The notes under the pieces are model-generated. The model worked only from the letters and a program-made list of their open reading frames with translations, had not been told where the DNA came from and made no database searches. 64,000 nucleotides of DNA, from IMG/VR virus record IMGVR_UViG_3300025890_000021, positions 26,404-90,403 of that record. One strand, given 5' to 3'. Every line of letters begins with the position of its first letter. Position 1 is the stretch's first letter. The translations under genes and the position numbers were made by a program. Below, one piece after another: positions 1-64,000 of the stretch. The stretch comes from a virus (taxonomy: Duplodnaviria; Caudoviricetes).

Positions 1-149
1 AATATATTATAAATCCCTCAGAATGTAATTTTTAATTTTTAATTGGCAGTCTTTTCTCAGAGAAAAATAAGGTTGGATTTTTCTTTGAAACCTTTAATAA
101 TGAATTCATAACTATAGTTAATAATATATATGGCACTCGGCTGCTAAAA

Positions 150-542
150 TTAGAATTTATTTTTCCATTTTTTAGAATATTCTTGTTTTGCCCAATTCTC
201 AGCTTTTCTTTCCCATTTATTTGCCCAATATCTATCTTTTCCATCTAAATCAGCTATGTTAGAAGCCTGTGAATATTTTTTCATAAACTTTCTTCTACCC
301 ATTTTGTATATTTGTTTAGCATGATGAATCTCATGTAAGATAGTAATGATAAATTCAGAAACCTTTGGATAGTATTTGTTTAGATAGATGGTATCAGTAT
401 CCCAATTATAACCACCCTCATCTTTACCATAAGTACCAAACTTTACTTTAGATTTTAAATTATAGTATTTAACTAACTCAGAAGCTACAAATAGTAAATC
501 AGTTCTTTCTTGTAATAGATAAATTTCTTTCAGAGTTGTCAT
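150..542 (-). CDS. HExxH zinc metallopeptidase-like protein
   Basis: ILHEIHHA zincin motif with downstream WERKAE glutamate. Confidence 0.55.
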   Translation of the reverse strand: MTTLKEIYLLQERTDLLFVASELVKYYNLKSKVKFGTYGKDEGGYNWDTDTIYLNKYYPKVSEFIITILHEIHHAKQIYKMGRRKFMKKYSQASNIADLDGKDRYWANKWERKAENWAKQEYSKKWKNKF

Positions 543-1171
543 TTCTTCATACTCTGAGCAAGGAACTTAGCAACTTTCTTTCCATATACTTTATCAGATG
601 GATAGTGTGCCTTTGCAACAATTCTACTATGTGCAATATCTTCCCCCAATTGTTTATACTCATCTCCATGTGTTGGGTCTATACTAGCTAAGTACTCACC
701 AATCAAATATCCTTGTATTGCATGTCCACTTGGATAACTTGGTGTTTTCATACTATCTAATTCAGTACCATTTAAATCAATGTTATAAAACTCTGCAACT
801 TGAAACGGTCTTGGACGATTATAATGATATTTCAACGCCATAATAAACTTACCACTTTCTTTTATAATTCTTCCGAGTATTTCGTTTGATACACTAAGTT
901 CGTGTTTCTCAATTAATGGTATAAATACTTCTTTAACATCATCACCAAATTTAACAAACTCCTCATTAGGTTTTATTTTTGCTAATTGTTTAATCTCTTT
1001 TAATGTAAGGTTAGAATCATTCTCAGGTGGTAACTTTTTTGGTACTACCAAGTTTTCATCAAAGAGAGAAGTTCTCATTTCCATTCTCTTCTTATGTTTC
1101 GGTTTAACTTCTTCATCGGTCTTGTAATATCCCATTGTACGAAGTTCTAATAGTTCTTTTAATTTAATCAT
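539..1171 (-). CDS. PAP2 / acid phosphatase-vanadium haloperoxidase superfamily protein
   Basis: Three PAP2 motifs: KYHYNRPRP, PSYPSGH, SRIVAKAHYPSD. Confidence 0.85.
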   Translation of the reverse strand: MIKLKELLELRTMGYYKTDEEVKPKHKKRMEMRTSLFDENLVVPKKLPPENDSNLTLKEIKQLAKIKPNEEFVKFGDDVKEVFIPLIEKHELSVSNEILGRIIKESGKFIMALKYHYNRPRPFQVAEFYNIDLNGTELDSMKTPSYPSGHAIQGYLIGEYLASIDPTHGDEYKQLGEDIAHSRIVAKAHYPSDKVYGKKVAKFLAQSMKK

Positions 1172-1412
1172 TATCTGTTTCTCTTATTTTGTAGTTCTTT
1201 TTTGTAGTTCCATCAGTATGTTTAAAATTTTTATAACTGATAACTTCTACTTTAGAATGTTTTATACATTTCTTAGAGATTTCCCTTTTTTCTTTTAAAA
1301 AGAAAATTTCCTTATAATCCTCATCACTATAATGGTGTAGTTTTAATTTACCATCTATTACATGCCCACCAGTAATAATAAGTGCTATACTGAATAATAA
1401 TTCTAATATCAT
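1164..1412 (-). CDS. hypothetical protein with N-terminal hydrophobic segment
   Basis: ORF tiles with neighbours; hydrophobic N-terminus. Confidence 0.55.
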   Translation of the reverse strand: MILELLFSIALIITGGHVIDGKLKLHHYSDEDYKEIFFLKEKREISKKCIKHSKVEVISYKNFKHTDGTTKKNYKIRETDND

Positions 1413-1559
1413 TTATCTACCCCAACGATTTTGTTGTTGTGAATCAGGATTTTTTGCTTTCCACTTCTTATGTTGGTTAGCAGTACGACCTTCTTTTTTC
1501 CACTTTTCGTTTAGTTTTTGTTTTTTTTGTTTTCTTATTTTTGCTGCACTATTTGGCAT
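1413..1559 (-). CDS. small basic protein (48 aa)
   Basis: Hand translation MPNSAAKIRKQKKQKLNEKWKKEGRTANQHKKWKAKNPDSQQQNRWGR fills the gap exactly; GGAG upstream. Confidence 0.55.
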   Translation of the reverse strand: MPNSAAKIRKQKKQKLNEKWKKEGRTANQHKKWKAKNPDSQQQNRWGR

Positions 1560-1560
1560 C

Positions 1561-2310
1561 TTATCTCCAATCCCATATTTTTAACATATTATACGATACA
1601 CCAAATCCAATTACTGGTTCTGTTAATCCTGTCTTAGAATCATATATTATCCCAGCAAAAGGACCAACACTTATCTGATTTCTCGGTGGTTTTAATTTTA
1701 GGGGACTTCCTTGTCTACCACTAATTCTCACACCATTAAATAAAGTGTCTGGTACAACTGCATAATATTCACCTTTTATTTCACCTTGCTCTATGTAAGG
1801 TAAACCCATTTGTAAACTTCCATCTAATCCGAGTTCAGTTTCACTATCGGTCAATATTCCATCCTTTATTAAATATCCAGTCCTACCGAAAATTCTTAAA
1901 TAATTTCCTTGTACACCGAACTCTTTTTCGAATGGTATTACCCCACTGGCATCACCTACTTTAACCTCTTGGGTCTGTGTAGGTAACTCATTAATAAGTA
2001 TCTTGATACTATCAATTTCCGTTTCTAATATCTCTAACTTCTTCTTTAACGAATAGTTCTCAATACCACGAGTTTTATCATGTGTATGTAAATCAAGTAA
2101 TAAATTTTCATTCTGTTTTGTTAATGTATTGACTGTATCATTTAACTCAACAATTAACTTATCCTGTCTAGCAGAATCTTCTCTCAAGAAATCCATTTCT
2201 TCTTGAGCGTAATAATAACGAATACCCACAATACATAGAATGAAGAGAATGTTTAGGAATCCACCTAATACCCACTCTCTTCTTTTTTGTGGCCAATCTT
2301 TTAATAGCAT
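1561..2310 (-). CDS. membrane-anchored coiled-coil protein with C-terminal beta-hairpin
   Basis: N-terminal TM helix, heptad-rich segment, C-terminal VGPFAG..VIGFGVSY strands. Confidence 0.6.
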   Translation of the reverse strand: MLLKDWPQKRREWVLGGFLNILFILCIVGIRYYYAQEEMDFLREDSARQDKLIVELNDTVNTLTKQNENLLLDLHTHDKTRGIENYSLKKKLEILETEIDSIKILINELPTQTQEVKVGDASGVIPFEKEFGVQGNYLRIFGRTGYLIKDGILTDSETELGLDGSLQMGLPYIEQGEIKGEYYAVVPDTLFNGVRISGRQGSPLKLKPPRNQISVGPFAGIIYDSKTGLTEPVIGFGVSYNMLKIWDWR

Positions 2311-2318
2311 ATTAACTC

Positions 2319-2837
2319 CTATTCAACACTATTTACAGCATCATTGATGGCTTTTCTAATTGCACCACCCAACTCAGTATTTCCAAAGTCTGCTTCTTCC
2401 TCGATTTGTAATCCAGTAGCAGTTACATTAGTTTCTATCTCACCAGTCCCACGAAATATTTTTTGTGTTCCCTCAAGATTATTGACTAAATTAACATGAA
2501 GATTAACTTGTGTTTTTTGATTTCTTCTGTTAAATAATCCAATAATACTAAATGCTTCATTTGGTTTACCAATATAAAGTACTTCTACATTAGCAGTAAA
2601 ATCTGCATTATCATCTTCAACTAAACGATACCTTGTATTTTGAAATGATTCCTCAACTAATTGTTTAATACCCATAGTAACTCTACTATCAGCAACACCA
2701 ATTGATTCATCGGTTTTTACGAATTGTGATACTTTCAATGTAGGCCAATCGAGGTCTTCACCAACAACAACTGGCTTTGGTAAATCTTGTGAAAAACCAA
2801 ATCCCATCATTAACAATATCATAATCAGTTTTTTCAT
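2319..2837 (-). CDS. exported CsgG/TolB-N-like alpha/beta protein
   Basis: Start reassigned to MKKLIMILL after AAGGAG; signal peptide; helix-RLVE-beta pattern shared with 3840..4481. Confidence 0.5.
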   Translation of the reverse strand: MKKLIMILLMMGFGFSQDLPKPVVVGEDLDWPTLKVSQFVKTDESIGVADSRVTMGIKQLVEESFQNTRYRLVEDDNADFTANVEVLYIGKPNEAFSIIGLFNRRNQKTQVNLHVNLVNNLEGTQKIFRGTGEIETNVTATGLQIEEEADFGNTELGGAIRKAINDAVNSVE

Positions 2838-2847
2838 TTTCTTCTCC

Positions 2848-3834
2848 TTAAAAGTAAGTCCCAAATAGTATACTGAAAGATTTTCCTCTTTCACCATAGT
2901 CATTCACGACCGTGTTAAATCCAAAACTCACACCTACATTAAAGGTGAATGCCTGTCCTAATTTCCAGTCTGCGGAAATAGTTGGAAAGAACATAATTGG
3001 ACTTCTCAGTAATAAATATTGAGAATCTCGATTTAATCCACCATAATATCTAAGTAATGTGTAAGATGTATAGTTTGCAAATGTAAACTTAATCATCTTT
3101 AAATCAATTGGAATCACCATACCATGTAATACTGAAAGGTTTCCAAATGTATTATCACTTACACTTCCAAAACTTGTGGTTAGTACAATAACTTCTGATT
3201 GTGGTTTAATCAGAGATTTTGCATAAGAGGTAGATACTAACCAATCCCACCCCTCAAATGTTTCAAATGCTACACCCGTACCACTTATCACTTGATTCTG
3301 CTTCTTCGAAATAAAGTTAATACCTTGTCCGTAAGTACCACTAAATCGTGTGAAGTCATCGGTGAATGAGAAATTACCATCGTACCTACTCTTACCATCA
3401 AATGATGTTCTTGTGTACACACTATTAAATGTGGTAACCCAACTACTATCCACACTTGGTGAACTTTTTATAGCATAATTTACTTGTGATGGTTGGTTAC
3501 TTATATCACCTTTACTAAATTGTTCTGTAGCATTTTGTGCAAGTGCACTCGCCAAAATCTCTTCAGCAACTCTTACTGCACAAGGAAATAAATCTTCGAA
3601 ATCATTGTATACATTCTCTGCCCATAATTCAAGTTCTCCTGCAAGAACTTCTTCTAATGTAAAAAATCTTGATTTATTATAGTAGGAAACATAGAATCCA
3701 TTTCCATCTTGTTGTACCCTATAGTTATTTCTTACAATCGTCTGATTACAAGGGTCAACATAATTATAAAAAAAACCTTGTGCAGAGAGTAAACTACAGA
3801 ATAATCCTATAACTATTAATACTCTCTGCCACAT
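2848..3834 (-). CDS. putative outer-membrane beta-barrel protein
   Basis: Signal peptide, alternating amphipathic strands in the C-terminal two thirds, terminal aromatic (SILFGTYF). Confidence 0.6.
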   Translation of the reverse strand: MWQRVLIVIGLFCSLLSAQGFFYNYVDPCNQTIVRNNYRVQQDGNGFYVSYYNKSRFFTLEEVLAGELELWAENVYNDFEDLFPCAVRVAEEILASALAQNATEQFSKGDISNQPSQVNYAIKSSPSVDSSWVTTFNSVYTRTSFDGKSRYDGNFSFTDDFTRFSGTYGQGINFISKKQNQVISGTGVAFETFEGWDWLVSTSYAKSLIKPQSEVIVLTTSFGSVSDNTFGNLSVLHGMVIPIDLKMIKFTFANYTSYTLLRYYGGLNRDSQYLLLRSPIMFFPTISADWKLGQAFTFNVGVSFGFNTVVNDYGERGKSFSILFGTYF

Positions 3835-3839
3835 TCATT

Positions 3840-4481
3840 CTACCAACCTCTACGGTCTATTGCTTTAATTACATTTACAACCGCAGTTTCCATTGCCTTA
3901 TTTGAGGCGGAACTTAAAGAACTCTGATTCCATTCCATATTTGGATTTTTTAGGAATCCTTGACCTATTGTGGAAGCTCTTCCTTGACCACTACCAACCA
4001 CATACTGAGTATTTTCATTATTGATTACTTTAACTTGAATACCAACAATAGTTTCGTTTATTGTTTGAACTTTCCCACTCTTGATATCTTCTTGTAAGTT
4101 AACAGCAAAATCATAAATAGTTACATACGCAGTGTACTTGGTTTTCTCTATTTTTGCTTCGTTGGCTTTTAAATCGTTGATGATAGATAATTGTACATCT
4201 CTATCTCCCTCAACAAGATTAAATCTTCCAATGTAAGAAATAACATTTGCAAGTTCTTGGTTTAACCCAAATGCAACTCGTTTATTTCCAAGTTCTGGAT
4301 ATTGTTCTTCAAGTTCTTTATTAAATTTAACATCCAAAATCTTTAGATTATCAACTTTAGTTATTTCAATTTCATCTAATGATTTCTGTTTCTCATACTC
4401 ACCAACATATTGTTCCGTTGATACTGATGCTGCACATCCGTATAAACCTATTAAAAACAATATTGAGAATATCTTATTCAT
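3840..4481 (-). CDS. CsgG/HfaB-like lipoprotein
   Basis: Lipobox LYG-C at Cys16; GRFNLVE..RD segment and VGIQVKVIN..VVGSGQG strands typical of the CsgG family. Confidence 0.65.
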   Translation of the reverse strand: MNKIFSILFLIGLYGCAASVSTEQYVGEYEKQKSLDEIEITKVDNLKILDVKFNKELEEQYPELGNKRVAFGLNQELANVISYIGRFNLVEGDRDVQLSIINDLKANEAKIEKTKYTAYVTIYDFAVNLQEDIKSGKVQTINETIVGIQVKVINNENTQYVVGSGQGRASTIGQGFLKNPNMEWNQSSLSSASNKAMETAVVNVIKAIDRRGW

Positions 4482-4494
4482 TTTTATCTCCTAT

Positions 4495-4875
4495 TTATCT
4501 GAAATCCGATAACGGGTCTTTCAGTAGTTTTTCCAATCGTTCAATCTCACCATTTAATTTATCAATCTCATTCTGTAGTTTAATTATATCTCCATCATAT
4601 GATTTTACTTTTGGCGTTTTTAATCCATCTACTTTTTCTCGTAGATATTTTAATTCTTCATCAATATTTTCAAAGTTATTGGTTACAATTTCTATATCAC
4701 TTGCTTCTGCAAATCCTTGTACTACTTCTTCCAATGAATCAATGCGGCCAGTAAAACTATACCACCCAGCAATTGCGGTAGAAAGAAAAGTAACAATAGC
4801 AATAATATTGTTAATTGATACTCCGAACTTTTTTCCTTTGACTTCTTCAATAGCTTGTTCTATATCCTTTGCCAT
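4495..4875 (-). CDS. TM plus coiled-coil protein
   Basis: One hydrophobic helix followed by heptad repeats. Confidence 0.6.
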   Translation of the reverse strand: MAKDIEQAIEEVKGKKFGVSINNIIAIVTFLSTAIAGWYSFTGRIDSLEEVVQGFAEASDIEIVTNNFENIDEELKYLREKVDGLKTPKVKSYDGDIIKLQNEIDKLNGEIERLEKLLKDPLSDFR

Positions 4876-4951
4876 TTTATTTCTCCTTAATTAACATTCA
4901 CAGCAAGAGCAATTACAACTCTCACATTTACATTCTTTACAATCACACATA

Positions 4952-5818
4952 CTATATCTCCACATTAATAGTTAGTAACATTGAATCTTTCAATGGATGT
5001 GTATCATCACCTGATATAAATCCTAATCCAACATTGTATTTATCATACTCGAATCCCATACCTATTGATGGATAATTCAACTGATGGTCTACATCACTAT
5101 AATATCCTGCTCTGAACCAAAACATATCTTTTAAGTTATATGATAAACCTTGTCCCATAGTATAGTATCCACTATAAATATTCCATTGATTATAAATATC
5201 CCAATTATTAATAGGTATTTTTACACCTACATTCAAACTTGTTGGAATCTCAATTTCATATCCATTCATCTTAGTCATTATACCGACATTAGCAATCATA
5301 ATATCCATATCTAATTTTTTCCAAAAATCATCCATGTGAATACCAACATCGAATAACATACCATCAGTTTTTTCTGTATATAAATCGTGAAAGACTACTT
5401 TACCCTCTACACCTATTGATACACTATCCAACTTATTACCCTTATAATATAAAGGTGTACCCCAACTCACTCCGAGTTTGGTGGTTGTTGGTGCAAACGA
5501 ACCATTGACTGTTCCATATAAATCAGTCGATTTCTGTTCTCCGTAATCAAAGTGTAAAAGGTTAAAGCCAAAACTCTTCCATCTTACATCAATATAGTTA
5601 TATCCCATATCATCTACGATATTCTTTAACCATTGTACATTTGTAAAACTTACATTGGTTGTAGTATCAAGATTGAAATGGTTTTTTGCGGGATTTCTAA
5701 ATGCAAGTGATTGGTTCCCCAATGTTGTTTCTTCTGCAGATGGTGATATCGTTAATACACGATTAACCTGTCCAAATAGAGAAGTTACAAACAACAAACC
5801 TAATATTACTTTTTTCAT
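4952..5818 (-). CDS. PorV/PorQ-family (FadL-like) outer-membrane barrel
   Basis: Signal peptide then LTISPSA..LG..A..NPA, VSFT..QWL, FDYG..STD..G...GSF pattern of PorV family. Confidence 0.7.
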   Translation of the reverse strand: MKKVILGLLFVTSLFGQVNRVLTISPSAEETTLGNQSLAFRNPAKNHFNLDTTTNVSFTNVQWLKNIVDDMGYNYIDVRWKSFGFNLLHFDYGEQKSTDLYGTVNGSFAPTTTKLGVSWGTPLYYKGNKLDSVSIGVEGKVVFHDLYTEKTDGMLFDVGIHMDDFWKKLDMDIMIANVGIMTKMNGYEIEIPTSLNVGVKIPINNWDIYNQWNIYSGYYTMGQGLSYNLKDMFWFRAGYYSDVDHQLNYPSIGMGFEYDKYNVGLGFISGDDTHPLKDSMLLTINVEI

Positions 5819-5829
5819 TATCTATCCTC

Positions 5830-8481
5830 TTATTTAACGACCGTAAATTTATTGGCCTTAATTTTATTTCCACTCTGTAAAACAAATATATAAACACCTG
5901 GTTCTAAAGTTTGGTGTTCTTGATAAACACTAACTTCAGGTAACCAAACACTTGGTTCATTTGAAAAATCAAATGTGTGTATACCTGGTTCTACACTCTC
6001 ATCTAACAATGTTCCAACATATTGTCCATTAGAGTTTAGTATGTAAAGTTTTACATCTGACAACTCTTCAACATAAAATTGGAATCTTGTATTTTCTCTA
6101 AATGGATTTGGATAGTTATAAGTTAGCTCATTCTCTTCTGGTTCTCCACCACCGAATGCCCAATATTTATTCCATACCATCACTTTACCACTCTGTCTAC
6201 TCACTAATAAATCTTGACCACTTGGATTACCAGCAGCATATTTATCAACGAAGTTTACAGGTGCTTCTGTCCACTCTGCATCAGGAAAATCTGCTCTGAA
6301 TAATAATGTTAGAGCATTTATCTGACTATCTATCCAATAAGTTTGTGGTGCGTTACCTGGTGAATAATCCATACCACCAAATGATACTTTCTGTTTACCT
6401 TGTATTGGTTCGTGTACATTCACATAAGTGAACCACGGCCCTGGTAAGTTTCCAGTCTTCATATCAACAAACTCTAATTCATTAGAATTAAATTCTACTT
6501 CAAACTCAAATCCAGCAACATTTACTTGTTCTGGTGTTAGAGTGAATGGTACTTCAATAATATCACCACTACGAACTCTGACTGTGGAATCTGCAGGTAA
6601 TGTCATAAACACATCAGGTGTATTAAATGCAATTTTGTTTGCCCAAGTACTTGGTGGGTTACCATTACCCCAACGATAATATGTATCGCCATTTATATCA
6701 ATGTATCCATCAGTACTTCCTACATCTTCAATATCGAAATCATCACCATCTGATGTTGAACCTGCTTCTTTTACTTTAGTACCACTTGCGTTTACATCTC
6801 CTGTAAAGAAGTATGCTAAACTATCAATTGTGTAATCTGGATTAACATCATTTCCATATGTAGATGAACCACCAGCAAAACCAATATCTAAGGTATCTAA
6901 ACCAGTCTGAATATCATCCATCAATGGATTGATAACTTCAATCTGTCCAAATTGTAATGTAGTATCTTGGTCAAAATCATCATCTTTGAATATAGTAAAC
7001 TCATATCTTTGATTACCCCAATCTTCATAGTATCCATAAGGAAATGGTTCACCACCCTCTTTTAGTGTATCGATAGTTGCCCAACTCTGTAGTGTATCAC
7101 CATTTAAGTGAACATATGTATCAATGATACCACTTGTGTATGCCCATAAGAAATATGCATCATTTAATTGGAATACATCATCTCCATCCACATCACCAAT
7201 AAAGTATTCAACTGCGTTTAGTGTATCTACACCTGTAACAGATTTAAACTTATTACTTTGGAAATTAAATGCTGCAATAGCATCGTTGATGTTTGTAATT
7301 CCATATCTATCCAATGTTAATGGTGTATGTGATTCAATATCATCACTAGCATCTGGTGGATAAAATGACATACGATATTTTTGGTTTCGTGGTAACTGAA
7401 TATTATAATATCCTCTATCATCTGTGTATGTAGAATCAAAATAACTTACTCCTAAGAAACCCTCACCTGGTAGCGTTTGTGCTGCAGTAGTTCCTTTATC
7501 ATCAAACCAAAATGTAGATGTATCATCACCAATGACATCATCGGTTGTTGTTTCATCAGTTAAGTTTGCTTCATTATCAATATCTTCAATGTTGTACCAA
7601 CTATTGTATTCATCTGGATTACTTTGGTCTAATTCAAATCTAATCTTCCAATAAGGATAAGTGTTATCATTAGTTATTGCATTATCTTGTGCATACCTAA
7701 AGTATCCCTCAACATCAACAAGTTTTGGATGTAGAGAAATATCTCCTCTTGCACCACCTTGGTCTGTTTCTTCCGTACCATAATTACCATCAATGTAAAC
7801 ATCGTAATCTAATAAGTAATCATCACTTATATAAGTGTAGTATCCCTCACCACCCTCATATAATGTTGGTACTCTAAAAGAACGCGGACTGAAATCATCC
7901 ACAACATCTTCTATTTTAAAATTTAATTTTACTAATTGTTTTTGAACACCCTCTCCACCACCAAAAGTAAATTCATCACCATTGTGTGATACCATTGTAA
8001 TTCTTAACCAATCGTATCTTGCATTAGCTTCTGATTTTTCACTATCAGCAGTTTGTAAAGAATCGATATATCCAACATCGGAATAGTGAACAACTTCATA
8101 TGAATAATCAGCTCCTGCGGTAGAATCACCCTCAGTTGCTTGAGTTAACCATGAACCTTTTAATACTTCAGTATCTTCATCATCCCAATCAATTATATCG
8201 TTATCAAAAATAATATCTAATCTTAGTGCAGTAACATCAGCACCATCATCATCAAGTGTAACTTCCATAGTCATTACACTATCTCTCCAAGCATCAAAAT
8301 TATTATTATACAAAGCAGGATTATCTTTATCATCTGCTAAGTAAGTTTGTAATTGATGCGTAACACTTTCTCTCCACCAATACTCTGGTGTATCATAAGT
8401 GCCAGTTTGCATAATCCTAATGACGGGTTCTTGTGGGAAGACAAAACCCAACCACATTAGGCCTATTATCAACCATCTCAT
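5830..8481 (-). CDS. T9SS type-A CTD cargo protein with cohesin-like and dockerin-like modules
   Basis: Signal peptide; C-terminal NYPNPF..VKLYILNSNGQYV..LEPGVYIFVL..KFTVVK; two cohesin-like segments; GDVDGDDVFQLND Ca-loop. Confidence 0.75.
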   Translation of the reverse strand: MRWLIIGLMWLGFVFPQEPVIRIMQTGTYDTPEYWWRESVTHQLQTYLADDKDNPALYNNNFDAWRDSVMTMEVTLDDDGADVTALRLDIIFDNDIIDWDDEDTEVLKGSWLTQATEGDSTAGADYSYEVVHYSDVGYIDSLQTADSEKSEANARYDWLRITMVSHNGDEFTFGGGEGVQKQLVKLNFKIEDVVDDFSPRSFRVPTLYEGGEGYYTYISDDYLLDYDVYIDGNYGTEETDQGGARGDISLHPKLVDVEGYFRYAQDNAITNDNTYPYWKIRFELDQSNPDEYNSWYNIEDIDNEANLTDETTTDDVIGDDTSTFWFDDKGTTAAQTLPGEGFLGVSYFDSTYTDDRGYYNIQLPRNQKYRMSFYPPDASDDIESHTPLTLDRYGITNINDAIAAFNFQSNKFKSVTGVDTLNAVEYFIGDVDGDDVFQLNDAYFLWAYTSGIIDTYVHLNGDTLQSWATIDTLKEGGEPFPYGYYEDWGNQRYEFTIFKDDDFDQDTTLQFGQIEVINPLMDDIQTGLDTLDIGFAGGSSTYGNDVNPDYTIDSLAYFFTGDVNASGTKVKEAGSTSDGDDFDIEDVGSTDGYIDINGDTYYRWGNGNPPSTWANKIAFNTPDVFMTLPADSTVRVRSGDIIEVPFTLTPEQVNVAGFEFEVEFNSNELEFVDMKTGNLPGPWFTYVNVHEPIQGKQKVSFGGMDYSPGNAPQTYWIDSQINALTLLFRADFPDAEWTEAPVNFVDKYAAGNPSGQDLLVSRQSGKVMVWNKYWAFGGGEPEENELTYNYPNPFRENTRFQFYVEELSDVKLYILNSNGQYVGTLLDESVEPGIHTFDFSNEPSVWLPEVSVYQEHQTLEPGVYIFVLQSGNKIKANKFTVVK

Positions 8482-8556
8482 CGTAGTTCCTTTTCAGTTA
8501 TTTTAATCTATGTCAACTCCCACTCGATTGGTGGGTTTGGTGTAGCCTTAATTCAC

Positions 8557-8568
8557 AATAATAAATAT
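8557..8568 (-). promoter_or_regulatory. WTAYTTATWW motif upstream of the envelope cassette
   Basis: ATATTTATTATT on the coding strand about 80 nt before the ATG at 8481. Confidence 0.45.
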
Positions 8569-8592
8569 AATATATAAAAAAATAATGATGTG

Positions 8593-9600
8593 TTATACAT
8601 CAAATCTTACAACAATCGAAGTATTGATATCGTTACCTAATTTGATAGGTTTTGCCAATTTACCAATAACTAATAATTCATTGTTATCATTGTATAAACC
8701 GACTGTCGTTACATATGGTTTGAAATCTGAATGTGATACAAACCCTTGATATCCACTTGCTTGTGTGTAAGATGTTTTGTAGCTTCCTGTCCCTGCACCT
8801 GTTGGTTGGTCTGAAGGTGCGAAGAACTTGTGTATGTCCGTTGAACCCTCTGCTACATTTATACTGCCACTTAAATTTTCAGTTGCAGATTTATTTGTGA
8901 TTAAGTTAAATTCACCTGGTTCGATTGTAACCAAGTATTCGTATTCGTAAATTGTTTGTGTTGCTTGAAAGTTCAAATCAAATGTAGTATCACCTGCATT
9001 TAGTAATGAACCTGTATCTGTAAGTACAACTAATCCATGTGAGTAAAAAGCATTACCCACTTGTGAACCACTTCCGTTTGCTATGATTCCTTGTGTTCTA
9101 TCAAATGAACTTGATTTATAAGCTGCGTAACTTGCTGAATGAGCAAAATCATAAATGTTACCATCACCATCATCTCTTAATTGATAAGTCTTTCCACCAT
9201 TCGTTACATCTAAATTAATACTACCTGGTTTTAATTCTTCACCAAATAGTTCTTGTGGTATAGTAAATATTTTTGCATTACCATGTAGTTCTCTTTTTTC
9301 TACTTGGTAATTATTTCCACCGAATGTTCTGTATGGTTCAAGATTTTCATAGTACAAATGTTTTATACTAAACCAATTTGGTCTATCATAATATGTACCA
9401 TATTCAAACTTGGAAGAACTACCATGAAACCGACCGAATGATTGTGAGGCAGCACTTCCAGTATTGAAATTAAATAGTGAACCACTCTCAGCGTTTAGGC
9501 GTAAGAATCCACTTCCACTATCGTTTTGATTTAAGAACCATTTCTTATGAACTTTGAATGGTCTTATTGACTTATCTGATGGGTCAATGTTTTTTAACAT
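8593..9600 (-). CDS. virion structural protein, tail-collar-like C-terminus
   Basis: VTTVGLYNDNNELLVIGKLAKPIK motif; paralog of 9613..10620; in tail module. Confidence 0.55.
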   Translation of the reverse strand: MLKNIDPSDKSIRPFKVHKKWFLNQNDSGSGFLRLNAESGSLFNFNTGSAASQSFGRFHGSSSKFEYGTYYDRPNWFSIKHLYYENLEPYRTFGGNNYQVEKRELHGNAKIFTIPQELFGEELKPGSINLDVTNGGKTYQLRDDGDGNIYDFAHSASYAAYKSSSFDRTQGIIANGSGSQVGNAFYSHGLVVLTDTGSLLNAGDTTFDLNFQATQTIYEYEYLVTIEPGEFNLITNKSATENLSGSINVAEGSTDIHKFFAPSDQPTGAGTGSYKTSYTQASGYQGFVSHSDFKPYVTTVGLYNDNNELLVIGKLAKPIKLGNDINTSIVVRFDV

Positions 9601-9612
9601 TTATAAATTCCC

Positions 9613-10620
9613 TTAGAAGTCAAGTTTAACTTTTATTATAGCTTCCCTTGAATATGATTTCAAAATAGGTTTACTTAACTTAGCAACTGCTAACAACTCA
9701 TTCTCATCATTGTATAAACCTACTTGTGTAATAAACACTTTAGGGTCTTTGAAGAATGTTGAGTTTGTTAGAGCACCATCTGAGCCTGTAAAGAATGTTG
9801 GGTTTGCACTAAAGTTATAATCTTTGTTTAGTACCCTACAGAAGAAGTTAGTAGAACTAATCTCCTCTTCTCTACGAACTTGGAAATAGTTAGCTGCTAC
9901 AATTTTGTTATAAAACTTTCTTGGATTGTTAGCAAACGCATCGGCATTTCTACCAGTACCAAATGCTACAGTCTCATCTAAGTAGGTTGGATTAAATAAT
10001 AAGATTCCTAAATCAGGATAAAAGGAACCAATCGCACCACCTGCTTGACTTGCTGCTGCTGTGTTAACAACTCCAACACCAGTTTCTAATGAACCACTAA
10101 CAATGTTAAATACTCTACCACCCTCATTGACTGTTGGATTATTTGTTGCTCCACTATCATCAATGAATTTATGGCTACCTAATCTGAGTTCCCAATTACC
10201 TGGGTCAATCTTTTCTCTCATTCTTGCTCTGTTAAATGCTACGAAGTAAAATTCTTCTGATGCACTTGGAGCACTTGTGAAAGTAAATTTCTCAGTAGAT
10301 GGTGGAAGTAATACATTTGCAAATTGTCTATAATTTGCTGCACTTTCTCTACCACCCGTTGTTAACTTTGTTGTGTTTCCTGCCGAACCACTTCCACCAA
10401 AATGAGCATATCCAATATCAAATTGTATTTCTGCTGTTGATGGACTTGATGCAGGGTCTTGATGAAAGATATCCAAATAAGAACCTGTTGCGGTTTGTGT
10501 AGAACTTGTAAAGAACGAAGTTAATGTTCCTGTCCCACCACTAAAAATACCACTTGATACTTTTACCTTTTGGTTTTCAACTACATCGTTTTGTCTATCG
10601 AATCTTGTAAATACTGACAT
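9613..10620 (-). CDS. virion structural protein, tail-collar-like C-terminus
   Basis: ITQVGLYNDENELLAVAKLSKPILK motif; paralog of 8593..9600. Confidence 0.55.
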   Translation of the reverse strand: MSVFTRFDRQNDVVENQKVKVSSGIFSGGTGTLTSFFTSSTQTATGSYLDIFHQDPASSPSTAEIQFDIGYAHFGGSGSAGNTTKLTTGGRESAANYRQFANVLLPPSTEKFTFTSAPSASEEFYFVAFNRARMREKIDPGNWELRLGSHKFIDDSGATNNPTVNEGGRVFNIVSGSLETGVGVVNTAAASQAGGAIGSFYPDLGILLFNPTYLDETVAFGTGRNADAFANNPRKFYNKIVAANYFQVRREEEISSTNFFCRVLNKDYNFSANPTFFTGSDGALTNSTFFKDPKVFITQVGLYNDENELLAVAKLSKPILKSYSREAIIKVKLDF

Positions 10621-10630
10621 CTCTCACTCC

Positions 10631-11389
10631 TTATAATGTACTTGGGTCTGCTTTGATTGTTACCGCGATGTTAAATGTAGCACCTGTGGATAAACCAGTG
10701 ACCGTTAAGTTGGTTGAAATATCTGATGTTACAGAACGAGAAACAAGGTTAACTGATTTACCTTGTAAGGTAATAGAACGCTTTCTTTCCTCTTCATCCA
10801 AGAATACTGGAGTAGTTGCTCCAACATTTGTTTGTAAGTCTGCAATTTCTTCTTTTTGTATAAATTCTAACTCATCTAAGATTTTAGCAGCTGCAAATCC
10901 TTGTCCACCTTTTAAGAAAGGAAGTTGTCTGAATCTCTTCTTCTTCTTTTTCTTCTGTACTATGACTGGTGTTAAGTTTGCAATTGTTGCATCATGTAAT
11001 GTGAAAGAATATCCTGCTTCACTATCACTTCCATTTCGTGTGTTAGGTGTAATTGTTTGTTGTACACCTGGTCCGTTGAATTGTAAGTTTGGTGATGGAA
11101 CTTCCAAGATTGGAAGTTTCGCAGTGTTCTTTGGTAATGATACCAATTTGAATCTCATTATTTGATTCTCGTCTACAAAACTCTCTAACAATGGCATGTT
11201 CTCGATTACAGCTCCATAATAGTTCGAACCATTAGGGTGGGATGTATCCCATAATCTGTAATCTACTTCATCATCTGCCAATGCGAATTTTGTAATTTTA
11301 AACTCGTCTTGCCCTCTTGCCAGTAATTCTCGACCTTTCTTGGTAAGAACAGCATCGACGGTTATGCTTGTGTTATTTAAAAATCCCAT
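10631..11389 (-). CDS. virion structural protein, tail-collar-like N-terminus
   Basis: VLTKKGRELLA..KITKFALADDE resembles tail-collar fibre N-termini; Lys-rich insert. Confidence 0.5.
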   Translation of the reverse strand: MGFLNNTSITVDAVLTKKGRELLARGQDEFKITKFALADDEVDYRLWDTSHPNGSNYYGAVIENMPLLESFVDENQIMRFKLVSLPKNTAKLPILEVPSPNLQFNGPGVQQTITPNTRNGSDSEAGYSFTLHDATIANLTPVIVQKKKKKKRFRQLPFLKGGQGFAAAKILDELEFIQKEEIADLQTNVGATTPVFLDEEERKRSITLQGKSVNLVSRSVTSDISTNLTVTGLSTGATFNIAVTIKADPSTL

Positions 11390-11435
11390 TATTTTTACTC
11401 CTGATTGTATTTTGAACTGAGATGGATAGTGTTCC

Positions 11436-11446
11436 TATATAAATAT
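11436..11446 (-). promoter_or_regulatory. WTAYTTATWW motif
   Basis: ATATTTATATA in the gap upstream of 11389. Confidence 0.45.
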
Positions 11447-11461
11447 AACATCACTTACTTT

Positions 11462-14400
11462 TTAATCAACTTTTAACTTGGAATCGCCTGGTTCTTGAGT
11501 TACAAGTTTTGTAGGTGAAGTTATTGTTATTTCAACAGGTTCCTTACCATCAATAGTATTATTTTTCGTTAATAATTCTTGTTTGTAAAATAATCTAAAT
11601 AGTTTAGATTCATATGCTACACTTTGAAATTCTGCTGGTGCAAATGATGAACTATATGATTCACCTCTTGATGCACTTGCCTCACTTGAATAAAAGAATT
11701 CTTTTATTTCATTGTGTTCTGATATTCGTGATGCACTAACAAAAGGATTGAACGCCTCTTCAAATGTAGGTTCTATATCTCCCTCTGTTATACTTGCCGT
11801 TGCATATAAATTCCCATAATCACTTCTTGGGTCTATTTGATTAATTTTATTTAATGTAGGTATTCCTAATGTTCCAAGTGAACCACTTTCGAGATTGTGT
11901 AAATTTACATCTCCATTATATGTTGTGTACTCACCATGAAAACGATATGGTATAGGTTCTGCGGAACTACTTAATCTACTTGTTAATTGTATACCATTAT
12001 CAAAATGTCCTGCGTTCTCATAATATACATTATCAAACTCAGGTATCTTACCTACTACTTCTTTACTTCTTTCTAAAAGATTAGGTTCTATTAATAAACC
12101 TAATGTTGTATTTGCTCTTGCTGGAGCTAATTTTAATAATTGGTCAAATATACTTCTATCAAAGAAGTTTATAATTCTCATGTAATCCCAAAAGTTATTA
12201 CTACGAGAATACTTTTTCCAATAATCTCTTTGTACTTTATCTAACCCACGATATCCTATTCTGTATTGGTCTCTTGGGTCTCCGATTTCATTATCAAGAT
12301 TTATATCTGCTAATGAATACATAATATCTTCGTTCACCACATCAACTGGTGAAAAGAACACACCAAGTTTATTACTATCTATTGGTGCAAAACTTTGTGC
12401 AGAAACTTCTTGTCTAATATTAGAAGAAAGATTACCAAGTAGTTTCGTGTTCTCTGTTCTAATCTTTGTTGCGTTTCTTCTTGCTGGTCCAATATTTGGA
12501 ACTTTCATTTGTTCTTTATCGGATATACTTCTAAATAAATTCTCACTATATCCAACCGCACTCGCACTTGCAAAGTAATTAGTTTGATATGATTTATCAT
12601 CTAACTGATAGTTTGTTCCACTACCTAAATTACTATTCTCACCCAATGGTAATCTGAATATTAAGTTATCATACATGGAAGATGTTGTGTTACCATTGTA
12701 TGCTTTTGGTGCCATTACATGATTCTCAAATACACTTTGTGATAAAGGTTCACTCCATAATCTGAACTCCATCAAAGAACCACTAAGTCTTGTCTTGTGG
12801 AATTTATCATTATGTCCACCAACCCACAAGTTAGCACTTTGAGTAAATGCACCATTAATATCATTTGATGTTGTAGATAAACTTGATGAGTTAGAGTATA
12901 CAATTACTTCTCTTGATGCATCATATTGTCTTGCAGTTAACTCATATGTTACTTCTTGTGAAACATCATCCGATGTTAAATCTGCACCACTTGATGATTT
13001 TCTTGTTAACATCACACTAAACATATCATCATTGTATACAGGTAGTAAAGAAGAAGTTACAAATGTATTTCCACTACTTCCACTAATACTAAACTGAACT
13101 CTACCAAGATTATCAGTTGCTCCGTTATCAAGTAATTCTATTGCCCAATTATTTTCTGATTCAACAATAACTTGATTTTGTGATTTAGGACTTCTAAATC
13201 TAAATTCAATTGTTTGTGGTTTTATATTACTAACACTATCGTTTGTCCATGGCGTTAGTAAATACTGACTTGACCTAAAATCTAATGCGTATGTAAACTT
13301 CCTTTTTATTTCATAACTTACTCTATCATTTAAATCTGGTCCACCATATTCTCTAACTCTTAGTAATGAACTTGGTATACCATAACAATTCATCAATCCT
13401 TTCATAGCACGGACAGTACCTTTGTTCTTCATAAAGAAAGGTAAGTTAGATAAAATTCTTTTCCATATTTCTTCTGTTAATGCTTCACTTGGTGTTTCAT
13501 TTAATGCTGCACCACTTGAATCTTTTCCTAACAAGTATGTTGGTAGAATAACTAAATCATTTCCACTATTAACTTCAAAACCCATATTCTTTGCAATTTC
13601 TTTTACAATATCCTTTGAGATACCCTCTGATACTTTAGGTACTCTTTCATTTACATCTGTGAAGTGTCTTAAGTAACTCCATATCTCATCAAATTGTTCA
13701 CCCACCATATCCATAAAATCTAAGAACACTTCGTTTTGTGTATCTTGATTTACATGAGCAGGTAATTGATTTGTTAACCTATCCATGTTTGCTCTATCAT
13801 ATTCTCTTGAGTAACCAATCCAAGTATTCCACCATGCGGTAACTTGAGAACTTGATGTATGATAAAGTGTGTGTGGTTCAGTAGAACTTTCTTTTGGCCA
13901 ACTAGCATCATAGAACTCACCAAGTGAACTTGATGCATAACTTGATGAGACTGTATATAAAAAGTTTTCATATGGACCAAATGAGTTTATCACTTGTCTT
14001 TTCTTCAAATCAAAATCTGCTTGTGTTTCACCAGAACCTGTAACATTTGATATTGATAATGAAGATGAAGTATACTTCTCTACTAATTCTACTTTCTTTC
14101 TAAAATTTCTTAATCTTGTTTCTGCCGAACTAAAGTTAACAAAGTTACCAAATCCATAATCGGTTGTTTCACCATCTGCAGATAATTTTTCAGTTCGTTT
14201 TTGGTAATCAATATTTAATTGTACATCAAGTAAACTACTTGAGTGAACTGAGTTTATAATCTCTTCATTGGTTGAACTATCACTACTTAATAGGTCATCA
14301 TATTTTTTATAATTTGTACCTCTAAAGTTTATTGGATTTGAAGTAGAGTTTAAGTTAGGAACTCTAAGAAATAAATACTCATCATCTTCTTCAACAAATG

Positions 14401-16351
14401 GTATTAGTTTTATTTTATCTTCATATGGTTCCATTTTCTCTTCAACAAAATAAGCCAAATCACCCACTTCTAATTCTTCAGGTAATGGTTTATAAAATTT
14501 AAAGTAACGAGCAGTTTTATCAGAAAACGCATCCAATGGTACAACACCTGGGTCTGTTTGTAATACATCTTTTGGACTATCTAAAACACTAATTGCTAAG
14601 TGATATCCATGTTCAGTAACCATGTAGTTATTTAATCTTGAAACTTTGTTCTTTCTGTAGTTAACATAAAATTCATCAAAGAAGTTACCACTTACATCAT
14701 CACCACTATGTTCTGATTCTGTAGCACCCATTTCATATGATTTATCTACACGAACTCTATTGTTATCAAGTATCTCTACAATAGTAGCAACAAAATCAAT
14801 TGGTGTATTTTCAAAAATTACTTCTGGTTCTTGTGCAGTATCTTCTTCATCTAATTCAGGTACAATATCTGTGATACCATCTTGTATTTGAACCCTTACT
14901 ATCTCATCAACTATTTCTCTTGTTACAGCTGGAACTTGTTCATTTATTACCCATTCATTTGTTGGTGCGATTGTACTTGGTGTTGAAGTTGCTGCTCCAC
15001 CACCAGTTCCACTATCACCACCACCACCTTGTCCATCTTCAAAATCTTCTGCTAATCTTAACATATTGATACGATGGTTTCTCTGATGTAAGAAGTGTTC
15101 CATACTTCTCCATTTACCAAGTGTAGCACTAACTACATTATCAGCATATATAGTGTGGTGTTTATCTAATATTAAATTCCAAACATCTAATGGTGATGAT
15201 TTAAATTCTGTACCAACTTCATTTGCCATATACCACTTACCACGATGTTTAATCGGGTGATGGTCTGTTGTGATTAGTTTACCAATCCTAACTAACTTAT
15301 CACCATAAGGTCTGTTATCTTTTACTACCTTTAATACTTTTGCAAAACCTTGTTCAGTTTTCACTTTCATACCAGGTCTCATCATCTTGATTGGTAAGGT
15401 ACGATTGTTACTTAATTTTATTTGTGTATCACCTACAAAACAAACACTACCATAATCATCAAACCTATCTAAATCTTGATAACTATCATCTGGTGCAGGT
15501 ACTTCTGCTATCTGTTCTATGACTGGTGTAGGTTTACCTTGTGTTGCACCTTTGATTGCTTTTCGTGCAACCTTTCTAACTATTTCTGAATCTAATCTTC
15601 TCTTAGGGCCTACATCATCCTCAACTATTTTTTCTACAATTTTTTCTCTTGTGATTGTGTAAGTGTACATACCAGGTATAACAATTTCTCCACCAACCAT
15701 GTTATCAGTAAATCCTCTTTCGTTTCTACCTGTAACGAATTGTAATACATATGGGTCTGTTTTATCAAACTTTATTTTACCAGCATTTGCTCTATTCTTT
15801 TTTGGTGTGTACACCATATCTTTGTTGATAGATGTAAAATCTTTTTGGTAAGGAACATTATTTATATTTTGTAAATCAACTTTTATCTCTCTTTTATTAG
15901 GTGAGATTTGTTTGATTCTGTATTGTAATTTTTTAGGTAATAACTCTGTAGATTTACCCTCTGAAAGTTTTTGTTTACCAGATGTGAAATAACGAGTACG
16001 ACCATTGACAGTTTTTACTTGTGCTTTACCAATATGAATAAAACTATCTTCGTTAATTAAAACATCTTCTTGTTTTCCAGCCAATCTTCTTAAGAAAAGA
16101 TATTTTACTTTATACTCACCAATTTCTAATCCCATTGAACGAAGATGTGTACCTACATCTAAATCAACTAAGTTTGGTGTTGGAAACTTTACTTCACCTG
16201 CAGGAAATATATCATCATCGACATATTTGTCTTCCATATCATAAACATACAAATGTAAGTAATCAGAATTATCTCTACCAAATCCACTATATACGGGTCT
16301 TGGTGATTCTAATTCTTCTCTATCTTTATCCGTTAAACCATACTCTAACAT
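11462..16351 (-). CDS. large baseplate/tail protein with Hint domain and LamG-like domain
   Basis: KNKGTVRAMKGLMNCYGIP (gpI-like baseplate segment), RLSGSLMEFRLWSEPLS (LamG/ConA-like), Hint insert; next to gp6/gp25. Confidence 0.65.
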   Translation of the reverse strand: MLEYGLTDKDREELESPRPVYSGFGRDNSDYLHLYVYDMEDKYVDDDIFPAGEVKFPTPNLVDLDVGTHLRSMGLEIGEYKVKYLFLRRLAGKQEDVLINEDSFIHIGKAQVKTVNGRTRYFTSGKQKLSEGKSTELLPKKLQYRIKQISPNKREIKVDLQNINNVPYQKDFTSINKDMVYTPKKNRANAGKIKFDKTDPYVLQFVTGRNERGFTDNMVGGEIVIPGMYTYTITREKIVEKIVEDDVGPKRRLDSEIVRKVARKAIKGATQGKPTPVIEQIAEVPAPDDSYQDLDRFDDYGSVCFVGDTQIKLSNNRTLPIKMMRPGMKVKTEQGFAKVLKVVKDNRPYGDKLVRIGKLITTDHHPIKHRGKWYMANEVGTEFKSSPLDVWNLILDKHHTIYADNVVSATLGKWRSMEHFLHQRNHRINMLRLAEDFEDGQGGGGDSGTGGGAATSTPSTIAPTNEWVINEQVPAVTREIVDEIVRVQIQDGITDIVPELDEEDTAQEPEVIFENTPIDFVATIVEILDNNRVRVDKSYEMGATESEHSGDDVSGNFFDEFYVNYRKNKVSRLNNYMVTEHGYHLAISVLDSPKDVLQTDPGVVPLDAFSDKTARYFKFYKPLPEELEVGDLAYFVEEKMEPYEDKIKLIPFVEEDDEYLFLRVPNLNSTSNPINFRGTNYKKYDDLLSSDSSTNEEIINSVHSSSLLDVQLNIDYQKRTEKLSADGETTDYGFGNFVNFSSAETRLRNFRKKVELVEKYTSSSLSISNVTGSGETQADFDLKKRQVINSFGPYENFLYTVSSSYASSSLGEFYDASWPKESSTEPHTLYHTSSSQVTAWWNTWIGYSREYDRANMDRLTNQLPAHVNQDTQNEVFLDFMDMVGEQFDEIWSYLRHFTDVNERVPKVSEGISKDIVKEIAKNMGFEVNSGNDLVILPTYLLGKDSSGAALNETPSEALTEEIWKRILSNLPFFMKNKGTVRAMKGLMNCYGIPSSLLRVREYGGPDLNDRVSYEIKRKFTYALDFRSSQYLLTPWTNDSVSNIKPQTIEFRFRSPKSQNQVIVESENNWAIELLDNGATDNLGRVQFSISGSSGNTFVTSSLLPVYNDDMFSVMLTRKSSSGADLTSDDVSQEVTYELTARQYDASREVIVYSNSSSLSTTSNDINGAFTQSANLWVGGHNDKFHKTRLSGSLMEFRLWSEPLSQSVFENHVMAPKAYNGNTTSSMYDNLIFRLPLGENSNLGSGTNYQLDDKSYQTNYFASASAVGYSENLFRSISDKEQMKVPNIGPARRNATKIRTENTKLLGNLSSNIRQEVSAQSFAPIDSNKLGVFFSPVDVVNEDIMYSLADINLDNEIGDPRDQYRIGYRGLDKVQRDYWKKYSRSNNFWDYMRIINFFDRSIFDQLLKLAPARANTTLGLLIEPNLLERSKEVVGKIPEFDNVYYENAGHFDNGIQLTSRLSSSAEPIPYRFHGEYTTYNGDVNLHNLESGSLGTLGIPTLNKINQIDPRSDYGNLYATASITEGDIEPTFEEAFNPFVSASRISEHNEIKEFFYSSEASASRGESYSSSFAPAEFQSVAYESKLFRLFYKQELLTKNNTIDGKEPVEITITSPTKLVTQEPGDSKLKVD
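15116..15442 (-). other. Hint (Vint/BIL-like) autoprocessing domain
   Basis: CFVGDTQI (block A Cys), ITTDHHPI (block B TxxH), VWNLIL..HTIYADNVVSATLG without terminal His-Asn. Confidence 0.75.
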
Positions 16352-17130
16352 TTACCGAACTCCACTCCGATTTCATCGTAATCCACCATGTATACTCCAA
16401 ATATACTATCAACTGCCTGTGGATTAGTTTTCATAACTTCTTGTGCCATAACACCTTTATATTTTTGTGTACCCCATATGTATCTGAATTCATATGTGTT
16501 GAATCCATTCTCTATACCAAGTGGTACGATATCTCTTTTTAATCTTTCATCACTAAATATTTTCTTTAATTTTTTTGCTGCTCTTTTTAATCTTCCACCC
16601 TTTTTCTTTTTCTTTTTCTTTTTCTTTTTAACTTCTTTCTTTTCTTGGTCTGTGGATGTTGTGTTATTCATCTCAGCAATTTTTTTATTCAAACCATTGA
16701 TGGCATCAGTTAAACTATTATTTAGTACTTGATTTCGTTCTATCTCTCCATCCAATTCTGCTTGTAGTGCATCTATATCTACACCATTTTCTTCTTCTTC
16801 ATTTTCTCTTGGGAAGATTTCTAAAAATTGTATATCATCACCAAAGAACTTAATAACTCTATCTGTTGTACCAGAGTTTTGTCTTACTTGTAATCTTACT
16901 AATTGATAATCCTCTTCAATGGATTGTCCTTGTTTATCTGGCGATTCGTAAGATAGTAGAAAACCATTTTCATCTCTTATAGGATTAGTGGCATCAACGA
17001 TAGAACCACTTATCTCCATTCGTTTTTTTGCTTCTTCGGCAGCCTTTAATTGTTTTGCTTTATCTGCTTCTATTACTTTAGCATAGTATGGGCTTTTCTT
17101 TTTTGCCGTTTGATTAAAAATGTAAGGCAT
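16345..17130 (-). CDS. coiled-coil protein with C-terminal peptidase S74 (intramolecular chaperone) domain
   Basis: SDERLKRDI..YEFRY..GVMAQEV..P.AV..VDY motif; poly-Lys immediately upstream. Confidence 0.75.
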   Translation of the reverse strand: MPYIFNQTAKKKSPYYAKVIEADKAKQLKAAEEAKKRMEISGSIVDATNPIRDENGFLLSYESPDKQGQSIEEDYQLVRLQVRQNSGTTDRVIKFFGDDIQFLEIFPRENEEEENGVDIDALQAELDGEIERNQVLNNSLTDAINGLNKKIAEMNNTTSTDQEKKEVKKKKKKKKKKGGRLKRAAKKLKKIFSDERLKRDIVPLGIENGFNTYEFRYIWGTQKYKGVMAQEVMKTNPQAVDSIFGVYMVDYDEIGVEFGKC

Positions 17131-17131
17131 T

Positions 17132-18310
17132 TTATCTCACCACTTTAAATATGAAGTCATCATCGTATATCATTGAAGTTTGGTCTGCTCCACTACCACT
17201 AACTACTTTGATTTCAAATCTATAAAATCTTTCTGGTTGAAATCCATCCATCCATAAGTTAAAGAAGTTACCTGTAGAATCACAACTCACAATTGAACCT
17301 GTACCGAATGGTATTATTGTATCTTCGGTTTCGGCATCTCTTACAGAATAATAAGTACCCTGTCCTAAACTTCTACTACCACTTGGTAAAAACTTAACAG
17401 TCAATGCTGCTGGTGTAGTATCGAATCCACGAGTAGGATATAGTTCACGACCAGTGAATCTGAATTTTACTTTTGATTTTTCCTTGTACTCAGGTTTTAA
17501 ATTATTGAAATAAATTTTTAATCTATCTAAATCAGTAGAACTCAATGCTGTTAAACTACCAGTAGCGAAACTTGAATCATCCCATTCTACTTCTAACTTA
17601 GGTGGATAGATTGTATGTGTTTCTCTTGAAAAATATTTTAATTGACCTTGTGGTGTAGAGTTACCCTCTGCAGAACCTGTAGCAGTTGTTGGGTCAAAGA
17701 TACTATACATACTCTGTGATGTTACAAGGTTTTGTCTCTTAACAATAAATCCATTGTTTGGATATGTTGAACCACTATAAATATGGTTCTTAACCAAATC
17801 ACTAATATCCATTCTAATATCACGAGTTTCATAAACTAAATCTTGTGATGAACTTACCTCGTATGTAGCTGCTAAACTTGATGTAAACCAAGTTCCACCT
17901 TGTGTTGTACTACCACTAACCCATTCAGTTTTTGTTGTATCATTATCACGATACTTCCAACTAGCACCATCACTTAGTGCTGGGTCTCTATCTTTAGTGC
18001 CTGTACCACCTGCCCAACTTCCACTTACCATGTAAGTAAATAAAGATTGTTCTACTGCTAATTCTTCTGAACTAGCATCATATAAATTTAAATAATATTT
18101 TGCATCACTTGGAATTGTTCCACTTTGTACTGATGATGAAATATATGAATAATCAAATTTAATTAAAATCCTTGAAGCATTAATTGTAGTACCTGAAGAG
18201 TTTACATGCTTTTCCACTTCTAATATTTGGTCTAAACCTGTATTGATTGAAGATGTAACATTACCCTCATAAATTGTTGTGTCTGTTGTTGGATATTCAA
18301 AATAATACAC
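17132..18310 (-). CDS. putative baseplate-associated structural protein
   Basis: Position in baseplate operon; beta-sandwich-like SRILIKF..LNLY..NNGFIVK..PKLEVEW pattern. Confidence 0.5.
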   Translation of the reverse strand: MYYFEYPTTDTTIYEGNVTSSINTGLDQILEVEKHVNSSGTTINASRILIKFDYSYISSSVQSGTIPSDAKYYLNLYDASSEELAVEQSLFTYMVSGSWAGGTGTKDRDPALSDGASWKYRDNDTTKTEWVSGSTTQGGTWFTSSLAATYEVSSSQDLVYETRDIRMDISDLVKNHIYSGSTYPNNGFIVKRQNLVTSQSMYSIFDPTTATGSAEGNSTPQGQLKYFSRETHTIYPPKLEVEWDDSSFATGSLTALSSTDLDRLKIYFNNLKPEYKEKSKVKFRFTGRELYPTRGFDTTPAALTVKFLPSGSRSLGQGTYYSVRDAETEDTIIPFGTGSIVSCDSTGNFFNLWMDGFQPERFYRFEIKVVSGSGADQTSMIYDDDFIFKVVR

Positions 18311-20280
18311 TATACATCTCCTATTACTCTACCCTCAATATCTGTATTAGGGAATTTTAGTTCAAATATGCTTGGGTCTAATGATGAATATATGATACCA
18401 TCTTTTGTTGCTGATTGAACATCGTAAATGTGTCCACTATACCCATCTTCAGTTCTATACTTATTATCCACAACTACTATTTGTTTGTTTGGATTATCGT
18501 CTTCGGGTGGTACAACACTTGCCACACCATCTACTAAAGAAATCTTGTAGGCAATATCACTCAACACTATTGGTTGACTAATCTGCCAGTTATCTGTATT
18601 GAAATGTTTTTTAACAGCATCAATACATCTTAATAATACTTCGTTCTTGTTAAATCCTCTTTGTGTTATGATACTAAATCTAACACCGATATTAACAATA
18701 TACCCATCTTTAATATTAATTGCATCTGTTACCATTCTGTATTGTGATAAGTAAACTCTAAGGTTTTGTTTCACAACATCATTTAGTGCAACTAATTTTT
18801 TCTTACCATCATAACCCAACACATACATATTTAATGCAAGTGGATTAGGTATCACACTTGTGTTTGGTTGTTTAACAATTCTACCTTGTTTCATAATGGT
18901 TTGAGTATTGACTTCTAATTGTTCATCTTGAACTAAAAATACTTTTGCAACTGCACCATATTTTTGTGGTAGTGAATAAACTCGGATAACATAATCTTCT
19001 TTTGTTACTGCACGATTCTGTGAAGCAAAATGTGCTGAAGCATTTTGTCTAACCTCTTCAGGTGATTCACCCGAACTACCACCAGTTGCTGGTTCGTTGT
19101 TTATTATTGATAAACTATCTTTCGTTTCTTTTACTTTTGTAGAATCTAATCCATCCTCTTCAAGTGATGTACTTAGTGTATCAAGATTTTTGATATCACC
19201 ACTAACAACATTATCCACTTGAGAACCACCATAAGTATAAGTTACAGTCAATGTAATATTACTTGGTGCTTGTCCAAACGCTTTTGTTTTTAAGAAATTA
19301 CTTGGGTCAAATGATTCATCAAGTTTAGATAAACCTGTACCAAGTGAACTACCAACATTATCTGGATTAGGTATAATCTCTTCATCTGCATTTGTAGATG
19401 TTCCTGCACCAAATCTTAATTCTGTTTTTCCATCACTTCTAATATATCGAGTAAAACGATTTGCAGATTTTACTAACTTTAATAAGAAAGGTGCTGCTTG
19501 TGAATTAGCAGATACATCAGGTGAGTTAATAGAATTGTTTTCGATATCTTGGAAGACAGTATCTTGTGCTAAGAAAGGAACTTCATACCATGTGTTTCCA
19601 TCATCATCCGTTACTGAAGTAATCTCAATAACATTCTCTTTACTTAAAATAATTTTATCAAATTTTATAGCATCACTAAAAACAAAATCCTCAGAAGTTT
19701 TAAATCCACTTTCTAATGTTGCTTTTTTTGTAAGAGTATAATGTGTTGGTGTATCACCATCGTTTTTAGAAACCACATCTTTTCTTGTATCAAATGAAGA
19801 TGAGTATTTAAAATTAACATCATCCATCAATCTAAAACTTCTACCACTCTTACTTGAGAATATACTATCTGCATTTACTTTCAATGCATAATTTAAATCT
19901 GGTTCGTAAGTATCACCAACATTAATTGCTGGAACTTGTAAACTTAAATCACATATTGCAGTTGCAGGTGTACTTAAGTTTGGTTTATATCCAAATGATT
20001 GTGCAATCTTAAAAATGTTTTTCTTTTCTTCAGCAGAATGTAATAGTGTTTCACGATATTGATTATCAACATAGTAACTCAACATATCACCAACATAAGA
20101 TGCCATTTCAATAAACATCATACCAGGTGATGATTCGTTAAAATCATTGTATGCGGTTGGATAGTATGATTTCGCAAACTCAATAAGGTTCTGTCTTATT
20201 GAACTGAAATCTCTTCCAATATACTTTACTTTCTTCTTTTCTTTTTTAATATTGGTTCCGTATTCTACATCCAAAGCCAT
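18310..20280 (-). CDS. baseplate wedge subunit (T4 gp6 / gpJ-like)
   Basis: YIGRDFSSIRQNLIEF..DFNESSPG.MFIEM.SYVGD, GGSSGES.EEVR, QNRAVTKEDY. Confidence 0.85.
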   Translation of the reverse strand: MALDVEYGTNIKKEKKKVKYIGRDFSSIRQNLIEFAKSYYPTAYNDFNESSPGMMFIEMASYVGDMLSYYVDNQYRETLLHSAEEKKNIFKIAQSFGYKPNLSTPATAICDLSLQVPAINVGDTYEPDLNYALKVNADSIFSSKSGRSFRLMDDVNFKYSSSFDTRKDVVSKNDGDTPTHYTLTKKATLESGFKTSEDFVFSDAIKFDKIILSKENVIEITSVTDDDGNTWYEVPFLAQDTVFQDIENNSINSPDVSANSQAAPFLLKLVKSANRFTRYIRSDGKTELRFGAGTSTNADEEIIPNPDNVGSSLGTGLSKLDESFDPSNFLKTKAFGQAPSNITLTVTYTYGGSQVDNVVSGDIKNLDTLSTSLEEDGLDSTKVKETKDSLSIINNEPATGGSSGESPEEVRQNASAHFASQNRAVTKEDYVIRVYSLPQKYGAVAKVFLVQDEQLEVNTQTIMKQGRIVKQPNTSVIPNPLALNMYVLGYDGKKKLVALNDVVKQNLRVYLSQYRMVTDAINIKDGYIVNIGVRFSIITQRGFNKNEVLLRCIDAVKKHFNTDNWQISQPIVLSDIAYKISLVDGVASVVPPEDDNPNKQIVVVDNKYRTEDGYSGHIYDVQSATKDGIIYSSLDPSIFELKFPNTDIEGRVIGDV

Positions 20281-20290
20281 TTACTTTCTC

Positions 20291-20740
20291 CTAACCTGTG
20301 GTATTGAAATTAAAGGATATCTGTTCAGGTGCATCCTCATCATCCACATTCACTAAAAATTCTAAGTTTACTAACACTTGATTACTATCTGGTGTTAAGA
20401 TAATATCTATAGTGTTGATTGATACATAAGGTAACCATTGTGCCAACGCCTCTTCAATTGCTGCTTCTATTCTATCTTCCAAACCATCTTCTTGTGGTTC
20501 AAAAATTAGTGAAGTTAATTCACAACCAAATGTTGGTTGGTTAACTCTTTCACCTGGAATAGTTAGTAATAAATTTTTTATGTTTGTGGAAACTTGTTCT
20601 CTTATTGTAGAACTTCTTGGAAAGAATCCAGCGTTACCACTTTTATATGTGAGTGGAAAAGTTAATCCAAAGAACGCATCGCTATCTTCATTGATAACTC
20701 GTACTGGTGGATTTGTTAATGTTGATACTTTTTCACTCAT
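20291..20740 (-). CDS. baseplate protein gp25/gpW-like
   Basis: NIKNLLLTIPGERVNQPTFGC..IFEP..WLPYV. Confidence 0.85.
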   Translation of the reverse strand: MSEKVSTLTNPPVRVINEDSDAFFGLTFPLTYKSGNAGFFPRSSTIREQVSTNIKNLLLTIPGERVNQPTFGCELTSLIFEPQEDGLEDRIEAAIEEALAQWLPYVSINTIDIILTPDSNQVLVNLEFLVNVDDEDAPEQISFNFNTTG

Positions 20741-20746
20741 GGTTTA

Positions 20747-21229
20747 TTACTTCTTTTTAAATTTATCGTGTTTCATTAAATCACTATAATCTCTTGTTAA
20801 AGCATTTAATACACTTTCAGGTACATCACCCACATTTAAATTCTTTTCTTTTAAGGTTTGTGCAGCTATCATGTTTCTTTGTTGTTCTTTATCACCACCT
20901 GCTGATAATGCATCTCCGTATCCTAATAGTTCTGATGCTCTACTCGAATCAAAACTTCCACCACCCATCGTTGGATATTCATCCATTTCTGAATCACCTT
21001 TACTCAATGCAACAGTCTCGTTTAAAACATCGTTTAATGCATCATTACCAGATACAAAATCTCTTTTTTGTCGAACAACTTTTTTGACTGGTTTTTGTTT
21101 TGGTGCTAGAGATTTGAGTGTAGAACTTTTTGCTTTCTTATACTCAGTAATAAATATCTCTTTAGCTTGTTTTTTGACCTCTATTCTTACTACTTCTCGA
21201 ATTAATTTTACGAGTGCTTTTTTAGTCAT
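20747..21229 (-). CDS. hypothetical virion-associated protein
   Basis: In structural operon; LVKLIREVV N-terminus. Confidence 0.5.
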   Translation of the reverse strand: MTKKALVKLIREVVRIEVKKQAKEIFITEYKKAKSSTLKSLAPKQKPVKKVVRQKRDFVSGNDALNDVLNETVALSKGDSEMDEYPTMGGGSFDSSRASELLGYGDALSAGGDKEQQRNMIAAQTLKEKNLNVGDVPESVLNALTRDYSDLMKHDKFKKK

Positions 21230-21238
21230 AATGACCTC

Positions 21239-21691
21239 CTATACTATATTATATCCTACCGATACCAAAGGTGGGACTGCTGTGATTGTAAAAACAATCT
21301 GTTGATGATAAATATTAAACGCTGTTATAAACTGGTCAATTGTATCATCAATCGTTTCATTCATCTTACCTTGTGCATCAATGTATGATGATGTTATTCC
21401 TGGATTAGTTACCAATGCTCCTGCAGCAGTAGCACCACCCAACCAATAAAGTTTTAGACCTGTATCTAATGATGTTGATAATGGTACTGCTCCGTATGCA
21501 CTAAAACATAATTTTAACATTGATTGTAACCCTGCTACATTTCCTGCTGCTAATGGTGCGGGTGGTGCAGTTCCTACTCCACTCACTCCAGTCTTTACAC
21601 ATTTATCATATGATTCAGCAATTACTTTTGCCATATCATCATTATTACTTAAACCTTGTTTGTACTCAGCTCTAAATATATCCCAACTCAT
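21239..21691 (-). CDS. hypothetical baseplate-region protein
   Basis: Tiles between the hub-like gene and gp25. Confidence 0.5.
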   Translation of the reverse strand: MSWDIFRAEYKQGLSNNDDMAKVIAESYDKCVKTGVSGVGTAPPAPLAAGNVAGLQSMLKLCFSAYGAVPLSTSLDTGLKLYWLGGATAAGALVTNPGITSSYIDAQGKMNETIDDTIDQFITAFNIYHQQIVFTITAVPPLVSVGYNIV

Positions 21692-22821
21692 TATTTCGTT
21701 TTATTTTGTGGACTCTTAATAGTACTTAATGTAGATTTTATTGATGCTAATAAACCTGCACCAGGTCCAACCACTACTGGTCCTGTCGGTGCTAACAAAC
21801 CTGTTTCTATTAATGTTAGTATATCATTTAACTTTGATTCTAATGTATCACCTAACACTATTGGTTCTACTGCATCTATACCACCTATCTTTGTTATGGG
21901 TGTTTCGATAACAACTTCACCTACTGCACTTATACCTACATTCTTATTACTTGAGAACAAAATATCTCCACCATTTTTTGTGTTTAAGATTATTTTATCT
22001 GAGTTTAATAAAATTTGTTTACCCTCATATGGTGCTGTAATTAATTTACTTTCTGCACCAAGTGTTGGTTTTAATTCTTGATTAGTTACCATATAAATAC
22101 TTGAAGCATCGGTATCAATCTTTTCTTCTATTGGGACTTTTGAATCACCCTCTATTGTATGTCCAACACTAATAATCACATTGGGTGAATTTTCATTTTC
22201 ATTTTTTATATCACTACCGATTCTGATAGAGTTACCAAATCTACCCTCAATAGTTACATCACCCTCATTAGGTAATAGTTTTCTAGCATCATCTATCTTT
22301 TTAAAATAGTGTCCTGTCTCTATACCTGTATCATCAGAGTTAGGTAAATCATCTATATCTTTTGTTGATTTTAATGTATCCTTTTTCTTACCAACACTAA
22401 TACCATGTTGTGTATTAAAATTAGGATTACCAAATAAATTTAATTGTGTTGTAAAAAATAATTGACCAAGATATCTTACACCAATAACAATCTCACCAAC
22501 TACAGGTGTTATTTGAAAGTTTGGATTTAATGGTTTGTAATCAGAAAGTGAATCTATATTTTTTCCTAATTCTGAATTTACAAATCTACCCTTTACTCCA
22601 CCAAGAAAACTATAATCTGGTCCACCATCTTTCTTTTGTGGAAAATATTTTTTAGTATCATCAAGATGTACTGCTACCACTTCCAATGGTTCTAACTCGT
22701 AAAATTCGTTTGGTGAATCTTCTACTTCTTTTAATAATCGTAGAATAGATTCTGTATTTTGTATACGAGATGATATTGGACCAGTTTTATTTCCTGATTT
22801 TTTTCCAATTATGTATGACAT
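21691..22821 (-). CDS. baseplate hub/spike protein (gp5/gpV-like)
   Basis: EGDVTIEGRFGNSIRIGS and QILLNSDKIILN beta-repeat segments; upstream of gp25. Confidence 0.6.
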   Translation of the reverse strand: MSYIIGKKSGNKTGPISSRIQNTESILRLLKEVEDSPNEFYELEPLEVVAVHLDDTKKYFPQKKDGGPDYSFLGGVKGRFVNSELGKNIDSLSDYKPLNPNFQITPVVGEIVIGVRYLGQLFFTTQLNLFGNPNFNTQHGISVGKKKDTLKSTKDIDDLPNSDDTGIETGHYFKKIDDARKLLPNEGDVTIEGRFGNSIRIGSDIKNENENSPNVIISVGHTIEGDSKVPIEEKIDTDASSIYMVTNQELKPTLGAESKLITAPYEGKQILLNSDKIILNTKNGGDILFSSNKNVGISAVGEVVIETPITKIGGIDAVEPIVLGDTLESKLNDILTLIETGLLAPTGPVVVGPGAGLLASIKSTLSTIKSPQNKTK

Positions 22822-22822
22822 A

Positions 22823-23200
22823 TTAGTTTACTTTTGCTGTAATATTATCGCTATGGTCTTGTAACTCATTGACTGTATTTTCAATGTTTTGCATTAATTG
22901 TTCTTTTTCTTTCTCAGATAAACCAAACTCACTATCACTATCACTACTTGCACTTGCTTGTGCTAATCGTTGTACGATGGTTGCTAGTTTAACTAATTGC
23001 TCATCATTCTTTACATTGATTTCTAAGTACTCTTTCAACATAGGAATGATTTGTACGGCCGTATCGCCATCCTTGATAAACTGAACTACTTCTTTCATTA
23101 GAACTTCTAATTGTTCTTTGTTTCGTTTAGAGTTATCATAGATGTCTTTGAACACATCTGACAGGGTTTTACCCTCAAATATTTCGAAATCGATTGCCAT
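22823..23200 (-). CDS. hypothetical helical protein
   Basis: First gene of the baseplate run, downstream of a WTAYTTATWW motif at about 23222-23233. Confidence 0.55.
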   Translation of the reverse strand: MAIDFEIFEGKTLSDVFKDIYDNSKRNKEQLEVLMKEVVQFIKDGDTAVQIIPMLKEYLEINVKNDEQLVKLATIVQRLAQASASSDSDSEFGLSEKEKEQLMQNIENTVNELQDHSDNITAKVN

Positions 23201-23257
23201 AATTTTGCCTGTTTTTTACCTAATAATAAATAGAAGATTTCTAAAAAAGTGTTGTAT

Positions 23258-23268
23258 ATATTTATATA
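23258..23268 (+). promoter_or_regulatory. WTAYTTATWW motif in plus orientation
   Basis: ATATTTATATA on the + strand upstream of the only + strand gene. Confidence 0.45.
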
Positions 23269-23356
23269 TCGGAAAATTTTCTAAAATATATACAATAGTT
23301 ATTATATGTCGGTGAAAAATCTGACATAATTGATTAACTAACGGGAGAGTAACCAT

Positions 23357-23578
23357 ATGCAGGAAATCATAACACTCGTAAAAGGATACATAGACGACTT
23401 AGCTCAGATGATGTTATCCTTGGTCGCTATTGGTGCAATTTCTGAAGTAATATTTGGAAGTGGTATCTTCGGCGTTAATGTTATTGGTAACCTAACACAA
23501 ATAATCAACACATTCGGCGAATCAGGTTTCGCTGGACTCGTCGCATTGTTGGTGTTGGTGGGTTTATTCCGTAAGTAG
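23357..23578 (+). CDS. small integral membrane protein (73 aa)
   Basis: GGGAG RBS, hydrophobic helices, own terminator. Confidence 0.75.
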   Translation: MQEIITLVKGYIDDLAQMMLSLVAIGAISEVIFGSGIFGVNVIGNLTQIINTFGESGFAGLVALLVLVGLFRK

Positions 23579-23597
23579 TACTATATCGGATACCTAA

Positions 23598-23629
23598 AAT
23601 ATGGGAGTCTTTTCCGAGGCTCCCATATT
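23598..23629. terminator. hairpin between convergent genes
   Basis: AATATGGGAG ... CTCCCATATT inverted repeat. Confidence 0.65.
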
Positions 23630-24512
23630 ACTTTAAGATTTCCAAAGTTTTCTCAGCATTAAATCTTCCAGCTTTCGGCCAACCATTTATTGCACCATCA
23701 CTTTCACCTGGTGTTTTAATCCAAAGATATGCATCACAATATTCTGAATCTGTATCCGTAGTAGGTTTATTTCCTATCTTCATTTCTTGTGGATTAAATG
23801 TTTCCCAAACTTCATTACCATTTCGTGATGTATCAATAACATAACTACAACCAAAGTGTTTAGCAATCTTATCACCATATCGTATACACTTATCTGTAGT
23901 TACGAAGTTACTTGTGTTGATACTAAACCCTTGAACCTTATTAGAATGAAACATACCCAAGTAAGTAATTGCATCAGTTCTCTTTAACCATTTAGGATGT
24001 CCTATATCAAGATAAACTACTGCATTAGTTTTGGATAGTTTTTGTATTGTGGATTTTATGAGACGAGTTCGTTTTTGTCTTTGATAATAACTCATACCCT
24101 TTCTCATATGTGGAAGTGCATCAGGTTCGATTATTACAATAGGTGAGTAATCACCAATACCCTCTACCACTTCATTAATAAAATCATGATATTGAGTTTG
24201 TGTTAATCCACCTTTTGAATGTCCACCTACATCCCTATCTGGTATAGAATATAAAACAATAACAGGTTGATAGGGATGTGCTCGTTTACACAATCTGTGT
24301 ACTCTACTTGACAACCTCTTCAGTCGTTTGATAGGATTATCAACTAACCAAAAAGAATTAGGTTGTGAAGTTATCTGTTTTAACTGCGGATACTTTTCAG
24401 TATTATCTTTTCGGTAATCCCAGTCTTGGTGGTATAATTTTAACTGAACCACGAACCAGTGAACTTTGTCTCCACAGAACCTGATTGTAGGTAGTTCTTC
24501 TGTAGTTCCCAA
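23628..24512 (-). CDS. glycoside hydrolase family 6 (cellulase-like) catalytic domain
   Basis: LYSIPDRD..G.S.GG, IIEPDAL, VYLDIGH..WL, VIDTSRNG, DAYLWIKTPGESDG; true start may be a GTG near 24452. Confidence 0.85.
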   Translation of the reverse strand: MGTTEELPTIRFCGDKVHWFVVQLKLYHQDWDYRKDNTEKYPQLKQITSQPNSFWLVDNPIKRLKRLSSRVHRLCKRAHPYQPVIVLYSIPDRDVGGHSKGGLTQTQYHDFINEVVEGIGDYSPIVIIEPDALPHMRKGMSYYQRQKRTRLIKSTIQKLSKTNAVVYLDIGHPKWLKRTDAITYLGMFHSNKVQGFSINTSNFVTTDKCIRYGDKIAKHFGCSYVIDTSRNGNEVWETFNPQEMKIGNKPTTDTDSEYCDAYLWIKTPGESDGAINGWPKAGRFNAEKTLEILK

Positions 24513-25162
24513 TGATGTTTCTTCATCACATTGACAACACGAGTAATGTGTTGTGTGTTGGAACCAGTCATCTCACGAATTAAAATGTATAATGCCTTCT
24601 TGTTAAAGTTCTCAATATTTTCTCTCATATCAATCAATTCAACAACTGCGTTAGCAACATCCAAGTCTTTCTTTCGTTTAAAGACTGTAGTAAGATTGTT
24701 TCTCCAATAATCAGCAAGAAGAACAATGTATTCTGATTTCATTGACTTGGTGTCAATCCCTCTCATCTCTCCGACAGGGTCTCTCTTATAATCAGTAACC
24801 TCTTCACCATCATGCTGCTTCATTCTCTTGTAGTTATTATTGTTATGTAGAATGAGATAATTCTTGGCAACAATCGAGAAATATGAGAAGGCCTTACCCT
24901 TACCCTCGGCGAACTTATGAATGTTCATATACAAGAAACTAACCACCTCATGTTTAACATCGTCCGATGGAACATCAAAGTAGTAAAATTTAAAAGTGTG
25001 AATAATATTCTCAGCCAATTTTTCAAAAGGTGTACGAATATGTTCGTTATAGATTCTCTCCCTCATATGAGGTCGTTCTTCTTTATTATGACGAATGATA
25101 GCATTCTCGGTATCTTGATTGAAATAATATCTTGGTGAACCTTTTTTTGCTTTTCTTGGCAT
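24440..25162 (-). CDS. phage sigma-factor-like protein (gp55-like)
   Basis: KFAEGKGKAFSYFSIVAKNYLI resembles sigma region 2. Confidence 0.55.
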   Translation of the reverse strand: MPRKAKKGSPRYYFNQDTENAIIRHNKEERPHMRERIYNEHIRTPFEKLAENIIHTFKFYYFDVPSDDVKHEVVSFLYMNIHKFAEGKGKAFSYFSIVAKNYLILHNNNNYKRMKQHDGEEVTDYKRDPVGEMRGIDTKSMKSEYIVLLADYWRNNLTTVFKRKKDLDVANAVVELIDMRENIENFNKKALYILIREMTGSNTQHITRVVNVMKKHHWELQKNYLQSGSVETKFTGSWFS

Positions 25163-25413
25163 TATATCTCCTGCTCTGTTATTGTTGTTAATTCATTTAC
25201 GGCATCTTGGATACCCTCAAAGACTACTCCTATCTCATCATCCGATTCGAACTTACCCTCTGAATCTAATTCATCAAGTATTCTTTTAGTTTGTATTATT
25301 CTAGCGGAATAATTTTCAACCCAAGTTTCTAACCTCTCAACTTTTCTCATTTGATTGTAGGTAGTGAAACCTAATGTTACTGAAACTATTCCTAATATTA
25401 TTTCTACTATCAT
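25162..25413 (-). CDS. membrane-anchored hypothetical protein
   Basis: N-terminal TM helix. Confidence 0.6.
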   Translation of the reverse strand: MIVEIILGIVSVTLGFTTYNQMRKVERLETWVENYSARIIQTKRILDELDSEGKFESDDEIGVVFEGIQDAVNELTTITEQEI

Positions 25414-26186
25414 TTCTTATCTCCAAACAACTCATCAAATAAATCCTTTGGTGAATCACCTGTGAGTTTAGTTTCTACTTCAGTTTTAACAGCAGCTTTA
25501 ATATTGTTAACTGATTTGGCAACTTTCTTTTTACCAACCTGTCCTGCTTGTTCCCATTGGTCACCCTCGATATATGTTGCCATCATATCTGCTTGGTGTA
25601 GTATACGAGCAATATGACCTCTCAAACCAGTCTCTGGTAAGAATGTCATTAAATACTTTTTGTTTGCTTCTTCATACATTCCATCTGTTAATTTCAAACC
25701 CATGTATTCGTTTTCTGTCATAGGGATTTGAAAGTGTTGTAAAATAAATATTGCTCTATCTGTGACGGTCATGTAAGTTAATTCAGGATTATGATTGTAA
25801 ATCTTTCCTTGATTCTTTCTGTGCCATTCCGATTCATTGATTACATAGTAATCATGTTCCATATCTCCAACCTTACCTAAATCATGGTGTAGGGCTGCAA
25901 AGATTAATTCTTCATTTGTGAAATTAATATCTGCTCCATTCTGTAACCATAAATCTCTTACTTGTTGAGACATCTCTACAATGTGAATGACATGTTCTAC
26001 ATAACCACCAACACAAGCATTGTGATAATGTTCTTTAGCACTTGCTGGTGCTAATACCATTCTATCTTCAAAATGGTCATACATTGTATTTAACTTCTCT
26101 AACCTTTCACCTGTAAATGTATCATTAATGATACTGCGTAGTTTTAAGTAGTTATCTTGTATCTGTTGTTCTGTTAGTTGCTTCAT
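25410..26186 (-). CDS. HD-domain phosphohydrolase (YhaM-like)
   Basis: APAS..HYH..GGYVEH, ALHHDLGK, HQADMMA. Confidence 0.8.
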   Translation of the reverse strand: MKQLTEQQIQDNYLKLRSIINDTFTGERLEKLNTMYDHFEDRMVLAPASAKEHYHNACVGGYVEHVIHIVEMSQQVRDLWLQNGADINFTNEELIFAALHHDLGKVGDMEHDYYVINESEWHRKNQGKIYNHNPELTYMTVTDRAIFILQHFQIPMTENEYMGLKLTDGMYEEANKKYLMTFLPETGLRGHIARILHQADMMATYIEGDQWEQAGQVGKKKVAKSVNNIKAAVKTEVETKLTGDSPKDLFDELFGDKK

Positions 26187-26218
26187 AATGTTTTTATATC
26201 TCCAATTTTCTTACCCAT

Positions 26219-26258
26219 AATATAAGGCCAAATGACCATACGAGTCAAGTGTTTTTTT
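26219..26258 (-). promoter_or_regulatory. conserved sigma70-type promoter, copy 1
   Basis: A-tract, CAC-TTGACT-N18-TATATT. Confidence 0.7.
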
Positions 26259-27112
26259 TATTTTTTTTCATTTATTGATTTTAAATACGAACCACCTATA
26301 TTCCAAAAGAGTGTCTTACCCTTTAGTGTTTCAATATTCTGTTCTAACCAATACCATTGTTTCTTGTCCCAAAACTCATTACAATCAAATGGTACTTCGT
26401 AATCATCCATCATATCATCAAACGCGTAAGGTGATTTCTCAAGTATAACATTTTTTAAATCACCTGCATGATTCTCATTTAAAATCTTTTTTGTTGATGA
26501 GAAAGCACTCATCGTTATAGAGTAAACTTTTCTTGATTCAGAATCTAACTTCCACCAATCATCTCCATACTCTAAAAATTCTTTTATCAATCCACTTGCA
26601 GTAACTCCACTACCGATACTAACTACAAGGTTATCATATTCCCTACCTTTTAAAACTTCTCTCATTCTTGCCCCCATATAACTAATGTATGCGGGATGAT
26701 TGAATGCATATGGTAATTGTTGCCAACCATTCTCTTTTGCTTGTGTGTTCAATTTGTTCTGCATGAATGCCATCATGTTTGGTCTCATAGGATGTAACTT
26801 ACCACCATTACCCTCAACTCTTTCCAATAATATTTTTGGAAACCTTTCTGTATTAGGATACGCAGAAATAAATTCTATACCATACTCTTTACATAATTGT
26901 GATAGTGTCCAACCTGTCCAACTCCCATAAACTGATAAGTGTGTTAACGGCTTTGATTTATCAATACTATCACTTTCTAATATTCTTCTGATACCCTCTA
27001 TCTTTGACCATCGTGGAAATGTTACACCATCTCCAACTAAATCATCTCTCTTGACATCGACATCAATACCCTTAAGTGAATATGTTTCAATTGGTGTTTG
27101 TATTAAGTCCAT
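26258..27112 (-). CDS. PLP-dependent fold-type II enzyme (ACC deaminase / D-cysteine desulfhydrase-like)
   Basis: VKRDDL..SKI, LVVSIGSGVTASGL, LFWNIGG. Confidence 0.65.
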   Translation of the reverse strand: MDLIQTPIETYSLKGIDVDVKRDDLVGDGVTFPRWSKIEGIRRILESDSIDKSKPLTHLSVYGSWTGWTLSQLCKEYGIEFISAYPNTERFPKILLERVEGNGGKLHPMRPNMMAFMQNKLNTQAKENGWQQLPYAFNHPAYISYMGARMREVLKGREYDNLVVSIGSGVTASGLIKEFLEYGDDWWKLDSESRKVYSITMSAFSSTKKILNENHAGDLKNVILEKSPYAFDDMMDDYEVPFDCNEFWDKKQWYWLEQNIETLKGKTLFWNIGGSYLKSINEKK

Positions 27113-28608
27113 TTCCCAAATCCATTTTCAGTGCCAGATAAAGTATCTCTCATACCTTTATGTTTGAAACCAAATATTCTTTCAAAGTTATCACCGATAC
27201 AATGAAATAGTTTTTTTCTATTTCTAAAATTTAATTCTGTATCATTTAGAATTACATCTTCGATATACTCTTTGAAGTTTGTTCCTTTCTGAAATGCTCT
27301 TTTCTCTTGGTCACATACCTCGTCTGGTAAGTGTCCACGAAATGCTTCAGCAAGTGGTTTCTTCCATTGGTTTCCACTATTATCTAATACTGGTTGTGTA
27401 AGGTTAGTAGTGTAATCTAAAAAATCTAAATCGAAGAATGGACATCTTAATTCTATTGTTCCATAATTCATAAAGATATTATTTCCACGAAGTAAATTAC
27501 CATAGTATTGTTTCTCAAACAATTTCTTTCGTACATCACTCCAATCTGGTTTCTTACTGAACATTCTGAATGTACCATATGAACCATACGATTCATCAGA
27601 ACCCTCACCACTAAACGCAACCTTAACACCATCCTCTGCCATTCTCTCGGCAACATAACTTTGTAGAATACCAACTTCCATTTGGACTGTTGATGGATAT
27701 TCTATAACCTTTATTGTTTCTAAAAATTTTCTTTTTAATTCTTCTGGGTCTCTTGGTATCTCAACCTCAACCAATGGTACATTGATATGCTCTGCAACCA
27801 TTCTTGCAAACATTAAATCTCTTGAATCCTCATCGAACTTGACTGTATAAGATACGATATCAGGTACTTTCTTACTTAACAAATAAGTAATAACACTTGA
27901 ATCGATACCACCACTTAAACAAGTTCCAACCTTAACATCACTTAATAATCTTTTCTCTACTGCAGTATCTAACAACTCATAAGTTTTTTTATTAACCTCA
28001 TCTTGGTCAAACTCTTTTTCTTCAAATGGTGTCCAAGTAAAATAGTAATCTTTATCAATATGTACTGAACCAGTTATAGTGTTTATTCTCACTACTGAAT
28101 TTTTTGGAACAAACTTACATTCTGCTTGTGGTAATATTTTTAATATTGATTTCATTTCAGATGCAATTAAAATATTTGTATCATTGTTATAAATGTATAA
28201 TGGAATCTTACCAACCCAATCTCTTGATATAACTAACTCATTAGTTAATGAGTCATGTAATACAAAACTAAACATACCCTCTAATCTTTTTAGTTCATTC
28301 TCTTTGTATAGATATAAAATTATTTCTGAATCACTATTACTAAAAAATGTATAACCTCGTTCTTCATATTCTTTTCTTAATTGTGGATAGTTCCATATCT
28401 CACCATTAACTACAAGTGCATAATCATTCCAAATAAATGGCTGATTTCCTGCTTCACTTACATCATTTATACTTAATCTATTATGGCCCAGGTGTACATT
28501 ACCACACTCAAAAATCTCTCGATTATCCCTACCTCTGTGTTCAATTTGAAGTAACATATCGTGTACAACTTCATCACTATGATTGACCGTACTAACTATT
28601 CCACACAC
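27103..28608 (-). CDS. asnB: asparagine synthetase B-like glutamine amidotransferase
   Basis: MCGI, HRGRD, HNRLSI, NGEIWN, LSGGIDSS, SGEGSDE, ELRCPF.D. Confidence 0.9.
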   Translation of the reverse strand: MCGIVSTVNHSDEVVHDMLLQIEHRGRDNREIFECGNVHLGHNRLSINDVSEAGNQPFIWNDYALVVNGEIWNYPQLRKEYEERGYTFFSNSDSEIILYLYKENELKRLEGMFSFVLHDSLTNELVISRDWVGKIPLYIYNNDTNILIASEMKSILKILPQAECKFVPKNSVVRINTITGSVHIDKDYYFTWTPFEEKEFDQDEVNKKTYELLDTAVEKRLLSDVKVGTCLSGGIDSSVITYLLSKKVPDIVSYTVKFDEDSRDLMFARMVAEHINVPLVEVEIPRDPEELKRKFLETIKVIEYPSTVQMEVGILQSYVAERMAEDGVKVAFSGEGSDESYGSYGTFRMFSKKPDWSDVRKKLFEKQYYGNLLRGNNIFMNYGTIELRCPFFDLDFLDYTTNLTQPVLDNSGNQWKKPLAEAFRGHLPDEVCDQEKRAFQKGTNFKEYIEDVILNDTELNFRNRKKLFHCIGDNFERIFGFKHKGMRDTLSGTENGFGKWT

Positions 28609-29278
28609 GAAGTATCTCCTTTACATTTTTCTTTTCATTATTCATATCACCAAGATGAACTGAACCACCAATTGTTGTAACTCGTTTTAATTTTAAATCT
28701 GCTTGTTCACATAAGAACTTACCCATCTCACATAACGCAACCCAATCAGCATAACCACTCTTACTAATTCTCATACTTCTAAAAAAAGCTGTAAGATATA
28801 ATCCCTCTTTACGCGGTTTCAAATCAACCGATAACAAACATGGCATTCCTGCCATAGTCTTTCTACCATCGGATTTGGGGTCATATATGCTCATCGCTAT
28901 GGTTTTACTATTCTTATGCTCTTTCAATCTTTTGATAGTTTGTTCCACTTGATTAAAACTATTATCCCAATTAATCATTCTGCCCCAATATGTTTTATTC
29001 CATTTTACTGAAGTATCATTTTGTTGGTATTGTAACTCATCCATAAAAGGATGTGTTGTTGGTGGTACAAATGTAACCGATGATGCATAATCAATTCTAT
29101 CATTACCAAATACATCTCTGAAGATACCATCAAACTTTGGGTCTGTATCAAAGTTATCTTCTATCTCTACACTCATATTAATAGATTCATTCATCACATC
29201 TTTATTACCATTCTCTAAAAGATACTCGTGTGATTTTATCCAAGCATCTGTTGGTGAGTTTGAATTAATTACTATCAT
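28592..29278 (-). CDS. thymidylate synthase homolog (dCMP hydroxymethylase-like)
   Basis: YWGRM..NQVEQ.IKRL, catalytic PC, FRS..........D, SVH. Confidence 0.75.
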   Translation of the reverse strand: MIVINSNSPTDAWIKSHEYLLENGNKDVMNESINMSVEIEDNFDTDPKFDGIFRDVFGNDRIDYASSVTFVPPTTHPFMDELQYQQNDTSVKWNKTYWGRMINWDNSFNQVEQTIKRLKEHKNSKTIAMSIYDPKSDGRKTMAGMPCLLSVDLKPRKEGLYLTAFFRSMRISKSGYADWVALCEMGKFLCEQADLKLKRVTTIGGSVHLGDMNNEKKNVKEILRVWNS

Positions 29279-30894
29279 GATTTGTAGTATACAAATATAG
29301 GTTCAAATTTATAAACATTATTCTCATGTTGTACTGAGTTTAATATTCCTGTCTTACTTGGGTCTAACCCAATCATTCTTGTCATTAACATTTTTAGTTT
29401 ACCTTTATATTCACAACCCAACTCTTCAAGTATCTTTCTACTATCACCCTCTAAATCATAATAAGTGTTAGCACCAATCTTAATAGAAGCGATATTCCAA
29501 AGTAGGTATCTATCATTTTTTAGATATTCATATGCTGTTGTGAGTGTTGGTCTAAGAAAGTTATCAACCCAGTCTTCATATTGACTATACGCTTTGAAAG
29601 ATTGATTCTCATCTTGTGAGTATTGCTCTCTGTTAAAGTATGGTGGTGATGTGAAAACTAAATCTAACTTGCCCTTATACGCTTGAAAGTTAGAATTGTT
29701 CCCAATTAATTCACTACCCTCTCTATAAACATCATATGTATTACTTTGTTTTTCTACATCAAAGAACTGAGTAAATGTTTCAGAAAAATTATCTACACAA
29801 TTACTATTATAGAAATCAGCAACTGCTTCGTATCTACCGAAGTTATCTGGATTAGGGTCTGTACCAATATAATGTATCTTCTTACGAGAACTCATTGCTC
29901 CTAAGATTCTACCACCCCACCCACTACTTGGGTCATAGATATGAAACCTTTGGTCTTGATTATCTATATGGTCTGTAAATTTTTCGTACAATAGTTTTGC
30001 TGTAAGTGGTGGGAAGTTAACTGCTGGTTGTCCACATGCTAATCTAAACACTTGTAATATCTTTGGAAAGATACCAATAGTTTTATCATAGTGTCTGATT
30101 AGATATAAGAACTCAGTTACTTTACCACTCTTACTTGTTTCACTTGAAACTATATCTGGTATGTTACTTAATTGTGTATCATTCAAGTAACCACTATCTT
30201 TACAATCTTGTACTTCTTCTGCAGTTAAGTAAACATTTCCATGTCCTTTAAACTCTTCATTCATAGTACCATAATTACCGACTGTACTTTTCTTTACTCT
30301 TGCAAGTACAAATCTTGTATCTGAATACTTACCAATAGAAACTTTACCATCATGTACATTCTTAATAAATTCTTTACCACTCTCACCATTCCAAAAAGGA
30401 TTCTCATCTTTCTTGGTTACGATACTTCTACTCCAACTATACATAGAATCTTTCTTTACTGCTCTACGCATAATGTGAACAAACTTATCTTCTAACTCTG
30501 GGTCACCAAAGTGGTCATAGATAGATAAACCATTATCGGCTGATGCACCAATACTGATTTTTGTTTTTAACATTGTTGGGAAGAATTGATTTACACCAGA
30601 TGCATCTTTATTGAAGTTCTTAATTATACCAAGTGATTCTTTATCACCAGTATTATCTTCGATTAAATAATCACATGGATTACCTTTTAACTTTTTAAAT
30701 TTGGTAATCAACCCATCTTCATTTTTACCAATGACAGGTGGTGTACCATAAACATCCCATTGTTCAGTAACTTCTTTACGAAGTAATCGTGCCCATTCTG
30801 TGAATTCATCTGCACTCATTTGCAGAAGTTTGTGATATGTCGTATTTGATTTAAACTCAGAGAAACGACTTCTCTCATAAAACCATTTTTTCAA
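29275..30894 (-). CDS. SAM-dependent amino-methyltransferase-like protein
   Basis: YDPSSGWGGR motif I, YIGTDPN, DLVFTSPPYF motif IV. Confidence 0.75.
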   Translation of the reverse strand: MKKWFYERSRFSEFKSNTTYHKLLQMSADEFTEWARLLRKEVTEQWDVYGTPPVIGKNEDGLITKFKKLKGNPCDYLIEDNTGDKESLGIIKNFNKDASGVNQFFPTMLKTKISIGASADNGLSIYDHFGDPELEDKFVHIMRRAVKKDSMYSWSRSIVTKKDENPFWNGESGKEFIKNVHDGKVSIGKYSDTRFVLARVKKSTVGNYGTMNEEFKGHGNVYLTAEEVQDCKDSGYLNDTQLSNIPDIVSSETSKSGKVTEFLYLIRHYDKTIGIFPKILQVFRLACGQPAVNFPPLTAKLLYEKFTDHIDNQDQRFHIYDPSSGWGGRILGAMSSRKKIHYIGTDPNPDNFGRYEAVADFYNSNCVDNFSETFTQFFDVEKQSNTYDVYREGSELIGNNSNFQAYKGKLDLVFTSPPYFNREQYSQDENQSFKAYSQYEDWVDNFLRPTLTTAYEYLKNDRYLLWNIASIKIGANTYYDLEGDSRKILEELGCEYKGKLKMLMTRMIGLDPSKTGILNSVQHENNVYKFEPIFVYYKS

Positions 30895-30913
30895 TGTAAC
30901 TCCGTTATTGTTT

Positions 30914-30925
30914 AATAATAAATAT
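30914..30925 (-). promoter_or_regulatory. WTAYTTATWW motif heading the modification cluster
   Basis: ATATTTATTATT about 20 nt upstream of the start at 30894. Confidence 0.45.
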
Positions 30926-30929
30926 AATC

Positions 30930-31481
30930 TTAATTCGCGTTATTCAATACTAAATTTGTTTTCATGATAGTTGCACTCTCAACCTTGTAAGGCTTGGTGC
31001 CAGGCGATTCGAGAATATCAATACGATTAACGAATCGCTTGTTCATAGTATCTTTGACTTGATACACCCCATCCTTTTGACCAGTTCCCTTAAGAACAAT
31101 GAAATCACCATAATCCAAGAAACCACCATGTCGTTTCAAAAGATTTCTACTAACCGCTATGAATCGGTACTCACTAGCTTTGTGTACCCTTATACGCGTT
31201 CCATCCGCGAGAATGTTCGGTGTAGAATCAGTTTGAGACGAAACAGGATGATACATTGTTACTGTCACTTCCATTCCCTCAAGTTTGAATTCCTCAACTA
31301 TAGATATTAATCTTTCGTTTTCGGCTTTCATTGTTCGAACTGAGTCCTTGTGGAACTCCTTGTAATTGTCAAAGATGACTGTCCAAACATATGTGTTAAA
31401 CACTAATATGGTTGAAACTATCAAAAATGTTTTTAAATTTTTCATAATGTTTTCATCATGAAGGTCTTCATACACACTCAT
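30930..31481 (-). CDS. membrane-anchored 3D-domain (lytic transglycosylase-like) protein
   Basis: TVTMY..QTDSTP..ADG..FIAVSR..G..VKDTMNKRF.NRIDI; TM near the N-terminus. Confidence 0.75.
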   Translation of the reverse strand: MSVYEDLHDENIMKNLKTFLIVSTILVFNTYVWTVIFDNYKEFHKDSVRTMKAENERLISIVEEFKLEGMEVTVTMYHPVSSQTDSTPNILADGTRIRVHKASEYRFIAVSRNLLKRHGGFLDYGDFIVLKGTGQKDGVYQVKDTMNKRFVNRIDILESPGTKPYKVESATIMKTNLVLNNAN

Positions 31482-31533
31482 ATATAAATATCTCCTTTCG
31501 CGAGATTAATTCAGTTTATTTTTAACTTTTTTG

Positions 31534-31879
31534 TGGAGCTGGGGGGAGTCGAACCCCCGTCCAGTCTACCTATCATATTAAGTCGTTTACAACTTTAGAT
31601 GGTTCCGAATGTGTCACCAACAACCCTTGTCAAGTTATATACAGGTCTTGAAAACTGGTAGTTTCTTTAATCACTAACTTCCCTCTAACTAAAGTGAGTT
31701 CTTTTCAGATTTATGAACCCGTTACCCAATATCTGAGTCTTGGAACGAGCCTTACACATTAAGCGTAAGCGTAATTAGCAGTATTGCCAATTAATCAAAG
31801 TGAACCTTTTGTAGCGAGTCTTGCTCAAACTCCGTTGCACTTAAATACGAAACAGCACCTGTCGATACCAAGCAGCCCC
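31534..31879 (-). ncRNA. ssrA: tmRNA, tag (A)GNTANYAYA
   Basis: 5' GGGGCTG pairs with 3' CAGCTCC-A (G3.U70); T arm GGGGGTTCGACTCCCCC; tag ORF at 31759-31788; 346 nt. Confidence 0.9.
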
Positions 31880-31884
31880 ATATT

Positions 31885-32037
31885 TTAATCGATTTCATCT
31901 GAATCCCAATCATCAATTATATCCTCTTCACCGAGAGTAATATAAGTATCAAGGACATCGATTAAATCCTCAACAAGATTCCAATCCTCTTCATTGTATG
32001 CTCGTTCTAATTTTCTTTTAATTTCTGCCAAGCTCAT
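31885..32037 (-). CDS. small acidic protein (50 aa)
   Basis: Hand translation MSLAEIKRKLERAYNEEDWNLVEDLIDVLDTYITLGEEDIIDDWDSDEID. Confidence 0.5.
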   Translation of the reverse strand: MSLAEIKRKLERAYNEEDWNLVEDLIDVLDTYITLGEEDIIDDWDSDEID

Positions 32038-32608
32038 ATTCTACTCCTATTTTAAATTTGTAGTACTTCCTACCTTTGATATCATTGTAATCAAAGATAT
32101 TAGTAAGTATCAACTTATCAGATAATTTCCAATTTAATTGAGCATAATCTTCCATATCAAATCTACTCTCACCTGTTAGTCCATCATGAAAATAATAACC
32201 ATCCCATTTTGCTTCTAATGATAATTTACCATTGATTTCTTTTTTCTTTTGTATACCCATCGATAAACCATTTTCAAATTTATCATCTGAATATAAACCA
32301 GTATAACCAATTGAGTACTCACCATTACGATATCGAATATCTGCTTTACCATATTGTAAATCACGAGATGTTTTATTAACATATTGTGGTTTAAAATAAA
32401 AGTTCTTAGGTTCCCATTCAAACCATACTTCATCATCAATATAAGATTGTCCTAACTCTCGTTCCCAATCTCTTTTGAAGTATATGTTTTCACTCCTAAA
32501 TCCAAGAGCAATTTCATAATCATCTTTGGTGATTGAATCATCGTTAGGTGTTCTCGCACTAAACGAAGTGAATAAAACTAATCCACTTAATAAACTCTGT
32601 AATATCAT
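32018..32608 (-). CDS. putative small outer-membrane beta-barrel protein
   Basis: Signal peptide, aromatic-rich alternating strands ending YKFKIGVEYEL. Confidence 0.55.
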   Translation of the reverse strand: MILQSLLSGLVLFTSFSARTPNDDSITKDDYEIALGFRSENIYFKRDWERELGQSYIDDEVWFEWEPKNFYFKPQYVNKTSRDLQYGKADIRYRNGEYSIGYTGLYSDDKFENGLSMGIQKKKEINGKLSLEAKWDGYYFHDGLTGESRFDMEDYAQLNWKLSDKLILTNIFDYNDIKGRKYYKFKIGVEYELGRN

Positions 32609-32872
32609 CTCATTATCCTATCTAATTCAACCCATGCTTCCATCCCTTGAGAAAATTGATACATCATATATAATAAGATACATCCTGCTCCAAGTTTAAG
32701 ACTTGTAATTATGATATCAAATATCATCTCTACCTTTGAGTTCATTTACTCTTTCTCCTTGTGTATCTTCTTCTGGTCTTTGTACCAGTTCTTCTTACAA
32801 CTTTTCTTTTCTTCTTGGGTTTCTTACCAACAAGAATCTCAGTTAGAAGTTCACATGCTTCTATAAATGTCA

Positions 32873-33076
32873 TTATATGACCTCTACGATTTTAGATTCT
32901 TTAACTACTTTAACTTCAAATGAGTATGGTGAATCTTTTAACATCTCATTTACTTTTGCTTCAGCAACACTTACTGAATCACACTCAACTAAAAATGCTC
33001 TACGAGTTCTTTTTTCTCTCGTACCATTCTTTGTTGGTATCTCTTCTACGAATACTACTTGTGCTTCATAATACAT
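32873..33076 (-). CDS. DUF4494-like protein
   Basis: YYEAQV..G..K..FLVE.DS.S.AEAKV pattern recalled from DUF4494. Confidence 0.55.
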   Translation of the reverse strand: MYYEAQVVFVEEIPTKNGTREKRTRRAFLVECDSVSVAEAKVNEMLKDSPYSFEVKVVKESKIVEVI

Positions 33077-34016
33077 TATGTATCTCCTTATATTTGTTAA
33101 CGGCCAATTCTTTCATCTTTGCTTCGACCATAATATCAACCTCTTGACCATAGGTATCAATATAATCCAACACATAATCTGAATGTGCTTGTGGTCTAAT
33201 TTTTGAATCTTCTTGTTCAATACTTCTTGATTCTGAATAGTGAACTGCTGGTTTAATATCACCCCATGTGGAACCTGCTAGTTCTAACGCTTCTTGTTCC
33301 GATAATCCACCATCACAAAATCTGTGGTGATGATAATCAAACACAATAGGTATACCAATTCGTTTGTATACTCCATCGTATAAATCTTGTACTGAGTACA
33401 TGGATGCCTTATCATCATTTTCGATTGTCAATCTTGTTTGTACACTCTCTGGTAACTTGTAAAAGTTCTTACAGAATCTATCCATTGCTGATTCTTTATC
33501 TCCATATGCACCACCAAGATGAATGTTAATCTTGTTGTAAGGTGTTCTTGATAATCCCATCATATCCATAACATCACCATGTATTGTTAAGTCTTTTACA
33601 CAATTATCAACAACATGATTATGTGGTGATACTAATACATTGAATGGACCTGGATGTGTGGTCAACCTAACACCATGTGTTGTTGCCATTGTTCCAGCAG
33701 AATGTAACCATTGTTTAATCTCATCAATATCTTTTAGGTCATCCCATTCATACTCAGTTTTCCACGGCGTGATATCACTACTCATACGATAGAAATCATA
33801 ACCATTTAATACATTCCATTGTACTATCTGATTTAAATCTTTTACATTTTGTAGGATAAGTTCTGAAGCATAATCAACACCTTTATCATCAAAGGTTCTA
33901 CGAATCATACTACGATTTGTTGTGATAGGTTTTGTACCTCTTGGTTTGTTACCATACTTAGTAGGATAGCTCAATGCCATATTGATACATGCATAACCAA
34001 TTTTGTTATTTACCAT
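33066..34016 (-). CDS. uvsE: UV DNA damage endonuclease
   Basis: KIGYACIN, FYRMSSD, RLTTHPG.F.VL.SP, INIHLG, RLTIENDDK, IPIVFDYHHH, HYSES, MVEAK.KE. Confidence 0.92.
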   Translation of the reverse strand: MVNNKIGYACINMALSYPTKYGNKPRGTKPITTNRSMIRRTFDDKGVDYASELILQNVKDLNQIVQWNVLNGYDFYRMSSDITPWKTEYEWDDLKDIDEIKQWLHSAGTMATTHGVRLTTHPGPFNVLVSPHNHVVDNCVKDLTIHGDVMDMMGLSRTPYNKINIHLGGAYGDKESAMDRFCKNFYKLPESVQTRLTIENDDKASMYSVQDLYDGVYKRIGIPIVFDYHHHRFCDGGLSEQEALELAGSTWGDIKPAVHYSESRSIEQEDSKIRPQAHSDYVLDYIDTYGQEVDIMVEAKMKELAVNKYKEIHNVL

Positions 34017-34124
34017 TCTTCATTTCTCCCAAAGTCATTTTTTTCAATTCTCATTTTTAAGTGTTTCTTGTATTGATACATAAAATATATATGTTTCAAA
34101 TTTCCCAAATACCAAAGTATTTTT

Positions 34125-34580
34125 CTAATAGCGTTCATTAGCAGGTGTATCATATTCAATTAATCCAGTCATTTCTGATGATGAACGAATTTTTTTACCT
34201 AAGTTCTGAACGAACTCTATACCTAATTCACTACATACTTTTACCTCTGGTGAATTACTAGCATCTCTATCTCCACCATTACAAAAGATTAGTTTATTCA
34301 TAGGTTTAAATCTATGTACCATCCTAATAGTTTCACATACTGATTTAGTTTCATCACAAGCTAAGATTACTTCATCAACCATATCTAAATGATACACGAT
34401 TTCTAATCTATCATATTCTGCCATAAACTCATCACCCTTTTTCAACATACATTGTTCGTGATTGTTAACAATTACAATTAACTCATCTGCCATCTCTTTA
34501 GCTAATTTGAAATACTCAATATGACCTACATGAAGTGGGTCAAAGTATCCACTAACTATTGCTGTCTTTTTTCTCGACAT
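34125..34580 (-). CDS. HIGH-motif cytidylyl/adenylyltransferase
   Basis: SGYFDPLHVGH, FCNGGDR, SSS; start reassigned to MSRKK. Confidence 0.85.
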   Translation of the reverse strand: MSRKKTAIVSGYFDPLHVGHIEYFKLAKEMADELIVIVNNHEQCMLKKGDEFMAEYDRLEIVYHLDMVDEVILACDETKSVCETIRMVHRFKPMNKLIFCNGGDRDASNSPEVKVCSELGIEFVQNLGKKIRSSSEMTGLIEYDTPANERY

Positions 34581-34702
34581 CTGTCTTACTCTCCTTGTGT
34601 TTCTTTCTAAATATTTTATCCCAATTATCAGAATACTTTTTGTAATCTGATGTTCTTGGTGCACTACCTTTTGTAGTACCTGAATCATATATTGATTTCT
34701 TC

Positions 34703-35296
34703 TTACTCATTATTGTTCATCTTCCAATCGTCATATAGTTCCCATCTATCTTCTGATAAAAACTTCTGAGCTTTCTTCCATTTCATCTCTGTAACAACAT
34801 GCCCGTTCTCAATTAATTTAACAATCTCGTTACGGCCAATCTTTTTTGTATCTCGTCTGTAACTTCCAATCTCAATCTTTCTGTCAAATATAGTAGTACC
34901 ATTTAAATGGTCAATCTCATGTTGTACACATATCGATTCAAGACCATCAAACCTCATAGTACCTTTTACATTATCTGATTTGACTTCTACGATTTCATAT
35001 CGTTTAGTGTTTACGCCTTTTTTTGGATAACTTAAACAACCCTCATAATAACTTATCTCATTTTCTTTTGAGATGATTTTTGGGTTAATGAGAACCAAAG
35101 GTTCAGTAACATTGACAACGGCAACTTGTGCATCAATTCCCACTTGATTAGCTGCCAACCCAATACCGTCCCCTCTTTTGTTAAGTATTTGAAATAGTTC
35201 TGTTGCAATAGAGTTTCCCTCTTCAACTGATACCTCTCTAAGTTTCTGATTAATTAAAGGATTTTCATCCTTAAGACAATTTATAACCTTACGCAA
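34703..35296 (-). CDS. def: peptide deformylase with C-terminal extension
   Basis: GIGLAANQVG, EGCLS, QHEIDHLNG. Confidence 0.92.
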   Translation of the reverse strand: MRKVINCLKDENPLINQKLREVSVEEGNSIATELFQILNKRGDGIGLAANQVGIDAQVAVVNVTEPLVLINPKIISKENEISYYEGCLSYPKKGVNTKRYEIVEVKSDNVKGTMRFDGLESICVQHEIDHLNGTTIFDRKIEIGSYRRDTKKIGRNEIVKLIENGHVVTEMKWKKAQKFLSEDRWELYDDWKMNNNE

Positions 35297-35298
35297 TA

Positions 35299-35499
35299 TT
35301 ACCTCTCAATTAAATAACCTTTTAAATAATCACGAGTCATCTTCTTCTCAACTTTCATTCGCATCTTATAATCCTCGAATGATTCACCCTCTTGTCTCGT
35401 AGGCCCTTGTAGAATTCCACTAATCTGAACTCGTGGGTCTTCGTTCTTCTTCCTCTGTTCCTTAGTTTGGACAGGATGTATAAATTCACTACCTTGCAT
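35299..35499 (-). CDS. hypothetical protein
   Basis: Tiles with neighbours; GGAG RBS. Confidence 0.55.
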   Translation of the reverse strand: MQGSEFIHPVQTKEQRKKNEDPRVQISGILQGPTRQEGESFEDYKMRMKVEKKMTRDYLKGYLIER

Positions 35500-35631
35500 T
35501 CTTTAACTCCTTTACTTTGTTCTCGTATAACTTAGCATCTGAATCATTCAGTGCTTTAAACTTAGTACCATCTTTCAATGTGTACCACTTGTAACCATCC
35601 CATTGGGATTTCTTCTTTGCCATATAAACTC

Positions 35632-36075
35632 CTATATCTTATGGTTTAGAAAATCTTGTTGTTTCTTAGCAGCCTTTTTAAGAGCTTGTTTCTCTTTGTA
35701 CTTGGCTACAAGTATCTGGTCTTTAGTACGCCTCTTGACCTTCTTCTTAGGTGGTTTCACCTTAGTAGGTTTAAGTGTACCCTTTAACTTAGGCATCTCT
35801 TTACCTTTGTGAAATACATTACCATCCTTATCTACAAACTCAGCCATCCAATGCCAACCAGCGGGACGACCTGTAGGTTTGTATGCTGGTTTAGTGTTCT
35901 TCTCAAATTCCTCTGGATACATTTTATGTAACCTACCCATCAAGGCCCTATCACCAATTACTTCTTTCACATCAGTACTTACATTCTTGACTGGTTGACC
36001 TGTGATTTTACAATCCATATATGCCACCCCATCAATAAAGTAACCACCATTATCTTCAAATGTTTTCTTACTCAT
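35632..36075 (-). CDS. hypothetical basic protein
   Basis: RBS present; basic C-terminus. Confidence 0.6.
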   Translation of the reverse strand: MSKKTFEDNGGYFIDGVAYMDCKITGQPVKNVSTDVKEVIGDRALMGRLHKMYPEEFEKNTKPAYKPTGRPAGWHWMAEFVDKDGNVFHKGKEMPKLKGTLKPTKVKPPKKKVKRRTKDQILVAKYKEKQALKKAAKKQQDFLNHKI

Positions 36076-36089
36076 GTAACTCTCCTTTT

Positions 36090-36320
36090 CTAAGCTTCAC
36101 CGATTGAACCTGAAGCGATTCCCTCAGTCATTAAAAATTTAATAAAATCATCATCCACACTTTTGGGTGCCAATTTAGCCATTGTCTTTTCCATCTGTAA
36201 ATCTATCTCAATTAATTCATTAATTAAATCATAACACAAATCTGCAGCCGTACCTGCACCTGCTTTTGCTGATTCTGCTTCAATTGCTTCTATTCGTTCT
36301 ACCAACTTTCTAATGTTCAT
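36090..36320 (-). CDS. hypothetical protein
   Basis: GGAG RBS; follows tRNA-Cys. Confidence 0.55.
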   Translation of the reverse strand: MNIRKLVERIEAIEAESAKAGAGTAADLCYDLINELIEIDLQMEKTMAKLAPKSVDDDFIKFLMTEGIASGSIGEA

Positions 36321-36338
36321 TTAACTCTCCAAATTTTG

Positions 36339-36412
36339 AGTGCAGGACTGGATTCGAACCAGCGAATAATGGATTTGCAATCCACCCCATTAACCAACTC
36401 TGGCACCTGCAC
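36339..36412 (-). tRNA. tRNA-Cys(GCA)
   Basis: Acceptor GTGCAGG/CCTGCAC with U73, anticodon loop TT-GCA-AA, T arm CTGG-TTCGAAT-CCAG. Confidence 0.85.
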
Positions 36413-36659
36413 GGCCCTCTGCCTGTGCCACTCGTTGTTGTAACTTCTTATTCTGTGTCTCAATAATATGTTTACAATACTTTCGTTTAAACTTTCTACG
36501 ATATGTGAATGCTGGACAATCACAACTCCATTCGATTCGTGATGGGTCGAAACGGATATCGTACTTTTTACCTTTGATGGTGTAATGTTCCCAGCCGTAA
36601 TCATCTACAACTACACCATCGAACACTTCTATAATATAATCTATTATATTCTGTTCCAT
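36390..36659 (-). CDS. SWIM zinc-finger protein
   Basis: WSCDCP..CKH motif. Confidence 0.7.
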   Translation of the reverse strand: MEQNIIDYIIEVFDGVVVDDYGWEHYTIKGKKYDIRFDPSRIEWSCDCPAFTYRRKFKRKYCKHIIETQNKKLQQRVAQAEGRAGARVG

Positions 36660-36760
36660 ACTTTTAAATATTACCTAAGTATAATAATAATCCAAAAACA
36701 AAGAATATCCAAAGTAGTGTTACGCCTTCGAGTATTCTGTAACCAATAAGTTTCCAACCC

Positions 36761-37060
36761 CTATATTCCATATGCAAACTCCATCTTACCAATTAAATAA
36801 TCTTCTTCTGATGGAACTGAAGTACCACACATCCTATTGGTCATGTCGTTTTCCAAATCTTCCATCAAAGAACTTTGACCTTCTTTACTCATCCAATTAA
36901 ACCTATGGAAATGAGTACCCTCAGAATCAACTCGCCACATCTCAACTATCTTAATCCCATCAGAGATTGAAGAATAACAATACTCAACAATGAGTTTGTT
37001 TCCCTCGAAGTTTGTGGATGAATCCAACTTACCAAATGTCTTTTCAAAAGTGTATGTCAT
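36761..37060 (-). CDS. hypothetical protein
   Basis: Directly downstream of promoter copy 2; AGGAG RBS. Confidence 0.6.
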   Translation of the reverse strand: MTYTFEKTFGKLDSSTNFEGNKLIVEYCYSSISDGIKIVEMWRVDSEGTHFHRFNWMSKEGQSSLMEDLENDMTNRMCGTSVPSEEDYLIGKMEFAYGI

Positions 37061-37085
37061 ATTTTCTCCTTAATTAATACCCCTT

Positions 37086-37125
37086 AATATAAGGCTATTT
37101 GCCTATACATGTCAAGTGTTTTTTT
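37086..37125 (-). promoter_or_regulatory. conserved sigma70-type promoter, copy 2
   Basis: CAC-TTGACA-N18-TATATT. Confidence 0.7.
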
Positions 37126-37643
37126 CATTTTTTTAAAACTTTTTTTCTAATCTTAGTAGGTAATGCCTGTAAGTTAGTGATATCATTAACGATACGAGTT
37201 TTAGTCATCATAGTAATTTTATCATCTTTATACAATTCTTTAAGATAATCTAATGCAGGAAAGTAACCATTATCCATATAATAATTAATACAACCCCATA
37301 CAACTAACCGATATGGTTTGGATTTATTCTTAAGTGGTTTACCCTTTGGGCTTGGCAATTTCTTGGGCTGGAACTTACCAACTTGATAATCTTTTAACCA
37401 CCTATCCCAAGAGTTATCAGCATAAATACCTTTGGCAGTACGATTACCACCAACACTTCTTCTATCCATTTTCTTAAGATTGTTGGATGCAGTTTTAGAT
37501 ACAGGTTGTACAAATGCACCAGTCTTATGTGGATAAACTACATGGGCCGAATACTTCTCAGTATCCGAACACTCTATACATTCCTTATAGCCCAGATGAT
37601 ATCTATGGTCATCTACCTTGTTATCACACTTGGTACAAATCAA
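37125..37643 (-). CDS. hypothetical protein with N-terminal Zn ribbon
   Basis: CTKC..CIECS. Confidence 0.6.
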   Translation of the reverse strand: MICTKCDNKVDDHRYHLGYKECIECSDTEKYSAHVVYPHKTGAFVQPVSKTASNNLKKMDRRSVGGNRTAKGIYADNSWDRWLKDYQVGKFQPKKLPSPKGKPLKNKSKPYRLVVWGCINYYMDNGYFPALDYLKELYKDDKITMMTKTRIVNDITNLQALPTKIRKKVLKK

Positions 37644-38153
37644 TTAAAAATCACCTGGTGCTACTTGGAAAGTATTAAGACCTAAGTCTCTCCACATCTT
37701 TACAACTTTATCCCTATCATCAACTACAAGAAAGACATCGTTGATATCCACAAAGGTATCTAACATTTTTTTCTTGAGTAAGTCATCAGGCATAAACCTC
37801 ATATCGAAAGTGGCTGGATTACCATCGGCAATTGGCCAAGAGTGGTCTTTGAACTTATCTGGTCTAAGAACCAAAAGGTCAAAAGGTACATCGTGTTTCT
37901 GTAACCAATCTTTAGTCGCGAAGAAACCTCTATCGTTCCTACCCGAAAAGATTACAACTTTGAAACCATCGGCGTGGAACATCTGTGCCATCTTGATGAC
38001 TGGAGCATTAGGTGTATCCCAATGAAGAATAGAATCTGGCGAAGCAAATATATCCCAATTAAGTTTACCATTAGGTTTTACTGACCTAGCTCTCCGAACA
38101 TCAATATTAGCAAGAGTACCGTCTAAATCAAATATGACTGTTTTCTTGTTCAT
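37644..38153 (-). CDS. HAD-family phosphatase (PseT 3'-phosphatase-like)
   Basis: IFDLDGTLA, SGR, VDDR..VVKMWR.LG; start reassigned after AAGGAG. Confidence 0.85.
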   Translation of the reverse strand: MNKKTVIFDLDGTLANIDVRRARSVKPNGKLNWDIFASPDSILHWDTPNAPVIKMAQMFHADGFKVVIFSGRNDRGFFATKDWLQKHDVPFDLLVLRPDKFKDHSWPIADGNPATFDMRFMPDDLLKKKMLDTFVDINDVFLVVDDRDKVVKMWRDLGLNTFQVAPGDF

Positions 38154-38176
38154 AATATCTCCTTTATTCATACTTG

Positions 38177-38210
38177 AATATAAGGATAAAACATAATACA
38201 AGTCAAGAAA
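38177..38210 (-). promoter_or_regulatory. conserved sigma70-type promoter, copy 3
   Basis: TTGACT-N18-TATATT. Confidence 0.6.
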
Positions 38211-38229
38211 AATCGTGCATTATTTGAAA

Positions 38230-39060
38230 TTAATTTTTTTGCCAATAATCTCCATATCGTGGGTGTTCGTATTGTGGTTTATCTAACCACTTACTTAAAG
38301 TTACTTCTGCCTCTACATCATCAAGATGCCAATCACTATACCTATGTAGTAATTCAGCAACGATTGGATGTCGTACCACATCACTCATAGTAAATCGTGT
38401 AAATCCACACCCGTAAAGACCTGTGAATCGTTTGATACTATCTTCCAATCCATTCAATCCATTACTCTTCAAATCACTCTGCATTAAATCACCACTTACG
38501 ATATACTTAGAACCCATTCCAATTCGTGTAAGAAATGTTTTAACTTGAGATGTTGTAGAGTTTTGTGCTTCATCTAACATCACTATTTTGTTTTGTAGTG
38601 TTAATCCTCGCATGTATGCTAAAGGAACAACCTTTATAATTCCTGCTGACCGTAAAACATCTAACCTTTGTTTACCAATTAATTGTTCCATATTATAATA
38701 TACAGATTGCATAAATGGTTCTGTCTTCTCATCAATATCGCCAGGCAGGTATCCCATCTTTTCACCATCAACTTCCACCAATGGTTTAGTAACAATGATA
38801 CCATCATAGTTATTGTGTTTATCAGCAAGATTCTTTAGTGCCCAATATGTAGCAATATATGTCTTACCACAACCTGCAGGGCCAATACAAAAACTGATAG
38901 TATTTGATTCTATCGTATCATAGAAATTTTCTTGATTTTTGTTTTTGAATTGAACATCCCATTTGATTCTCTTGAGTTGCGACATCGCTTGTCGGTGATT
39001 GGAACACTCTTGATTAGATACAACCTTTGTAATAGTATTAACTTTTCGTTTATTACTCAT
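38230..39060 (-). CDS. phoH: PhoH-family ATPase
   Basis: GPAGCGKT, KMGYLPGD..EK, YMRG.T, DEAQN, SGDLMQSD, VVRHP. Confidence 0.92.
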   Translation of the reverse strand: MSNKRKVNTITKVVSNQECSNHRQAMSQLKRIKWDVQFKNKNQENFYDTIESNTISFCIGPAGCGKTYIATYWALKNLADKHNNYDGIIVTKPLVEVDGEKMGYLPGDIDEKTEPFMQSVYYNMEQLIGKQRLDVLRSAGIIKVVPLAYMRGLTLQNKIVMLDEAQNSTTSQVKTFLTRIGMGSKYIVSGDLMQSDLKSNGLNGLEDSIKRFTGLYGCGFTRFTMSDVVRHPIVAELLHRYSDWHLDDVEAEVTLSKWLDKPQYEHPRYGDYWQKN

Positions 39061-39153
39061 AGTAACTTTTCCCCTTAATGTTGGTTAAAGTGTAACTTGG
39101 GTTCTTACTAATAAGTATAATATATACTTGCTGTTATTAACAAGTATATACAA

Positions 39154-40107
39154 CTATTTTAATTTGTTCTTTACAAAATCCGTAATGATTTTAACTCCAC
39201 CTTTTTTAGTAGGTGATGCTAAACCAGCTTCTTCATCTTCTTCAATGTTTGGTAAATCATCTACATCAGGTTTAACTTCGATTGGTTCATTGTATATATC
39301 TTTCCAATGTTCTGTTTGAGTTTTTTCTTTTTCCTCACCATACATCTCCCAAAACTTCCACCATGATTTTGATTTTGGTTTAGGTGATTCGATAACTCCG
39401 TTCTCTTCTCTAAGCATTAATGCCTGATTAAACGCTACTACTAACATAACAGCTAATGGGTCAAAGACGAATATTAAAATAAAGATAAAGAATTTTACAA
39501 CACTATCTACATCAGTATCAAATGTTCTTGCAAGATATATTGCTGGTCCTACATCTACACCAGTCTCAACTAACCCAACTTTTAAATCACCAATCTCACC
39601 TTTAACTCTGAGTATCTCATCGTTAACAGATTGGATTCTTGGATTATAATCGTTACGAAGTTTTCGTTTAGCAGTGATATAGTTATCAGGTAAATCCTTT
39701 ACTTGGATATCTAATTCTTCTTTTAAGAATATTTTATCCTCAAGTAATTGGTCTAACCTATCTTCATATGCTATCAACTGATTTGATTGTTTTTCGAATG
39801 TTACCGTCGCACCTTGATAGGCGTTAGATAGGTAACCAAAAATTCCAGCAGATGTAATTAACACTAATGTTATTACTGCTGTCATAAGATATGTTCGTTG
39901 GAATATATTTATCTTATCCCAATATCGATATAGAAATGCTGCAGTAACCAACTTACCAAATTCTAACGAACCTGCCATGATGATTACACTTAATGCTGCT
40001 CCAGCAAAAAGTTTACTTAATCCGAATACTGAAAAGAATCCAGCACTCCCTGCAATAAGTAACGCTGCTATTCCCAAGTAAATGTGGAAATTCTCAGAGC
40101 GTTCCAT
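39154..40107 (-). CDS. multi-pass membrane protein with coiled coil
   Basis: TM helices flanking a coiled coil; FVFDPLAV. Confidence 0.65.
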   Translation of the reverse strand: MERSENFHIYLGIAALLIAGSAGFFSVFGLSKLFAGAALSVIIMAGSLEFGKLVTAAFLYRYWDKINIFQRTYLMTAVITLVLITSAGIFGYLSNAYQGATVTFEKQSNQLIAYEDRLDQLLEDKIFLKEELDIQVKDLPDNYITAKRKLRNDYNPRIQSVNDEILRVKGEIGDLKVGLVETGVDVGPAIYLARTFDTDVDSVVKFFIFILIFVFDPLAVMLVVAFNQALMLREENGVIESPKPKSKSWWKFWEMYGEEKEKTQTEHWKDIYNEPIEVKPDVDDLPNIEEDEEAGLASPTKKGGVKIITDFVKNKLK

Positions 40108-40120
40108 GTTGTTCTCCTAT

Positions 40121-40303
40121 TTATACATCGTCTTCTAATTCAACAATGTTCTGTAGGTCTTCTATTCTTTTAAAACAAACATCCACAATCCTTAACCACA
40201 AATCATATTGTGGATTTACATCGACTGGAATCCTGTCTTTTAGTCTACCTAACTCATTATCTAATGAAGCAATTCTGTCTAAGACATCATTCTTTCTTCT
40301 CAT
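40121..40303 (-). CDS. hypothetical protein
   Basis: GAGG RBS and upstream motif. Confidence 0.5.
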   Translation of the reverse strand: MRRKNDVLDRIASLDNELGRLKDRIPVDVNPQYDLWLRIVDVCFKRIEDLQNIVELEDDV

Positions 40304-40340
40304 ATTATTAACCTCTATTGTGTTGTATTATATAAATATC

Positions 40341-40871
40341 TTAAGATACATTTAACTGCTGTAATATATATTGTTTCAATGTATCCTTGTTACTATTATC
40401 AACATGACACCATGTCCATGCCATTGTTGTTTTTAAATTTGTTATTGTATCTGATACTGCATTAATGTGTTTTGATAATTGATTTCTCATATCATCATCC
40501 ATTGGAACTTCAACTCCCAACTCATCTGCCATTTCCATTAGGGCACCTAAATCTTTATTACGATTAGCCTCATTAGCTTTTTTAAACTTATCAGAATCAC
40601 CACCCTTATCAGGATGTGTCTTTCCTGCTACCTTTCTATATACTTGTTTGAATGTATCTTCTTCAACATCAGTTTTTATTTCAAGGTTTGTATCTTTGGA
40701 TGTTTGTGGTGGTACACTTAAATCAGGTTGTGTATCCAGCATGTAACTTCTAAAATCATTATTAAATTTTAACAAACAATCCTCATATATTATTTTGGTC
40801 TCTTCTAAATCTAATTGTAGGTATCGTAACTGGCTTCGAATCTTTCTATTTTTAATTGAATCTAAATCCAT
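40341..40871 (-). CDS. J-domain (DnaJ-like) protein
   Basis: YRKVAGKTHPDKGG..FKKANEA with HPD motif. Confidence 0.8.
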   Translation of the reverse strand: MDLDSIKNRKIRSQLRYLQLDLEETKIIYEDCLLKFNNDFRSYMLDTQPDLSVPPQTSKDTNLEIKTDVEEDTFKQVYRKVAGKTHPDKGGDSDKFKKANEANRNKDLGALMEMADELGVEVPMDDDMRNQLSKHINAVSDTITNLKTTMAWTWCHVDNSNKDTLKQYILQQLNVS

Positions 40872-41112
40872 ATAGTAATAAGTATCACTGCACGCGTACT
40901 ATGTCGTCTTTTATTTTTACATATCTCATCAATTGCTATATCAAAAGCGAGACTACAGGTAAGCAATATAGTCTGGTCTACAACCCAGCCTAAACCTATA
41001 TTACTATATATTTAGTTTGTTAGGACTTTTGTTTGGTCGCTCATCCAAACGCTTTCACTCACTTCCGAAAACAACAACCCACCGAAGTGGTAACAAGAAA
41101 TCACGAGTCACA

Positions 41113-41319
41113 TTATGTTTCTTGATTATTTAATTCTTCAAACTCTGCATCTATTAGTTTCATGCAGATAAAATAGACATCACCATTCTTCAGAACAGCA
41201 TCAGCTAATCCATACTGATGTTTTAATTGTTCAGGAGAATAACCAGAATCAACCCTTGCCGTTCCGAGAATGGCGTATCTGTCATTTCCTACCGAGACTA
41301 GTTTAGGAAATTTTGACAG
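41113..41319 (-). CDS. 68-aa ORF with no ATG (CTG start?)
   Basis: Open frame LSKFPKLVSVGNDRYAILGTARVDSGYSPEQLKHQYGLADAVLKNGDVYFICMKLIDAEFEELNNQET. Confidence 0.4.
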   Translation of the reverse strand: MSKFPKLVSVGNDRYAILGTARVDSGYSPEQLKHQYGLADAVLKNGDVYFICMKLIDAEFEELNNQET

Positions 41320-41776
41320 CGGTCTTTTTTGGTTTCTTTGGTTCTATCTTTGGAATCTCAATAGATAATAGACCACTCTTGAAAGAGGCCTTTACTTTAT
41401 CACCATTGAGCTGTTCACCTAATTCGAACTGGCGTTTAAAAGATGATTGCTTTAATTCCTTACGAATTACTTTAGCACCCTCATCATCAAACAACCCATG
41501 TTTGTTTCCAGCTATAGTCAATACACCCTCTTCCACTTCAATAGTTAAGTCTTTTTTATCAAGACCAGGTATCTCGGCGATTACTCCAACCTTATCATCA
41601 TACTCATATACATTTACTTTTGGATATGCAGTACCTGTGAATGGTTTTACACCTACCTGTTTTTCTACTTGTGGAAATTGTGTGTGAATTAACTGGTCAA
41701 ACAACCTGTCGAATGGTGTTAGAAATTCATCCCTATCAATGACAGGGAACTTGTGATTTAAAACGAATTTAGTCAT
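41303..41776 (-). CDS. Hsp20 / alpha-crystallin small heat-shock protein
   Basis: YPKVNVYE..AEIPG..K.DL.IEVE.GVLTI.G..SFKRQF.L..A.F..GLL.I.IPK. Confidence 0.92.
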   Translation of the reverse strand: MTKFVLNHKFPVIDRDEFLTPFDRLFDQLIHTQFPQVEKQVGVKPFTGTAYPKVNVYEYDDKVGVIAEIPGLDKKDLTIEVEEGVLTIAGNKHGLFDDEGAKVIRKELKQSSFKRQFELGEQLNGDKVKASFKSGLLSIEIPKIEPKKPKKTAVKIS

Positions 41777-41880
41777 AATATACTCCTTATTGTTTAGTTA
41801 ACTTTCGTTCAACTCGTATCCTCATTTGAGCGATACATCGTTATAGTAATCTACCTATACAGCGTAGAATCTTTACTACA

Positions 41881-41891
41881 TATATAAATAT
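41881..41891 (-). promoter_or_regulatory. WTAYTTATWW motif ahead of the hsp20 leader
   Basis: ATATTTATATA. Confidence 0.45.
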
Positions 41892-42078
41892 AAGGTTAAT
41901 GCAGAAAAATGTAATTTATTTTTTCAATAATTTTTTAGGAACCCAAACTATCTTACCCATAGAATCTAGTCCCTTAACTTTTTCTGAATGTTCTTTAGAA
42001 TCAAATTCTGAGTCTTCTACTTTTAGTTTGGTGTCCTTGTATATCATACCCTCAATTGTAGGGTAATCATACAACACC

Positions 42079-42363
42079 TTAACTTTCATCAGCGTAGTGT
42101 TCTAATGGTGCATACATTTCTAACTTCTGTATTAGAAGTTCTGGGTCTTGTACACCCACCATAGTTTCTTGCACTTCACCATCTTGTACTATCTTGATTG
42201 CTGGTACACTTCTTATTTGGTAACTTTCAGCTAAGACTGGGTCTTGGTCTACATCTTGAAAAAAGATAGGATATCCTTTCTTCTCTAAAGATTCCATTAG
42301 TGGCTTAAATGTTTTGCAAGGGCCACACCATTCTGCACTGAAATAATATATTCTTGTTTCCAT
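42079..42363 (-). CDS. thioredoxin
   Basis: FSAEWCGPCK. Confidence 0.9.
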   Translation of the reverse strand: METRIYYFSAEWCGPCKTFKPLMESLEKKGYPIFFQDVDQDPVLAESYQIRSVPAIKIVQDGEVQETMVGVQDPELLIQKLEMYAPLEHYADES

Positions 42364-42440
42364 TTTAATTACTCCATGTTATTTCTTTATAACTTTGTGT
42401 TGTTGTTTCAGTAGCGTAAGGTACTACAATTTTATATGTA

Positions 42441-42980
42441 TTACTTCTCTTCTGCTTCTGCTTTTTCTTCTGCTGTTTTATCAACATAATCTTTACTCGC
42501 TTCTTTTTTAGCTTCTGTAATTTCTTTTGCAGCTTGTACTACAAAATCTTTTTTCTTTCCACCATGATAATCGTAAGCATGACCTTCTTCAATTAAGATA
42601 TCATTTACACTTACCCAACCATCTACTGATAAATCAATATCGTGGTCGTTGTTAGCGATACATTCTTTTATGTGGTCACCAACTACTTCAGGTGATACAA
42701 AAATTTCACCTAATACTCTACCGAACTTACCAGTACCATGTGAAATTAATTTAAAAACTCCAGCTTCTAATAAATGTTTATTACGAGCTTTTGCTTCTAA
42801 ACCTTTTGCTTTTTCTTCAAGGTCACGAGTTCTACTTTCCCAAGTATCAATACCCATATACCTAATTCTCTTTTTAATTTTTAAATCAAAACCTAAATCA
42901 ATCCAACAATCGATTGTGTCTCCATCTAAAACTTTTATCAATTCACATTGATATTCACGAACATCTAATTTCTTAGCCAT
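42441..42980 (-). CDS. thermonuclease (SNase-like) family protein
   Basis: KVLDGDTI..IR..GIDT.E..KFGRVLG. Confidence 0.85.
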   Translation of the reverse strand: MAKKLDVREYQCELIKVLDGDTIDCWIDLGFDLKIKKRIRYMGIDTWESRTRDLEEKAKGLEAKARNKHLLEAGVFKLISHGTGKFGRVLGEIFVSPEVVGDHIKECIANNDHDIDLSVDGWVSVNDILIEEGHAYDYHGGKKKDFVVQAAKEITEAKKEASKDYVDKTAEEKAEAEEK

Positions 42981-43029
42981 TACATTTCTCCAAGTTTAAG
43001 TAACCAAGAGAAATGAATTCTCTACTTAT

Positions 43030-43308
43030 TTATATTCTTCGTATTCCAACTTGTCTTGCGAGTACTATTAGTTTGGTAGTATCTTTTGTAATATTACCAT
43101 CCCTAATAGAACTTAACGCTCCCTCAAGTTCTTTTAGTTTGAAAGGCAAAGTATAATGTTTGCCCTCATATAAATATGTATCTATTCGTTTTAATGAAAT
43201 ATTATGAGCCAATTCCATCGCTTCTTTGAAGTATGTGTAAGCTACAAAATCACCTCTGTATTTAGGACACTTATCAGATAAGAGTATATACTCATCGTAT
43301 GTAATCAT
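43030..43308 (-). CDS. hypothetical protein
   Basis: ORF track; tiles with neighbour. Confidence 0.5.
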   Translation of the reverse strand: MITYDEYILLSDKCPKYRGDFVAYTYFKEAMELAHNISLKRIDTYLYEGKHYTLPFKLKELEGALSSIRDGNITKDTTKLIVLARQVGIRRI

Positions 43309-43547
43309 ATGTCAAGCTCCAATTGGTTACCAGTGACATCTTTAAAACTTTCTTGATAGCCTTTCCACATCTCGATTGATAGTGGATTGTCTTTTGCTAA
43401 ATGTTCTTTTATTCCAGCAGTTAGATGTTTATCAAGATTAGCTTCAATCTCTACAGCTAACATATCACGAAATGAATCAGATGCCATATTGGCTTGTGAA
43501 TTTGTATGTCGGTCTAAAACCTTTTTTATTATTTGTTTCATGTACAA
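43305..43547 (-). CDS. hypothetical protein
   Basis: ORF track; AGGA RBS. Confidence 0.5.
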   Translation of the reverse strand: MYMKQIIKKVLDRHTNSQANMASDSFRDMLAVEIEANLDKHLTAGIKEHLAKDNPLSIEMWKGYQESFKDVTGNQLELDI

Positions 43548-43605
43548 AAATTCCTATGTTATAAATAAATATCTATCCAATCTTTCAAAATTTAAAATAA
43601 TTTGA

Positions 43606-43641
43606 GCGGGTGGAAAAGAAAGGAAAGAAAAAACCACCCGC
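43606..43641 (-). terminator. GC-rich hairpin downstream of the AAA+ gene
   Basis: GCGGGTGG / CCACCCGC 8-bp stem; no clear U-tract after the stem. Confidence 0.4.
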
Positions 43642-43664
43642 CCAGGTAGGACGGTTATCCTACC

Positions 43665-44825
43665 TTAGAAACCATCAGCGACTGATTCTTCCTCTTCATT
43701 GAAAAGGTTCTCATCGCTTCCATCGTTCATGAACTTCTGAAGTAACTGCTTTACAAAAGTTCTCTCAGAATCAACACCACCATCATCAGCGAACTGAGGA
43801 TAGATACTAACTTCAGCAGCCTCATCAAGACCAAATCCATCGTAAATCAATCCAGCCATCTCGACTGAAGTTCTCGTAGAAACACCATTTGAAACTTTAC
43901 CAGTATCAGATTTAGATTCCATACGAGTGGTGTGAGCAATCTCAGCAACAGCAGAGAGTAACTCGGGGTCAACATGAGGGAACATATAACTTAACAAGCC
44001 AGTTTCCTCTTCATCAGTTAAGACATCCATCTCAACAATAGTGAATCTGTCCATCAAAGCTTTATCCATCACACGAGTAGAAGTATACTCATTACCGATA
44101 TTAGCAGTAGCGACGAAAGTAACGCCTTCAGCGACTGGGATAGTTTCCTGTCCACTAGCCTCATCCAACCTCAAGTATCTTTGACCTTGGTCAAGAACTG
44201 TCATCAGAATATTCCAAGCATCTGGATGAGCTCTTGATAACTCATCAAGAAGTATCACAGCGTTTGGAGTCTGAATAGCTTTAACAAATAGAGACTGAGA
44301 AAAGTAAGTACCTTTCTTCTTATCGAAGTGTACATTACCAATCAAAGTGGCTCTTGGGTCTTGAGTAGAACCCATGTTGAAATAGAAGTCTGGTCTATCT
44401 AAGGAATTAACCAAAGATTTAGCAGCCATGGTTTTACCACAACCAGCTGGACCAGTCATCAGAATGTTCTTACCTCTAACGGCAGAACGAATCAAATACT
44501 TCCACTTAAGTTCTTTCATAACCAAACCTTGTGGTTTAAGATTATAAGAACCATGAATAAAATTTAAAACCTCAGCGTGGTCACTTGGAACCTCAACTGA
44601 AGACAAATCAATAGCTGGGGCTGAATTAGCCTCGAACTCTGACATGGGAACCACCCACCAGTAATTCTTACCTGATTTGTTAACTCTCTGTTCAAGGGCC
44701 ATACCCTTTGAATGTGCTCTTTTACGAGCCGAAATAGAAATCTCTGAGGTAAACTTGTTACCATCGGCATCCCAAGCATTATACCTGTTACCTGATTTCT
44801 CGATTTTTACAACTAAATTAGCCAT
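43665..44825 (-). CDS. MoxR/CobS/CbbQ-like AAA+ ATPase
   Basis: GPAGCGKT, ILLDELSR, ATANIG..Y..MDKALMDRF. Confidence 0.88.
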   Translation of the reverse strand: MANLVVKIEKSGNRYNAWDADGNKFTSEISISARKRAHSKGMALEQRVNKSGKNYWWVVPMSEFEANSAPAIDLSSVEVPSDHAEVLNFIHGSYNLKPQGLVMKELKWKYLIRSAVRGKNILMTGPAGCGKTMAAKSLVNSLDRPDFYFNMGSTQDPRATLIGNVHFDKKKGTYFSQSLFVKAIQTPNAVILLDELSRAHPDAWNILMTVLDQGQRYLRLDEASGQETIPVAEGVTFVATANIGNEYTSTRVMDKALMDRFTIVEMDVLTDEEETGLLSYMFPHVDPELLSAVAEIAHTTRMESKSDTGKVSNGVSTRTSVEMAGLIYDGFGLDEAAEVSIYPQFADDGGVDSERTFVKQLLQKFMNDGSDENLFNEEEESVADGF

Positions 44826-44888
44826 ATATTAACTCCTGTTCTTTTCTTTTTTTTGAATTCTTTATTTTATCTCTCCAAATCATACCAT

Positions 44889-44928
44889 AATATAAGGCCT
44901 TTTGCCTATACGAGTCAAGTGTTTTTTT
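44889..44928 (-). promoter_or_regulatory. conserved sigma70-type promoter, copy 4
   Basis: CAC-TTGACT-N18-TATATT. Confidence 0.7.
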
Positions 44929-44951
44929 CACTTTTTTTAAAATAATTTTCA

Positions 44952-45131
44952 CTAACCTTTCCACCAATGTAACTTACCATTAGAATCTTGAAATGAACCC
45001 CAGCCACATGAGTTCCAAACACACTTCCATTCTATCTCAAAGATTGAGTCTTTGAACACTTTCATGTTCCAGCCACAAGTCATACATGGTGGGGTATGTT
45101 CATTCCAAAATTTATTCCATAACCATCTCAT
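44952..45131 (-). CDS. Trp-rich Zn-ribbon miniprotein (59 aa)
   Basis: Hand translation MRWLWNKFWNEHTPPCMTCGWNMKVFKDSIFEIEWKCVWNSCGWGSFQDSNGKLHWWKG. Confidence 0.5.
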   Translation of the reverse strand: MRWLWNKFWNEHTPPCMTCGWNMKVFKDSIFEIEWKCVWNSCGWGSFQDSNGKLHWWKG

Positions 45132-45132
45132 A

Positions 45133-47325
45133 TTAATTCTTCTCCAAGAATTTCTTGTTCATGGTTTTTGAAATCTGAGCAACACTATTGAGGTCGATGA
45201 ACTCTGCATCAACACCATACATTGTTTTGAAATCATTTAAGTTATTACCACTACGGTCATAAGAATCACCAACAAAATAACTAAGAACTTTAACACCCAT
45301 TTTACGAATCTCGTTAACTTGATTCTTAGTGTGTGTTAGTGCCTCTTGATTATAGTAATTGAAATTTGAATTACTGAACATTGGCATTCCATCTGAAATA
45401 TTCAAGAAGTATGAATCACGATTTTGTGAAGTAGGAACGATATCTTTCATGATAGCTTCGAAACATAATCCCTCTGGTGTAGTTCCACCTGGATAAACAC
45501 AAGGAAACATTTTCTTCACTTTTGAAAACTTATCTTCTCTTGAATCATAACCAACTAAAATAAGTGGTGAAGTATCTGAACGATAATTTCTTCCATTAGA
45601 ATCATGAGTACTTCTGAAACTTACAGCCACATCAACATTAGAAATCATATCAACAGCTTTACAAATAGCAACTACGGTCTTCATAGTGTTGTCCCACTTG
45701 GAACCACTCATAGAACCAGAAGCATCAACTGAGATGTGTAAGAAAGCATCTGAATAACTTTCAGTAAATGTTTGAGAGAAAACTCTTGAGTTTCCAAAAC
45801 CTAACTCAGCAATCAATCTCTTATCAATACGACCAGAATCTAATCTGTTCCATTTCAAATCTCTTGATTCACCACGAACTTGTAACTTACGACCTAACTT
45901 GGTTCCGAGAGCAATACCCTCTGATAACCATGTTGTCTCTCCATGCCATTCCATTTTTTTACGAAGTAAGTAAGGAAACGCTGAAGTATCAATCATTGAT
46001 TGAGTAAGTTTCTTAACATAGATAACTCCAACACCATTCTTAGAGTAAGTGTACTCACCAGTATTGTAATCATAATCACCACGAATTTCCATAGAAGTAC
46101 CAGCCTGAACTTTCTCAACTCCAGCATCTTCCATAGTTCTAACCATAGCAGAATCTTTCTTGGTCAACTTACCAGTCTTAGTAGGTTTACCCTCAATGAA
46201 TTTTCTCTGTTTTTCAAGAGCATTCTTCAATTGTTTTTTCTGAGCATCTGTTAACTCAACATCTGAATCAGGTGGGTTACCACTTGGGTCGGAATGTTCA
46301 GGTAGAAAATCTTCAGCATCTGGTACATCAATACCAGCATCTTGAGGAGATAAAGGTTCTAAACCATTTCTCTCTCTGTGATAATTCTCAGTATCTAAAT
46401 CATTAAGAGCTTGTTGAAGTTCTCCATCTAACTCTTGATTCTGAAATTTGTTATCATCAGATTTCTCTGGTAATTGAGCAACATTATCAAGAATAATTCC
46501 ATAAACTTCAAGAGCCACATTGAAAGCATCTTCGGTAGAAGTTAACTTCTTAACTTTACCACCAGCAAAAATAGTCTTGTAAATCTTATCAAGACTTGGA
46601 AGAACATCTAACCTACGATTCTTGTTAGTTAGGTTGATGATTCTGAAAATATATGAGTCCCAATCTAAATCAGTATACTCATTAGATTTGATACCCTTAT
46701 CAATAACTTTAGAATGGAAGTACTTCTCATACATAGAAGTGTAATAACCTTTGTAACCTGGTGAAGTAGAATAAACATACCAATCGATTCTTCTATCTTC
46801 AACATAGTTCAATAAATTCTTTACATGACCAATAACATCATATCTTGAATAACCAATCTTTTCAGCATCTAAGTAAATCTCTTCAGTAATAGAACTCTCA
46901 AGATTTCTTAAGAAGTCAAAATCAGAAAGTTTGATGTGTGAACCCTCATGAAGAGCCAAACCAACGACTGGGTCAAAGTTTTTCTCATCAATCTTAGAAC
47001 CAATCATAACGGCTTTACCATCAGTATAAGAACTATCATTACTTTGAAATCTGACAGGAATATCAGAACGACCAGTAACGATGTTTACGAAGTTAGAAAT
47101 AGCTCTACGATATTGAGCTAACTGAATATGGTCAACACCTTTTTTAATAGGAGCATCTTCATCAATATCGATGATATCAGTCCTACGAGTGTTCCACTCA
47201 TTATCAGCCCAAAACGAAGAAAACGGATTAGTTCTTTTTGTAGAACCAACACTATATTTCTCACGAAGTGCCATGGGGTTAAAATGTTTAAATTTTGAAT
47301 CCATTCTTTTTTTCCTTTTTTTCAT
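45133..47325 (-). CDS. CobT-like VWA protein with N-terminal zincin motif
   Basis: ALHEGSH..NYVEDRRI; MIDAS DASGSMSG, GGTTP, SDG; likely start at 47304. Confidence 0.8.
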   Translation of the reverse strand: MKKRKKRMDSKFKHFNPMALREKYSVGSTKRTNPFSSFWADNEWNTRRTDIIDIDEDAPIKKGVDHIQLAQYRRAISNFVNIVTGRSDIPVRFQSNDSSYTDGKAVMIGSKIDEKNFDPVVGLALHEGSHIKLSDFDFLRNLESSITEEIYLDAEKIGYSRYDVIGHVKNLLNYVEDRRIDWYVYSTSPGYKGYYTSMYEKYFHSKVIDKGIKSNEYTDLDWDSYIFRIINLTNKNRRLDVLPSLDKIYKTIFAGGKVKKLTSTEDAFNVALEVYGIILDNVAQLPEKSDDNKFQNQELDGELQQALNDLDTENYHRERNGLEPLSPQDAGIDVPDAEDFLPEHSDPSGNPPDSDVELTDAQKKQLKNALEKQRKFIEGKPTKTGKLTKKDSAMVRTMEDAGVEKVQAGTSMEIRGDYDYNTGEYTYSKNGVGVIYVKKLTQSMIDTSAFPYLLRKKMEWHGETTWLSEGIALGTKLGRKLQVRGESRDLKWNRLDSGRIDKRLIAELGFGNSRVFSQTFTESYSDAFLHISVDASGSMSGSKWDNTMKTVVAICKAVDMISNVDVAVSFRSTHDSNGRNYRSDTSPLILVGYDSREDKFSKVKKMFPCVYPGGTTPEGLCFEAIMKDIVPTSQNRDSYFLNISDGMPMFSNSNFNYYNQEALTHTKNQVNEIRKMGVKVLSYFVGDSYDRSGNNLNDFKTMYGVDAEFIDLNSVAQISKTMNKKFLEKN

Positions 47326-47330
47326 ACCTT

Positions 47331-47370
47331 AATATAAGGCTTTTTTACCATACTTGTCAAGTGTTTTTTT
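47331..47370 (-). promoter_or_regulatory. conserved sigma70-type promoter, copy 5
   Basis: CAC-TTGACA-N18-TATATT. Confidence 0.7.
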
Positions 47371-47581
47371 TATTTTTTTTAAATTAATTTTCACTAGCCA
47401 GTTTCTCTACCAACTCATCCATACCACATTTAGGTTCTGGTAGATGGTCTGTAATAACATCGACTTCTTCTAAGTCTAACTCAAGTTCATTTAACGCTTC
47501 TACTTTAAGTAGTTCATTTAACTCTTCAAAAAACTCTTCTGGTAAACCAATCATTCTTTTTTTCCCTTTATCTTATACAGC

Positions 47582-47620
47582 AATATAAGGCTTTTTTATA
47601 ATATAAGTCAAGGTTTTTTT
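47582..47620 (-). promoter_or_regulatory. conserved sigma70-type promoter, copy 6
   Basis: TTGACT-N18-TATATT with A-tract. Confidence 0.65.
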
Positions 47621-47671
47621 TATATTTTATATATATATTATAGTAGGTAGGTAGCAGGTTTGGCAGGAATT

Positions 47672-48259
47672 CTATATAGCGTAGCCGAACAAATCAAAAT
47701 CATCTTTAAAATGTTTACCTACAATTTCTTTTAATTCATCATCATAATAATGTTCCCATGAGTTATGGTCTATAGATTTATTATAATGTGGTAATTGCTT
47801 TTCTCCACCAATCTTTTTTATAAAATACTGATAATCATTCTCAAGGTTTTCATACCTACCAATAAAATCTAATGGTCTATTAATGTATACAGATTGTGGT
47901 ATTGCAACCATATTATGTTGTGCTGATAATTGTTTTATTAACCACTCTTTATATGGTTTCTTTGCTTCTTCTATCGTGGAATGAGTGTGTCCTTGTATTC
48001 TTTTATATTGTGGTGATTGATGATAGAAGTAAAAACTAACACATCTATCATATGGATTACGAACAAATGCTAATTTAAAATACTCATCCCATATCTCATC
48101 ACCTACTCTCTTCTTTACTAAAGATGCTGGTGAATGTGGATAACCATCTTTATTCCTTAATACCTTAAATCCTGCTGGATTAAATGAATTACGAATACTT
48201 GTTCCTGCCACTTTAGGATTATGTATGAATATAAACTTGTATGATTTATGTACAAACAT
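47672..48259 (-). CDS. sulfotransferase family 2 protein
   Basis: FIHNPKVAGTSI, FVRNPYDR.VSFY, FIGRYENL. Confidence 0.85.
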   Translation of the reverse strand: MFVHKSYKFIFIHNPKVAGTSIRNSFNPAGFKVLRNKDGYPHSPASLVKKRVGDEIWDEYFKLAFVRNPYDRCVSFYFYHQSPQYKRIQGHTHSTIEEAKKPYKEWLIKQLSAQHNMVAIPQSVYINRPLDFIGRYENLENDYQYFIKKIGGEKQLPHYNKSIDHNSWEHYYDDELKEIVGKHFKDDFDLFGYAI

Positions 48260-48486
48260 TAATTCTTTACAGGTTTTAAATCATTGTAATCAATTACTCT
48301 GAATGTGAGTATTGTAGTATCCTCTTCCCATTGTTCATAACCCTCAAATACACAATTGGTATTTGGACCAGTCATATTCTTTATTACTTGTGCTGCTTGT
48401 TCTTCACTATATACAATACACTTTATCAGATTACCATCCACACTAACATGAACGAATTCTTGATTTACTGATTTCTTTTCACCCAT
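48259..48486 (-). CDS. hypothetical protein
   Basis: Stop/start overlaps on both sides. Confidence 0.55.
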   Translation of the reverse strand: MGEKKSVNQEFVHVSVDGNLIKCIVYSEEQAAQVIKNMTGPNTNCVFEGYEQWEEDTTILTFRVIDYNDLKPVKN

Positions 48487-49085
48487 TACTCGATAATGAA
48501 CTTATCCAATATAGTGTTCCTAAATACTTTGATACCATCTGCTAGATTAGCTTCCCAGTCTTCATGTGCCTGTTCATCTGCTCCATCAGTAATATACTTG
48601 TATGATACGAATGGTATGTTTTGTTCCCAACAAATCTTAGCAAGTGCATATGCTTCCATATCCACAACCTCACCATAGTATTGTGATTTATCTTCTACGA
48701 AACAATCACCTGTTCCACAAGTAGCATTTCTACCTATAGGGTTTTTGTATTGTGAGAAATCTATTATTACAGGTGGTTCCTTTTCGAATGGGGTTTCCCC
48801 TCTAAGGAATCCGAGACCTGTTACATCCATATCTCTCTGTACAAACTTTGTACAATCAACTAATGTTTTCTTTTTAATCTTTCGTGAACCTGCGGTTCCA
48901 TAATTGATTACTCTATCATAAGGTATATGTGAACCATACTTACCAATCCTTTGTTGTAATCTGATTGCTGCATTAACCTTACCTACGCCAGTATATAACA
49001 CATCGTATTCATCAAGTTGTCCTTGAGTTTCTACTTCAAGTGCACATACTATTAAAGTTCTTTTGTTTAGTACTGAATCACTCAT
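48486..49085 (-). CDS. MTA/SAH nucleosidase (PNP/UDP family)
   Basis: TGVGKVNAA, INYGTAG, TGD.FV, VDMEAYALA..K.ITD.AD. Confidence 0.85.
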   Translation of the reverse strand: MSDSVLNKRTLIVCALEVETQGQLDEYDVLYTGVGKVNAAIRLQQRIGKYGSHIPYDRVINYGTAGSRKIKKKTLVDCTKFVQRDMDVTGLGFLRGETPFEKEPPVIIDFSQYKNPIGRNATCGTGDCFVEDKSQYYGEVVDMEAYALAKICWEQNIPFVSYKYITDGADEQAHEDWEANLADGIKVFRNTILDKFIIE

Positions 49086-49318
49086 TGGCTACACACAAAT
49101 GTACCATCTGCTTCTGGAAAACAACAATAGTTCTTTACTACTGCACCAGGTATATCACTTCTACTTCCTCTGTTTCCAGCGTGTGATACAAATTGTTCTT
49201 TTTCCACTTTAGGTATCTTCCATTCCTTATAGACAACTAATCTAACCTTACTACAACCTGGGGCTGCACATTTTCTTCTTATAGGTTCTACTATTGGTCT
49301 CTTTTGCATTCTTGGCAT
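49082..49318 (-). CDS. Cys-rich hypothetical protein
   Basis: ORF track; overlaps neighbours. Confidence 0.5.
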   Translation of the reverse strand: MPRMQKRPIVEPIRRKCAAPGCSKVRLVVYKEWKIPKVEKEQFVSHAGNRGSRSDIPGAVVKNYCCFPEADGTFVCSQ

Positions 49319-49320
49319 AT

Positions 49321-50325
49321 TTACTCCTTTATTCTATCCCAATTAAATCCATTACCATACGCACCCCACTCGGATGTTTTGTAATAGATTGGTTTCTTTA
49401 AATCTAAAAATTCTATAATTCCTTGTGGGGATAAATCATATTCATTACTGATATCCCACTCCCCAAGTTTTGTCTGAATAATACATTGTATTGGTTCTTT
49501 CATTCCAATACCATAACTCAACTGAACAAACACTTCATCTATATCTCCAATACCACCTTTTAATAATTGGTCTTTCGCGATATATCTTGCCATGTATGCA
49601 GCACTTCTATCAACCTTACTTGGGTCTTTACCACTATACGCTCCACCACCGATTGGAACTCTTGGGCCGTAGTTATCAACTACTAATTTCCTACCAGTCA
49701 ATCCTGCATCTGCATCGAATCCACCTTGTTCCCAATCTCCTGCTGGATTACAAAATATCTTTGTATCTTTATATTTATCCTTATCTTCCAACCATTGTGT
49801 AATTAAATATCTTAATTGCCCAGAACTTGCATTCTGAAAACTACAAACGATTGCAATTATATTATGGTCTTCATCTATGGTAATTTGTGTCTTACCATCA
49901 TATTCGAATATATTATAAATGTGTTTACATAAACTTCTTGCTAAGTAATATTCTTGTGGTACAAAATCTTCGTTGTGATTACATGCATAACCAATCATAA
50001 TACCTTGGTCTCCTGCACCACCATCATCAACACCTCTACCAATCTCTGGTGATTGTTTCACCAAGTTAACTGATGTGGTATGTGTCTTATCGTAAATCTC
50101 TGGTTCACCTAATACCTCATCTACTAAATGTGGTACAGGTATTTCTTTATCTGAATTAATTGTAACTTCACCATTGATGTAGATATGCCCGTGTCCACCC
50201 ATTGTTTCAACGGCTACTCGGGCATCTCTATCTTCAGTAAGACAGTAATCTAATATCCTATCAGATATTCTATCACATATCTTATCAGGATGTTTCGGTG
50301 TTACAAACTCTGCTGTTCTATACAC
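49321..50325 (-). CDS. metK: S-adenosylmethionine synthetase
   Basis: EFVTPKHPDKICD, GAGDQG, DAGLTGRK..DNYG..GGGAYSGKDPSKVDRSAAY. Confidence 0.95.
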   Translation of the reverse strand: MYRTAEFVTPKHPDKICDRISDRILDYCLTEDRDARVAVETMGGHGHIYINGEVTINSDKEIPVPHLVDEVLGEPEIYDKTHTTSVNLVKQSPEIGRGVDDGGAGDQGIMIGYACNHNEDFVPQEYYLARSLCKHIYNIFEYDGKTQITIDEDHNIIAIVCSFQNASSGQLRYLITQWLEDKDKYKDTKIFCNPAGDWEQGGFDADAGLTGRKLVVDNYGPRVPIGGGAYSGKDPSKVDRSAAYMARYIAKDQLLKGGIGDIDEVFVQLSYGIGMKEPIQCIIQTKLGEWDISNEYDLSPQGIIEFLDLKKPIYYKTSEWGAYGNGFNWDRIKE

Positions 50326-50427
50326 CTAACTTTCCTATCCTCTCGTATCTTTATATACCAAAAATGCTACACCTAAAAATGTTACATAAGGTACTAAACT
50401 TAAAATAAAGTCCATATTATACGCCTC

Positions 50428-50613
50428 CTATTTTGTTGATGCTACTGATTCTTTACGATATTCAGTAACAAGTTTCTTAATCTCTCCAATTGCTTTTCGA
50501 GCTCTTCCTGCAGCTGCCTTAGTACCTTTTTCATTATAGGTCTCATGGTTTGCTTTGAACTCATCAAAGTGGTTAGAAATTTCTGTAAATAACTCATCTA
50601 CTTTTGCCATCAT
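50428..50613 (-). CDS. histone H1-like (Hc1-type) small protein
   Basis: KG.KAAAGRARKA..EIKKL..EYRKES pattern. Confidence 0.55.
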   Translation of the reverse strand: MMAKVDELFTEISNHFDEFKANHETYNEKGTKAAAGRARKAIGEIKKLVTEYRKESVASTK

Positions 50614-51125
50614 TTATCTCCTTTGTATGTTATAACTGATTTAACTTTATCCTTATTTAAAAAACTGAGATTGATTAGATAGACTTCATCTATCACATCA
50701 TACCCAGCTTCTTCACATAATTCTCTTGTGGCCTTTGCAGTACCACCTGTGGCATATACATCATCCACAATAATTACTTTACCCTTACCAGGTTTAATCT
50801 CTAATGTATCAAACCCATACTCTAATGAATATGCTTTACTAATTACTGGTGGGGGAAGTTTACCTTTTTTTCGGACAGGAACAAAACCTAAACCCATTCT
50901 CTTTGCGAGATGAGCTCCGAATATAAAACCTCTAGCCTCACAACCTACTATGTAACTGACGGCAGTTTGATTTTCTATCAAACCTCTCATCAATAGTGTG
51001 GCATGACTAAATGCATTTGCATCTTTTAATAATGGTGTGATATCTTTAAACACCACATCCTTAACTGGCCAATCTGGTACATCAACTATATAATCTTGTA
51101 AATTCATTTTATTCTCCAATGACAT
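50610..51125 (-). CDS. apt: adenine phosphoribosyltransferase
   Basis: VFKDITPLL, EARGFIFG, VRKKGKLP, Y.LEYG, IVDDVYATGGT. Confidence 0.92.
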   Translation of the reverse strand: MSLENKMNLQDYIVDVPDWPVKDVVFKDITPLLKDANAFSHATLLMRGLIENQTAVSYIVGCEARGFIFGAHLAKRMGLGFVPVRKKGKLPPPVISKAYSLEYGFDTLEIKPGKGKVIIVDDVYATGGTAKATRELCEEAGYDVIDEVYLINLSFLNKDKVKSVITYKGDK

Positions 51126-51468
51126 TCGTTACTTGAATTAAAATAATTGATAATGCTAACAGAAGACATATTGCTGTTTTTAATGTAGGAATCTCTCGTA
51201 GAAATAAATAGGACATGATTCCGAAAATCAATGTACCAACTCCGAATCCTATCATTCGAATATTCCATGTAAATCCAAAGTGTTCATAACTTAATCTTGA
51301 TGAATGGAAAAATAACCAACCAATTGGTATTCCAAATAATGCCATCCAATTAGCACTACTCCAAAACCAATGACCTTTTAATGATTCGGTGAATTGAGCA
51401 TTCAACTGCCACCAAGCCATTACATTACTTATAACCAATATGACCATCGCCATAACTAATTTACTCAA
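51109..51468 (-). CDS. small multi-pass membrane protein
   Basis: About four hydrophobic helices. Confidence 0.6.
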   Translation of the reverse strand: MSKLVMAMVILVISNVMAWWQLNAQFTESLKGHWFWSSANWMALFGIPIGWLFFHSSRLSYEHFGFTWNIRMIGFGVGTLIFGIMSYLFLREIPTLKTAICLLLALSIILIQVTNVIGE

Positions 51469-51711
51469 TTAATATTCTTCTCCATAGAGTGAATACTTCT
51501 TAATAGTAGGTGGTTTCTCTTTACCATCTTCCATATGAACTTCACCCTTTTGTGCATCTATATAAAATTCTGTACCACCAGATTCCATAAAGATAGCGTT
51601 TAAAACCTCAGTAAGTGATGAGTATATTTGGTCATCACCATCTGTTATTGCCCACCTATCACCAGGTGGAACTCTTGTTGCTTTTAGTTCTTTCATTAGT
51701 CTTTCTCCCAA
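51469..51711 (-). CDS. hypothetical protein
   Basis: ORF tiles in the operon. Confidence 0.5.
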   Translation of the reverse strand: MGERLMKELKATRVPPGDRWAITDGDDQIYSSLTEVLNAIFMESGGTEFYIDAQKGEVHMEDGKEKPPTIKKYSLYGEEY

Positions 51712-52025
51712 TTACCCTCGTGGAATCCATCAGCAAAATGCTTAACATCTTTCTGTGCAAATCCTGCACCCATAGAATGTTCATGAACTTCCTTATCGGT
51801 ATCTTCTGCAATTAAATCACATTGTAAATGATTAGTTCCATTACCAAGATAATCATATTCAACTTCGTGTGTGTTCTTACCACAATGGTCACAAGTCCAA
51901 TGTTCTAAATACTCTTTAGAAAGTACTTCTTCTTTGGTAATCTGTGGATACAACTCTCGTATCTTTGCACCCAACTCCATATCATTAGGTGTCTCCTTAA
52001 TTATTTCTCCGATAATCTTATCCAT
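51696..52025 (-). CDS. hypothetical protein with CxxC
   Basis: CDHC..HLQC. Confidence 0.5.
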   Translation of the reverse strand: MDKIIGEIIKETPNDMELGAKIRELYPQITKEEVLSKEYLEHWTCDHCGKNTHEVEYDYLGNGTNHLQCDLIAEDTDKEVHEHSMGAGFAQKDVKHFADGFHEGNWEKD

Positions 52026-52272
52026 TGATTAACTCTTTGGTATCCCTTGCATCATATTCCTTTGGAAAGTATTTTGATAATACTTCTAACAAATCGTGAT
52101 ACTTAGATATCTCTTCTAACTCTTTCTCTATTGTATCCATGATATCAGAATGTTCACCTATACCTACAGAATTCTGTAATAGATTCTCAACATTGATTCT
52201 ATGTTTCTCAATGTGAGCTTCAAAGTGAATCTTACTTGCGTTTAGTAATTCGGTTCTAAAGTTTACTGCCAT
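52018..52272 (-). CDS. conserved phage hypothetical protein
   Basis: VGIGEHSDI..IEKEL pattern familiar from T4-like phages. Confidence 0.6.
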   Translation of the reverse strand: MAVNFRTELLNASKIHFEAHIEKHRINVENLLQNSVGIGEHSDIMDTIEKELEEISKYHDLLEVLSKYFPKEYDARDTKELING

Positions 52273-52754
52273 TTTTTTGTCCTTTTATACTTTGTATTTC
52301 TCTTCTTCTTCAAGTGAACTTCGGAAGTGGTTTTCTTCCGATGACACTTTTTACATAGAGTTTGTAGATTATCCAATCCATAGTAACTCCAATCTAAATC
52401 TTTTGCCTTTACAAACTTCTGTTCCACTAAAGGTCTAACATGGTCTGCATCCCATCGTTTACCTACCACACCACAATGATTACATTTACCACCATCTCTT
52501 TTTCTAAGATGTGCTCGTTGTTCTTTCGAGTGGTATATAATCATATACTCTGTTGCACAATCTTCGTGCCAACTTCTTCTCTCATTGATAGTACCATCTT
52601 CTTTTACTATCATGGTTCCACACCATCTACATTGTCCTTTTATCGTGGTGTAGTAAGAATTAGGTTTAGGTGGTTTTCTAAAATCACCATCCCATTCTTC
52701 TTTCTTTTTACCAAATGTTCTTTCGTGTCTTTTGCCGAATCTACTAAGTGGCAT
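52263..52754 (-). CDS. HNH endonuclease
   Basis: CNHC..DHVRP..NLQTLCKKCH. Confidence 0.85.
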   Translation of the reverse strand: MPLSRFGKRHERTFGKKKEEWDGDFRKPPKPNSYYTTIKGQCRWCGTMIVKEDGTINERRSWHEDCATEYMIIYHSKEQRAHLRKRDGGKCNHCGVVGKRWDADHVRPLVEQKFVKAKDLDWSYYGLDNLQTLCKKCHRKKTTSEVHLKKKRNTKYKRTKKWQ

Positions 52755-53051
52755 CTATTCCTCAATTTTTGCTATTATATCTCTCTCCATTACTACAAAC
52801 AAATCTTCACCATTGTGTGATATTTCTACAGCACTAAATTTAGTGAATATAATCTTATCACCAATTTTAATATCCATTGGCATATGTTGTCCATCATTCA
52901 TATTTCTTGAACCAGGTCCAACTGCCTCAACAATACCTTGTTCTGTTTGTTTACCCTCATCAATTGAATCTGGTAATATAATACCACCACTACTCATTTC
53001 TTCTCGCGAAGGTTTCTTAATCACTACTCGTGCATCCATCGGTATAACCAT
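52755..53051 (-). CDS. groES: GroES co-chaperonin
   Basis: P..ARVVIK..SGGIILP..G.VEAVGPG..GDKIIF..E.DI.A. Confidence 0.92.
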   Translation of the reverse strand: MVIPMDARVVIKKPSREEMSSGGIILPDSIDEGKQTEQGIVEAVGPGSRNMNDGQHMPMDIKIGDKIIFTKFSAVEISHNGEDLFVVMERDIIAKIEE

Positions 53052-53076
53052 TATTTCTCCTTTGTAATTTTATTTG

Positions 53077-53149
53077 TGGAGCTGACTGGGTTCGAACCAG
53101 CGACCTCCGCAGTGCAAGTGCGATGCTCTCCCAACTGAGCTACAGCCCC
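53077..53149 (-). tRNA. tRNA-Ala(TGC)
   Basis: GGGGCTG/CAGCTCC-A with G3.U70, TAGCTCAGTTGG D arm, CT-TGC-AC loop, GGTTCGAACC. Confidence 0.92.
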
Positions 53150-53188
53150 GGCCCTCGGACTTAATTTCTCAATTGTTTTCATAGCCTG

Positions 53189-53227
53189 AATATAAGGCTT
53201 TTTTACTATACTTGTCAAGTGTTTTTT
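53189..53227 (-). promoter_or_regulatory. conserved sigma70-type promoter, copy 7 (upstream of tRNA-Ala)
   Basis: CAC-TTGACA-N18-TATATT. Confidence 0.7.
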
Positions 53228-53616
53228 ATGCTTTTCCAAAAATATTTTGATGTATCCCATAAATACATTAGGAATACAACCCCCAAAACTCCTATTGCAA
53301 CTAATGTTCCAATAGTAATTGTCATTATAAATATAAGGATGAACGCCATAAATTCAAATATATCTTTAACAAATTTAGAACCACTAACAAGTGAATCTCC
53401 AAAATCATTATCTCTGGTCATTATTTCCTTATGTATCTTATCATCCATACCCAATACCAAACTACTCCTATAAACAAGAGTACTTGTATTATTGCTCTGA
53501 AATCGTCTGTTATATTTATTTCCATGATGTAACATATGCGACATCATATCACTCATATATAAATAGTAACTATATCTCAAATCTATCATTTTGTTCTGCA
53601 AACTTTTCATTATCAC
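53215..53616 (-). CDS. membrane hypothetical protein
   Basis: Long hydrophobic stretch; true start probably internal. Confidence 0.4.
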   Translation of the reverse strand: MIMKSLQNKMIDLRYSYYLYMSDMMSHMLHHGNKYNRRFQSNNTSTLVYRSSLVLGMDDKIHKEIMTRDNDFGDSLVSGSKFVKDIFEFMAFILIFIMTITIGTLVAIGVLGVVFLMYLWDTSKYFWKSIKNT

Positions 53617-54373
53617 TAATTATAGTTTTGAACAAATCAATATCTAATCCTAATTCCTCTACTAACTTTGCTAACCCTCTTGTATCTTTGGGTAAACAAG
53701 TTCCACCAAATCCACCATACTCTTTATTCACTTTTAGATAATGTCCATCACCTACTCCATGAAATAAAAACGCATCTTTCACTACATCATAGTTTGCATC
53801 AACCTCGTTACATATCTTATAAAACGCGTTGGCAAATGTTACTCTCATTGCTTTATAACTATTACTGAAGTACTTCATTAACTCACCCTCGATAGGTTTC
53901 ATCACGACTGTATGTGTTGGTAGATTACCATGACACTCTTTAACCAATCGTATTGTTTCTTCATCTTCAGTACCTATAACTAATATATTATTATTATATT
54001 TAAAATCATACTCAGCACATTTCTCTCTCAAGAACTCTGGTACAAAACTTATATCTAATCCATCACCATTGTGATAAAACTCTTCTCTCCATTTATCCAC
54101 ACTACCTGGTTTGATTGTACTCTTAACACAAACCTTACCTTTGTATTTAAGATTATATAATTCTCTTAGAACACTATGTACAATACTTGTATCACACTCA
54201 CCATTATCACCTGATGGTGTAGGTACACAAATGTAAGTAATTGGTGTATCCAAGACATCTGTAATGCTTGTTTCCAACCTAACATCATGACAGATAGTTT
54301 CATGTCCAACTGATTCAAAACCTTTTGATATTGCTGTACCAACAAAACCTTTTCCTATTATTCCTATTTTCAT
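53570..54373 (-). CDS. UDP-glucose/GDP-mannose dehydrogenase family protein lacking the C-terminal domain
   Basis: GIIGKGFVG, ICVPTP, KST, PEFLRE, MKY..N, GFGGTCLPKD. Confidence 0.85.
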   Translation of the reverse strand: MKIGIIGKGFVGTAISKGFESVGHETICHDVRLETSITDVLDTPITYICVPTPSGDNGECDTSIVHSVLRELYNLKYKGKVCVKSTIKPGSVDKWREEFYHNGDGLDISFVPEFLREKCAEYDFKYNNNILVIGTEDEETIRLVKECHGNLPTHTVVMKPIEGELMKYFSNSYKAMRVTFANAFYKICNEVDANYDVVKDAFLFHGVGDGHYLKVNKEYGGFGGTCLPKDTRGLAKLVEELGLDIDLFKTIISDNEKFAEQNDRFEI

Positions 54374-54546
54374 TATAACCCACTTCCATATTCATGTACT
54401 ACTCTCCACTCTAATGGTGGTCTGTTTCTTTTATATTGTTCCATACTCCATTCTAAATCATCAGTAGTTATATCCAATGATTCAACCTCAAGTCCCTTAT
54501 CATCTGTGTATGTAATCTCGATGATATATCTCTTCTTCTTATCCAT
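54373..54546 (-). CDS. small hypothetical protein (57 aa)
   Basis: Hand translation MDKKKRYIIEITY..TDDLEWSMEQYKRNR. Confidence 0.55.
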   Translation of the reverse strand: MDKKKRYIIEITYTDDKGLEVESLDITTDDLEWSMEQYKRNRPPLEWRVVHEYGSGL

Positions 54547-56071
54547 ATACTTTCACTCCGTATTTCTTCTCGAACTCCACAGCATCATTGTGTGTGTTCA
54601 CTATCGGCATTCCCTTAATGTTCAAACTTGTATTCAATAACATCGGACATCCTGTCTTCTTATAAAATTCATTTATCAGATTGTAGAAGTTTGGATTATC
54701 ATCTTTACTGACTGTCTGTACCCTTGATGTATTATCTACATGACATATTGCTGGATACAAATCTGGTCGTTTACAATCTGCTACAAACTGCATGTACTGA
54801 GATTTCTTTACAGGCATATCAAATATCTTATGTGCATGTTCCTCAAGTACTGCAGGTGCAAAAGGACGAAACTCTTGTCGTTTCTTAATCTTGTTCATCT
54901 TGTCCTTTATATCATTACCTCGTGGGTCTGCTAGTAGAGAACGATTCCCTAAAGCTCGTGGACCGAACTCCGCTCTACCACTAGCGACTCCGACTAAATC
55001 TCCCTTTAACAAAGTTTGCAAAGTTTGCTCAATTGGGTAATCACCCTTGATATCATAACCAAGAAAGGTATTATTCCAATCGAGATGCTCTCCCAGCACA
55101 AAGGCGGCACTTCCCAACGATGAACCACCATCACCGGGATTTGGGATAATCCATAAATTGGGGAACTGTCTCGCAATCTTGGAATTGGCTACGCAGTTTA
55201 ATGCAACCCCACCACCATATACATAATTGTTACAATGTGGAACCAATGTACTTGCGTGTTGAAAGATATCCATAATTCTATTCTCACATATATGTTGTGT
55301 TGCGTTTGCTATATCGAACTTCCATTTATCACTTCCATCATCTGGATAACATTTAGGATTCCAATCTTGACATCCTCTGTGTAGATTATGTTTCATCTTT
55401 AAGCCTGTAGGATACGCAAAGAAATACTCTTCCATTTCTTTCACGAGTTCCTCTATAGGTTCTCCCCATCCTGCCATACCCATTAAGATGTACTCATCTT
55501 CTTGTGGTTTCAATCCTAATCGTTGTGTCATAGCACTATACCAAAGGCCCAACGAGTTGGGGTATCTATCACTCCATAATTTTGTAAAGGTAGTTCTCTT
55601 CTGTGAATCTGTTTCGATATACCATATAGTGGCACACTCCCATTCACCAATCGCATCTATATTTACTGAGATGGCATTATCATAAGGGGATGTGAAGTAC
55701 GCAGCACTTGCGTGAGATAAATGATGTGATATCTGATAATCTGGTCTGATACCAAATTGTTTCAAATAATAATTAGGTAGATTTTTCAATTGGAAAAACT
55801 CACCATACTGACCTGCATATAATTGACGAGTTTTCTTCAATAGAGAATCCTCGAACCATACGGAAGTATCCCAATCACCATATCGTTTTAAATCATTGAA
55901 TAACCTTGAATCTAAATTCTCATCGAACTTGATATCTGAATATCGTTCATTGTGACCTGCGAACTTAATCTCTGTACCATGAATAAGTGATGCTGTTGCA
56001 TCGTGGTTCAACCCGTTTAAACCGAGTATTTTTCGTTCATGAGTAGGGAATGTAACATACTTTGTTTTCAT
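54539..56071 (-). CDS. carbamoyltransferase (NodU/CmcH/TobZ family)
   Basis: HDATA, ERYS, HHLSHA, DAIGE, GGVALNC, EFGPRALGNRS, FRPFAP, LNTSLN. Confidence 0.93.
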   Translation of the reverse strand: MKTKYVTFPTHERKILGLNGLNHDATASLIHGTEIKFAGHNERYSDIKFDENLDSRLFNDLKRYGDWDTSVWFEDSLLKKTRQLYAGQYGEFFQLKNLPNYYLKQFGIRPDYQISHHLSHASAAYFTSPYDNAISVNIDAIGEWECATIWYIETDSQKRTTFTKLWSDRYPNSLGLWYSAMTQRLGLKPQEDEYILMGMAGWGEPIEELVKEMEEYFFAYPTGLKMKHNLHRGCQDWNPKCYPDDGSDKWKFDIANATQHICENRIMDIFQHASTLVPHCNNYVYGGGVALNCVANSKIARQFPNLWIIPNPGDGGSSLGSAAFVLGEHLDWNNTFLGYDIKGDYPIEQTLQTLLKGDLVGVASGRAEFGPRALGNRSLLADPRGNDIKDKMNKIKKRQEFRPFAPAVLEEHAHKIFDMPVKKSQYMQFVADCKRPDLYPAICHVDNTSRVQTVSKDDNPNFYNLINEFYKKTGCPMLLNTSLNIKGMPIVNTHNDAVEFEKKYGVKVYG

Positions 56072-56086
56072 AACTAATAATAAGTA

Positions 56087-56461
56087 TCAATGTAAATCCT
56101 TAAAATACAAAAAAACTTCGTGAGTGAAACGAGCGAACCCTACACCTATCATGTTATACACCATATCGTGTACACTAAATCCATCACTTCTACTAAACTT
56201 GGTACTCTGATATACTTCATAAGAGAATCCAACTGCGGTGGCACTAATCATAGAGTGTAAGGGATTCGGTATAGTATCATGTAATGTGAATAACAAAGTA
56301 TCAGAATACAAAGTATAGAACATAAAGTATAATCCAAATGAAGTAGTGAGGTGTGCGGTTTTATCTAATTGAATATCAAAGTTATCTTGTGCAATAGTTC
56401 CTCTACTTAAAAGAATTGCGGGTAGTAAAAATACTAATACTAACCATACTATACTATTCAT
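56087..56461 (-). CDS. VanZ/YfiM-like membrane protein
   Basis: DKTAH..G..YE..Q..DGFS..D...N. Confidence 0.5.
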   Translation of the reverse strand: MNSIVWLVLVFLLPAILLSRGTIAQDNFDIQLDKTAHLTTSFGLYFMFYTLYSDTLLFTLHDTIPNPLHSMISATAVGFSYEVYQSTKFSRSDGFSVHDMVYNMIGVGFARFTHEVFLYFKDLH

Positions 56462-56898
56462 TTCTCATTTAAGTACTGATACCATACATAACAAGCATAA
56501 CCACTTAACCCTATACTGATTAACATAACAAACACATTACCATCATTCATCTTTATCTCCATTTAAAGTAATCATCTAATATCAATATAATACATAGTAT
56601 CAAGAAAGCAAACAATATCTCTACTTGAATCCACATTGTACTTTGTATTATAGAACTCCACATCATAATACTAAATATCAAGTGAGTGATAAATAATATC
56701 GCGAAAGATGCATATCCACATGGATAAGAGGTGTTATTAAATCGCTTAGAGGAAAAAAGCCACGCCGATATAAAAGCAACTCTGGCCGTCTGACATTATG
56801 TCATACTTGTTTGGATTCACGATGAATTGCCTGGGGTGGCCATCCTACACTATACACTCTGTAGTTTTGTCATACTCGATTACTGGTACTTATGGCAC

Positions 56899-56923
56899 TA
56901 CCTGTATACCTGTAATACCTGTA
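56899..56923. repeat. tandem TACCTGTA x3
   Basis: TACCTGTA TACCTGTA A TACCTGTA. Confidence 0.6.
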
Positions 56924-57022
56924 CTCGCTGTTTATTTTATCGCTAGCTTGTATAGTGTAGTAGTAGTGTATATAGGGATTAGAATATTATTTGGTTCACG
57001 CAAGAAATCAAGGACACGCACT

Positions 57023-57079
57023 TCAAGTATCACTTTAATGAACGCCTCAAGTATCACTTTAATTAAAGTATTACTTTAA
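57023..57079. repeat. direct repeats TCAAGTATCACTTTAAT x2 plus a degenerate third
   Basis: Exact 17-mers at 57023 and 57047; AAGTATTACTTTAA at 57066. Confidence 0.7.
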
Positions 57080-57177
57080 GTGACTGCGGGGCGAATTATA
57101 TAATTAGCGGGGCAAGATATGGGAATTGAGTAGCGAATCCAACCAATTGCAAGCGATATTAGTGTGCGTACCCATTA

Positions 57178-57214
57178 AATATAAGGCTTTTTCGCCATAT
57201 AAGTCAAGTGTTTT
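57178..57214 (-). promoter_or_regulatory. conserved sigma70-type promoter, copy 8
   Basis: CAC-TTGACT-N18-TATATT. Confidence 0.65.
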
Positions 57215-57216
57215 CT

Positions 57217-57924
57217 TCAATTTTCTAAAGATTTTTGGAATTCTTCGAATGGAATATACTCTAAATCGGGCTGTTTATCCTCGATGGGTTCAAGTTCTAC
57301 TTCAAGTGCGGGAATAATTTCTGCGGTTTCCTCGCGTTCTACTGATATATCTAAGGGTAATTGTTCCTCGATAACTTGCATTAATGGTACATCCCTATGA
57401 CGATACCAACCTTTAATAGTGGTTTGTAATTGATATACGCAGTTCAAACATAGTACACGCAAGTTCTCTATCTTGGTGTTCAAATGGTCTTTATCAAAGA
57501 AATCTAATAACAATGGATATGAGGTATCAGTAATGTGTGTGTAATCACAACCGCAATTACTACACTTTTGTTCTAAATATCCCTCTTGAAAGGCCCTTTT
57601 CAGTAGTGTAGTCTCACGAAATGGACTAGGATTCTCGCCTGAAAGTATTTTTTGTAAATCATATGGAGTGATTTTAGTACTATTACGCTTCCTAATACCA
57701 GCACTACTCGGTAATGGGTTCCATAAATCATACATTTTGGCGTATTTCTTAAAAGTTTGGTAACTCATATTAAGATATTCGCTAGCCATTTTCATTGATT
57801 GTGTTGATTTTATGGCCGCAGTTATCTGACGTTTTGTCGGATTCTTCGCTGGACGACCCTTTAATGTGTTTTTTATACCAATAGCCATGTTATTTACCCT
57901 TATGTGACAAAGTGTCATACGCAT
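57217..57924 (-). CDS. HTH plus degenerate HNH protein
   Basis: HTH-like ASEYLNMSYQTFKKY; CSNC..LDFFD..ENLRVLCLNC with the catalytic His positions not conserved; likely start 57888. Confidence 0.6.
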   Translation of the reverse strand: MRMTLCHIRVNNMAIGIKNTLKGRPAKNPTKRQITAAIKSTQSMKMASEYLNMSYQTFKKYAKMYDLWNPLPSSAGIRKRNSTKITPYDLQKILSGENPSPFRETTLLKRAFQEGYLEQKCSNCGCDYTHITDTSYPLLLDFFDKDHLNTKIENLRVLCLNCVYQLQTTIKGWYRHRDVPLMQVIEEQLPLDISVEREETAEIIPALEVELEPIEDKQPDLEYIPFEEFQKSLEN

Positions 57925-58645
57925 AGATAGAGGCAGTATATTCGTTATTAAATGTTAGGTTTATTAATACATCTATCTATATTAATAAGTATCCCGATAT
58001 GGGAAAAGTGGGTTATGGTGGGGGGAATACCCTATGATAAAATCGGTATTGTATCCATCTCAGAATGCAACCCACGAAGTGGTGTATACGATTACATCAT
58101 TTGATATAACATATGGAATACTCTGAATAATAAATAACCATATATAAAAAACCCTATTATCAATATAGGGGGAGTGTCACTTGGGGAACTATGTCGCTTG
58201 GATAAGTTGTCTGTGTGTAGTATTGGCATCTCTAGTCAAAATCTTTTTTACTAATGGGGTGGTATCGTTGTACTATATAGAGTAAGGCTATTAGAATTAT
58301 TATTGTTGTGAGTATTATCATTTTACAATATAGTATACTCCCATTACCCAACACCATATAGTGATGAACGCTAAAATATAAATCATTCGAAGTAATCCTT
58401 ATCTATATCGTTCCAATCCTTTAATGAAAGTGTGATATTATTAAAGGCGTTCGTTATATAATACCACATACCTATGATTAACATAAATGGTGTTAACCAC
58501 AACCATAACACTATCCACGCGTGTTGTTTTATAAATTCTATCATTTAATTACTCCGTAATTCATTATCTTCTCTTACGAAGTTTACGCTGTCTAATTATT
58601 GTACGAGCAGTTATAGTTCTTGTATCTATTCTACTCCCGCAGTAT

Positions 58646-58954
58646 CTATCCATTATCATCTTGAATCTCTCCCATCATTCCATCATATATGATTCCTTTG
58701 GAATCCATTATCTTACTTTCATCGTATGGTGTATCGGTGATATCATCAATCAAAACTCCATCATCCTTTCTCACACGACCTGTACTACCACCATTCCACA
58801 TTTCAACTTCCTCTTGCATGTGTGGTGGTAAATCTTCTTTCCATATCCAACTTAAATTATTCCATAACTCCACCATATAACTTACACCTATCTTCACCAT
58901 TATGATGAGTAAATCAAACAAATTATTAAAGATTCTATCTAAACGATTATTCAT
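58646..58954 (-). CDS. hypothetical protein
   Basis: ORF track. Confidence 0.45.
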   Translation of the reverse strand: MNNRLDRIFNNLFDLLIIMVKIGVSYMVELWNNLSWIWKEDLPPHMQEEVEMWNGGSTGRVRKDDGVLIDDITDTPYDESKIMDSKGIIYDGMMGEIQDDNG

Positions 58955-59333
58955 TTATTTCAACTTCCATTATGGTTTGCTTTGGTAATACACTATAAGG
59001 GGATGGCACTTGGATTTTCACGAGTATATAAGTAACCCCATTCCATTTAAAATCTTCCTCGTGGAATCCTATCTCGCCTGTCTCTTTCATCACCACTAAT
59101 CTATTCAATGCATCCAATAACTCTTCATCGGAACGCATCTTCTCACCTAATCCAATGAACTCTATCTCTAACCAACATCCATATCCCTCCGTCATACTCG
59201 GAACCAATCTATAAGGAATTATCTCGGTTATTCGAGTATCGTGTTGTCCGCGAAGTTGCGTACCAAATAACACAACCATCATCACTATGATGTGAACTAT
59301 AGAGAAAAAATATTTACTTGAAAAGATTTTCAT
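58947..59333 (-). CDS. membrane-anchored hypothetical protein
   Basis: N-terminal hydrophobic helix; AAGGA RBS. Confidence 0.5.
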   Translation of the reverse strand: MKIFSSKYFFSIVHIIVMMVVLFGTQLRGQHDTRITEIIPYRLVPSMTEGYGCWLEIEFIGLGEKMRSDEELLDALNRLVVMKETGEIGFHEEDFKWNGVTYILVKIQVPSPYSVLPKQTIMEVEINE

Positions 59334-59529
59334 AACTTGTCCTTTTACTTAACTAATCTATTTACACGATTTTGATATGTGATTTGGGTAATCTCGAAGA
59401 GATTATCCCATGAACTTATCGAGTCGTAACTTTGTTGAATTATCCCGTCTTCATATATACATATATAACATGAAGAAAAAAAGTCTAAACTTTATTCAAC
59501 TTTCTCAAAATAAGCGAGTCGTACTTTGT

Positions 59530-61002
59530 TTACGCATCCTCGTCCTCTTCGATAGGTTCCTCATTTAGAGAAACCTCATCATCATGGTGTACTTTCTTAT
59601 GACACTCATTATGTAGTATCACAATATTCTCTACTGAATTTTCTCCACCATACTGATACTCTTCGATGTGATGAGCATCATCTTGTAGGTGAACTGTCTC
59701 TCCACATATAGGACACTTACAATCTTGGTTCAATAGTACTTCGAACCTCTGTTGTTTGTTCACATTCCTATCCACCTGTCTCAACTGAACACCATACTCA
59801 TCATTGAACTTTGTGAACTCACCATCCAACTCACCCAACTTCATATCGAAGTAGTGATTCAATTCATTGGTCACCGCAGTGATAGTTTCTGAATCATCAA
59901 ATCTTAGAAGGTCAAGGAACTTATATACTTTCTTACCAGTACCCTTATCCATAGTTCCCATTTTCGTGGTTACATCATGGAACATCTTGTTTACGAACTC
60001 GAAGAACTTCTTGTTATCTGTTATCTTCACATTGTATAGTTTGGATAGGTCAATCATGAACCATACGAAGGCACGAACCTTACCCAATCCGAACTCACTC
60101 TTACCACACTTATCTGGTATACTCTCTATCATCTCACCAACTTGTTTGATGATAGTCTTGAATCCACTTGGAATCTTTTCCCCTACCAATGTTCTCATCT
60201 TAGGTAGATTTACCTTATTTGGACCATGTAGGAAGATATAGAACCACTTGAGTATTTGTTCTGAAGCGGTATATCTCAATGTACCAATACCTCTACTATC
60301 CCAATCATACTCGTCATTCATTCCACGAACCCAATCGTATGTATCACTTTCTTCAGCCAATAGTATCTCAATCTTGTTTAGACCAGTAGAACCACTATTC
60401 AACTTAATGAACAATTGACGAACTTGTGATTCAGTACCATCCACAATCACAACAGGTAATTGTAGTTTCTCCATCAAGGTATCCCACAATATATCACCAT
60501 TAGGTAGTTCATCAACTATCTGTTGGTATGTCAATCCACTTAGGTCAACATACTGTCCATTCAATCCTTGAACTATCACACCTGAACCAAGAGAGAACTT
60601 GTTACTCAAGAAGTTTTTACAAGTTATCCATCTCTGTTGTCCATCAATGATTTCAAGTACATTTAGAGTTTCCCTCAACCACAGATATAGTGGATTCTGA
60701 AGTGTTCCATCAAGTATCGCACACATGATACTCTGTTGACCAGATACATCTTTTACGAACTTTCTTTGAAACCTCTTAGGTACTTTCAAGTGGTTACTGA
60801 TATTCAGAAATGTGGCACCATCCACTTTTTCTGATTCACCTATCAAGAAGTTATATAGAGTTACCCCTACTTCACTTACTTTCTTTCGTAGTTTCAATCC
60901 GAAACTACCTACATTCAATCTTTCTCGGATAGTTAGTCCACCAACATTCAACTCATATTGTTGGTTTGACAACCTACCAAGTGCTGTCTTGTTTTCGTTC
61001 AT
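59530..61002 (-). CDS. DUF262 (ParB-like) plus HNH nuclease, GmrSD-like architecture
   Basis: VPKRFQR, IIDGQQR, F.KLN; C-terminal CPIC..HHI..GG.NS.EN..H.ECH. Confidence 0.75.
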   Translation of the reverse strand: MNENKTALGRLSNQQYELNVGGLTIRERLNVGSFGLKLRKKVSEVGVTLYNFLIGESEKVDGATFLNISNHLKVPKRFQRKFVKDVSGQQSIMCAILDGTLQNPLYLWLRETLNVLEIIDGQQRWITCKNFLSNKFSLGSGVIVQGLNGQYVDLSGLTYQQIVDELPNGDILWDTLMEKLQLPVVIVDGTESQVRQLFIKLNSGSTGLNKIEILLAEESDTYDWVRGMNDEYDWDSRGIGTLRYTASEQILKWFYIFLHGPNKVNLPKMRTLVGEKIPSGFKTIIKQVGEMIESIPDKCGKSEFGLGKVRAFVWFMIDLSKLYNVKITDNKKFFEFVNKMFHDVTTKMGTMDKGTGKKVYKFLDLLRFDDSETITAVTNELNHYFDMKLGELDGEFTKFNDEYGVQLRQVDRNVNKQQRFEVLLNQDCKCPICGETVHLQDDAHHIEEYQYGGENSVENIVILHNECHKKVHHDDEVSLNEEPIEEDEDA

Positions 61003-61502
61003 TTAGAACTCCTTACTTTCTTTTCGTCTTTCATCTCGATACGAACATTATGTATCCCACGAGATTCACACCTTGCTTTGAATCGTTTGTACATTTGATT
61101 CATTGCCTTTCTTTGTTTAACTGATAGTGTACCATTGAAACGCAATTGTTTCTCTACACTACCTAAAAATTCATTACTTCTAACTACATAACCAGGTTGG
61201 TAATCACATCCACTCAATAGAGTTCTGATGAGATTAATCTTGTAAGTACCATCTTCGATTCTCTCCAACTTCTCATACTTATCCAACTTGTTCTCACTCT
61301 CTTGCCACTTCACATATTGGGCAACAATCTTATCCATACTGATTTGCATTTTGGCAGTTATTTTTCTTTTACCAAACGCATTGTACATACTGATAGTGAA
61401 CTCTCTTGAATTATCTGGTTGATAGTATCTATGGTCGTTCAGTATGTGGTTAAGTTGTCGTTTAACCTTATTCAGTTTTTCTGGATAATCTACATAACTC
61501 AT
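60999..61502 (-). CDS. hypothetical protein
   Basis: Internally duplicated F..S...Q..LS.KQ segments. Confidence 0.55.
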   Translation of the reverse strand: MSYVDYPEKLNKVKRQLNHILNDHRYYQPDNSREFTISMYNAFGKRKITAKMQISMDKIVAQYVKWQESENKLDKYEKLERIEDGTYKINLIRTLLSGCDYQPGYVVRSNEFLGSVEKQLRFNGTLSVKQRKAMNQMYKRFKARCESRGIHNVRIEMKDEKKVRSSK

Positions 61503-61504
61503 AT

Positions 61505-61720
61505 CTAATTCTTCCTATTATACAAATCTAAACCTTTTTCGAAAGCATTTGCCTTCTCTATAACCTCTTCCACTTTTTCTTTCAACACATATAGTGTATT
61601 ACGAGCACCATCTATGTAACTCCTACTATCTGTAGTACTTGAGTACTCAGGTAGAGAATTTACTGAATCATCTAACTCACATTCTATCTCGTTAATCAGT
61701 TCTAATATTTCTTTCATCAC
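61505..61720 (-). CDS. hypothetical protein
   Basis: ORF tiles in operon. Confidence 0.5.
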   Translation of the reverse strand: MMKEILELINEIECELDDSVNSLPEYSSTTDSRSYIDGARNTLYVLKEKVEEVIEKANAFEKGLDLYNRKN

Positions 61721-61902
61721 GCAACTCCAAAATTATTGGTTATAAAACATGCATCCATCAATGTGATATCTGGTTTGGATTCTACAATCCATTCCTCTAC
61801 CATATCAATAATTAACAACATCATATCTGGACTCATATGCTGTGCAGTTATCCACAACGGGTCATTTGTTGGGAATGGATTATCCAACATCGAAAACATC
61901 AT
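61717..61902 (-). CDS. hypothetical protein
   Basis: ORF tiles in operon. Confidence 0.45.
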   Translation of the reverse strand: MMFSMLDNPFPTNDPLWITAQHMSPDMMLLIIDMVEEWIVESKPDITLMDACFITNNFGVA

Positions 61903-62077
61903 CCATTAAATCCTCGAACTCTTCGACTGGATTACCGAACATATCATTCAAAGTATCAAACTCTGAATTCTTCAACCCCATATCTTCAAGAGCCTTAACT
62001 TTGACTCCATATCCGATATCATTTTTTGAAACCCTCTTCTTATTGGATTTCTTGACTGTTGTTTTTAGTTTCTTCAT
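61880..62077 (-). CDS. hypothetical protein
   Basis: AGGAG RBS; downstream of promoter copy 9. Confidence 0.55.
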   Translation of the reverse strand: MKKLKTTVKKSNKKRVSKNDIGYGVKVKALEDMGLKNSEFDTLNDMFGNPVEEFEDLMDDVFDVG

Positions 62078-62111
62078 GAAACACTCCTATTCTTATTAAA
62101 AATCATATAGT

Positions 62112-62150
62112 AATATAAGGCTTTTTTACTATAATTGTCAAGTACTTTTT
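62112..62150 (-). promoter_or_regulatory. conserved sigma70-type promoter, copy 9
   Basis: TTGACA-N18-TATATT. Confidence 0.7.
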
Positions 62151-62160
62151 TCAAGTATTT

Positions 62161-62385
62161 TTAGCCTCTCTCAACTTTACCCTTATGGGCCCAATTTACT
62201 GAGTATGGTCTTTCAGAATACTCAAAGTTCTTGTTGATAGCTTTTGGTATCTGTGAACATATCTCATTAGCGAACCATTCAGCATCTTTCCACTCGTTTG
62301 TGTTGGCTTTTTCACCAAAACCTTGGTCTGGTACATATATCTCCAAACTTACATTTACAAAAAATCGAGTTGCATCCTTAGCCAT
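62161..62385 (-). CDS. hypothetical protein
   Basis: ORF tiles in operon. Confidence 0.5.
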   Translation of the reverse strand: MAKDATRFFVNVSLEIYVPDQGFGEKANTNEWKDAEWFANEICSQIPKAINKNFEYSERPYSVNWAHKGKVERG

Positions 62386-62636
62386 TAGTATTGTCCGTTT
62401 CTGTTATAGATTGTTATCACTGCGTTGTTTCTCACAACCAAGTAGTGTCCAGTTCCAAAGTGAATGTATTGTGGGTCATTAAACCTCATTCTCCTTAGAA
62501 GATGTCTGAACTGGTAAGGTTTCATAACCTTTTCCATATATCTCTTTAGTAGATTCTTATCAGCGATTTGATAACCACCGAAATATCTCTCGTTGAATCT
62601 CTCAACGAAGTGGTCTGTTAATCTTAGTTCATCCAT
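62385..62636 (-). CDS. hypothetical protein with RelE-like pattern
   Basis: LTDHFVERFNER..LVVRNNAVITIY. Confidence 0.45.
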   Translation of the reverse strand: MDELRLTDHFVERFNERYFGGYQIADKNLLKRYMEKVMKPYQFRHLLRRMRFNDPQYIHFGTGHYLVVRNNAVITIYNRNGQY

Positions 62637-62676
62637 TTTTTTCTTTCCTTTATTTTCTTTCTTTAACTTATACCTA

Positions 62677-62718
62677 AATATACGGCTTTTTTCCTATATA
62701 AGTCAAGTGTTTTTTTTT
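62677..62718 (-). promoter_or_regulatory. conserved sigma70-type promoter, copy 10
   Basis: CAC-TTGACT-N18-TATATT. Confidence 0.65.
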
Positions 62719-62901
62719 ATTTTTTTCTATTGAATAAAAAATCTAAAATATCATTAGCAGTTTCGTTCTCTTCAACTATCTCATTGAGATTATCAAATAG
62801 ATTTAATTGATTCTTGTGATTACCATAATCAGTTCTCTCAACTAAATCACCAAACGCGTTTATTACTAAGTTCTTCATGTTATCCCCTTTTATCATACTA
62901 T

Positions 62902-62942
62902 AATATAGGGCAAAAAGCCGATACGAGTCAAGTGTTTTTTTG
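62902..62942 (-). promoter_or_regulatory. conserved sigma70-type promoter, copy 11
   Basis: CAC-TTGACT-N18-TATATT. Confidence 0.7.
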
Positions 62943-62967
62943 AATTATTTTGATTTATTTTAGTTAT

Positions 62968-63255
62968 TTAAGATAATTTAAACATATCAACTATATGTTT
63001 TATTAATAACCCTACGAAACCTGTTCCGATAACTCCACGCCATTTCTTTGTATCTTGCCTGAATTGGGTGTTTTGTTTCGTTTCTGCCCATAAACCCTCA
63101 TGTGGATTAAATAGATTCTCTTTCACAAATTTGATATCTGTGGACACTTCTTGATGTGCCTTATCCATTTCTGTCTTCATATCCTCAATAGATTGCGTAA
63201 TGTGGTCAATCTTATTGTGGATTAAATCGAATTCTGTTCTATCTTTTTGGTTCAT
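62968..63255 (-). CDS. coiled-coil protein with C-terminal TM
   Basis: Heptads followed by hydrophobic GVIGTGFVGLLI. Confidence 0.55.
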   Translation of the reverse strand: MNQKDRTEFDLIHNKIDHITQSIEDMKTEMDKAHQEVSTDIKFVKENLFNPHEGLWAETKQNTQFRQDTKKWRGVIGTGFVGLLIKHIVDMFKLS

Positions 63256-63319
63256 GTGTAGTTCCTATATTTTCCATACACTAATAAGTATTGTATATAT
63301 AAAAACTATGTAAAAAAAT

Positions 63320-63613
63320 CTATGATTTTTTTGATTGATTTTTCTTAGAAGATGCAGAATATTTCTTCTGAAACTTCTGTCTTCTATTTCTTGGTTGCGG
63401 TTTTCTTGGTTTATAATTCTTACTCATTCTGAATATTTCACCCTTTAATAATTTCCTTTGCAACTCTAAATCATTGATTCTGCCTTCGTTCTCATCTATT
63501 ATACCTCTAAGTGTATTATCTTTATTGATTAAACTTATTGCAAAAGCCATAATTCCAACTGAACTACCTACTATCATTCCACTTAGGAATGCAATCCATA
63601 CATTATCTATCAT
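63320..63613 (-). CDS. TM plus coiled-coil protein with basic tail
   Basis: N-terminal TM; basic C-terminus. Confidence 0.55.
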   Translation of the reverse strand: MIDNVWIAFLSGMIVGSSVGIMAFAISLINKDNTLRGIIDENEGRINDLELQRKLLKGEIFRMSKNYKPRKPQPRNRRQKFQKKYSASSKKNQSKKS

Positions 63614-64000
63614 TTCTATCTCCTATCTAAAACTTAAATTTATCATTATAATCATCTTTGTACATATCGTAAAGGCAAATTCCTACTACACCAAGTGTAC
63701 CAATAGTGATTATTATCTGGTCAACTGTCATTTTATATCTCGTTCAATATCTCTGTATTGTTCAAATATATCTCTATCTAAATTTACATTCAATCTATAG
63801 AATGCATATACAAAAACTATTGTTATTATTGTTTCAATCATCCTAATCCATCCTTACCTTTTAATACTTCATCTGTTTCTGCCTGTTCTTCTCTCCACCA
63901 TTCATATTTCATATTGCCCATTTGTCTATTCTGTAGATTGTTTTTAAAATTTGTTTCATATTCCGTTTGTGACATCACTCTCCATAATGTATCAAATGAT

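Follow-up and report, generated by a model that had tools for sequence, protein, structure and literature searches.

A conserved seven-gene operon in an uncultured marine phage encodes proteins that each carry a signal for export or membrane insertion, and we lean towards the reading that all of its products pass out of the cytoplasm of their Bacteroidota host and come together in the envelope as two sub-modules that coat or mask the cell surface. This reading rests on the observed export signals, family and fold assignments, conserved synteny and a Bacteroidota signature. Bacteroidota phages are major agents of marine carbon turnover, and their ways of manipulating the host envelope are little known. 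Over deep divergence, dozens of uncultured marine phages retain a private type IX secretion system (T9SS) cargo–barrel pair and a five-gene outer-membrane module, indicating strong selection on the cassette.

Layout and conservation of the operon

The window (the whole 64,000-nucleotide stretch that was analysed) is phage DNA, with PHROGs for baseplate wedge and virion proteins and a uniform GC content of 30–37%. The cassette comes after the tail-fibre genes of this AT-rich myovirus. As the initial annotation had proposed, it comprises seven contiguous, co-oriented genes, tightly packed on the minus strand (8481-1561). The spacers between them measure 5–13 nt, except for 76 nt between the PorV-like gene (g288) and g126, and the block is flanked by a 111-nt AT-rich gap upstream and 148 nt downstream. 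Neighbouring genes, in the window as in contigs L005, L031 and L034, encode PAP2, zincin-like, NUDIX and primase proteins. The features are as follows.

8482..8592, minus strand: AT-rich spacer with a short hairpin upstream of the operon, candidate promoter region (from sequence)
5830..8481, minus strand: g883, predicted T9SS cargo of 883 aa, with signal peptide, beta-rich region, cohesin, GGG linker and type-A C-terminal domain (CTD) (HMM matches and sequence)
4952..5818, minus strand: g288, truncated PorV/PorQ-family outer-membrane barrel of 288 aa with signal peptide (NF033709)
4891..4950, minus strand: ORF of 19 aa containing nine Cys (CxC repeats), with GGAG ahead of it, located between g288 and g126 (from sequence)
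4495..4875, minus strand: g126, inner-membrane anchored (TM about 21-41) periplasmic coiled coil of 126 aa (from sequence)
3840..4481, minus strand: g213, outer-membrane lipoprotein of 213 aa with lipobox LYGC and predicted LptE/CsgG/PelC fold
2848..3834, minus strand: g328, with signal peptide, small N-terminal domain, long helix and putative C-terminal outer-membrane beta-barrel
2319..2837, minus strand: g172, periplasmic paralogue of g213, with signal peptide and no lipobox (hhalign; start set by homologues)
1561..2310, minus strand: g249, inner-membrane anchored coiled coil with a beta-rich C-terminal domain, 249 aa (from sequence and alignment)
1559-1413: basic ORF of 48 aa, absent from the initial annotation

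All seven ORFs of the earlier list were recovered, but it had missed two small ones (4950-4891 and 1559-1413), and alignment of homologues moved the start of its 194-aa ORF to Met23 (2319-2837, 172 aa). Scans for promoter and terminator consensus sequences returned nothing above shuffled expectation. Searches of Pfam, PHROGs and PADLOC were uninformative for five of the seven proteins, and for g126 they picked up coiled-coil noise only.

The claim that every product bears a signal peptide, lipobox or membrane anchor also held: a Sec signal peptide, a lipobox or a TM helix can be read in 7/7 sequences. The 126- and 249-aa proteins have a single N-terminal TM helix followed by a coiled coil, while the 883-, 288-, 328- and 172-aa proteins have a signal peptide and then Gln. 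This Gln stands directly after all four SPI-type signal peptides, is invariant in the alignments and corresponds to the Q-rule, which is specific to Bacteroidetes (PMC5837995). Together with a Flavobacterium-infecting relative and one contig binned in a Flavobacteriales MAG, it gives indirect support for a Bacteroidota, probably Flavobacteria-like, host with a T9SS.

The initial annotation had suggested decoration of virions as one use of these proteins. The operon adjoins tail-fibre genes and the cohesin of g883 could bind a partner on virions, such that the cargo or its partners might decorate particles, or attach to them once cells have lysed. However, Sec, lipoprotein or TM signals are present on all seven proteins, and proteins exported by Sec or as lipoproteins are unlikely to decorate virions. 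Moreover, the block in contig L010 adjoins replication genes rather than tail genes, and the cassette proteins show neither similarity to the adjoining tail proteins nor a match to a PHROG structural family. We therefore consider a virion location highly improbable.

The complete gene order is retained in five contigs (L003, L005, L031, L034 and L045), and the order of the cassette survives in relatives down to 24–40% identity. Its recurrence in diverged viral contigs places the cassette far beyond chance, and the search of viral databases that the initial annotation had called for recovered it repeatedly, with the PorV-like gene in 47 IMG/VR contigs and the barrel gene (g328) in 31 viral contigs. 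Matches to the CTD and PorV/PorQ families lie above curated cutoffs in the window and in homologues at 24–62% identity. In some relatives the block also includes a secreted Endonuclease_NS. A megablast search of isolate phages with 20 kb as query found no match. The core of the cassette (signal peptide–cohesin–CTD protein, TM protein, CsgG-like protein, barrel and paralogue) is present in the cultured Flavobacterium phage immuto as gp015-gp019.

One 9-kb cassette contig is binned in a Flavobacteriales MAG, which could be taken to favor an assembly chimera or a recently captured piece of host chromosome, an origin that the initial annotation had itself raised. Yet this contig keeps the same phage gene order, GC and skew are even along the whole window, and the same flanks repeat in dozens of viral contigs. 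In addition, the nearest cellular PorV-family proteins are only 22–29% identical to g288, and a CsgG-like profile found no host copy in 150 other Flavobacteriales-order genomes. As the block is conserved across viral contigs and its core is found in immuto, we regard it as phage DNA and give a chimeric origin next to no weight.

The T9SS cargo and the PorV/PorQ-family barrel

The N-terminus of g883 is hydrophobic and then runs into Gln, and was read as a Sec signal peptide. It is followed by a beta-rich acidic region of ~600 aa that contains two invariant DxDxDG-type loops. These loops lie ~130 residues apart and are not adjacent as in Dockerin repeats, and Dockerin (PF00404) matched neither g883 nor three homologues. 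A cohesin domain at ~630-770 scores 25.4 bits against a gathering score of 24.1 (Pfam Cohesin, PF00963), covering only 46/139 profile positions. Homologues score up to 43 bits, that of L010 matching over the full length at 43.4 bits, and the region aligns with the cohesin of immuto gp015 (E 2e-7). The CTD, preceded by the GGG linker, spans 790-883, and its assignment as type A in the initial annotation was confirmed by TIGR04183 (NCBIfam; 26.7 bits vs a cutoff of 23, residues 790-881 of 883), which gives 27–36 bits in homologues; PF18962 matched partially and below cutoff. Overall, g883 is 55–60% identical to its homologues in L005, L031 and L034. A phmmer search against the PDB found nothing significant. 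We also considered a receptor-binding domain common to g883 and either the adjoining giant tail protein or the Mel-JY01 protein at the same position, and found no similarity in either case.

The initial annotation named g288 a PorV-like shuttle. Its membership in the PorV/PorQ family is supported by NF033709 (99.4 bits vs a cutoff of 90, residues 21-287 aligning to profile positions 6-325 of 326), with scores of 77–95 bits in homologues, and a profile of 15 phage homologues matches F. johnsoniae PorV (6h3i_F) in two stretches (E 3.2e-14). However, the protein is truncated, as ~90 PorV residues (235-322) have no counterpart, and it falls far below the orthologue cutoffs for both PorV (NF033710, 52 bits vs 250) and PorQ (NF033711, 45.6 bits vs 220). 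By these sequence models g288 is a family member and an orthologue of neither, and an anchor role, as in PorQ–PorZ or PorV–PorU, is thus as likely as a shuttle role. The barrel diverges much faster than the cargo that it would bind (24–32% vs 55–58% identity), which counts against their pairing. It had no match among 50,697 isolate phage records. Both immuto and L010 contain the CTD–cohesin protein and no PorV-like gene, indicating that the barrel is dispensable for the module. The Cys-rich ORF behind g288 has no counterpart in L031 and one of 18 aa, with 7 Cys, at the same place in L005.

We propose that g883 and g288 form a display pair. The cargo would be exported by Sec and then, via its type-A CTD, through the host T9SS translocon, and g288, as the phage's own truncated barrel, would hold it at the outer membrane. 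This would mirror PorV holding PorU, PorQ holding PorZ and PorP/SprF holding linked type-B cargo, and would expose a cohesin-bearing, putatively Ca-binding protein on the infected cell. Shuttle or anchor genes linked to their cargo are an established T9SS pattern (PMC12618676), and the PorV–PorU, PorQ–PorZ and type-B CTD cargo–PorP/SprF pairs likewise set a CTD protein beside a barrel of the PorV/PorQ-family type (PMC12618676, PMC5562754). Unlike these pairs, the present one is phage-encoded, with a barrel that is ~100 aa shorter and not a PorV or PorQ orthologue. Type-A cargo of known systems, moreover, is normally served by the single host PorV, with no private partner.

A more aggressive version of this arrangement is conceivable, though quite improbable in our estimation, in which the phage takes over the host T9SS. 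Here g288 would dock where host PorV otherwise sits on the SprA translocon, favoring phage cargo and blocking host CTD proteins, and among those no longer reaching the surface would be the gliding adhesins that serve as Flavobacterium phage receptors. The rings of CsgG/LptE-fold proteins, the barrel and the stalks would then be a phage-built platform for attachment, analogous in minimal form to the PorK/N-PorG-PorM scaffold. Such a takeover would constitute a new superinfection exclusion mechanism and, among secretion-system components of its type, the first to be encoded by a virus.

The outer-membrane module

g213 and g172 had been described as two CsgG-like proteins. They are paralogues (hhalign of family A6 vs A1, probability 98.3%, E 2.1e-14), and the AF2 model of g213, with its Foldseek/VIA matches, confirms a CsgG-type alpha/beta periplasmic domain. 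The description therefore stands at the level of the fold but not as a direct family match, as neither protein matched Pfam at E up to 1 and CsgG (PF03783) was reached transitively, by way of 11 of 33 aligned relatives (best 1.9e-17). A profile of the CsgG-like relatives against PDB sequences produced chance matches only. The lipidation site is LYGC in g213 and GC in the consensus of relatives; g172 has a signal peptide without the lipobox Cys and thus is not a lipoprotein. It is homologous to immuto gp019 at 96%. The 343-aa and 170-aa genes that in L010 occupy the places of barrel and paralogue were compared as candidate homologues and proved unrelated.

CsgG/CsgF "curli" genes occur in pelagimyophages (HTVC008M group) and Methylophilales phage Melnitz, where an outer-membrane channel has been proposed (PMC9004378). 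In the present operon, a ring and barrel pore of this kind would serve uptake, export of the cohesin protein or nuclease, or lysis timing. The phages are alike in being marine myoviruses with CsgG-clan lipoproteins and no curli subunits; within the cassette, CsgF, CsgE, CsgA and CsgB gave no Pfam or NCBIfam match. Structurally, g213 resembles CsgG and PelC, both parts of outer-membrane export channels, its top viral match carries a CsgG annotation, and the secreted Endonuclease_NS joined to the block in some relatives would be a candidate substrate. Its best structural matches, however, are non-pore LptE-type lipoproteins, and the mature protein (~197 aa) is ~65 aa shorter than CsgG (~262). 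CsgG contributes two transmembrane beta-hairpins per subunit to a 36-strand pore, whereas the g213 monomer model has a single long hairpin (116-154), the tip of which is polar, and pore hairpins are not evident in it. The pelagimyophage and Melnitz proteins match CsgG directly and were modelled with a barrel (PMC9004378), and their hosts and partner genes differ. As folded cargo would not fit through a barrel of 12 strands and the cargo already bears a T9SS signal, we regard a channel as unlikely.

The Phe-terminated barrel of the initial annotation, g328, is seen in a low-confidence model as a closed, antiparallel barrel of ~12 strands ending in Phe, and we assign it tentatively as an outer-membrane beta-barrel. 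Its N-terminal domain has two invariant Cys, C29 and C85. Lipoprotein-plus-barrel complexes are known in LptE–LptD and PelC–PelB, but their barrels have 16–26 strands, and g328 is phage-borne with no sequence-level membership in these families. The TM helix of g126 and the 25 residues that follow are invariant in five homologues. In g249, aligned with five homologues at 32–67% identity (A8), the final 45 residues are almost invariant (PPRNQ...TGLTEP...WDWR).

We propose that g213, g172, g328, g126 and g249 form a phage-specific trans-envelope assembly. The outer-membrane lipoprotein and its periplasmic paralogue, which share the ring-forming LptE/CsgG/PelC fold, would join the ~12-strand barrel. 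The two coiled-coil stalks, anchored in the inner membrane, have the length needed to reach these parts.

The same proteins could instead be read as a lysis or outer-membrane disruption module, in which g126 and g249 would be the i-spanin-like components and g213, together with g172 and g328, their outer-membrane partner, the outer membrane being fused or broken late in infection. Consistent with this, a type-II TM protein with a periplasmic coiled coil is encoded directly upstream of the outer-membrane lipoprotein in every relative, the operon follows on the last of the structural genes, themselves probably late, and g126 weakly matches the phage family DUF2730 (E 5.6e-4 and 4.2e-4). These matches are below cutoff and coiled-coil-like, however. 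Although g126 fits the shape of an i-spanin, o-spanins of the Rz1 type are short and unstructured, whereas g213 is a folded 197-aa alpha/beta domain. No endolysin or holin adjoins the cassette in the window, L005, L031 or L034, and the cargo, the PorV-like barrel and the second barrel are left unexplained. We accordingly give a lysis role little credence.

Proposed surface masking and relation to described phage systems

We infer that the cassette parts form complexes and that surface display, receptor masking and exclusion are candidate purposes. A coat on the infected cell may exclude superinfecting phages, shield progeny against debris or mediate adhesion. In Flavobacterium, one preprint traces phage resistance to genes for the T9SS and for gliding (bioRxiv 10.1101/2020.10.02.323337). 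Should the operon mask receptors or hijack the T9SS, it would represent a new exclusion strategy and a natural probe of CTD recognition by PorV-family barrels.

The initial annotation could not assign the combination of parts to a described system. We likewise found neither a phage PorV-like barrel nor this combination reported in the literature, but the parts are known separately, phage T9SS cargo and phage CsgG each having been reported once or twice (PMC7468147 and PMC9004378). The available text on the cryoconite "Cryophage" describes type-A sorting domains on phage genes, with a presumed hijack of the host T9SS, and already suggests superinfection exclusion (Bellas et al. 2020, PMC7468147). 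The cargos described there comprise variable enzymes together with a PA14 protein, located in metagenomic islands, whereas here a cohesin protein is conserved at 55–60% identity across the clade; that portion of the report mentions no PorV-like barrel or CsgG-fold partners.

A cultured counterpart is immuto (vB_FspM_immuto, NC_055915), whose record names gp015 a cohesin domain-containing protein and gp016-gp019 hypothetical proteins. Its genes follow the same order of cohesin–CTD protein, small TM protein, CsgG-like lipoprotein, barrel and paralogue, and its lipoprotein is 27.6% identical to g213 (E 8e-23). It differs in lacking the PorV-like gene, in its minimal cohesin protein (243 aa) and in its added lectin and nuclease genes. 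As the core module is present in a cultured pair, immuto and Flavobacterium sp. LMO8, it can be tested directly.

An operon of seven exported proteins

The cassette spans 8481 to 1561 on the minus strand of the window, immediately after tail-fibre-like 335-aa genes, and its seven genes are separated by spacers of 5-13 nt, with one exception of 76 nt. The initial annotation described seven co-oriented genes for exported proteins beside the tail module. This was borne out, as an export signal is readable in the sequence of every product: g883, g288, g328 and g172 carry signal peptides, g213 carries a lipobox, and g126 and g249 each have a single N-terminal TM helix followed by a coiled coil. These signals establish Sec, lipoprotein and TM targeting. 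One gene start was placed too early; homologues of the 194-aa ORF begin at Met23, giving the 172-aa protein g172, which has a signal peptide and no lipobox Cys.

Genes of the cassette, with identity (%) of each window protein (the reference) to its counterparts in the related viral contigs L005, L031 and L034
5830-8481 (-); g883, T9SS cargo; 60, 58, 55
4952-5818 (-); g288, PorV-like barrel; 62, 32, 24
4891-4950 (-); 19-aa ORF, nine Cys in CxC repeats, own GGAG
4495-4875 (-); g126, TM coiled coil; 95, 48, 51
3840-4481 (-); g213, lipoprotein; 91, 34, 36
2848-3834 (-); g328, barrel; 68, 43, 40
2319-2837 (-); g172, g213 paralogue; 67, 40, 39
1561-2310 (-); g249, TM coiled coil; 67, 32, 37
1413-1559 (-); 48-aa very basic ORF, Lys/Arg/Gln-rich

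The two small ORFs were missed by the initial annotation. The 48-aa ORF, which starts 2 nt past the g249 stop, falls below the 60-aa limit of the ORF list. The 19-aa ORF lies in the 76-nt spacer between g288 and g126 and may encode a genuine micropeptide, either metal-binding or rich in disulfides. At the same site L005 has an 18-aa, seven-Cys ORF (10873-10929 (+)) of different sequence, and a Cys-rich small ORF is absent from the corresponding site in L031.

The T9SS cargo and the PorV-family barrel

The type-A CTD assigned to g883 was confirmed by a match of residues 790-881 to the NCBIfam sorting domain (26.7 bits, cutoff 23). The protein also matches Pfam Cohesin (25.4 bits, cutoff 24.1); both matches are repeated in homologues of 55-60% identity, and the shorter relative in L010 (646 aa) matches Cohesin full-length, at 43 bits. 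Two invariant DxDxDG-type loops are present in g883. The label dockerin is unsupported, because these loops sit 130 residues apart, and there is no Pfam Dockerin match.

The barrel g288 matches the PorV/PorQ family model over its full length (99.4 bits, cutoff 90) but falls far under the equivalog cutoffs for PorV (52 bits, cutoff 250) and PorQ (46 bits, cutoff 220). A profile built from 15 phage homologues hits the solved F. johnsoniae PorV (E 3.2e-14); the alignment falls into two parts, with about 90 residues of PorV left out between them. The type-A signal and the PorV-family barrel are thus established, and the original PorV-like assignment stands at the level of the family, of which g288 is a genuine but truncated and divergent member. 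The cellular proteins closest to it, a Pontibacter protein that is a true PorV (23%) and proteins from Marinimicrobia (22-29%), are so distant that g288 is not a recent capture from cells. None of 50,697 isolate phage records carries a PorV-like gene.

Ring-fold proteins and a possible outer-membrane complex

The lipoprotein g213 has no direct Pfam match. An exhaustive phmmer search returned 100 relatives, and 33 full-length ones were aligned; Pfam CsgG matches occur in 11 of these (best 1.9e-17) and LpoB matches in five. Its AF2 model (pLDDT 78.8) finds PelC, CsgG, GNA1162, LptE and FlgT with Foldseek, and its top viral structural match is an "uncultured Caudovirales CsgG". These data argue that the predicted fold class is as initially annotated, for g213 and for its paralogue g172 (hhalign 98.3%, E 2e-14). 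The fold match stops short of a CsgG-type pore: mature g213 lacks ~65 aa relative to CsgG, and the sole long hairpin in its model is polar-tipped. A CsgG-type channel, an idea put forward for the CsgG of pelagimyophages and Melnitz (PMC9004378), is a less likely reading. So is a spanin-like lysis module; g126 plus a lipoprotein would fit its shape, but the folded domain of g213 is large, and no lysis enzyme was found adjacent to the cassette.

The g328 model is weak overall (pLDDT 54.8), with an 11-strand barrel region at pLDDT 62-78. Its N-terminal domain has two invariant Cys, a pair that would be compatible with an oxidising, extracytoplasmic site. The C-terminus of g249 is an almost invariant 45-residue beta segment. 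Two ring-fold proteins, one modelled OM barrel and the conserved linkage of the genes can be regarded as established.

We favour an arrangement in which g883 would cross the OM via the host translocon and then be retained there by g288, with parallels in PorV-PorU, PorQ-PorZ and type-B cargo/PorP pairs (PMC12618676), while the remaining five proteins would build a stalk-tethered OM complex. With low confidence, the purpose of the operon may be surface masking or exclusion, or adhesion, because one study reports that resistance to phages in Flavobacterium maps to genes for T9SS and gliding (bioRxiv 10.1101/2020.10.02.323337). The initial annotation could not assign the combination to a described system. 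Indeed, we found no paper on it or on a phage PorV-like barrel, but both components are known singly from phages: T9SS cargo from one earlier report (PMC7468147) and CsgG from marine myophages (PMC9004378).

Recurrence, host and neighbouring genes

The full gene order, from cargo to the TM coiled coil with beta domain, is kept in L003, L005, L031, L034 and L045, even with the PorV-like protein at only 24-32% identity, as the viral synteny search proposed initially revealed. The PorV-like gene occurs in 47 IMG/VR contigs and the g328 barrel in 31. A reduced core is seen in other phage backgrounds. Next to replication genes, L010 and L011 encode the lipoprotein along with cohesin-CTD, a secreted nuclease and two membrane proteins, one with two TM helices and one TM protein, and the L009 variant includes a lectin. 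In the cultured Flavobacterium phage immuto, gp015 is a minimal SP-cohesin-CTD protein, gp017 is the g213 counterpart (E 8e-23), the gp018 C-terminus matches the g328 barrel (87%) and gp019 matches g172 (96%). A search of 150 other genomes from a Flavobacteriales-order sample with the g213-type profile found no match. The recurrence across diverged contigs, other backgrounds and immuto marks the cassette as a phage module that is mobile and has been retained for long, not as a chimeric piece of host chromosome.

Variant cassettes carry additional genes. Beside the cohesin-CTD gene, those of other backgrounds (L010 3556-7425 (+); L013 3190-7699) have a non-specific nuclease with a signal peptide (Endonuclease_NS / NUC1) and a holin-like protein of 104 aa with two TM helices, and those of immuto and L009 also have C-type lectin proteins. 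L034 has a 95-aa 2x[4Fe-4S] ferredoxin (6993-7280 (+); Fer4, E 2e-11) between the TM coiled-coil and lipoprotein genes. Within the cassette of the close relative L005 lies an extra 114-aa gene (11330-11674 (+)) with no counterpart in the window; its product starts with a signal peptide and ends in a TM helix, and the part between them is extremely basic and rich in His, Lys and Arg.

The window's phage segment is evenly AT-rich (GC 30-37%) and coded on a single strand. Among its genes are many for metabolism, one for a virion protein and one for a baseplate wedge protein of the gp6 type (phrog_6 and phrog_10646, E 1e-20). No nucleotide-level match to isolate phages was found; L002 in IMG/VR is the same phage (99% protein identity), and close relatives abound in marine metagenomes, Tara among them, where their contigs reach about 145 kb. 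Gln directly follows all four SPI-type signal peptides and is invariant in alignments, a Bacteroidetes-specific rule (PMC5837995) earlier recorded for P. gingivalis phages (PMC10367356). A marine host of the Flavobacteriia type is indicated by this rule together with the T9SS signal, kinship with immuto and a Flavobacteriales MAG whose bin includes a cassette-bearing contig.

The baseplate gene (18310-20280 (-)) has as its nearest isolates Mel-JY01 (46% identity) and immuto (38%). Mel-JY01 is annotated as a phage of the cyanobacterium Microcystis, in contrast to the window's Bacteroidota signs; this lineage may cross phylum boundaries, or else the host recorded for Mel-JY01 should be re-examined. 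Mel-JY01 lacks the cassette, and further tail-fibre-like genes occupy its position. Three Mel-JY01 proteins (L001 28984-33992) and the two upstream 335-aa proteins (window 8593-10620 (-)) have in common only a C-terminal motif of ~45 aa (…TTVGLYDD…KLSKPI…), suggestive of an attachment module shared by tail-fibre-like proteins that can be swapped. Two tRNA genes, Cys-GCA (36338-36412 (-)) and Ala-TGC (53076-53149 (-)), are also present.

Always downstream of the cassette is an overlapping gene pair (window 150-1171 (-); L005 15463-16475; L034 10749-11782) for a PAP2-family soluble phosphatase (E 4.7e-10) and a zincin-like HExxH protein of 130 aa. That a phosphatase for lipids or nucleotides adjoins an envelope operon may not be coincidental.

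Follow-up and report, generated by a model that had tools for sequence, protein, structure and literature searches.

A four-gene module of an uncultured marine phage that probably builds an undescribed amide-bearing DNA base

Four overlapping genes in a 64,000-nucleotide stretch of DNA from an uncultured marine phage (the window) quite likely form, in our working model, a virus-only module for DNA nucleobase hypermodification. We propose that its product is probably an amide-bearing base not described before, with cytosine as the most likely starting point. Judged by homology, three of the four enzymes are related to enzymes shown to decorate phage DNA bases. A nucleobase hypermodification pathway that is not yet characterised was also the reading of an earlier note on this DNA, and it remains the best one, backed by the homology to M6 gp52 and to CmoY. 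The gene combination matches no published pathway, and our literature search found no published description of it.

When the ORF coordinates of the window were recomputed, the four genes were found on the minus strand with overlaps of 4, 17 and 10 nt (Table 1), exactly as had been claimed. The claim of one upstream motif could be checked only in part. The AT-rich motif TTATATTTATTATTAAA lies in the 35-nt spacer, and variants with up to three mismatches occur nine times in the window against 3.85 expected, a number reached by 1 of 100 shuffles, several of them just upstream of other minus-strand genes; a sigma-70-type promoter scan did no better than on shuffled sequence. Two contigs from the RNA libraries of one study (X15 and X16) span positions 24546-29908 unbroken, but we drew no conclusion from them about expression or an operon transcript, since DNA can be present in RNA libraries and a transcript cannot be demonstrated from contigs.

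Table 1. Positions of the module genes and adjoining features in the window.
Feature	Position	Strand	Length and remarks
SPPY methyltransferase-like (MTase-like) protein, long form	29275..30894	(-)	539 aa; TTG start, GGAG 7 nt upstream
TS-fold enzyme (TS-like), short form, cytosine type	28592..29278	(-)	228 aa
AsnB, Asn-synthetase-family amidotransferase, glutamine-hydrolysing	27103..28608	(-)	501 aa; GTG start
PLP enzyme, fold-type II, M6 gp52 homolog	26258..27112	(-)	284 aa
HD-type metal-dependent phosphohydrolase	25410..26186	(-)	258 aa; phrog_28876, 1.2e-12
Upstream spacer	30895..30929	(-)	35 nt; AT-rich promoter-like motif TTATATTTATTATTAAA; GGAG ribosome-binding site precedes TTG start

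IMG/VR contigs whose TS identity is as low as 57% still have the gene order MTase-like, TS-like, AsnB, PLP. Phages that are far more distant carry the set too, with the genes rearranged; there, a PLP homolog (40-43% identity) directly follows the TS-like gene and MTase-like and Asn-synthase-like genes lie nearby. We counted the genes in 33 distinct loci flanked on each side by 4 kb or more, and found an Asn-synthetase-like gene in 32 and at least one MTase-like paralog likewise in 32, with up to three per genome. The TS-like gene was present in 22 loci and a 2-hydroxyacid dehydrogenase in 11, never both and never neither, so that one or the other occupies all 33. This neighbourhood survey bears out the proposed co-conservation and supports the view that the four genes work as one conserved unit; their linkage is far beyond chance. 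Together with the homology to M6 gp52 and CmoY, it also upholds the earlier view of AsnB and the PLP enzyme as pathway members rather than generic metabolic genes. One locus (L025) holds a TS-like gene, a PLP gene and a CmoY-like ligase gene, with no MTase-like gene within 2 kb upstream or 7 kb downstream. No TS-fold gene was found in the complete 134.5-kb genome of dehydrogenase type (G001), which keeps the PLP gene, AsnB and three MTase-like genes. The TS-like gene is thus not essential to the wider module; the conserved core can do without a C5-modified nucleotide, and something other than the C5 of cytosine might be the target. The module is abundant: at least 64 distinct PLP sequences are present in IMG/VR, and marine metagenomes of at least ten studies contain near-identical copies of the window stretch. 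The operon had no DNA match among the INPHARED phages, and neither the PLP-like nor the TS-like protein had a relative in the representative genomes of 185,579 prokaryote species.

The PLP enzyme belongs, by full-length homology, to the family of M6 gp52 and ViI gp226, from which its activity is predicted. It matches Pfam PALP weakly (0.0055) and phrog_7093 at 9e-25, aligns by tblastn with M6/YuA-type phages at 29% identity over 96% of its length (E 4e-21), and is found at 2.1e-24 when M6 gp52 is the phmmer query. The candidate aldimine lysine K37 is invariant, as are G167 and V170 (alignment A3), and the Gly-rich loop S-I-G-S-G-V-T (165-171) has the conserved form S-x-G-S-G-V-T. M6 gp52 is a PLP-dependent decarboxylase of DNA-bound C-alpha-glycinylthymine with K36 as its aldimine lysine, and the substrate of the family is a free alpha-amino acid on a DNA base (PMC8989533). 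A decarboxylase of DNA-bound amino acids as the known relative fits the earlier idea of an amino-acid-derived side chain. The PHROG label of the family, 'threonine dehydratase', traces to M6 gp52.

AsnB combines Pfam Asn_synthase (1.9e-43) and GATase_7 (1.3e-33) domains. Its GTG start gives the N-terminus M-C-G-I-V and therefore places the Ntn cysteine at residue 2. The glutaminase set (C2, R44, N68-G69-E70 and D93) and the PP-loop (S232-G-G-x-D-S237) are intact and invariant or nearly so across the family. The residues aligned to E348, D351, Y357, K376 and R387 of E. coli AsnB are kept, and the position aligned to D384 is an invariant Asn. The protein scores 293.2 bits against 267.1 for TIGR01536 and 263.8 against 499 for the AsnB equivalog NF006949. 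Its place above the NCBI TIGR01536 cut-off for true asparagine synthase counts against the hypermodification reading, as does the retention of E348, D351 and R387. Its relatives form a 501-aa metagenomic family of 64-69% identity (among the 120 best clusters listed, more than 100 lie at 63-70%), and the best match in INPHARED, in Streptomyces phage TurkishDelight, has 30% identity. CmoY of phage S-B43, a proven DNA 5-carboxymethylcytosine:glycine ligase of the Asn-synthetase family (PMC12783734), matches the window AsnB weakly (1.2e-7) and its counterparts in sister loci at 2.6e-42, 1.9e-22 and 3.7e-8, the first two being proteins without a glutaminase domain. An ammonia-using ligase clade that bears a glutaminase has been predicted by Yang et al. 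2025 (PMC12783734).

The TS-like protein matches Pfam Thymidylat_synt (PF00303) at 30.3 bits against a cut-off of 24.3, and Foldseek matched its AF2 model (pLDDT 91) with a probability of 1.00 to MilA, AfhB and many ThyA structures. The best fold and profile matches were the CMP hydroxymethylase MilA (5jnh) and the dCMP 5-hydroxylase AfhB of phage HY126 (9iqc/9iqu); a single-sequence PDB search returned noise only, and a profile search was required. C147 and R167-S168, which correspond to C146 and R166-S167 of ThyA, are invariant in 28 sequences and align with the equivalent residues of AfhB and MilA, and D178 (ThyA N177) and H208 are invariant as well. Position 144 (ThyA L143) is Gly in the window and Gly or Lys across the family, while position 170 (ThyA D169) is Arg in the window and Arg or Ala in relatives, never Asn. 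In D178, in R170 and in its profile scores (75.6 against 174.55 for TIGR03283, 16.9 against a cut-off of 405 for NCBIfam NF002499) the protein departs from canonical dTMP-forming ThyA. In the published rules, dCMP/CMP hydroxymethylases (T4 gp42, MilA) combine N177D with an acidic residue (Asp/Glu) at L143, and D169N is diagnostic of 5-hydroxy-dCMP synthases (RB69 gp48, AfhB), folate enzymes keeping Asp there (PMC13326640). The window protein carries N177D as D178 but no acidic L143 equivalent, and it does not carry D169N. By its Asp at the N177 position it is of cytosine type, with a signature that fits no characterised subclass; given Gly or Lys at L143 and Arg or Ala at D169, its product and cofactor are not readable from these rules. 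The 5-hydroxymethyl-pyrimidine suggested earlier as the product of the TS homolog is thus not borne out, as neither the acidic L143 residue nor D169N is there. Of the three near-complete TS-type genomes examined, two (G005 and G006) also encode a canonical ThyA or ThyX at another site, so that the TS-like protein is not the housekeeping TS; no other TS gene was found in the third (G004), the nearest near-complete relative of the window. The TS-like protein had no tblastn match in INPHARED phages.

The MTase-like protein matches Pfam N6_N4_Mtase (PF01555) at 27.9 bits against 26.7, in its C-terminal half only and with half of the profile covered; its PHROG matches are phrog_12517/498. Its class I SAM-MTase domain comprises approximately residues 290-539, in which motif I (D321-x-S-x-G-W-G-x-R329) and motif IV (T-S-P-P-Y-F, 415-420) are invariant in 22 sequences (alignment A4). 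Foldseek with the AF2 model (pLDDT 81) returned generic class I MTase matches only, and no PDB sequence match was found. The N-terminal ~290 aa are virus-only, and an atlas search led to unnamed viral hypothetical clusters, all below 0.9. By motifs and fold the protein is of the SPPY amino-methyltransferase type, and methylation of an exocyclic DNA amine is predicted; N-methylation is plausible, and the enzyme could transfer another group instead. In other lineages the long-form gene lies 5-10 kb from the core, and its membership is accordingly less firmly supported than that of the three other genes.

The modules lie within replication and nucleotide-metabolism blocks that contain RNR, thioredoxin, DNA polymerase B, gp44/45, UvsX, gp41 and MazG. 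The gene for the HD protein, for which no PDB or Pfam match was found, lies 71 nt downstream of the module with a promoter-like site of its own; it is kept beside the module in the window clade and in the L012 clade, and also adjoins the dehydrogenase-type modules L078, L101 and L102. We infer that it is a possible accessory member. Also downstream is a co-conserved protein of 240 aa (g24440), which by atlas features looks like a phage sigma factor (0.97); it was rejected as a module member, its conservation being taken as synteny. The window encodes a SAM synthetase (49321-50325) and is rich in auxiliary genes (PhoH, MetK, PDF, CobS-like, carbamoyltransferase). We weighed whether the carbamoyltransferase (54539-56071) might work with the TS-like enzyme in a 5-carbamoyloxymethylcytosine route; it is absent from the near-complete TS-type genomes G004 and G006 and is therefore not a core member.

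We hypothesize the following route, in which the sequence of reactions, the way the side chain is attached and the product are all proposals. The TS-like enzyme would make a C5-substituted dCMP that enters DNA, or would supply a C5 carbon handle, and the PLP enzyme would form or trim a side chain that derives from an amino acid and has its amine and carboxylate free. AsnB would then adenylate the remaining carboxylate and convert it to a carboxamide with glutamine-derived ammonia, after which the SPPY protein would methylate or alkylate an amino or amide nitrogen of the base or side chain. The result would be a cytosine derivative with an amide and possibly an amine, which would protect the phage genome against host nucleases. 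One difficulty is that a PLP decarboxylase and an amidotransferase would both need the same carboxylate, except where the side chain carries two of them or the PLP enzyme catalyses a reaction other than decarboxylation. The most specific form of the proposal is tentative and, in all its details, unlikely: an undescribed base such as cytosine with a C5 side chain that bears both a primary amine and a carboxamide, possibly N-methylated, would be made with neither the pair of 5-hmU kinase and amino-acid transferase nor carboxy-SAM; the TS-fold enzyme, with its rewired cofactor pocket, and the gp52-family PLP enzyme would forge the amino-acid side chain, a 2-hydroxyacid dehydrogenase would replace the TS-fold enzyme in a sister pathway, and AsnB would cap the carboxylate, using ammonia from glutamine.

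Instead of C5, the core might modify an exocyclic nitrogen, N4 of cytosine or N6 of adenine, with SPPY enzymes transferring a non-methyl group such as 3-amino-3-carboxypropyl (acp) or carboxymethyl from a SAM-type donor, the PLP enzyme, dehydrogenase and AsnB tailoring it, and the TS-like enzyme adding an optional, independent second mark at C5; the amidation would resemble that of diphthamide biosynthesis. Several observations would suit this route, namely the spread of MTase-like paralogs over 32 of the 33 loci (up to three per genome), the TS-free genome G001 with its PLP gene, AsnB and three MTase-like genes, the SAM synthetase of the window, and the fact that an acp group would satisfy the need of the gp52 family for a free alpha-amino acid. 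Yet no DNA enzyme of amino-MTase fold is known for acp or carboxymethyl transfer, the fold search gave generic MTase matches, L025 lacks a nearby MTase-like gene, and the route leaves unexplained both the strict exclusivity of the TS-like and dehydrogenase genes and their constant position in the cluster. We consider it unlikely.

Much lower still is the probability that we assign to two other explanations. Were these unrelated auxiliary genes beside an orphan DNA MTase, AsnB would make asparagine, the PLP enzyme would be a Ser/Thr dehydratase or ACC-deaminase-like, and TS would make dTMP, which agrees with the TIGR01536 score, the PHROG label, the many auxiliary genes of the window and the lack of another TS in G004. 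Against this, the linkage persists at only 40-47% identity and in different gene orders, the label derives from a protein that is experimentally a DNA-side-chain decarboxylase, and the TS-like protein has Asp at N177, Arg/Ala at D169 and 75.6 against the true-TS cut-off of 174.55. Moreover, real ThyA/ThyX also occur in other carriers, the ligase slot of sister loci holds CmoY-type enzymes without a glutaminase domain, and the PLP-like and TS-like families lack relatives in the prokaryote genomes scanned; the explanation is disfavoured and very improbable. Equally doubtful is a variant of the known M6/ViI-type thymidine (5-hmdU) pathway. A gp52-family PLP gene beside a TS homolog and an HD hydrolase does recall M6 gp52, gp58 and gp59, but phmmer at E<=1 found no homolog of the kinase gp54, the transferase gp51 or the radical SAM protein gp53 in the window, the TS-like specificity position is Asp and not Asn, and no similarity between the HD protein and M6 gp59 could be detected.

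Phage DNA hypermodifications set resistance to restriction enzymes, CRISPR and other defences, and they also yield new enzymes for use in DNA labelling and in sequencing chemistry. If the module were worked out, the likely gains would be a new DNA base, a new way to link a side chain to a pyrimidine and a new TS-fold activity; some of the modification signal that is so far unexplained in marine viromes would be accounted for as well. In the part of the MetaGPA Pfam tables covered here (PMC8670742), Asn_synthase and PALP are not among the families listed and GATase_7 is not enriched; as far as these tables go, they neither support nor contradict a hypermodification reading.

M6/ViI and CmoXY are the two side-chain pathways best understood so far, and the module joins relatives of enzymes from both, with the starting enzymes of neither detected. 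In diphthamide biosynthesis, a side chain with an amine and a carboxylate is methylated by a SAM enzyme and finally amidated by an ATP-dependent PP-loop enzyme. The likeness would be a functional analogy only: diphthamide is made on a protein histidine, its synthesis involves no PLP step, and homology goes no further than the PP-loop superfamily. With the cytosine-specific enzymes T4 gp42, MilA, RB69 gp48, DLP3 gp80 and HY126 AfhB, the last three being flavin-dependent dCMP 5-hydroxylases, the TS-like protein shares the TS fold, the catalytic Cys, the Arg-Ser phosphate clamp and Asp at N177 (PMC13326640), and with AfhB also the short form of ~230 aa; the window family differs in Gly/Lys at L143 and Arg/Ala at D169.

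With M6/ViI thymidine hypermodification (Lee et al. 2018, PMC5889632; Lee et al. 2021, PMC8989533) the module has in common a fold-II PLP enzyme of the gp52/gp226 family with the same candidate aldimine Lys, a TS-family gene close by, a setting in a replication/nucleotide block and, as predicted, an amino-acid-derived side chain. The 5-hmU DNA kinase, the aGPT-Pplase amino-acid:DNA transferase (AADT) and the radical SAM isomerase were not detected: M6 gp51, gp53 and gp54 gave no phmmer hit at E<=1 to any window ORF of at least 60 aa, a threshold that misses remote homologs of the known side-chain installing enzymes, and the kinase and aGPT-Pplase Pfam families were absent among the genes neighbouring the module. 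The window TS homolog is, unlike theirs, of cytosine type with a non-canonical cofactor pocket, and the module has two further members, an Asn-synthetase-type amidotransferase and an SPPY MTase-like protein. CmoA, CmoX and CmoY of Synechococcus phage S-B43 make 5-carboxymethylcytosine and its glycine amide (PMC12783734), and the feature in common would be an AMP-forming enzyme of the Asn-synthetase family that turns a base-borne carboxylate into an amide. The window enzyme, a complete AsnB that includes the glutaminase domain, is only weakly matched by CmoY, and the MTase-like protein is of amino-MTase (SPPY) type, whereas CmoX is a C5-MTase. No window ORF matched the carboxy-SAM synthase CmoA or the C5-cytosine carboxymethyltransferase CmoX by phmmer at E<=1; in their place, the window has its TS-like and PLP genes.

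Jointly, the enzymes encoded by the MTase-like, TS-like, AsnB and PLP genes would build an amino-acid-derived, amide-bearing side chain, and we infer that it is most likely carried on cytosine. When the coordinates were recomputed, the four ORFs were found to overlap by 4, 17, and 10 nt, exactly as the earlier note had described. The MTase-like gene starts with TTG, with GGAG 7 nt 5' of the start, while the AsnB gene starts with GTG and reads M-C-G-I-V; since the Ntn cysteine is residue 2 with this start, the 17-nt overlap between the TS-like and AsnB genes is real. A full-text literature search revealed no published account of this gene combination.

Positions of the module genes and of other window genes discussed in the text
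Feature	Position	Strand	Remark
MTase-like gene	29275-30894	-	539 aa
TS-like gene	28592-29278	-	228 aa
AsnB gene	27103-28608	-	501 aa
PLP gene	26258-27112	-	284 aa
HD-type phosphohydrolase (HD) gene	25410-26186	-	downstream of PLP gene
240-aa protein	24440-25162	-	kept downstream of module
Glycoside hydrolase family 6 (cellulase-type) domain	23628-24512	-	Pfam 1.5e-45; TTG start
Cytidylyltransferase-like	34125-34688	-	scattered upstream of module
PNKP-type HAD phosphatase	37644-38201	-	scattered upstream of module
Sulfotransferase	47672-48259	-	scattered upstream of module
SAM synthetase	49321-50325	-	all three MetK domains
UDP-glucose-dehydrogenase-like	53570-54373	-	scattered upstream of module
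NodU/CmcH-type carbamoyltransferase	54539-56071	-	phrog_1601, 5.8e-102
490-aa protein	59530-61002	-	GmrSD_N-like N-terminus, C-terminal HNH

The order MTase-like, TS-like, AsnB, PLP, HD is kept in IMG/VR contigs down to 57% TS identity. Phages that are far more remote (TS identity 43-47%) have a PLP homolog immediately after the TS-like gene, with an Asn-synthase-like gene that lacks the glutaminase domain and an MTase-like gene close by. A gene-neighbourhood survey, which the earlier note had proposed for the TS clade, was performed by searching outward from the PLP family; it gave 33 distinct loci, each flanked by 4 kb or more on either side. TS-like, Asn-synthase-like, and MTase-like genes occur together in 22 of the 33 loci, while a D-2-hydroxyacid dehydrogenase replaces the TS-like gene in the other 11; no locus had both and none had neither. 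The complete genome of a dehydrogenase-type phage (134.5 kb) encodes ThyX and three MTase-like paralogs, and no TS-fold gene was found in it. Neighbours of the module include RNR, thioredoxin, DNA polymerase B, clamp/clamp-loader, UvsX, helicase, and MazG genes. At one dehydrogenase-type locus (L030), a cytosine-deaminase-family amidohydrolase (5085-6158 of that locus; NF005365, 7.5e-102) was observed directly 5' of the dehydrogenase, PLP, and AsnB genes, a further hint that the pathway concerns cytosine.

The PLP protein is a full-length homolog of gp52 of Pseudomonas phage M6 (E-values of 4e-21 by tblastn and 2e-24 by phmmer). Biochemical proof exists that gp52, for which K36 is the proposed aldimine lysine, decarboxylates C-alpha-glycinylthymine in DNA; for its relative ViI gp226, the substrate is O-serinylthymine (PMC8989533). 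The K36 counterpart, K37, is invariant in the family alignment, and homology places the predicted enzyme in a family whose substrates are amino acids borne by DNA bases. The MTase-like protein contains a class I SAM-methyltransferase domain in which the motifs D-x-S-x-G-W-G-x-R and T-S-P-P-Y-F do not vary, and its N-terminal 290 residues are virus-only; homology identifies it as a putative SAM-dependent amino-MTase-like enzyme. There are two subfamilies, a long form of ~540 aa, the sole one in the window lineage, and a short form of ~410 aa, which adjoins the core elsewhere. The window-encoded SAM synthetase could feed the SAM-dependent MTase-like enzyme.

The TS-like protein scores slightly over the Pfam threshold. 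The nearest folds to its AF2 model (pLDDT 91) are the CMP hydroxymethylase MilA and the dCMP 5-hydroxylase AfhB of phage HY126, which were again the first matches of the family profile. Across 28 relatives, three features never vary: the catalytic Cys, the Arg-Ser clamp, and Asp at the site of ThyA N177. A published rule takes Asp at this site as the mark of dCMP-type substrates, an acidic residue at L143 as that of hydroxymethylases, and D169N as that of 5-hydroxylases (PMC13326640). In the TS-like family, the L143 position is Gly or Lys and the D169 position is Arg or Ala. The TS homolog had been proposed to make a 5-hydroxymethyl-pyrimidine, but the hydroxymethylase mark is absent; since the 5-hydroxylase mark is missing as well, the product is not readable from known signatures. 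D169 of ThyA touches the folate cofactor, and the Arg or Ala at this site suggests that the cofactor pocket may be altered. Homology supports a predicted cytosine-type TS-fold enzyme. Canonical ThyA or ThyX is encoded elsewhere in two of the three near-complete TS-type genomes examined, which makes the TS-like gene an additional, specialised paralog.

Could the four genes instead be unrelated auxiliary metabolic genes? We disfavour this explanation, as the linkage data and the divergent signatures speak against it, as does the restriction of the PLP-like and TS-like families to viruses: a scan of representative genomes of 185,579 prokaryote species detected neither. A different alternative follows the strict exclusivity of the TS-like gene and the dehydrogenase, which indicates that the conserved core is independent of a C5-modified nucleotide: a core with no such need would suit MTase-like enzymes that put a non-methyl SAM-derived group on an exocyclic nitrogen, although we regard this as improbable. 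For the amide-bearing side chain that we favour, decarboxylation and amidation would compete for a single carboxylate. No homolog of the known side-chain starter enzymes (5-hmU DNA kinase, amino-acid:DNA transferase, CmoA, CmoX) was detected in the window (phmmer, E<=1).

The window has a G+C content of 33%, and its minus strand holds nearly all plausible genes; near-identical copies occur in marine metagenomes from at least 10 studies. Other genes encode a baseplate wedge protein, PhoH, peptide deformylase, a CbbQ/CobS-like AAA ATPase, UvdE, Hsp20, and two tRNAs, besides the SAM synthetase. One marine metagenome DNA contig, at a low depth of 2.5 and with a shorter side of 21 nt, joins 26284 to 30914, exactly omitting the four module genes, and a second joint, 26283 to 27721, was seen in four of four runs. 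Too weak to count as evidence, these joints possibly reflect relatives in which the segment is present or absent like a cassette, or has been replaced. The language-model features of the 240-aa protein resemble those of phage sigma-70-region-2 proteins (0.97); it could act as a late sigma factor, which would fit the AT-rich TATA-like motif 5' of several genes. The glycoside hydrolase family 6 domain is unusual for a phage, and the 73-nt overlap of its gene with the upstream gene indicates that the true start is probably later.

The 490-aa protein shares 37% identity over 445 aa with the product of a GmrSD_N/HNH gene that directly adjoins the PLP gene at another phage locus (L029). That a phage should encode a type IV-restriction-like nuclease alongside a modification module is worth noting. 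NodU/CmcH-type enzymes of other phages convert 5hmC to 5-carbamoyloxymethylcytosine. The window's carbamoyltransferase was rejected as a core partner: two of five related records carry it, and two near-complete TS-type genomes lack it. At a further locus (L101), a sulfotransferase gene lies near the module. The window's sulfotransferase, UDP-glucose-dehydrogenase-like, cytidylyltransferase-like, and PNKP-type HAD phosphatase genes could be auxiliary genes for sugars or nucleotide sugars.

Both catalytic centres of AsnB are complete and invariant across the family; the score of the protein exceeds the TIGR01536 cut-off and falls short of that of the AsnB equivalog model. CmoY of Synechococcus phage S-B43, an Asn-synthetase homolog, ligates glycine to 5-carboxymethylcytosine in DNA, and a glutaminase-bearing ligase clade using ammonia has been predicted only (PMC12783734, 2025). 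We located CmoY in the S-B43 record and compared it directly with the ligases of the module: it matched the glutaminase-less ligases of sister loci at 2.6e-42, 1.9e-22, and 3.7e-8, and the window AsnB at 1.2e-7. By homology, AsnB is a predicted AMP-forming amidotransferase whose family has a DNA-acting member. The ligase slot of the module holds either a CmoY-type enzyme or a full AsnB, which argues that the job of this ligase would be to amidate a carboxylate carried by the base.
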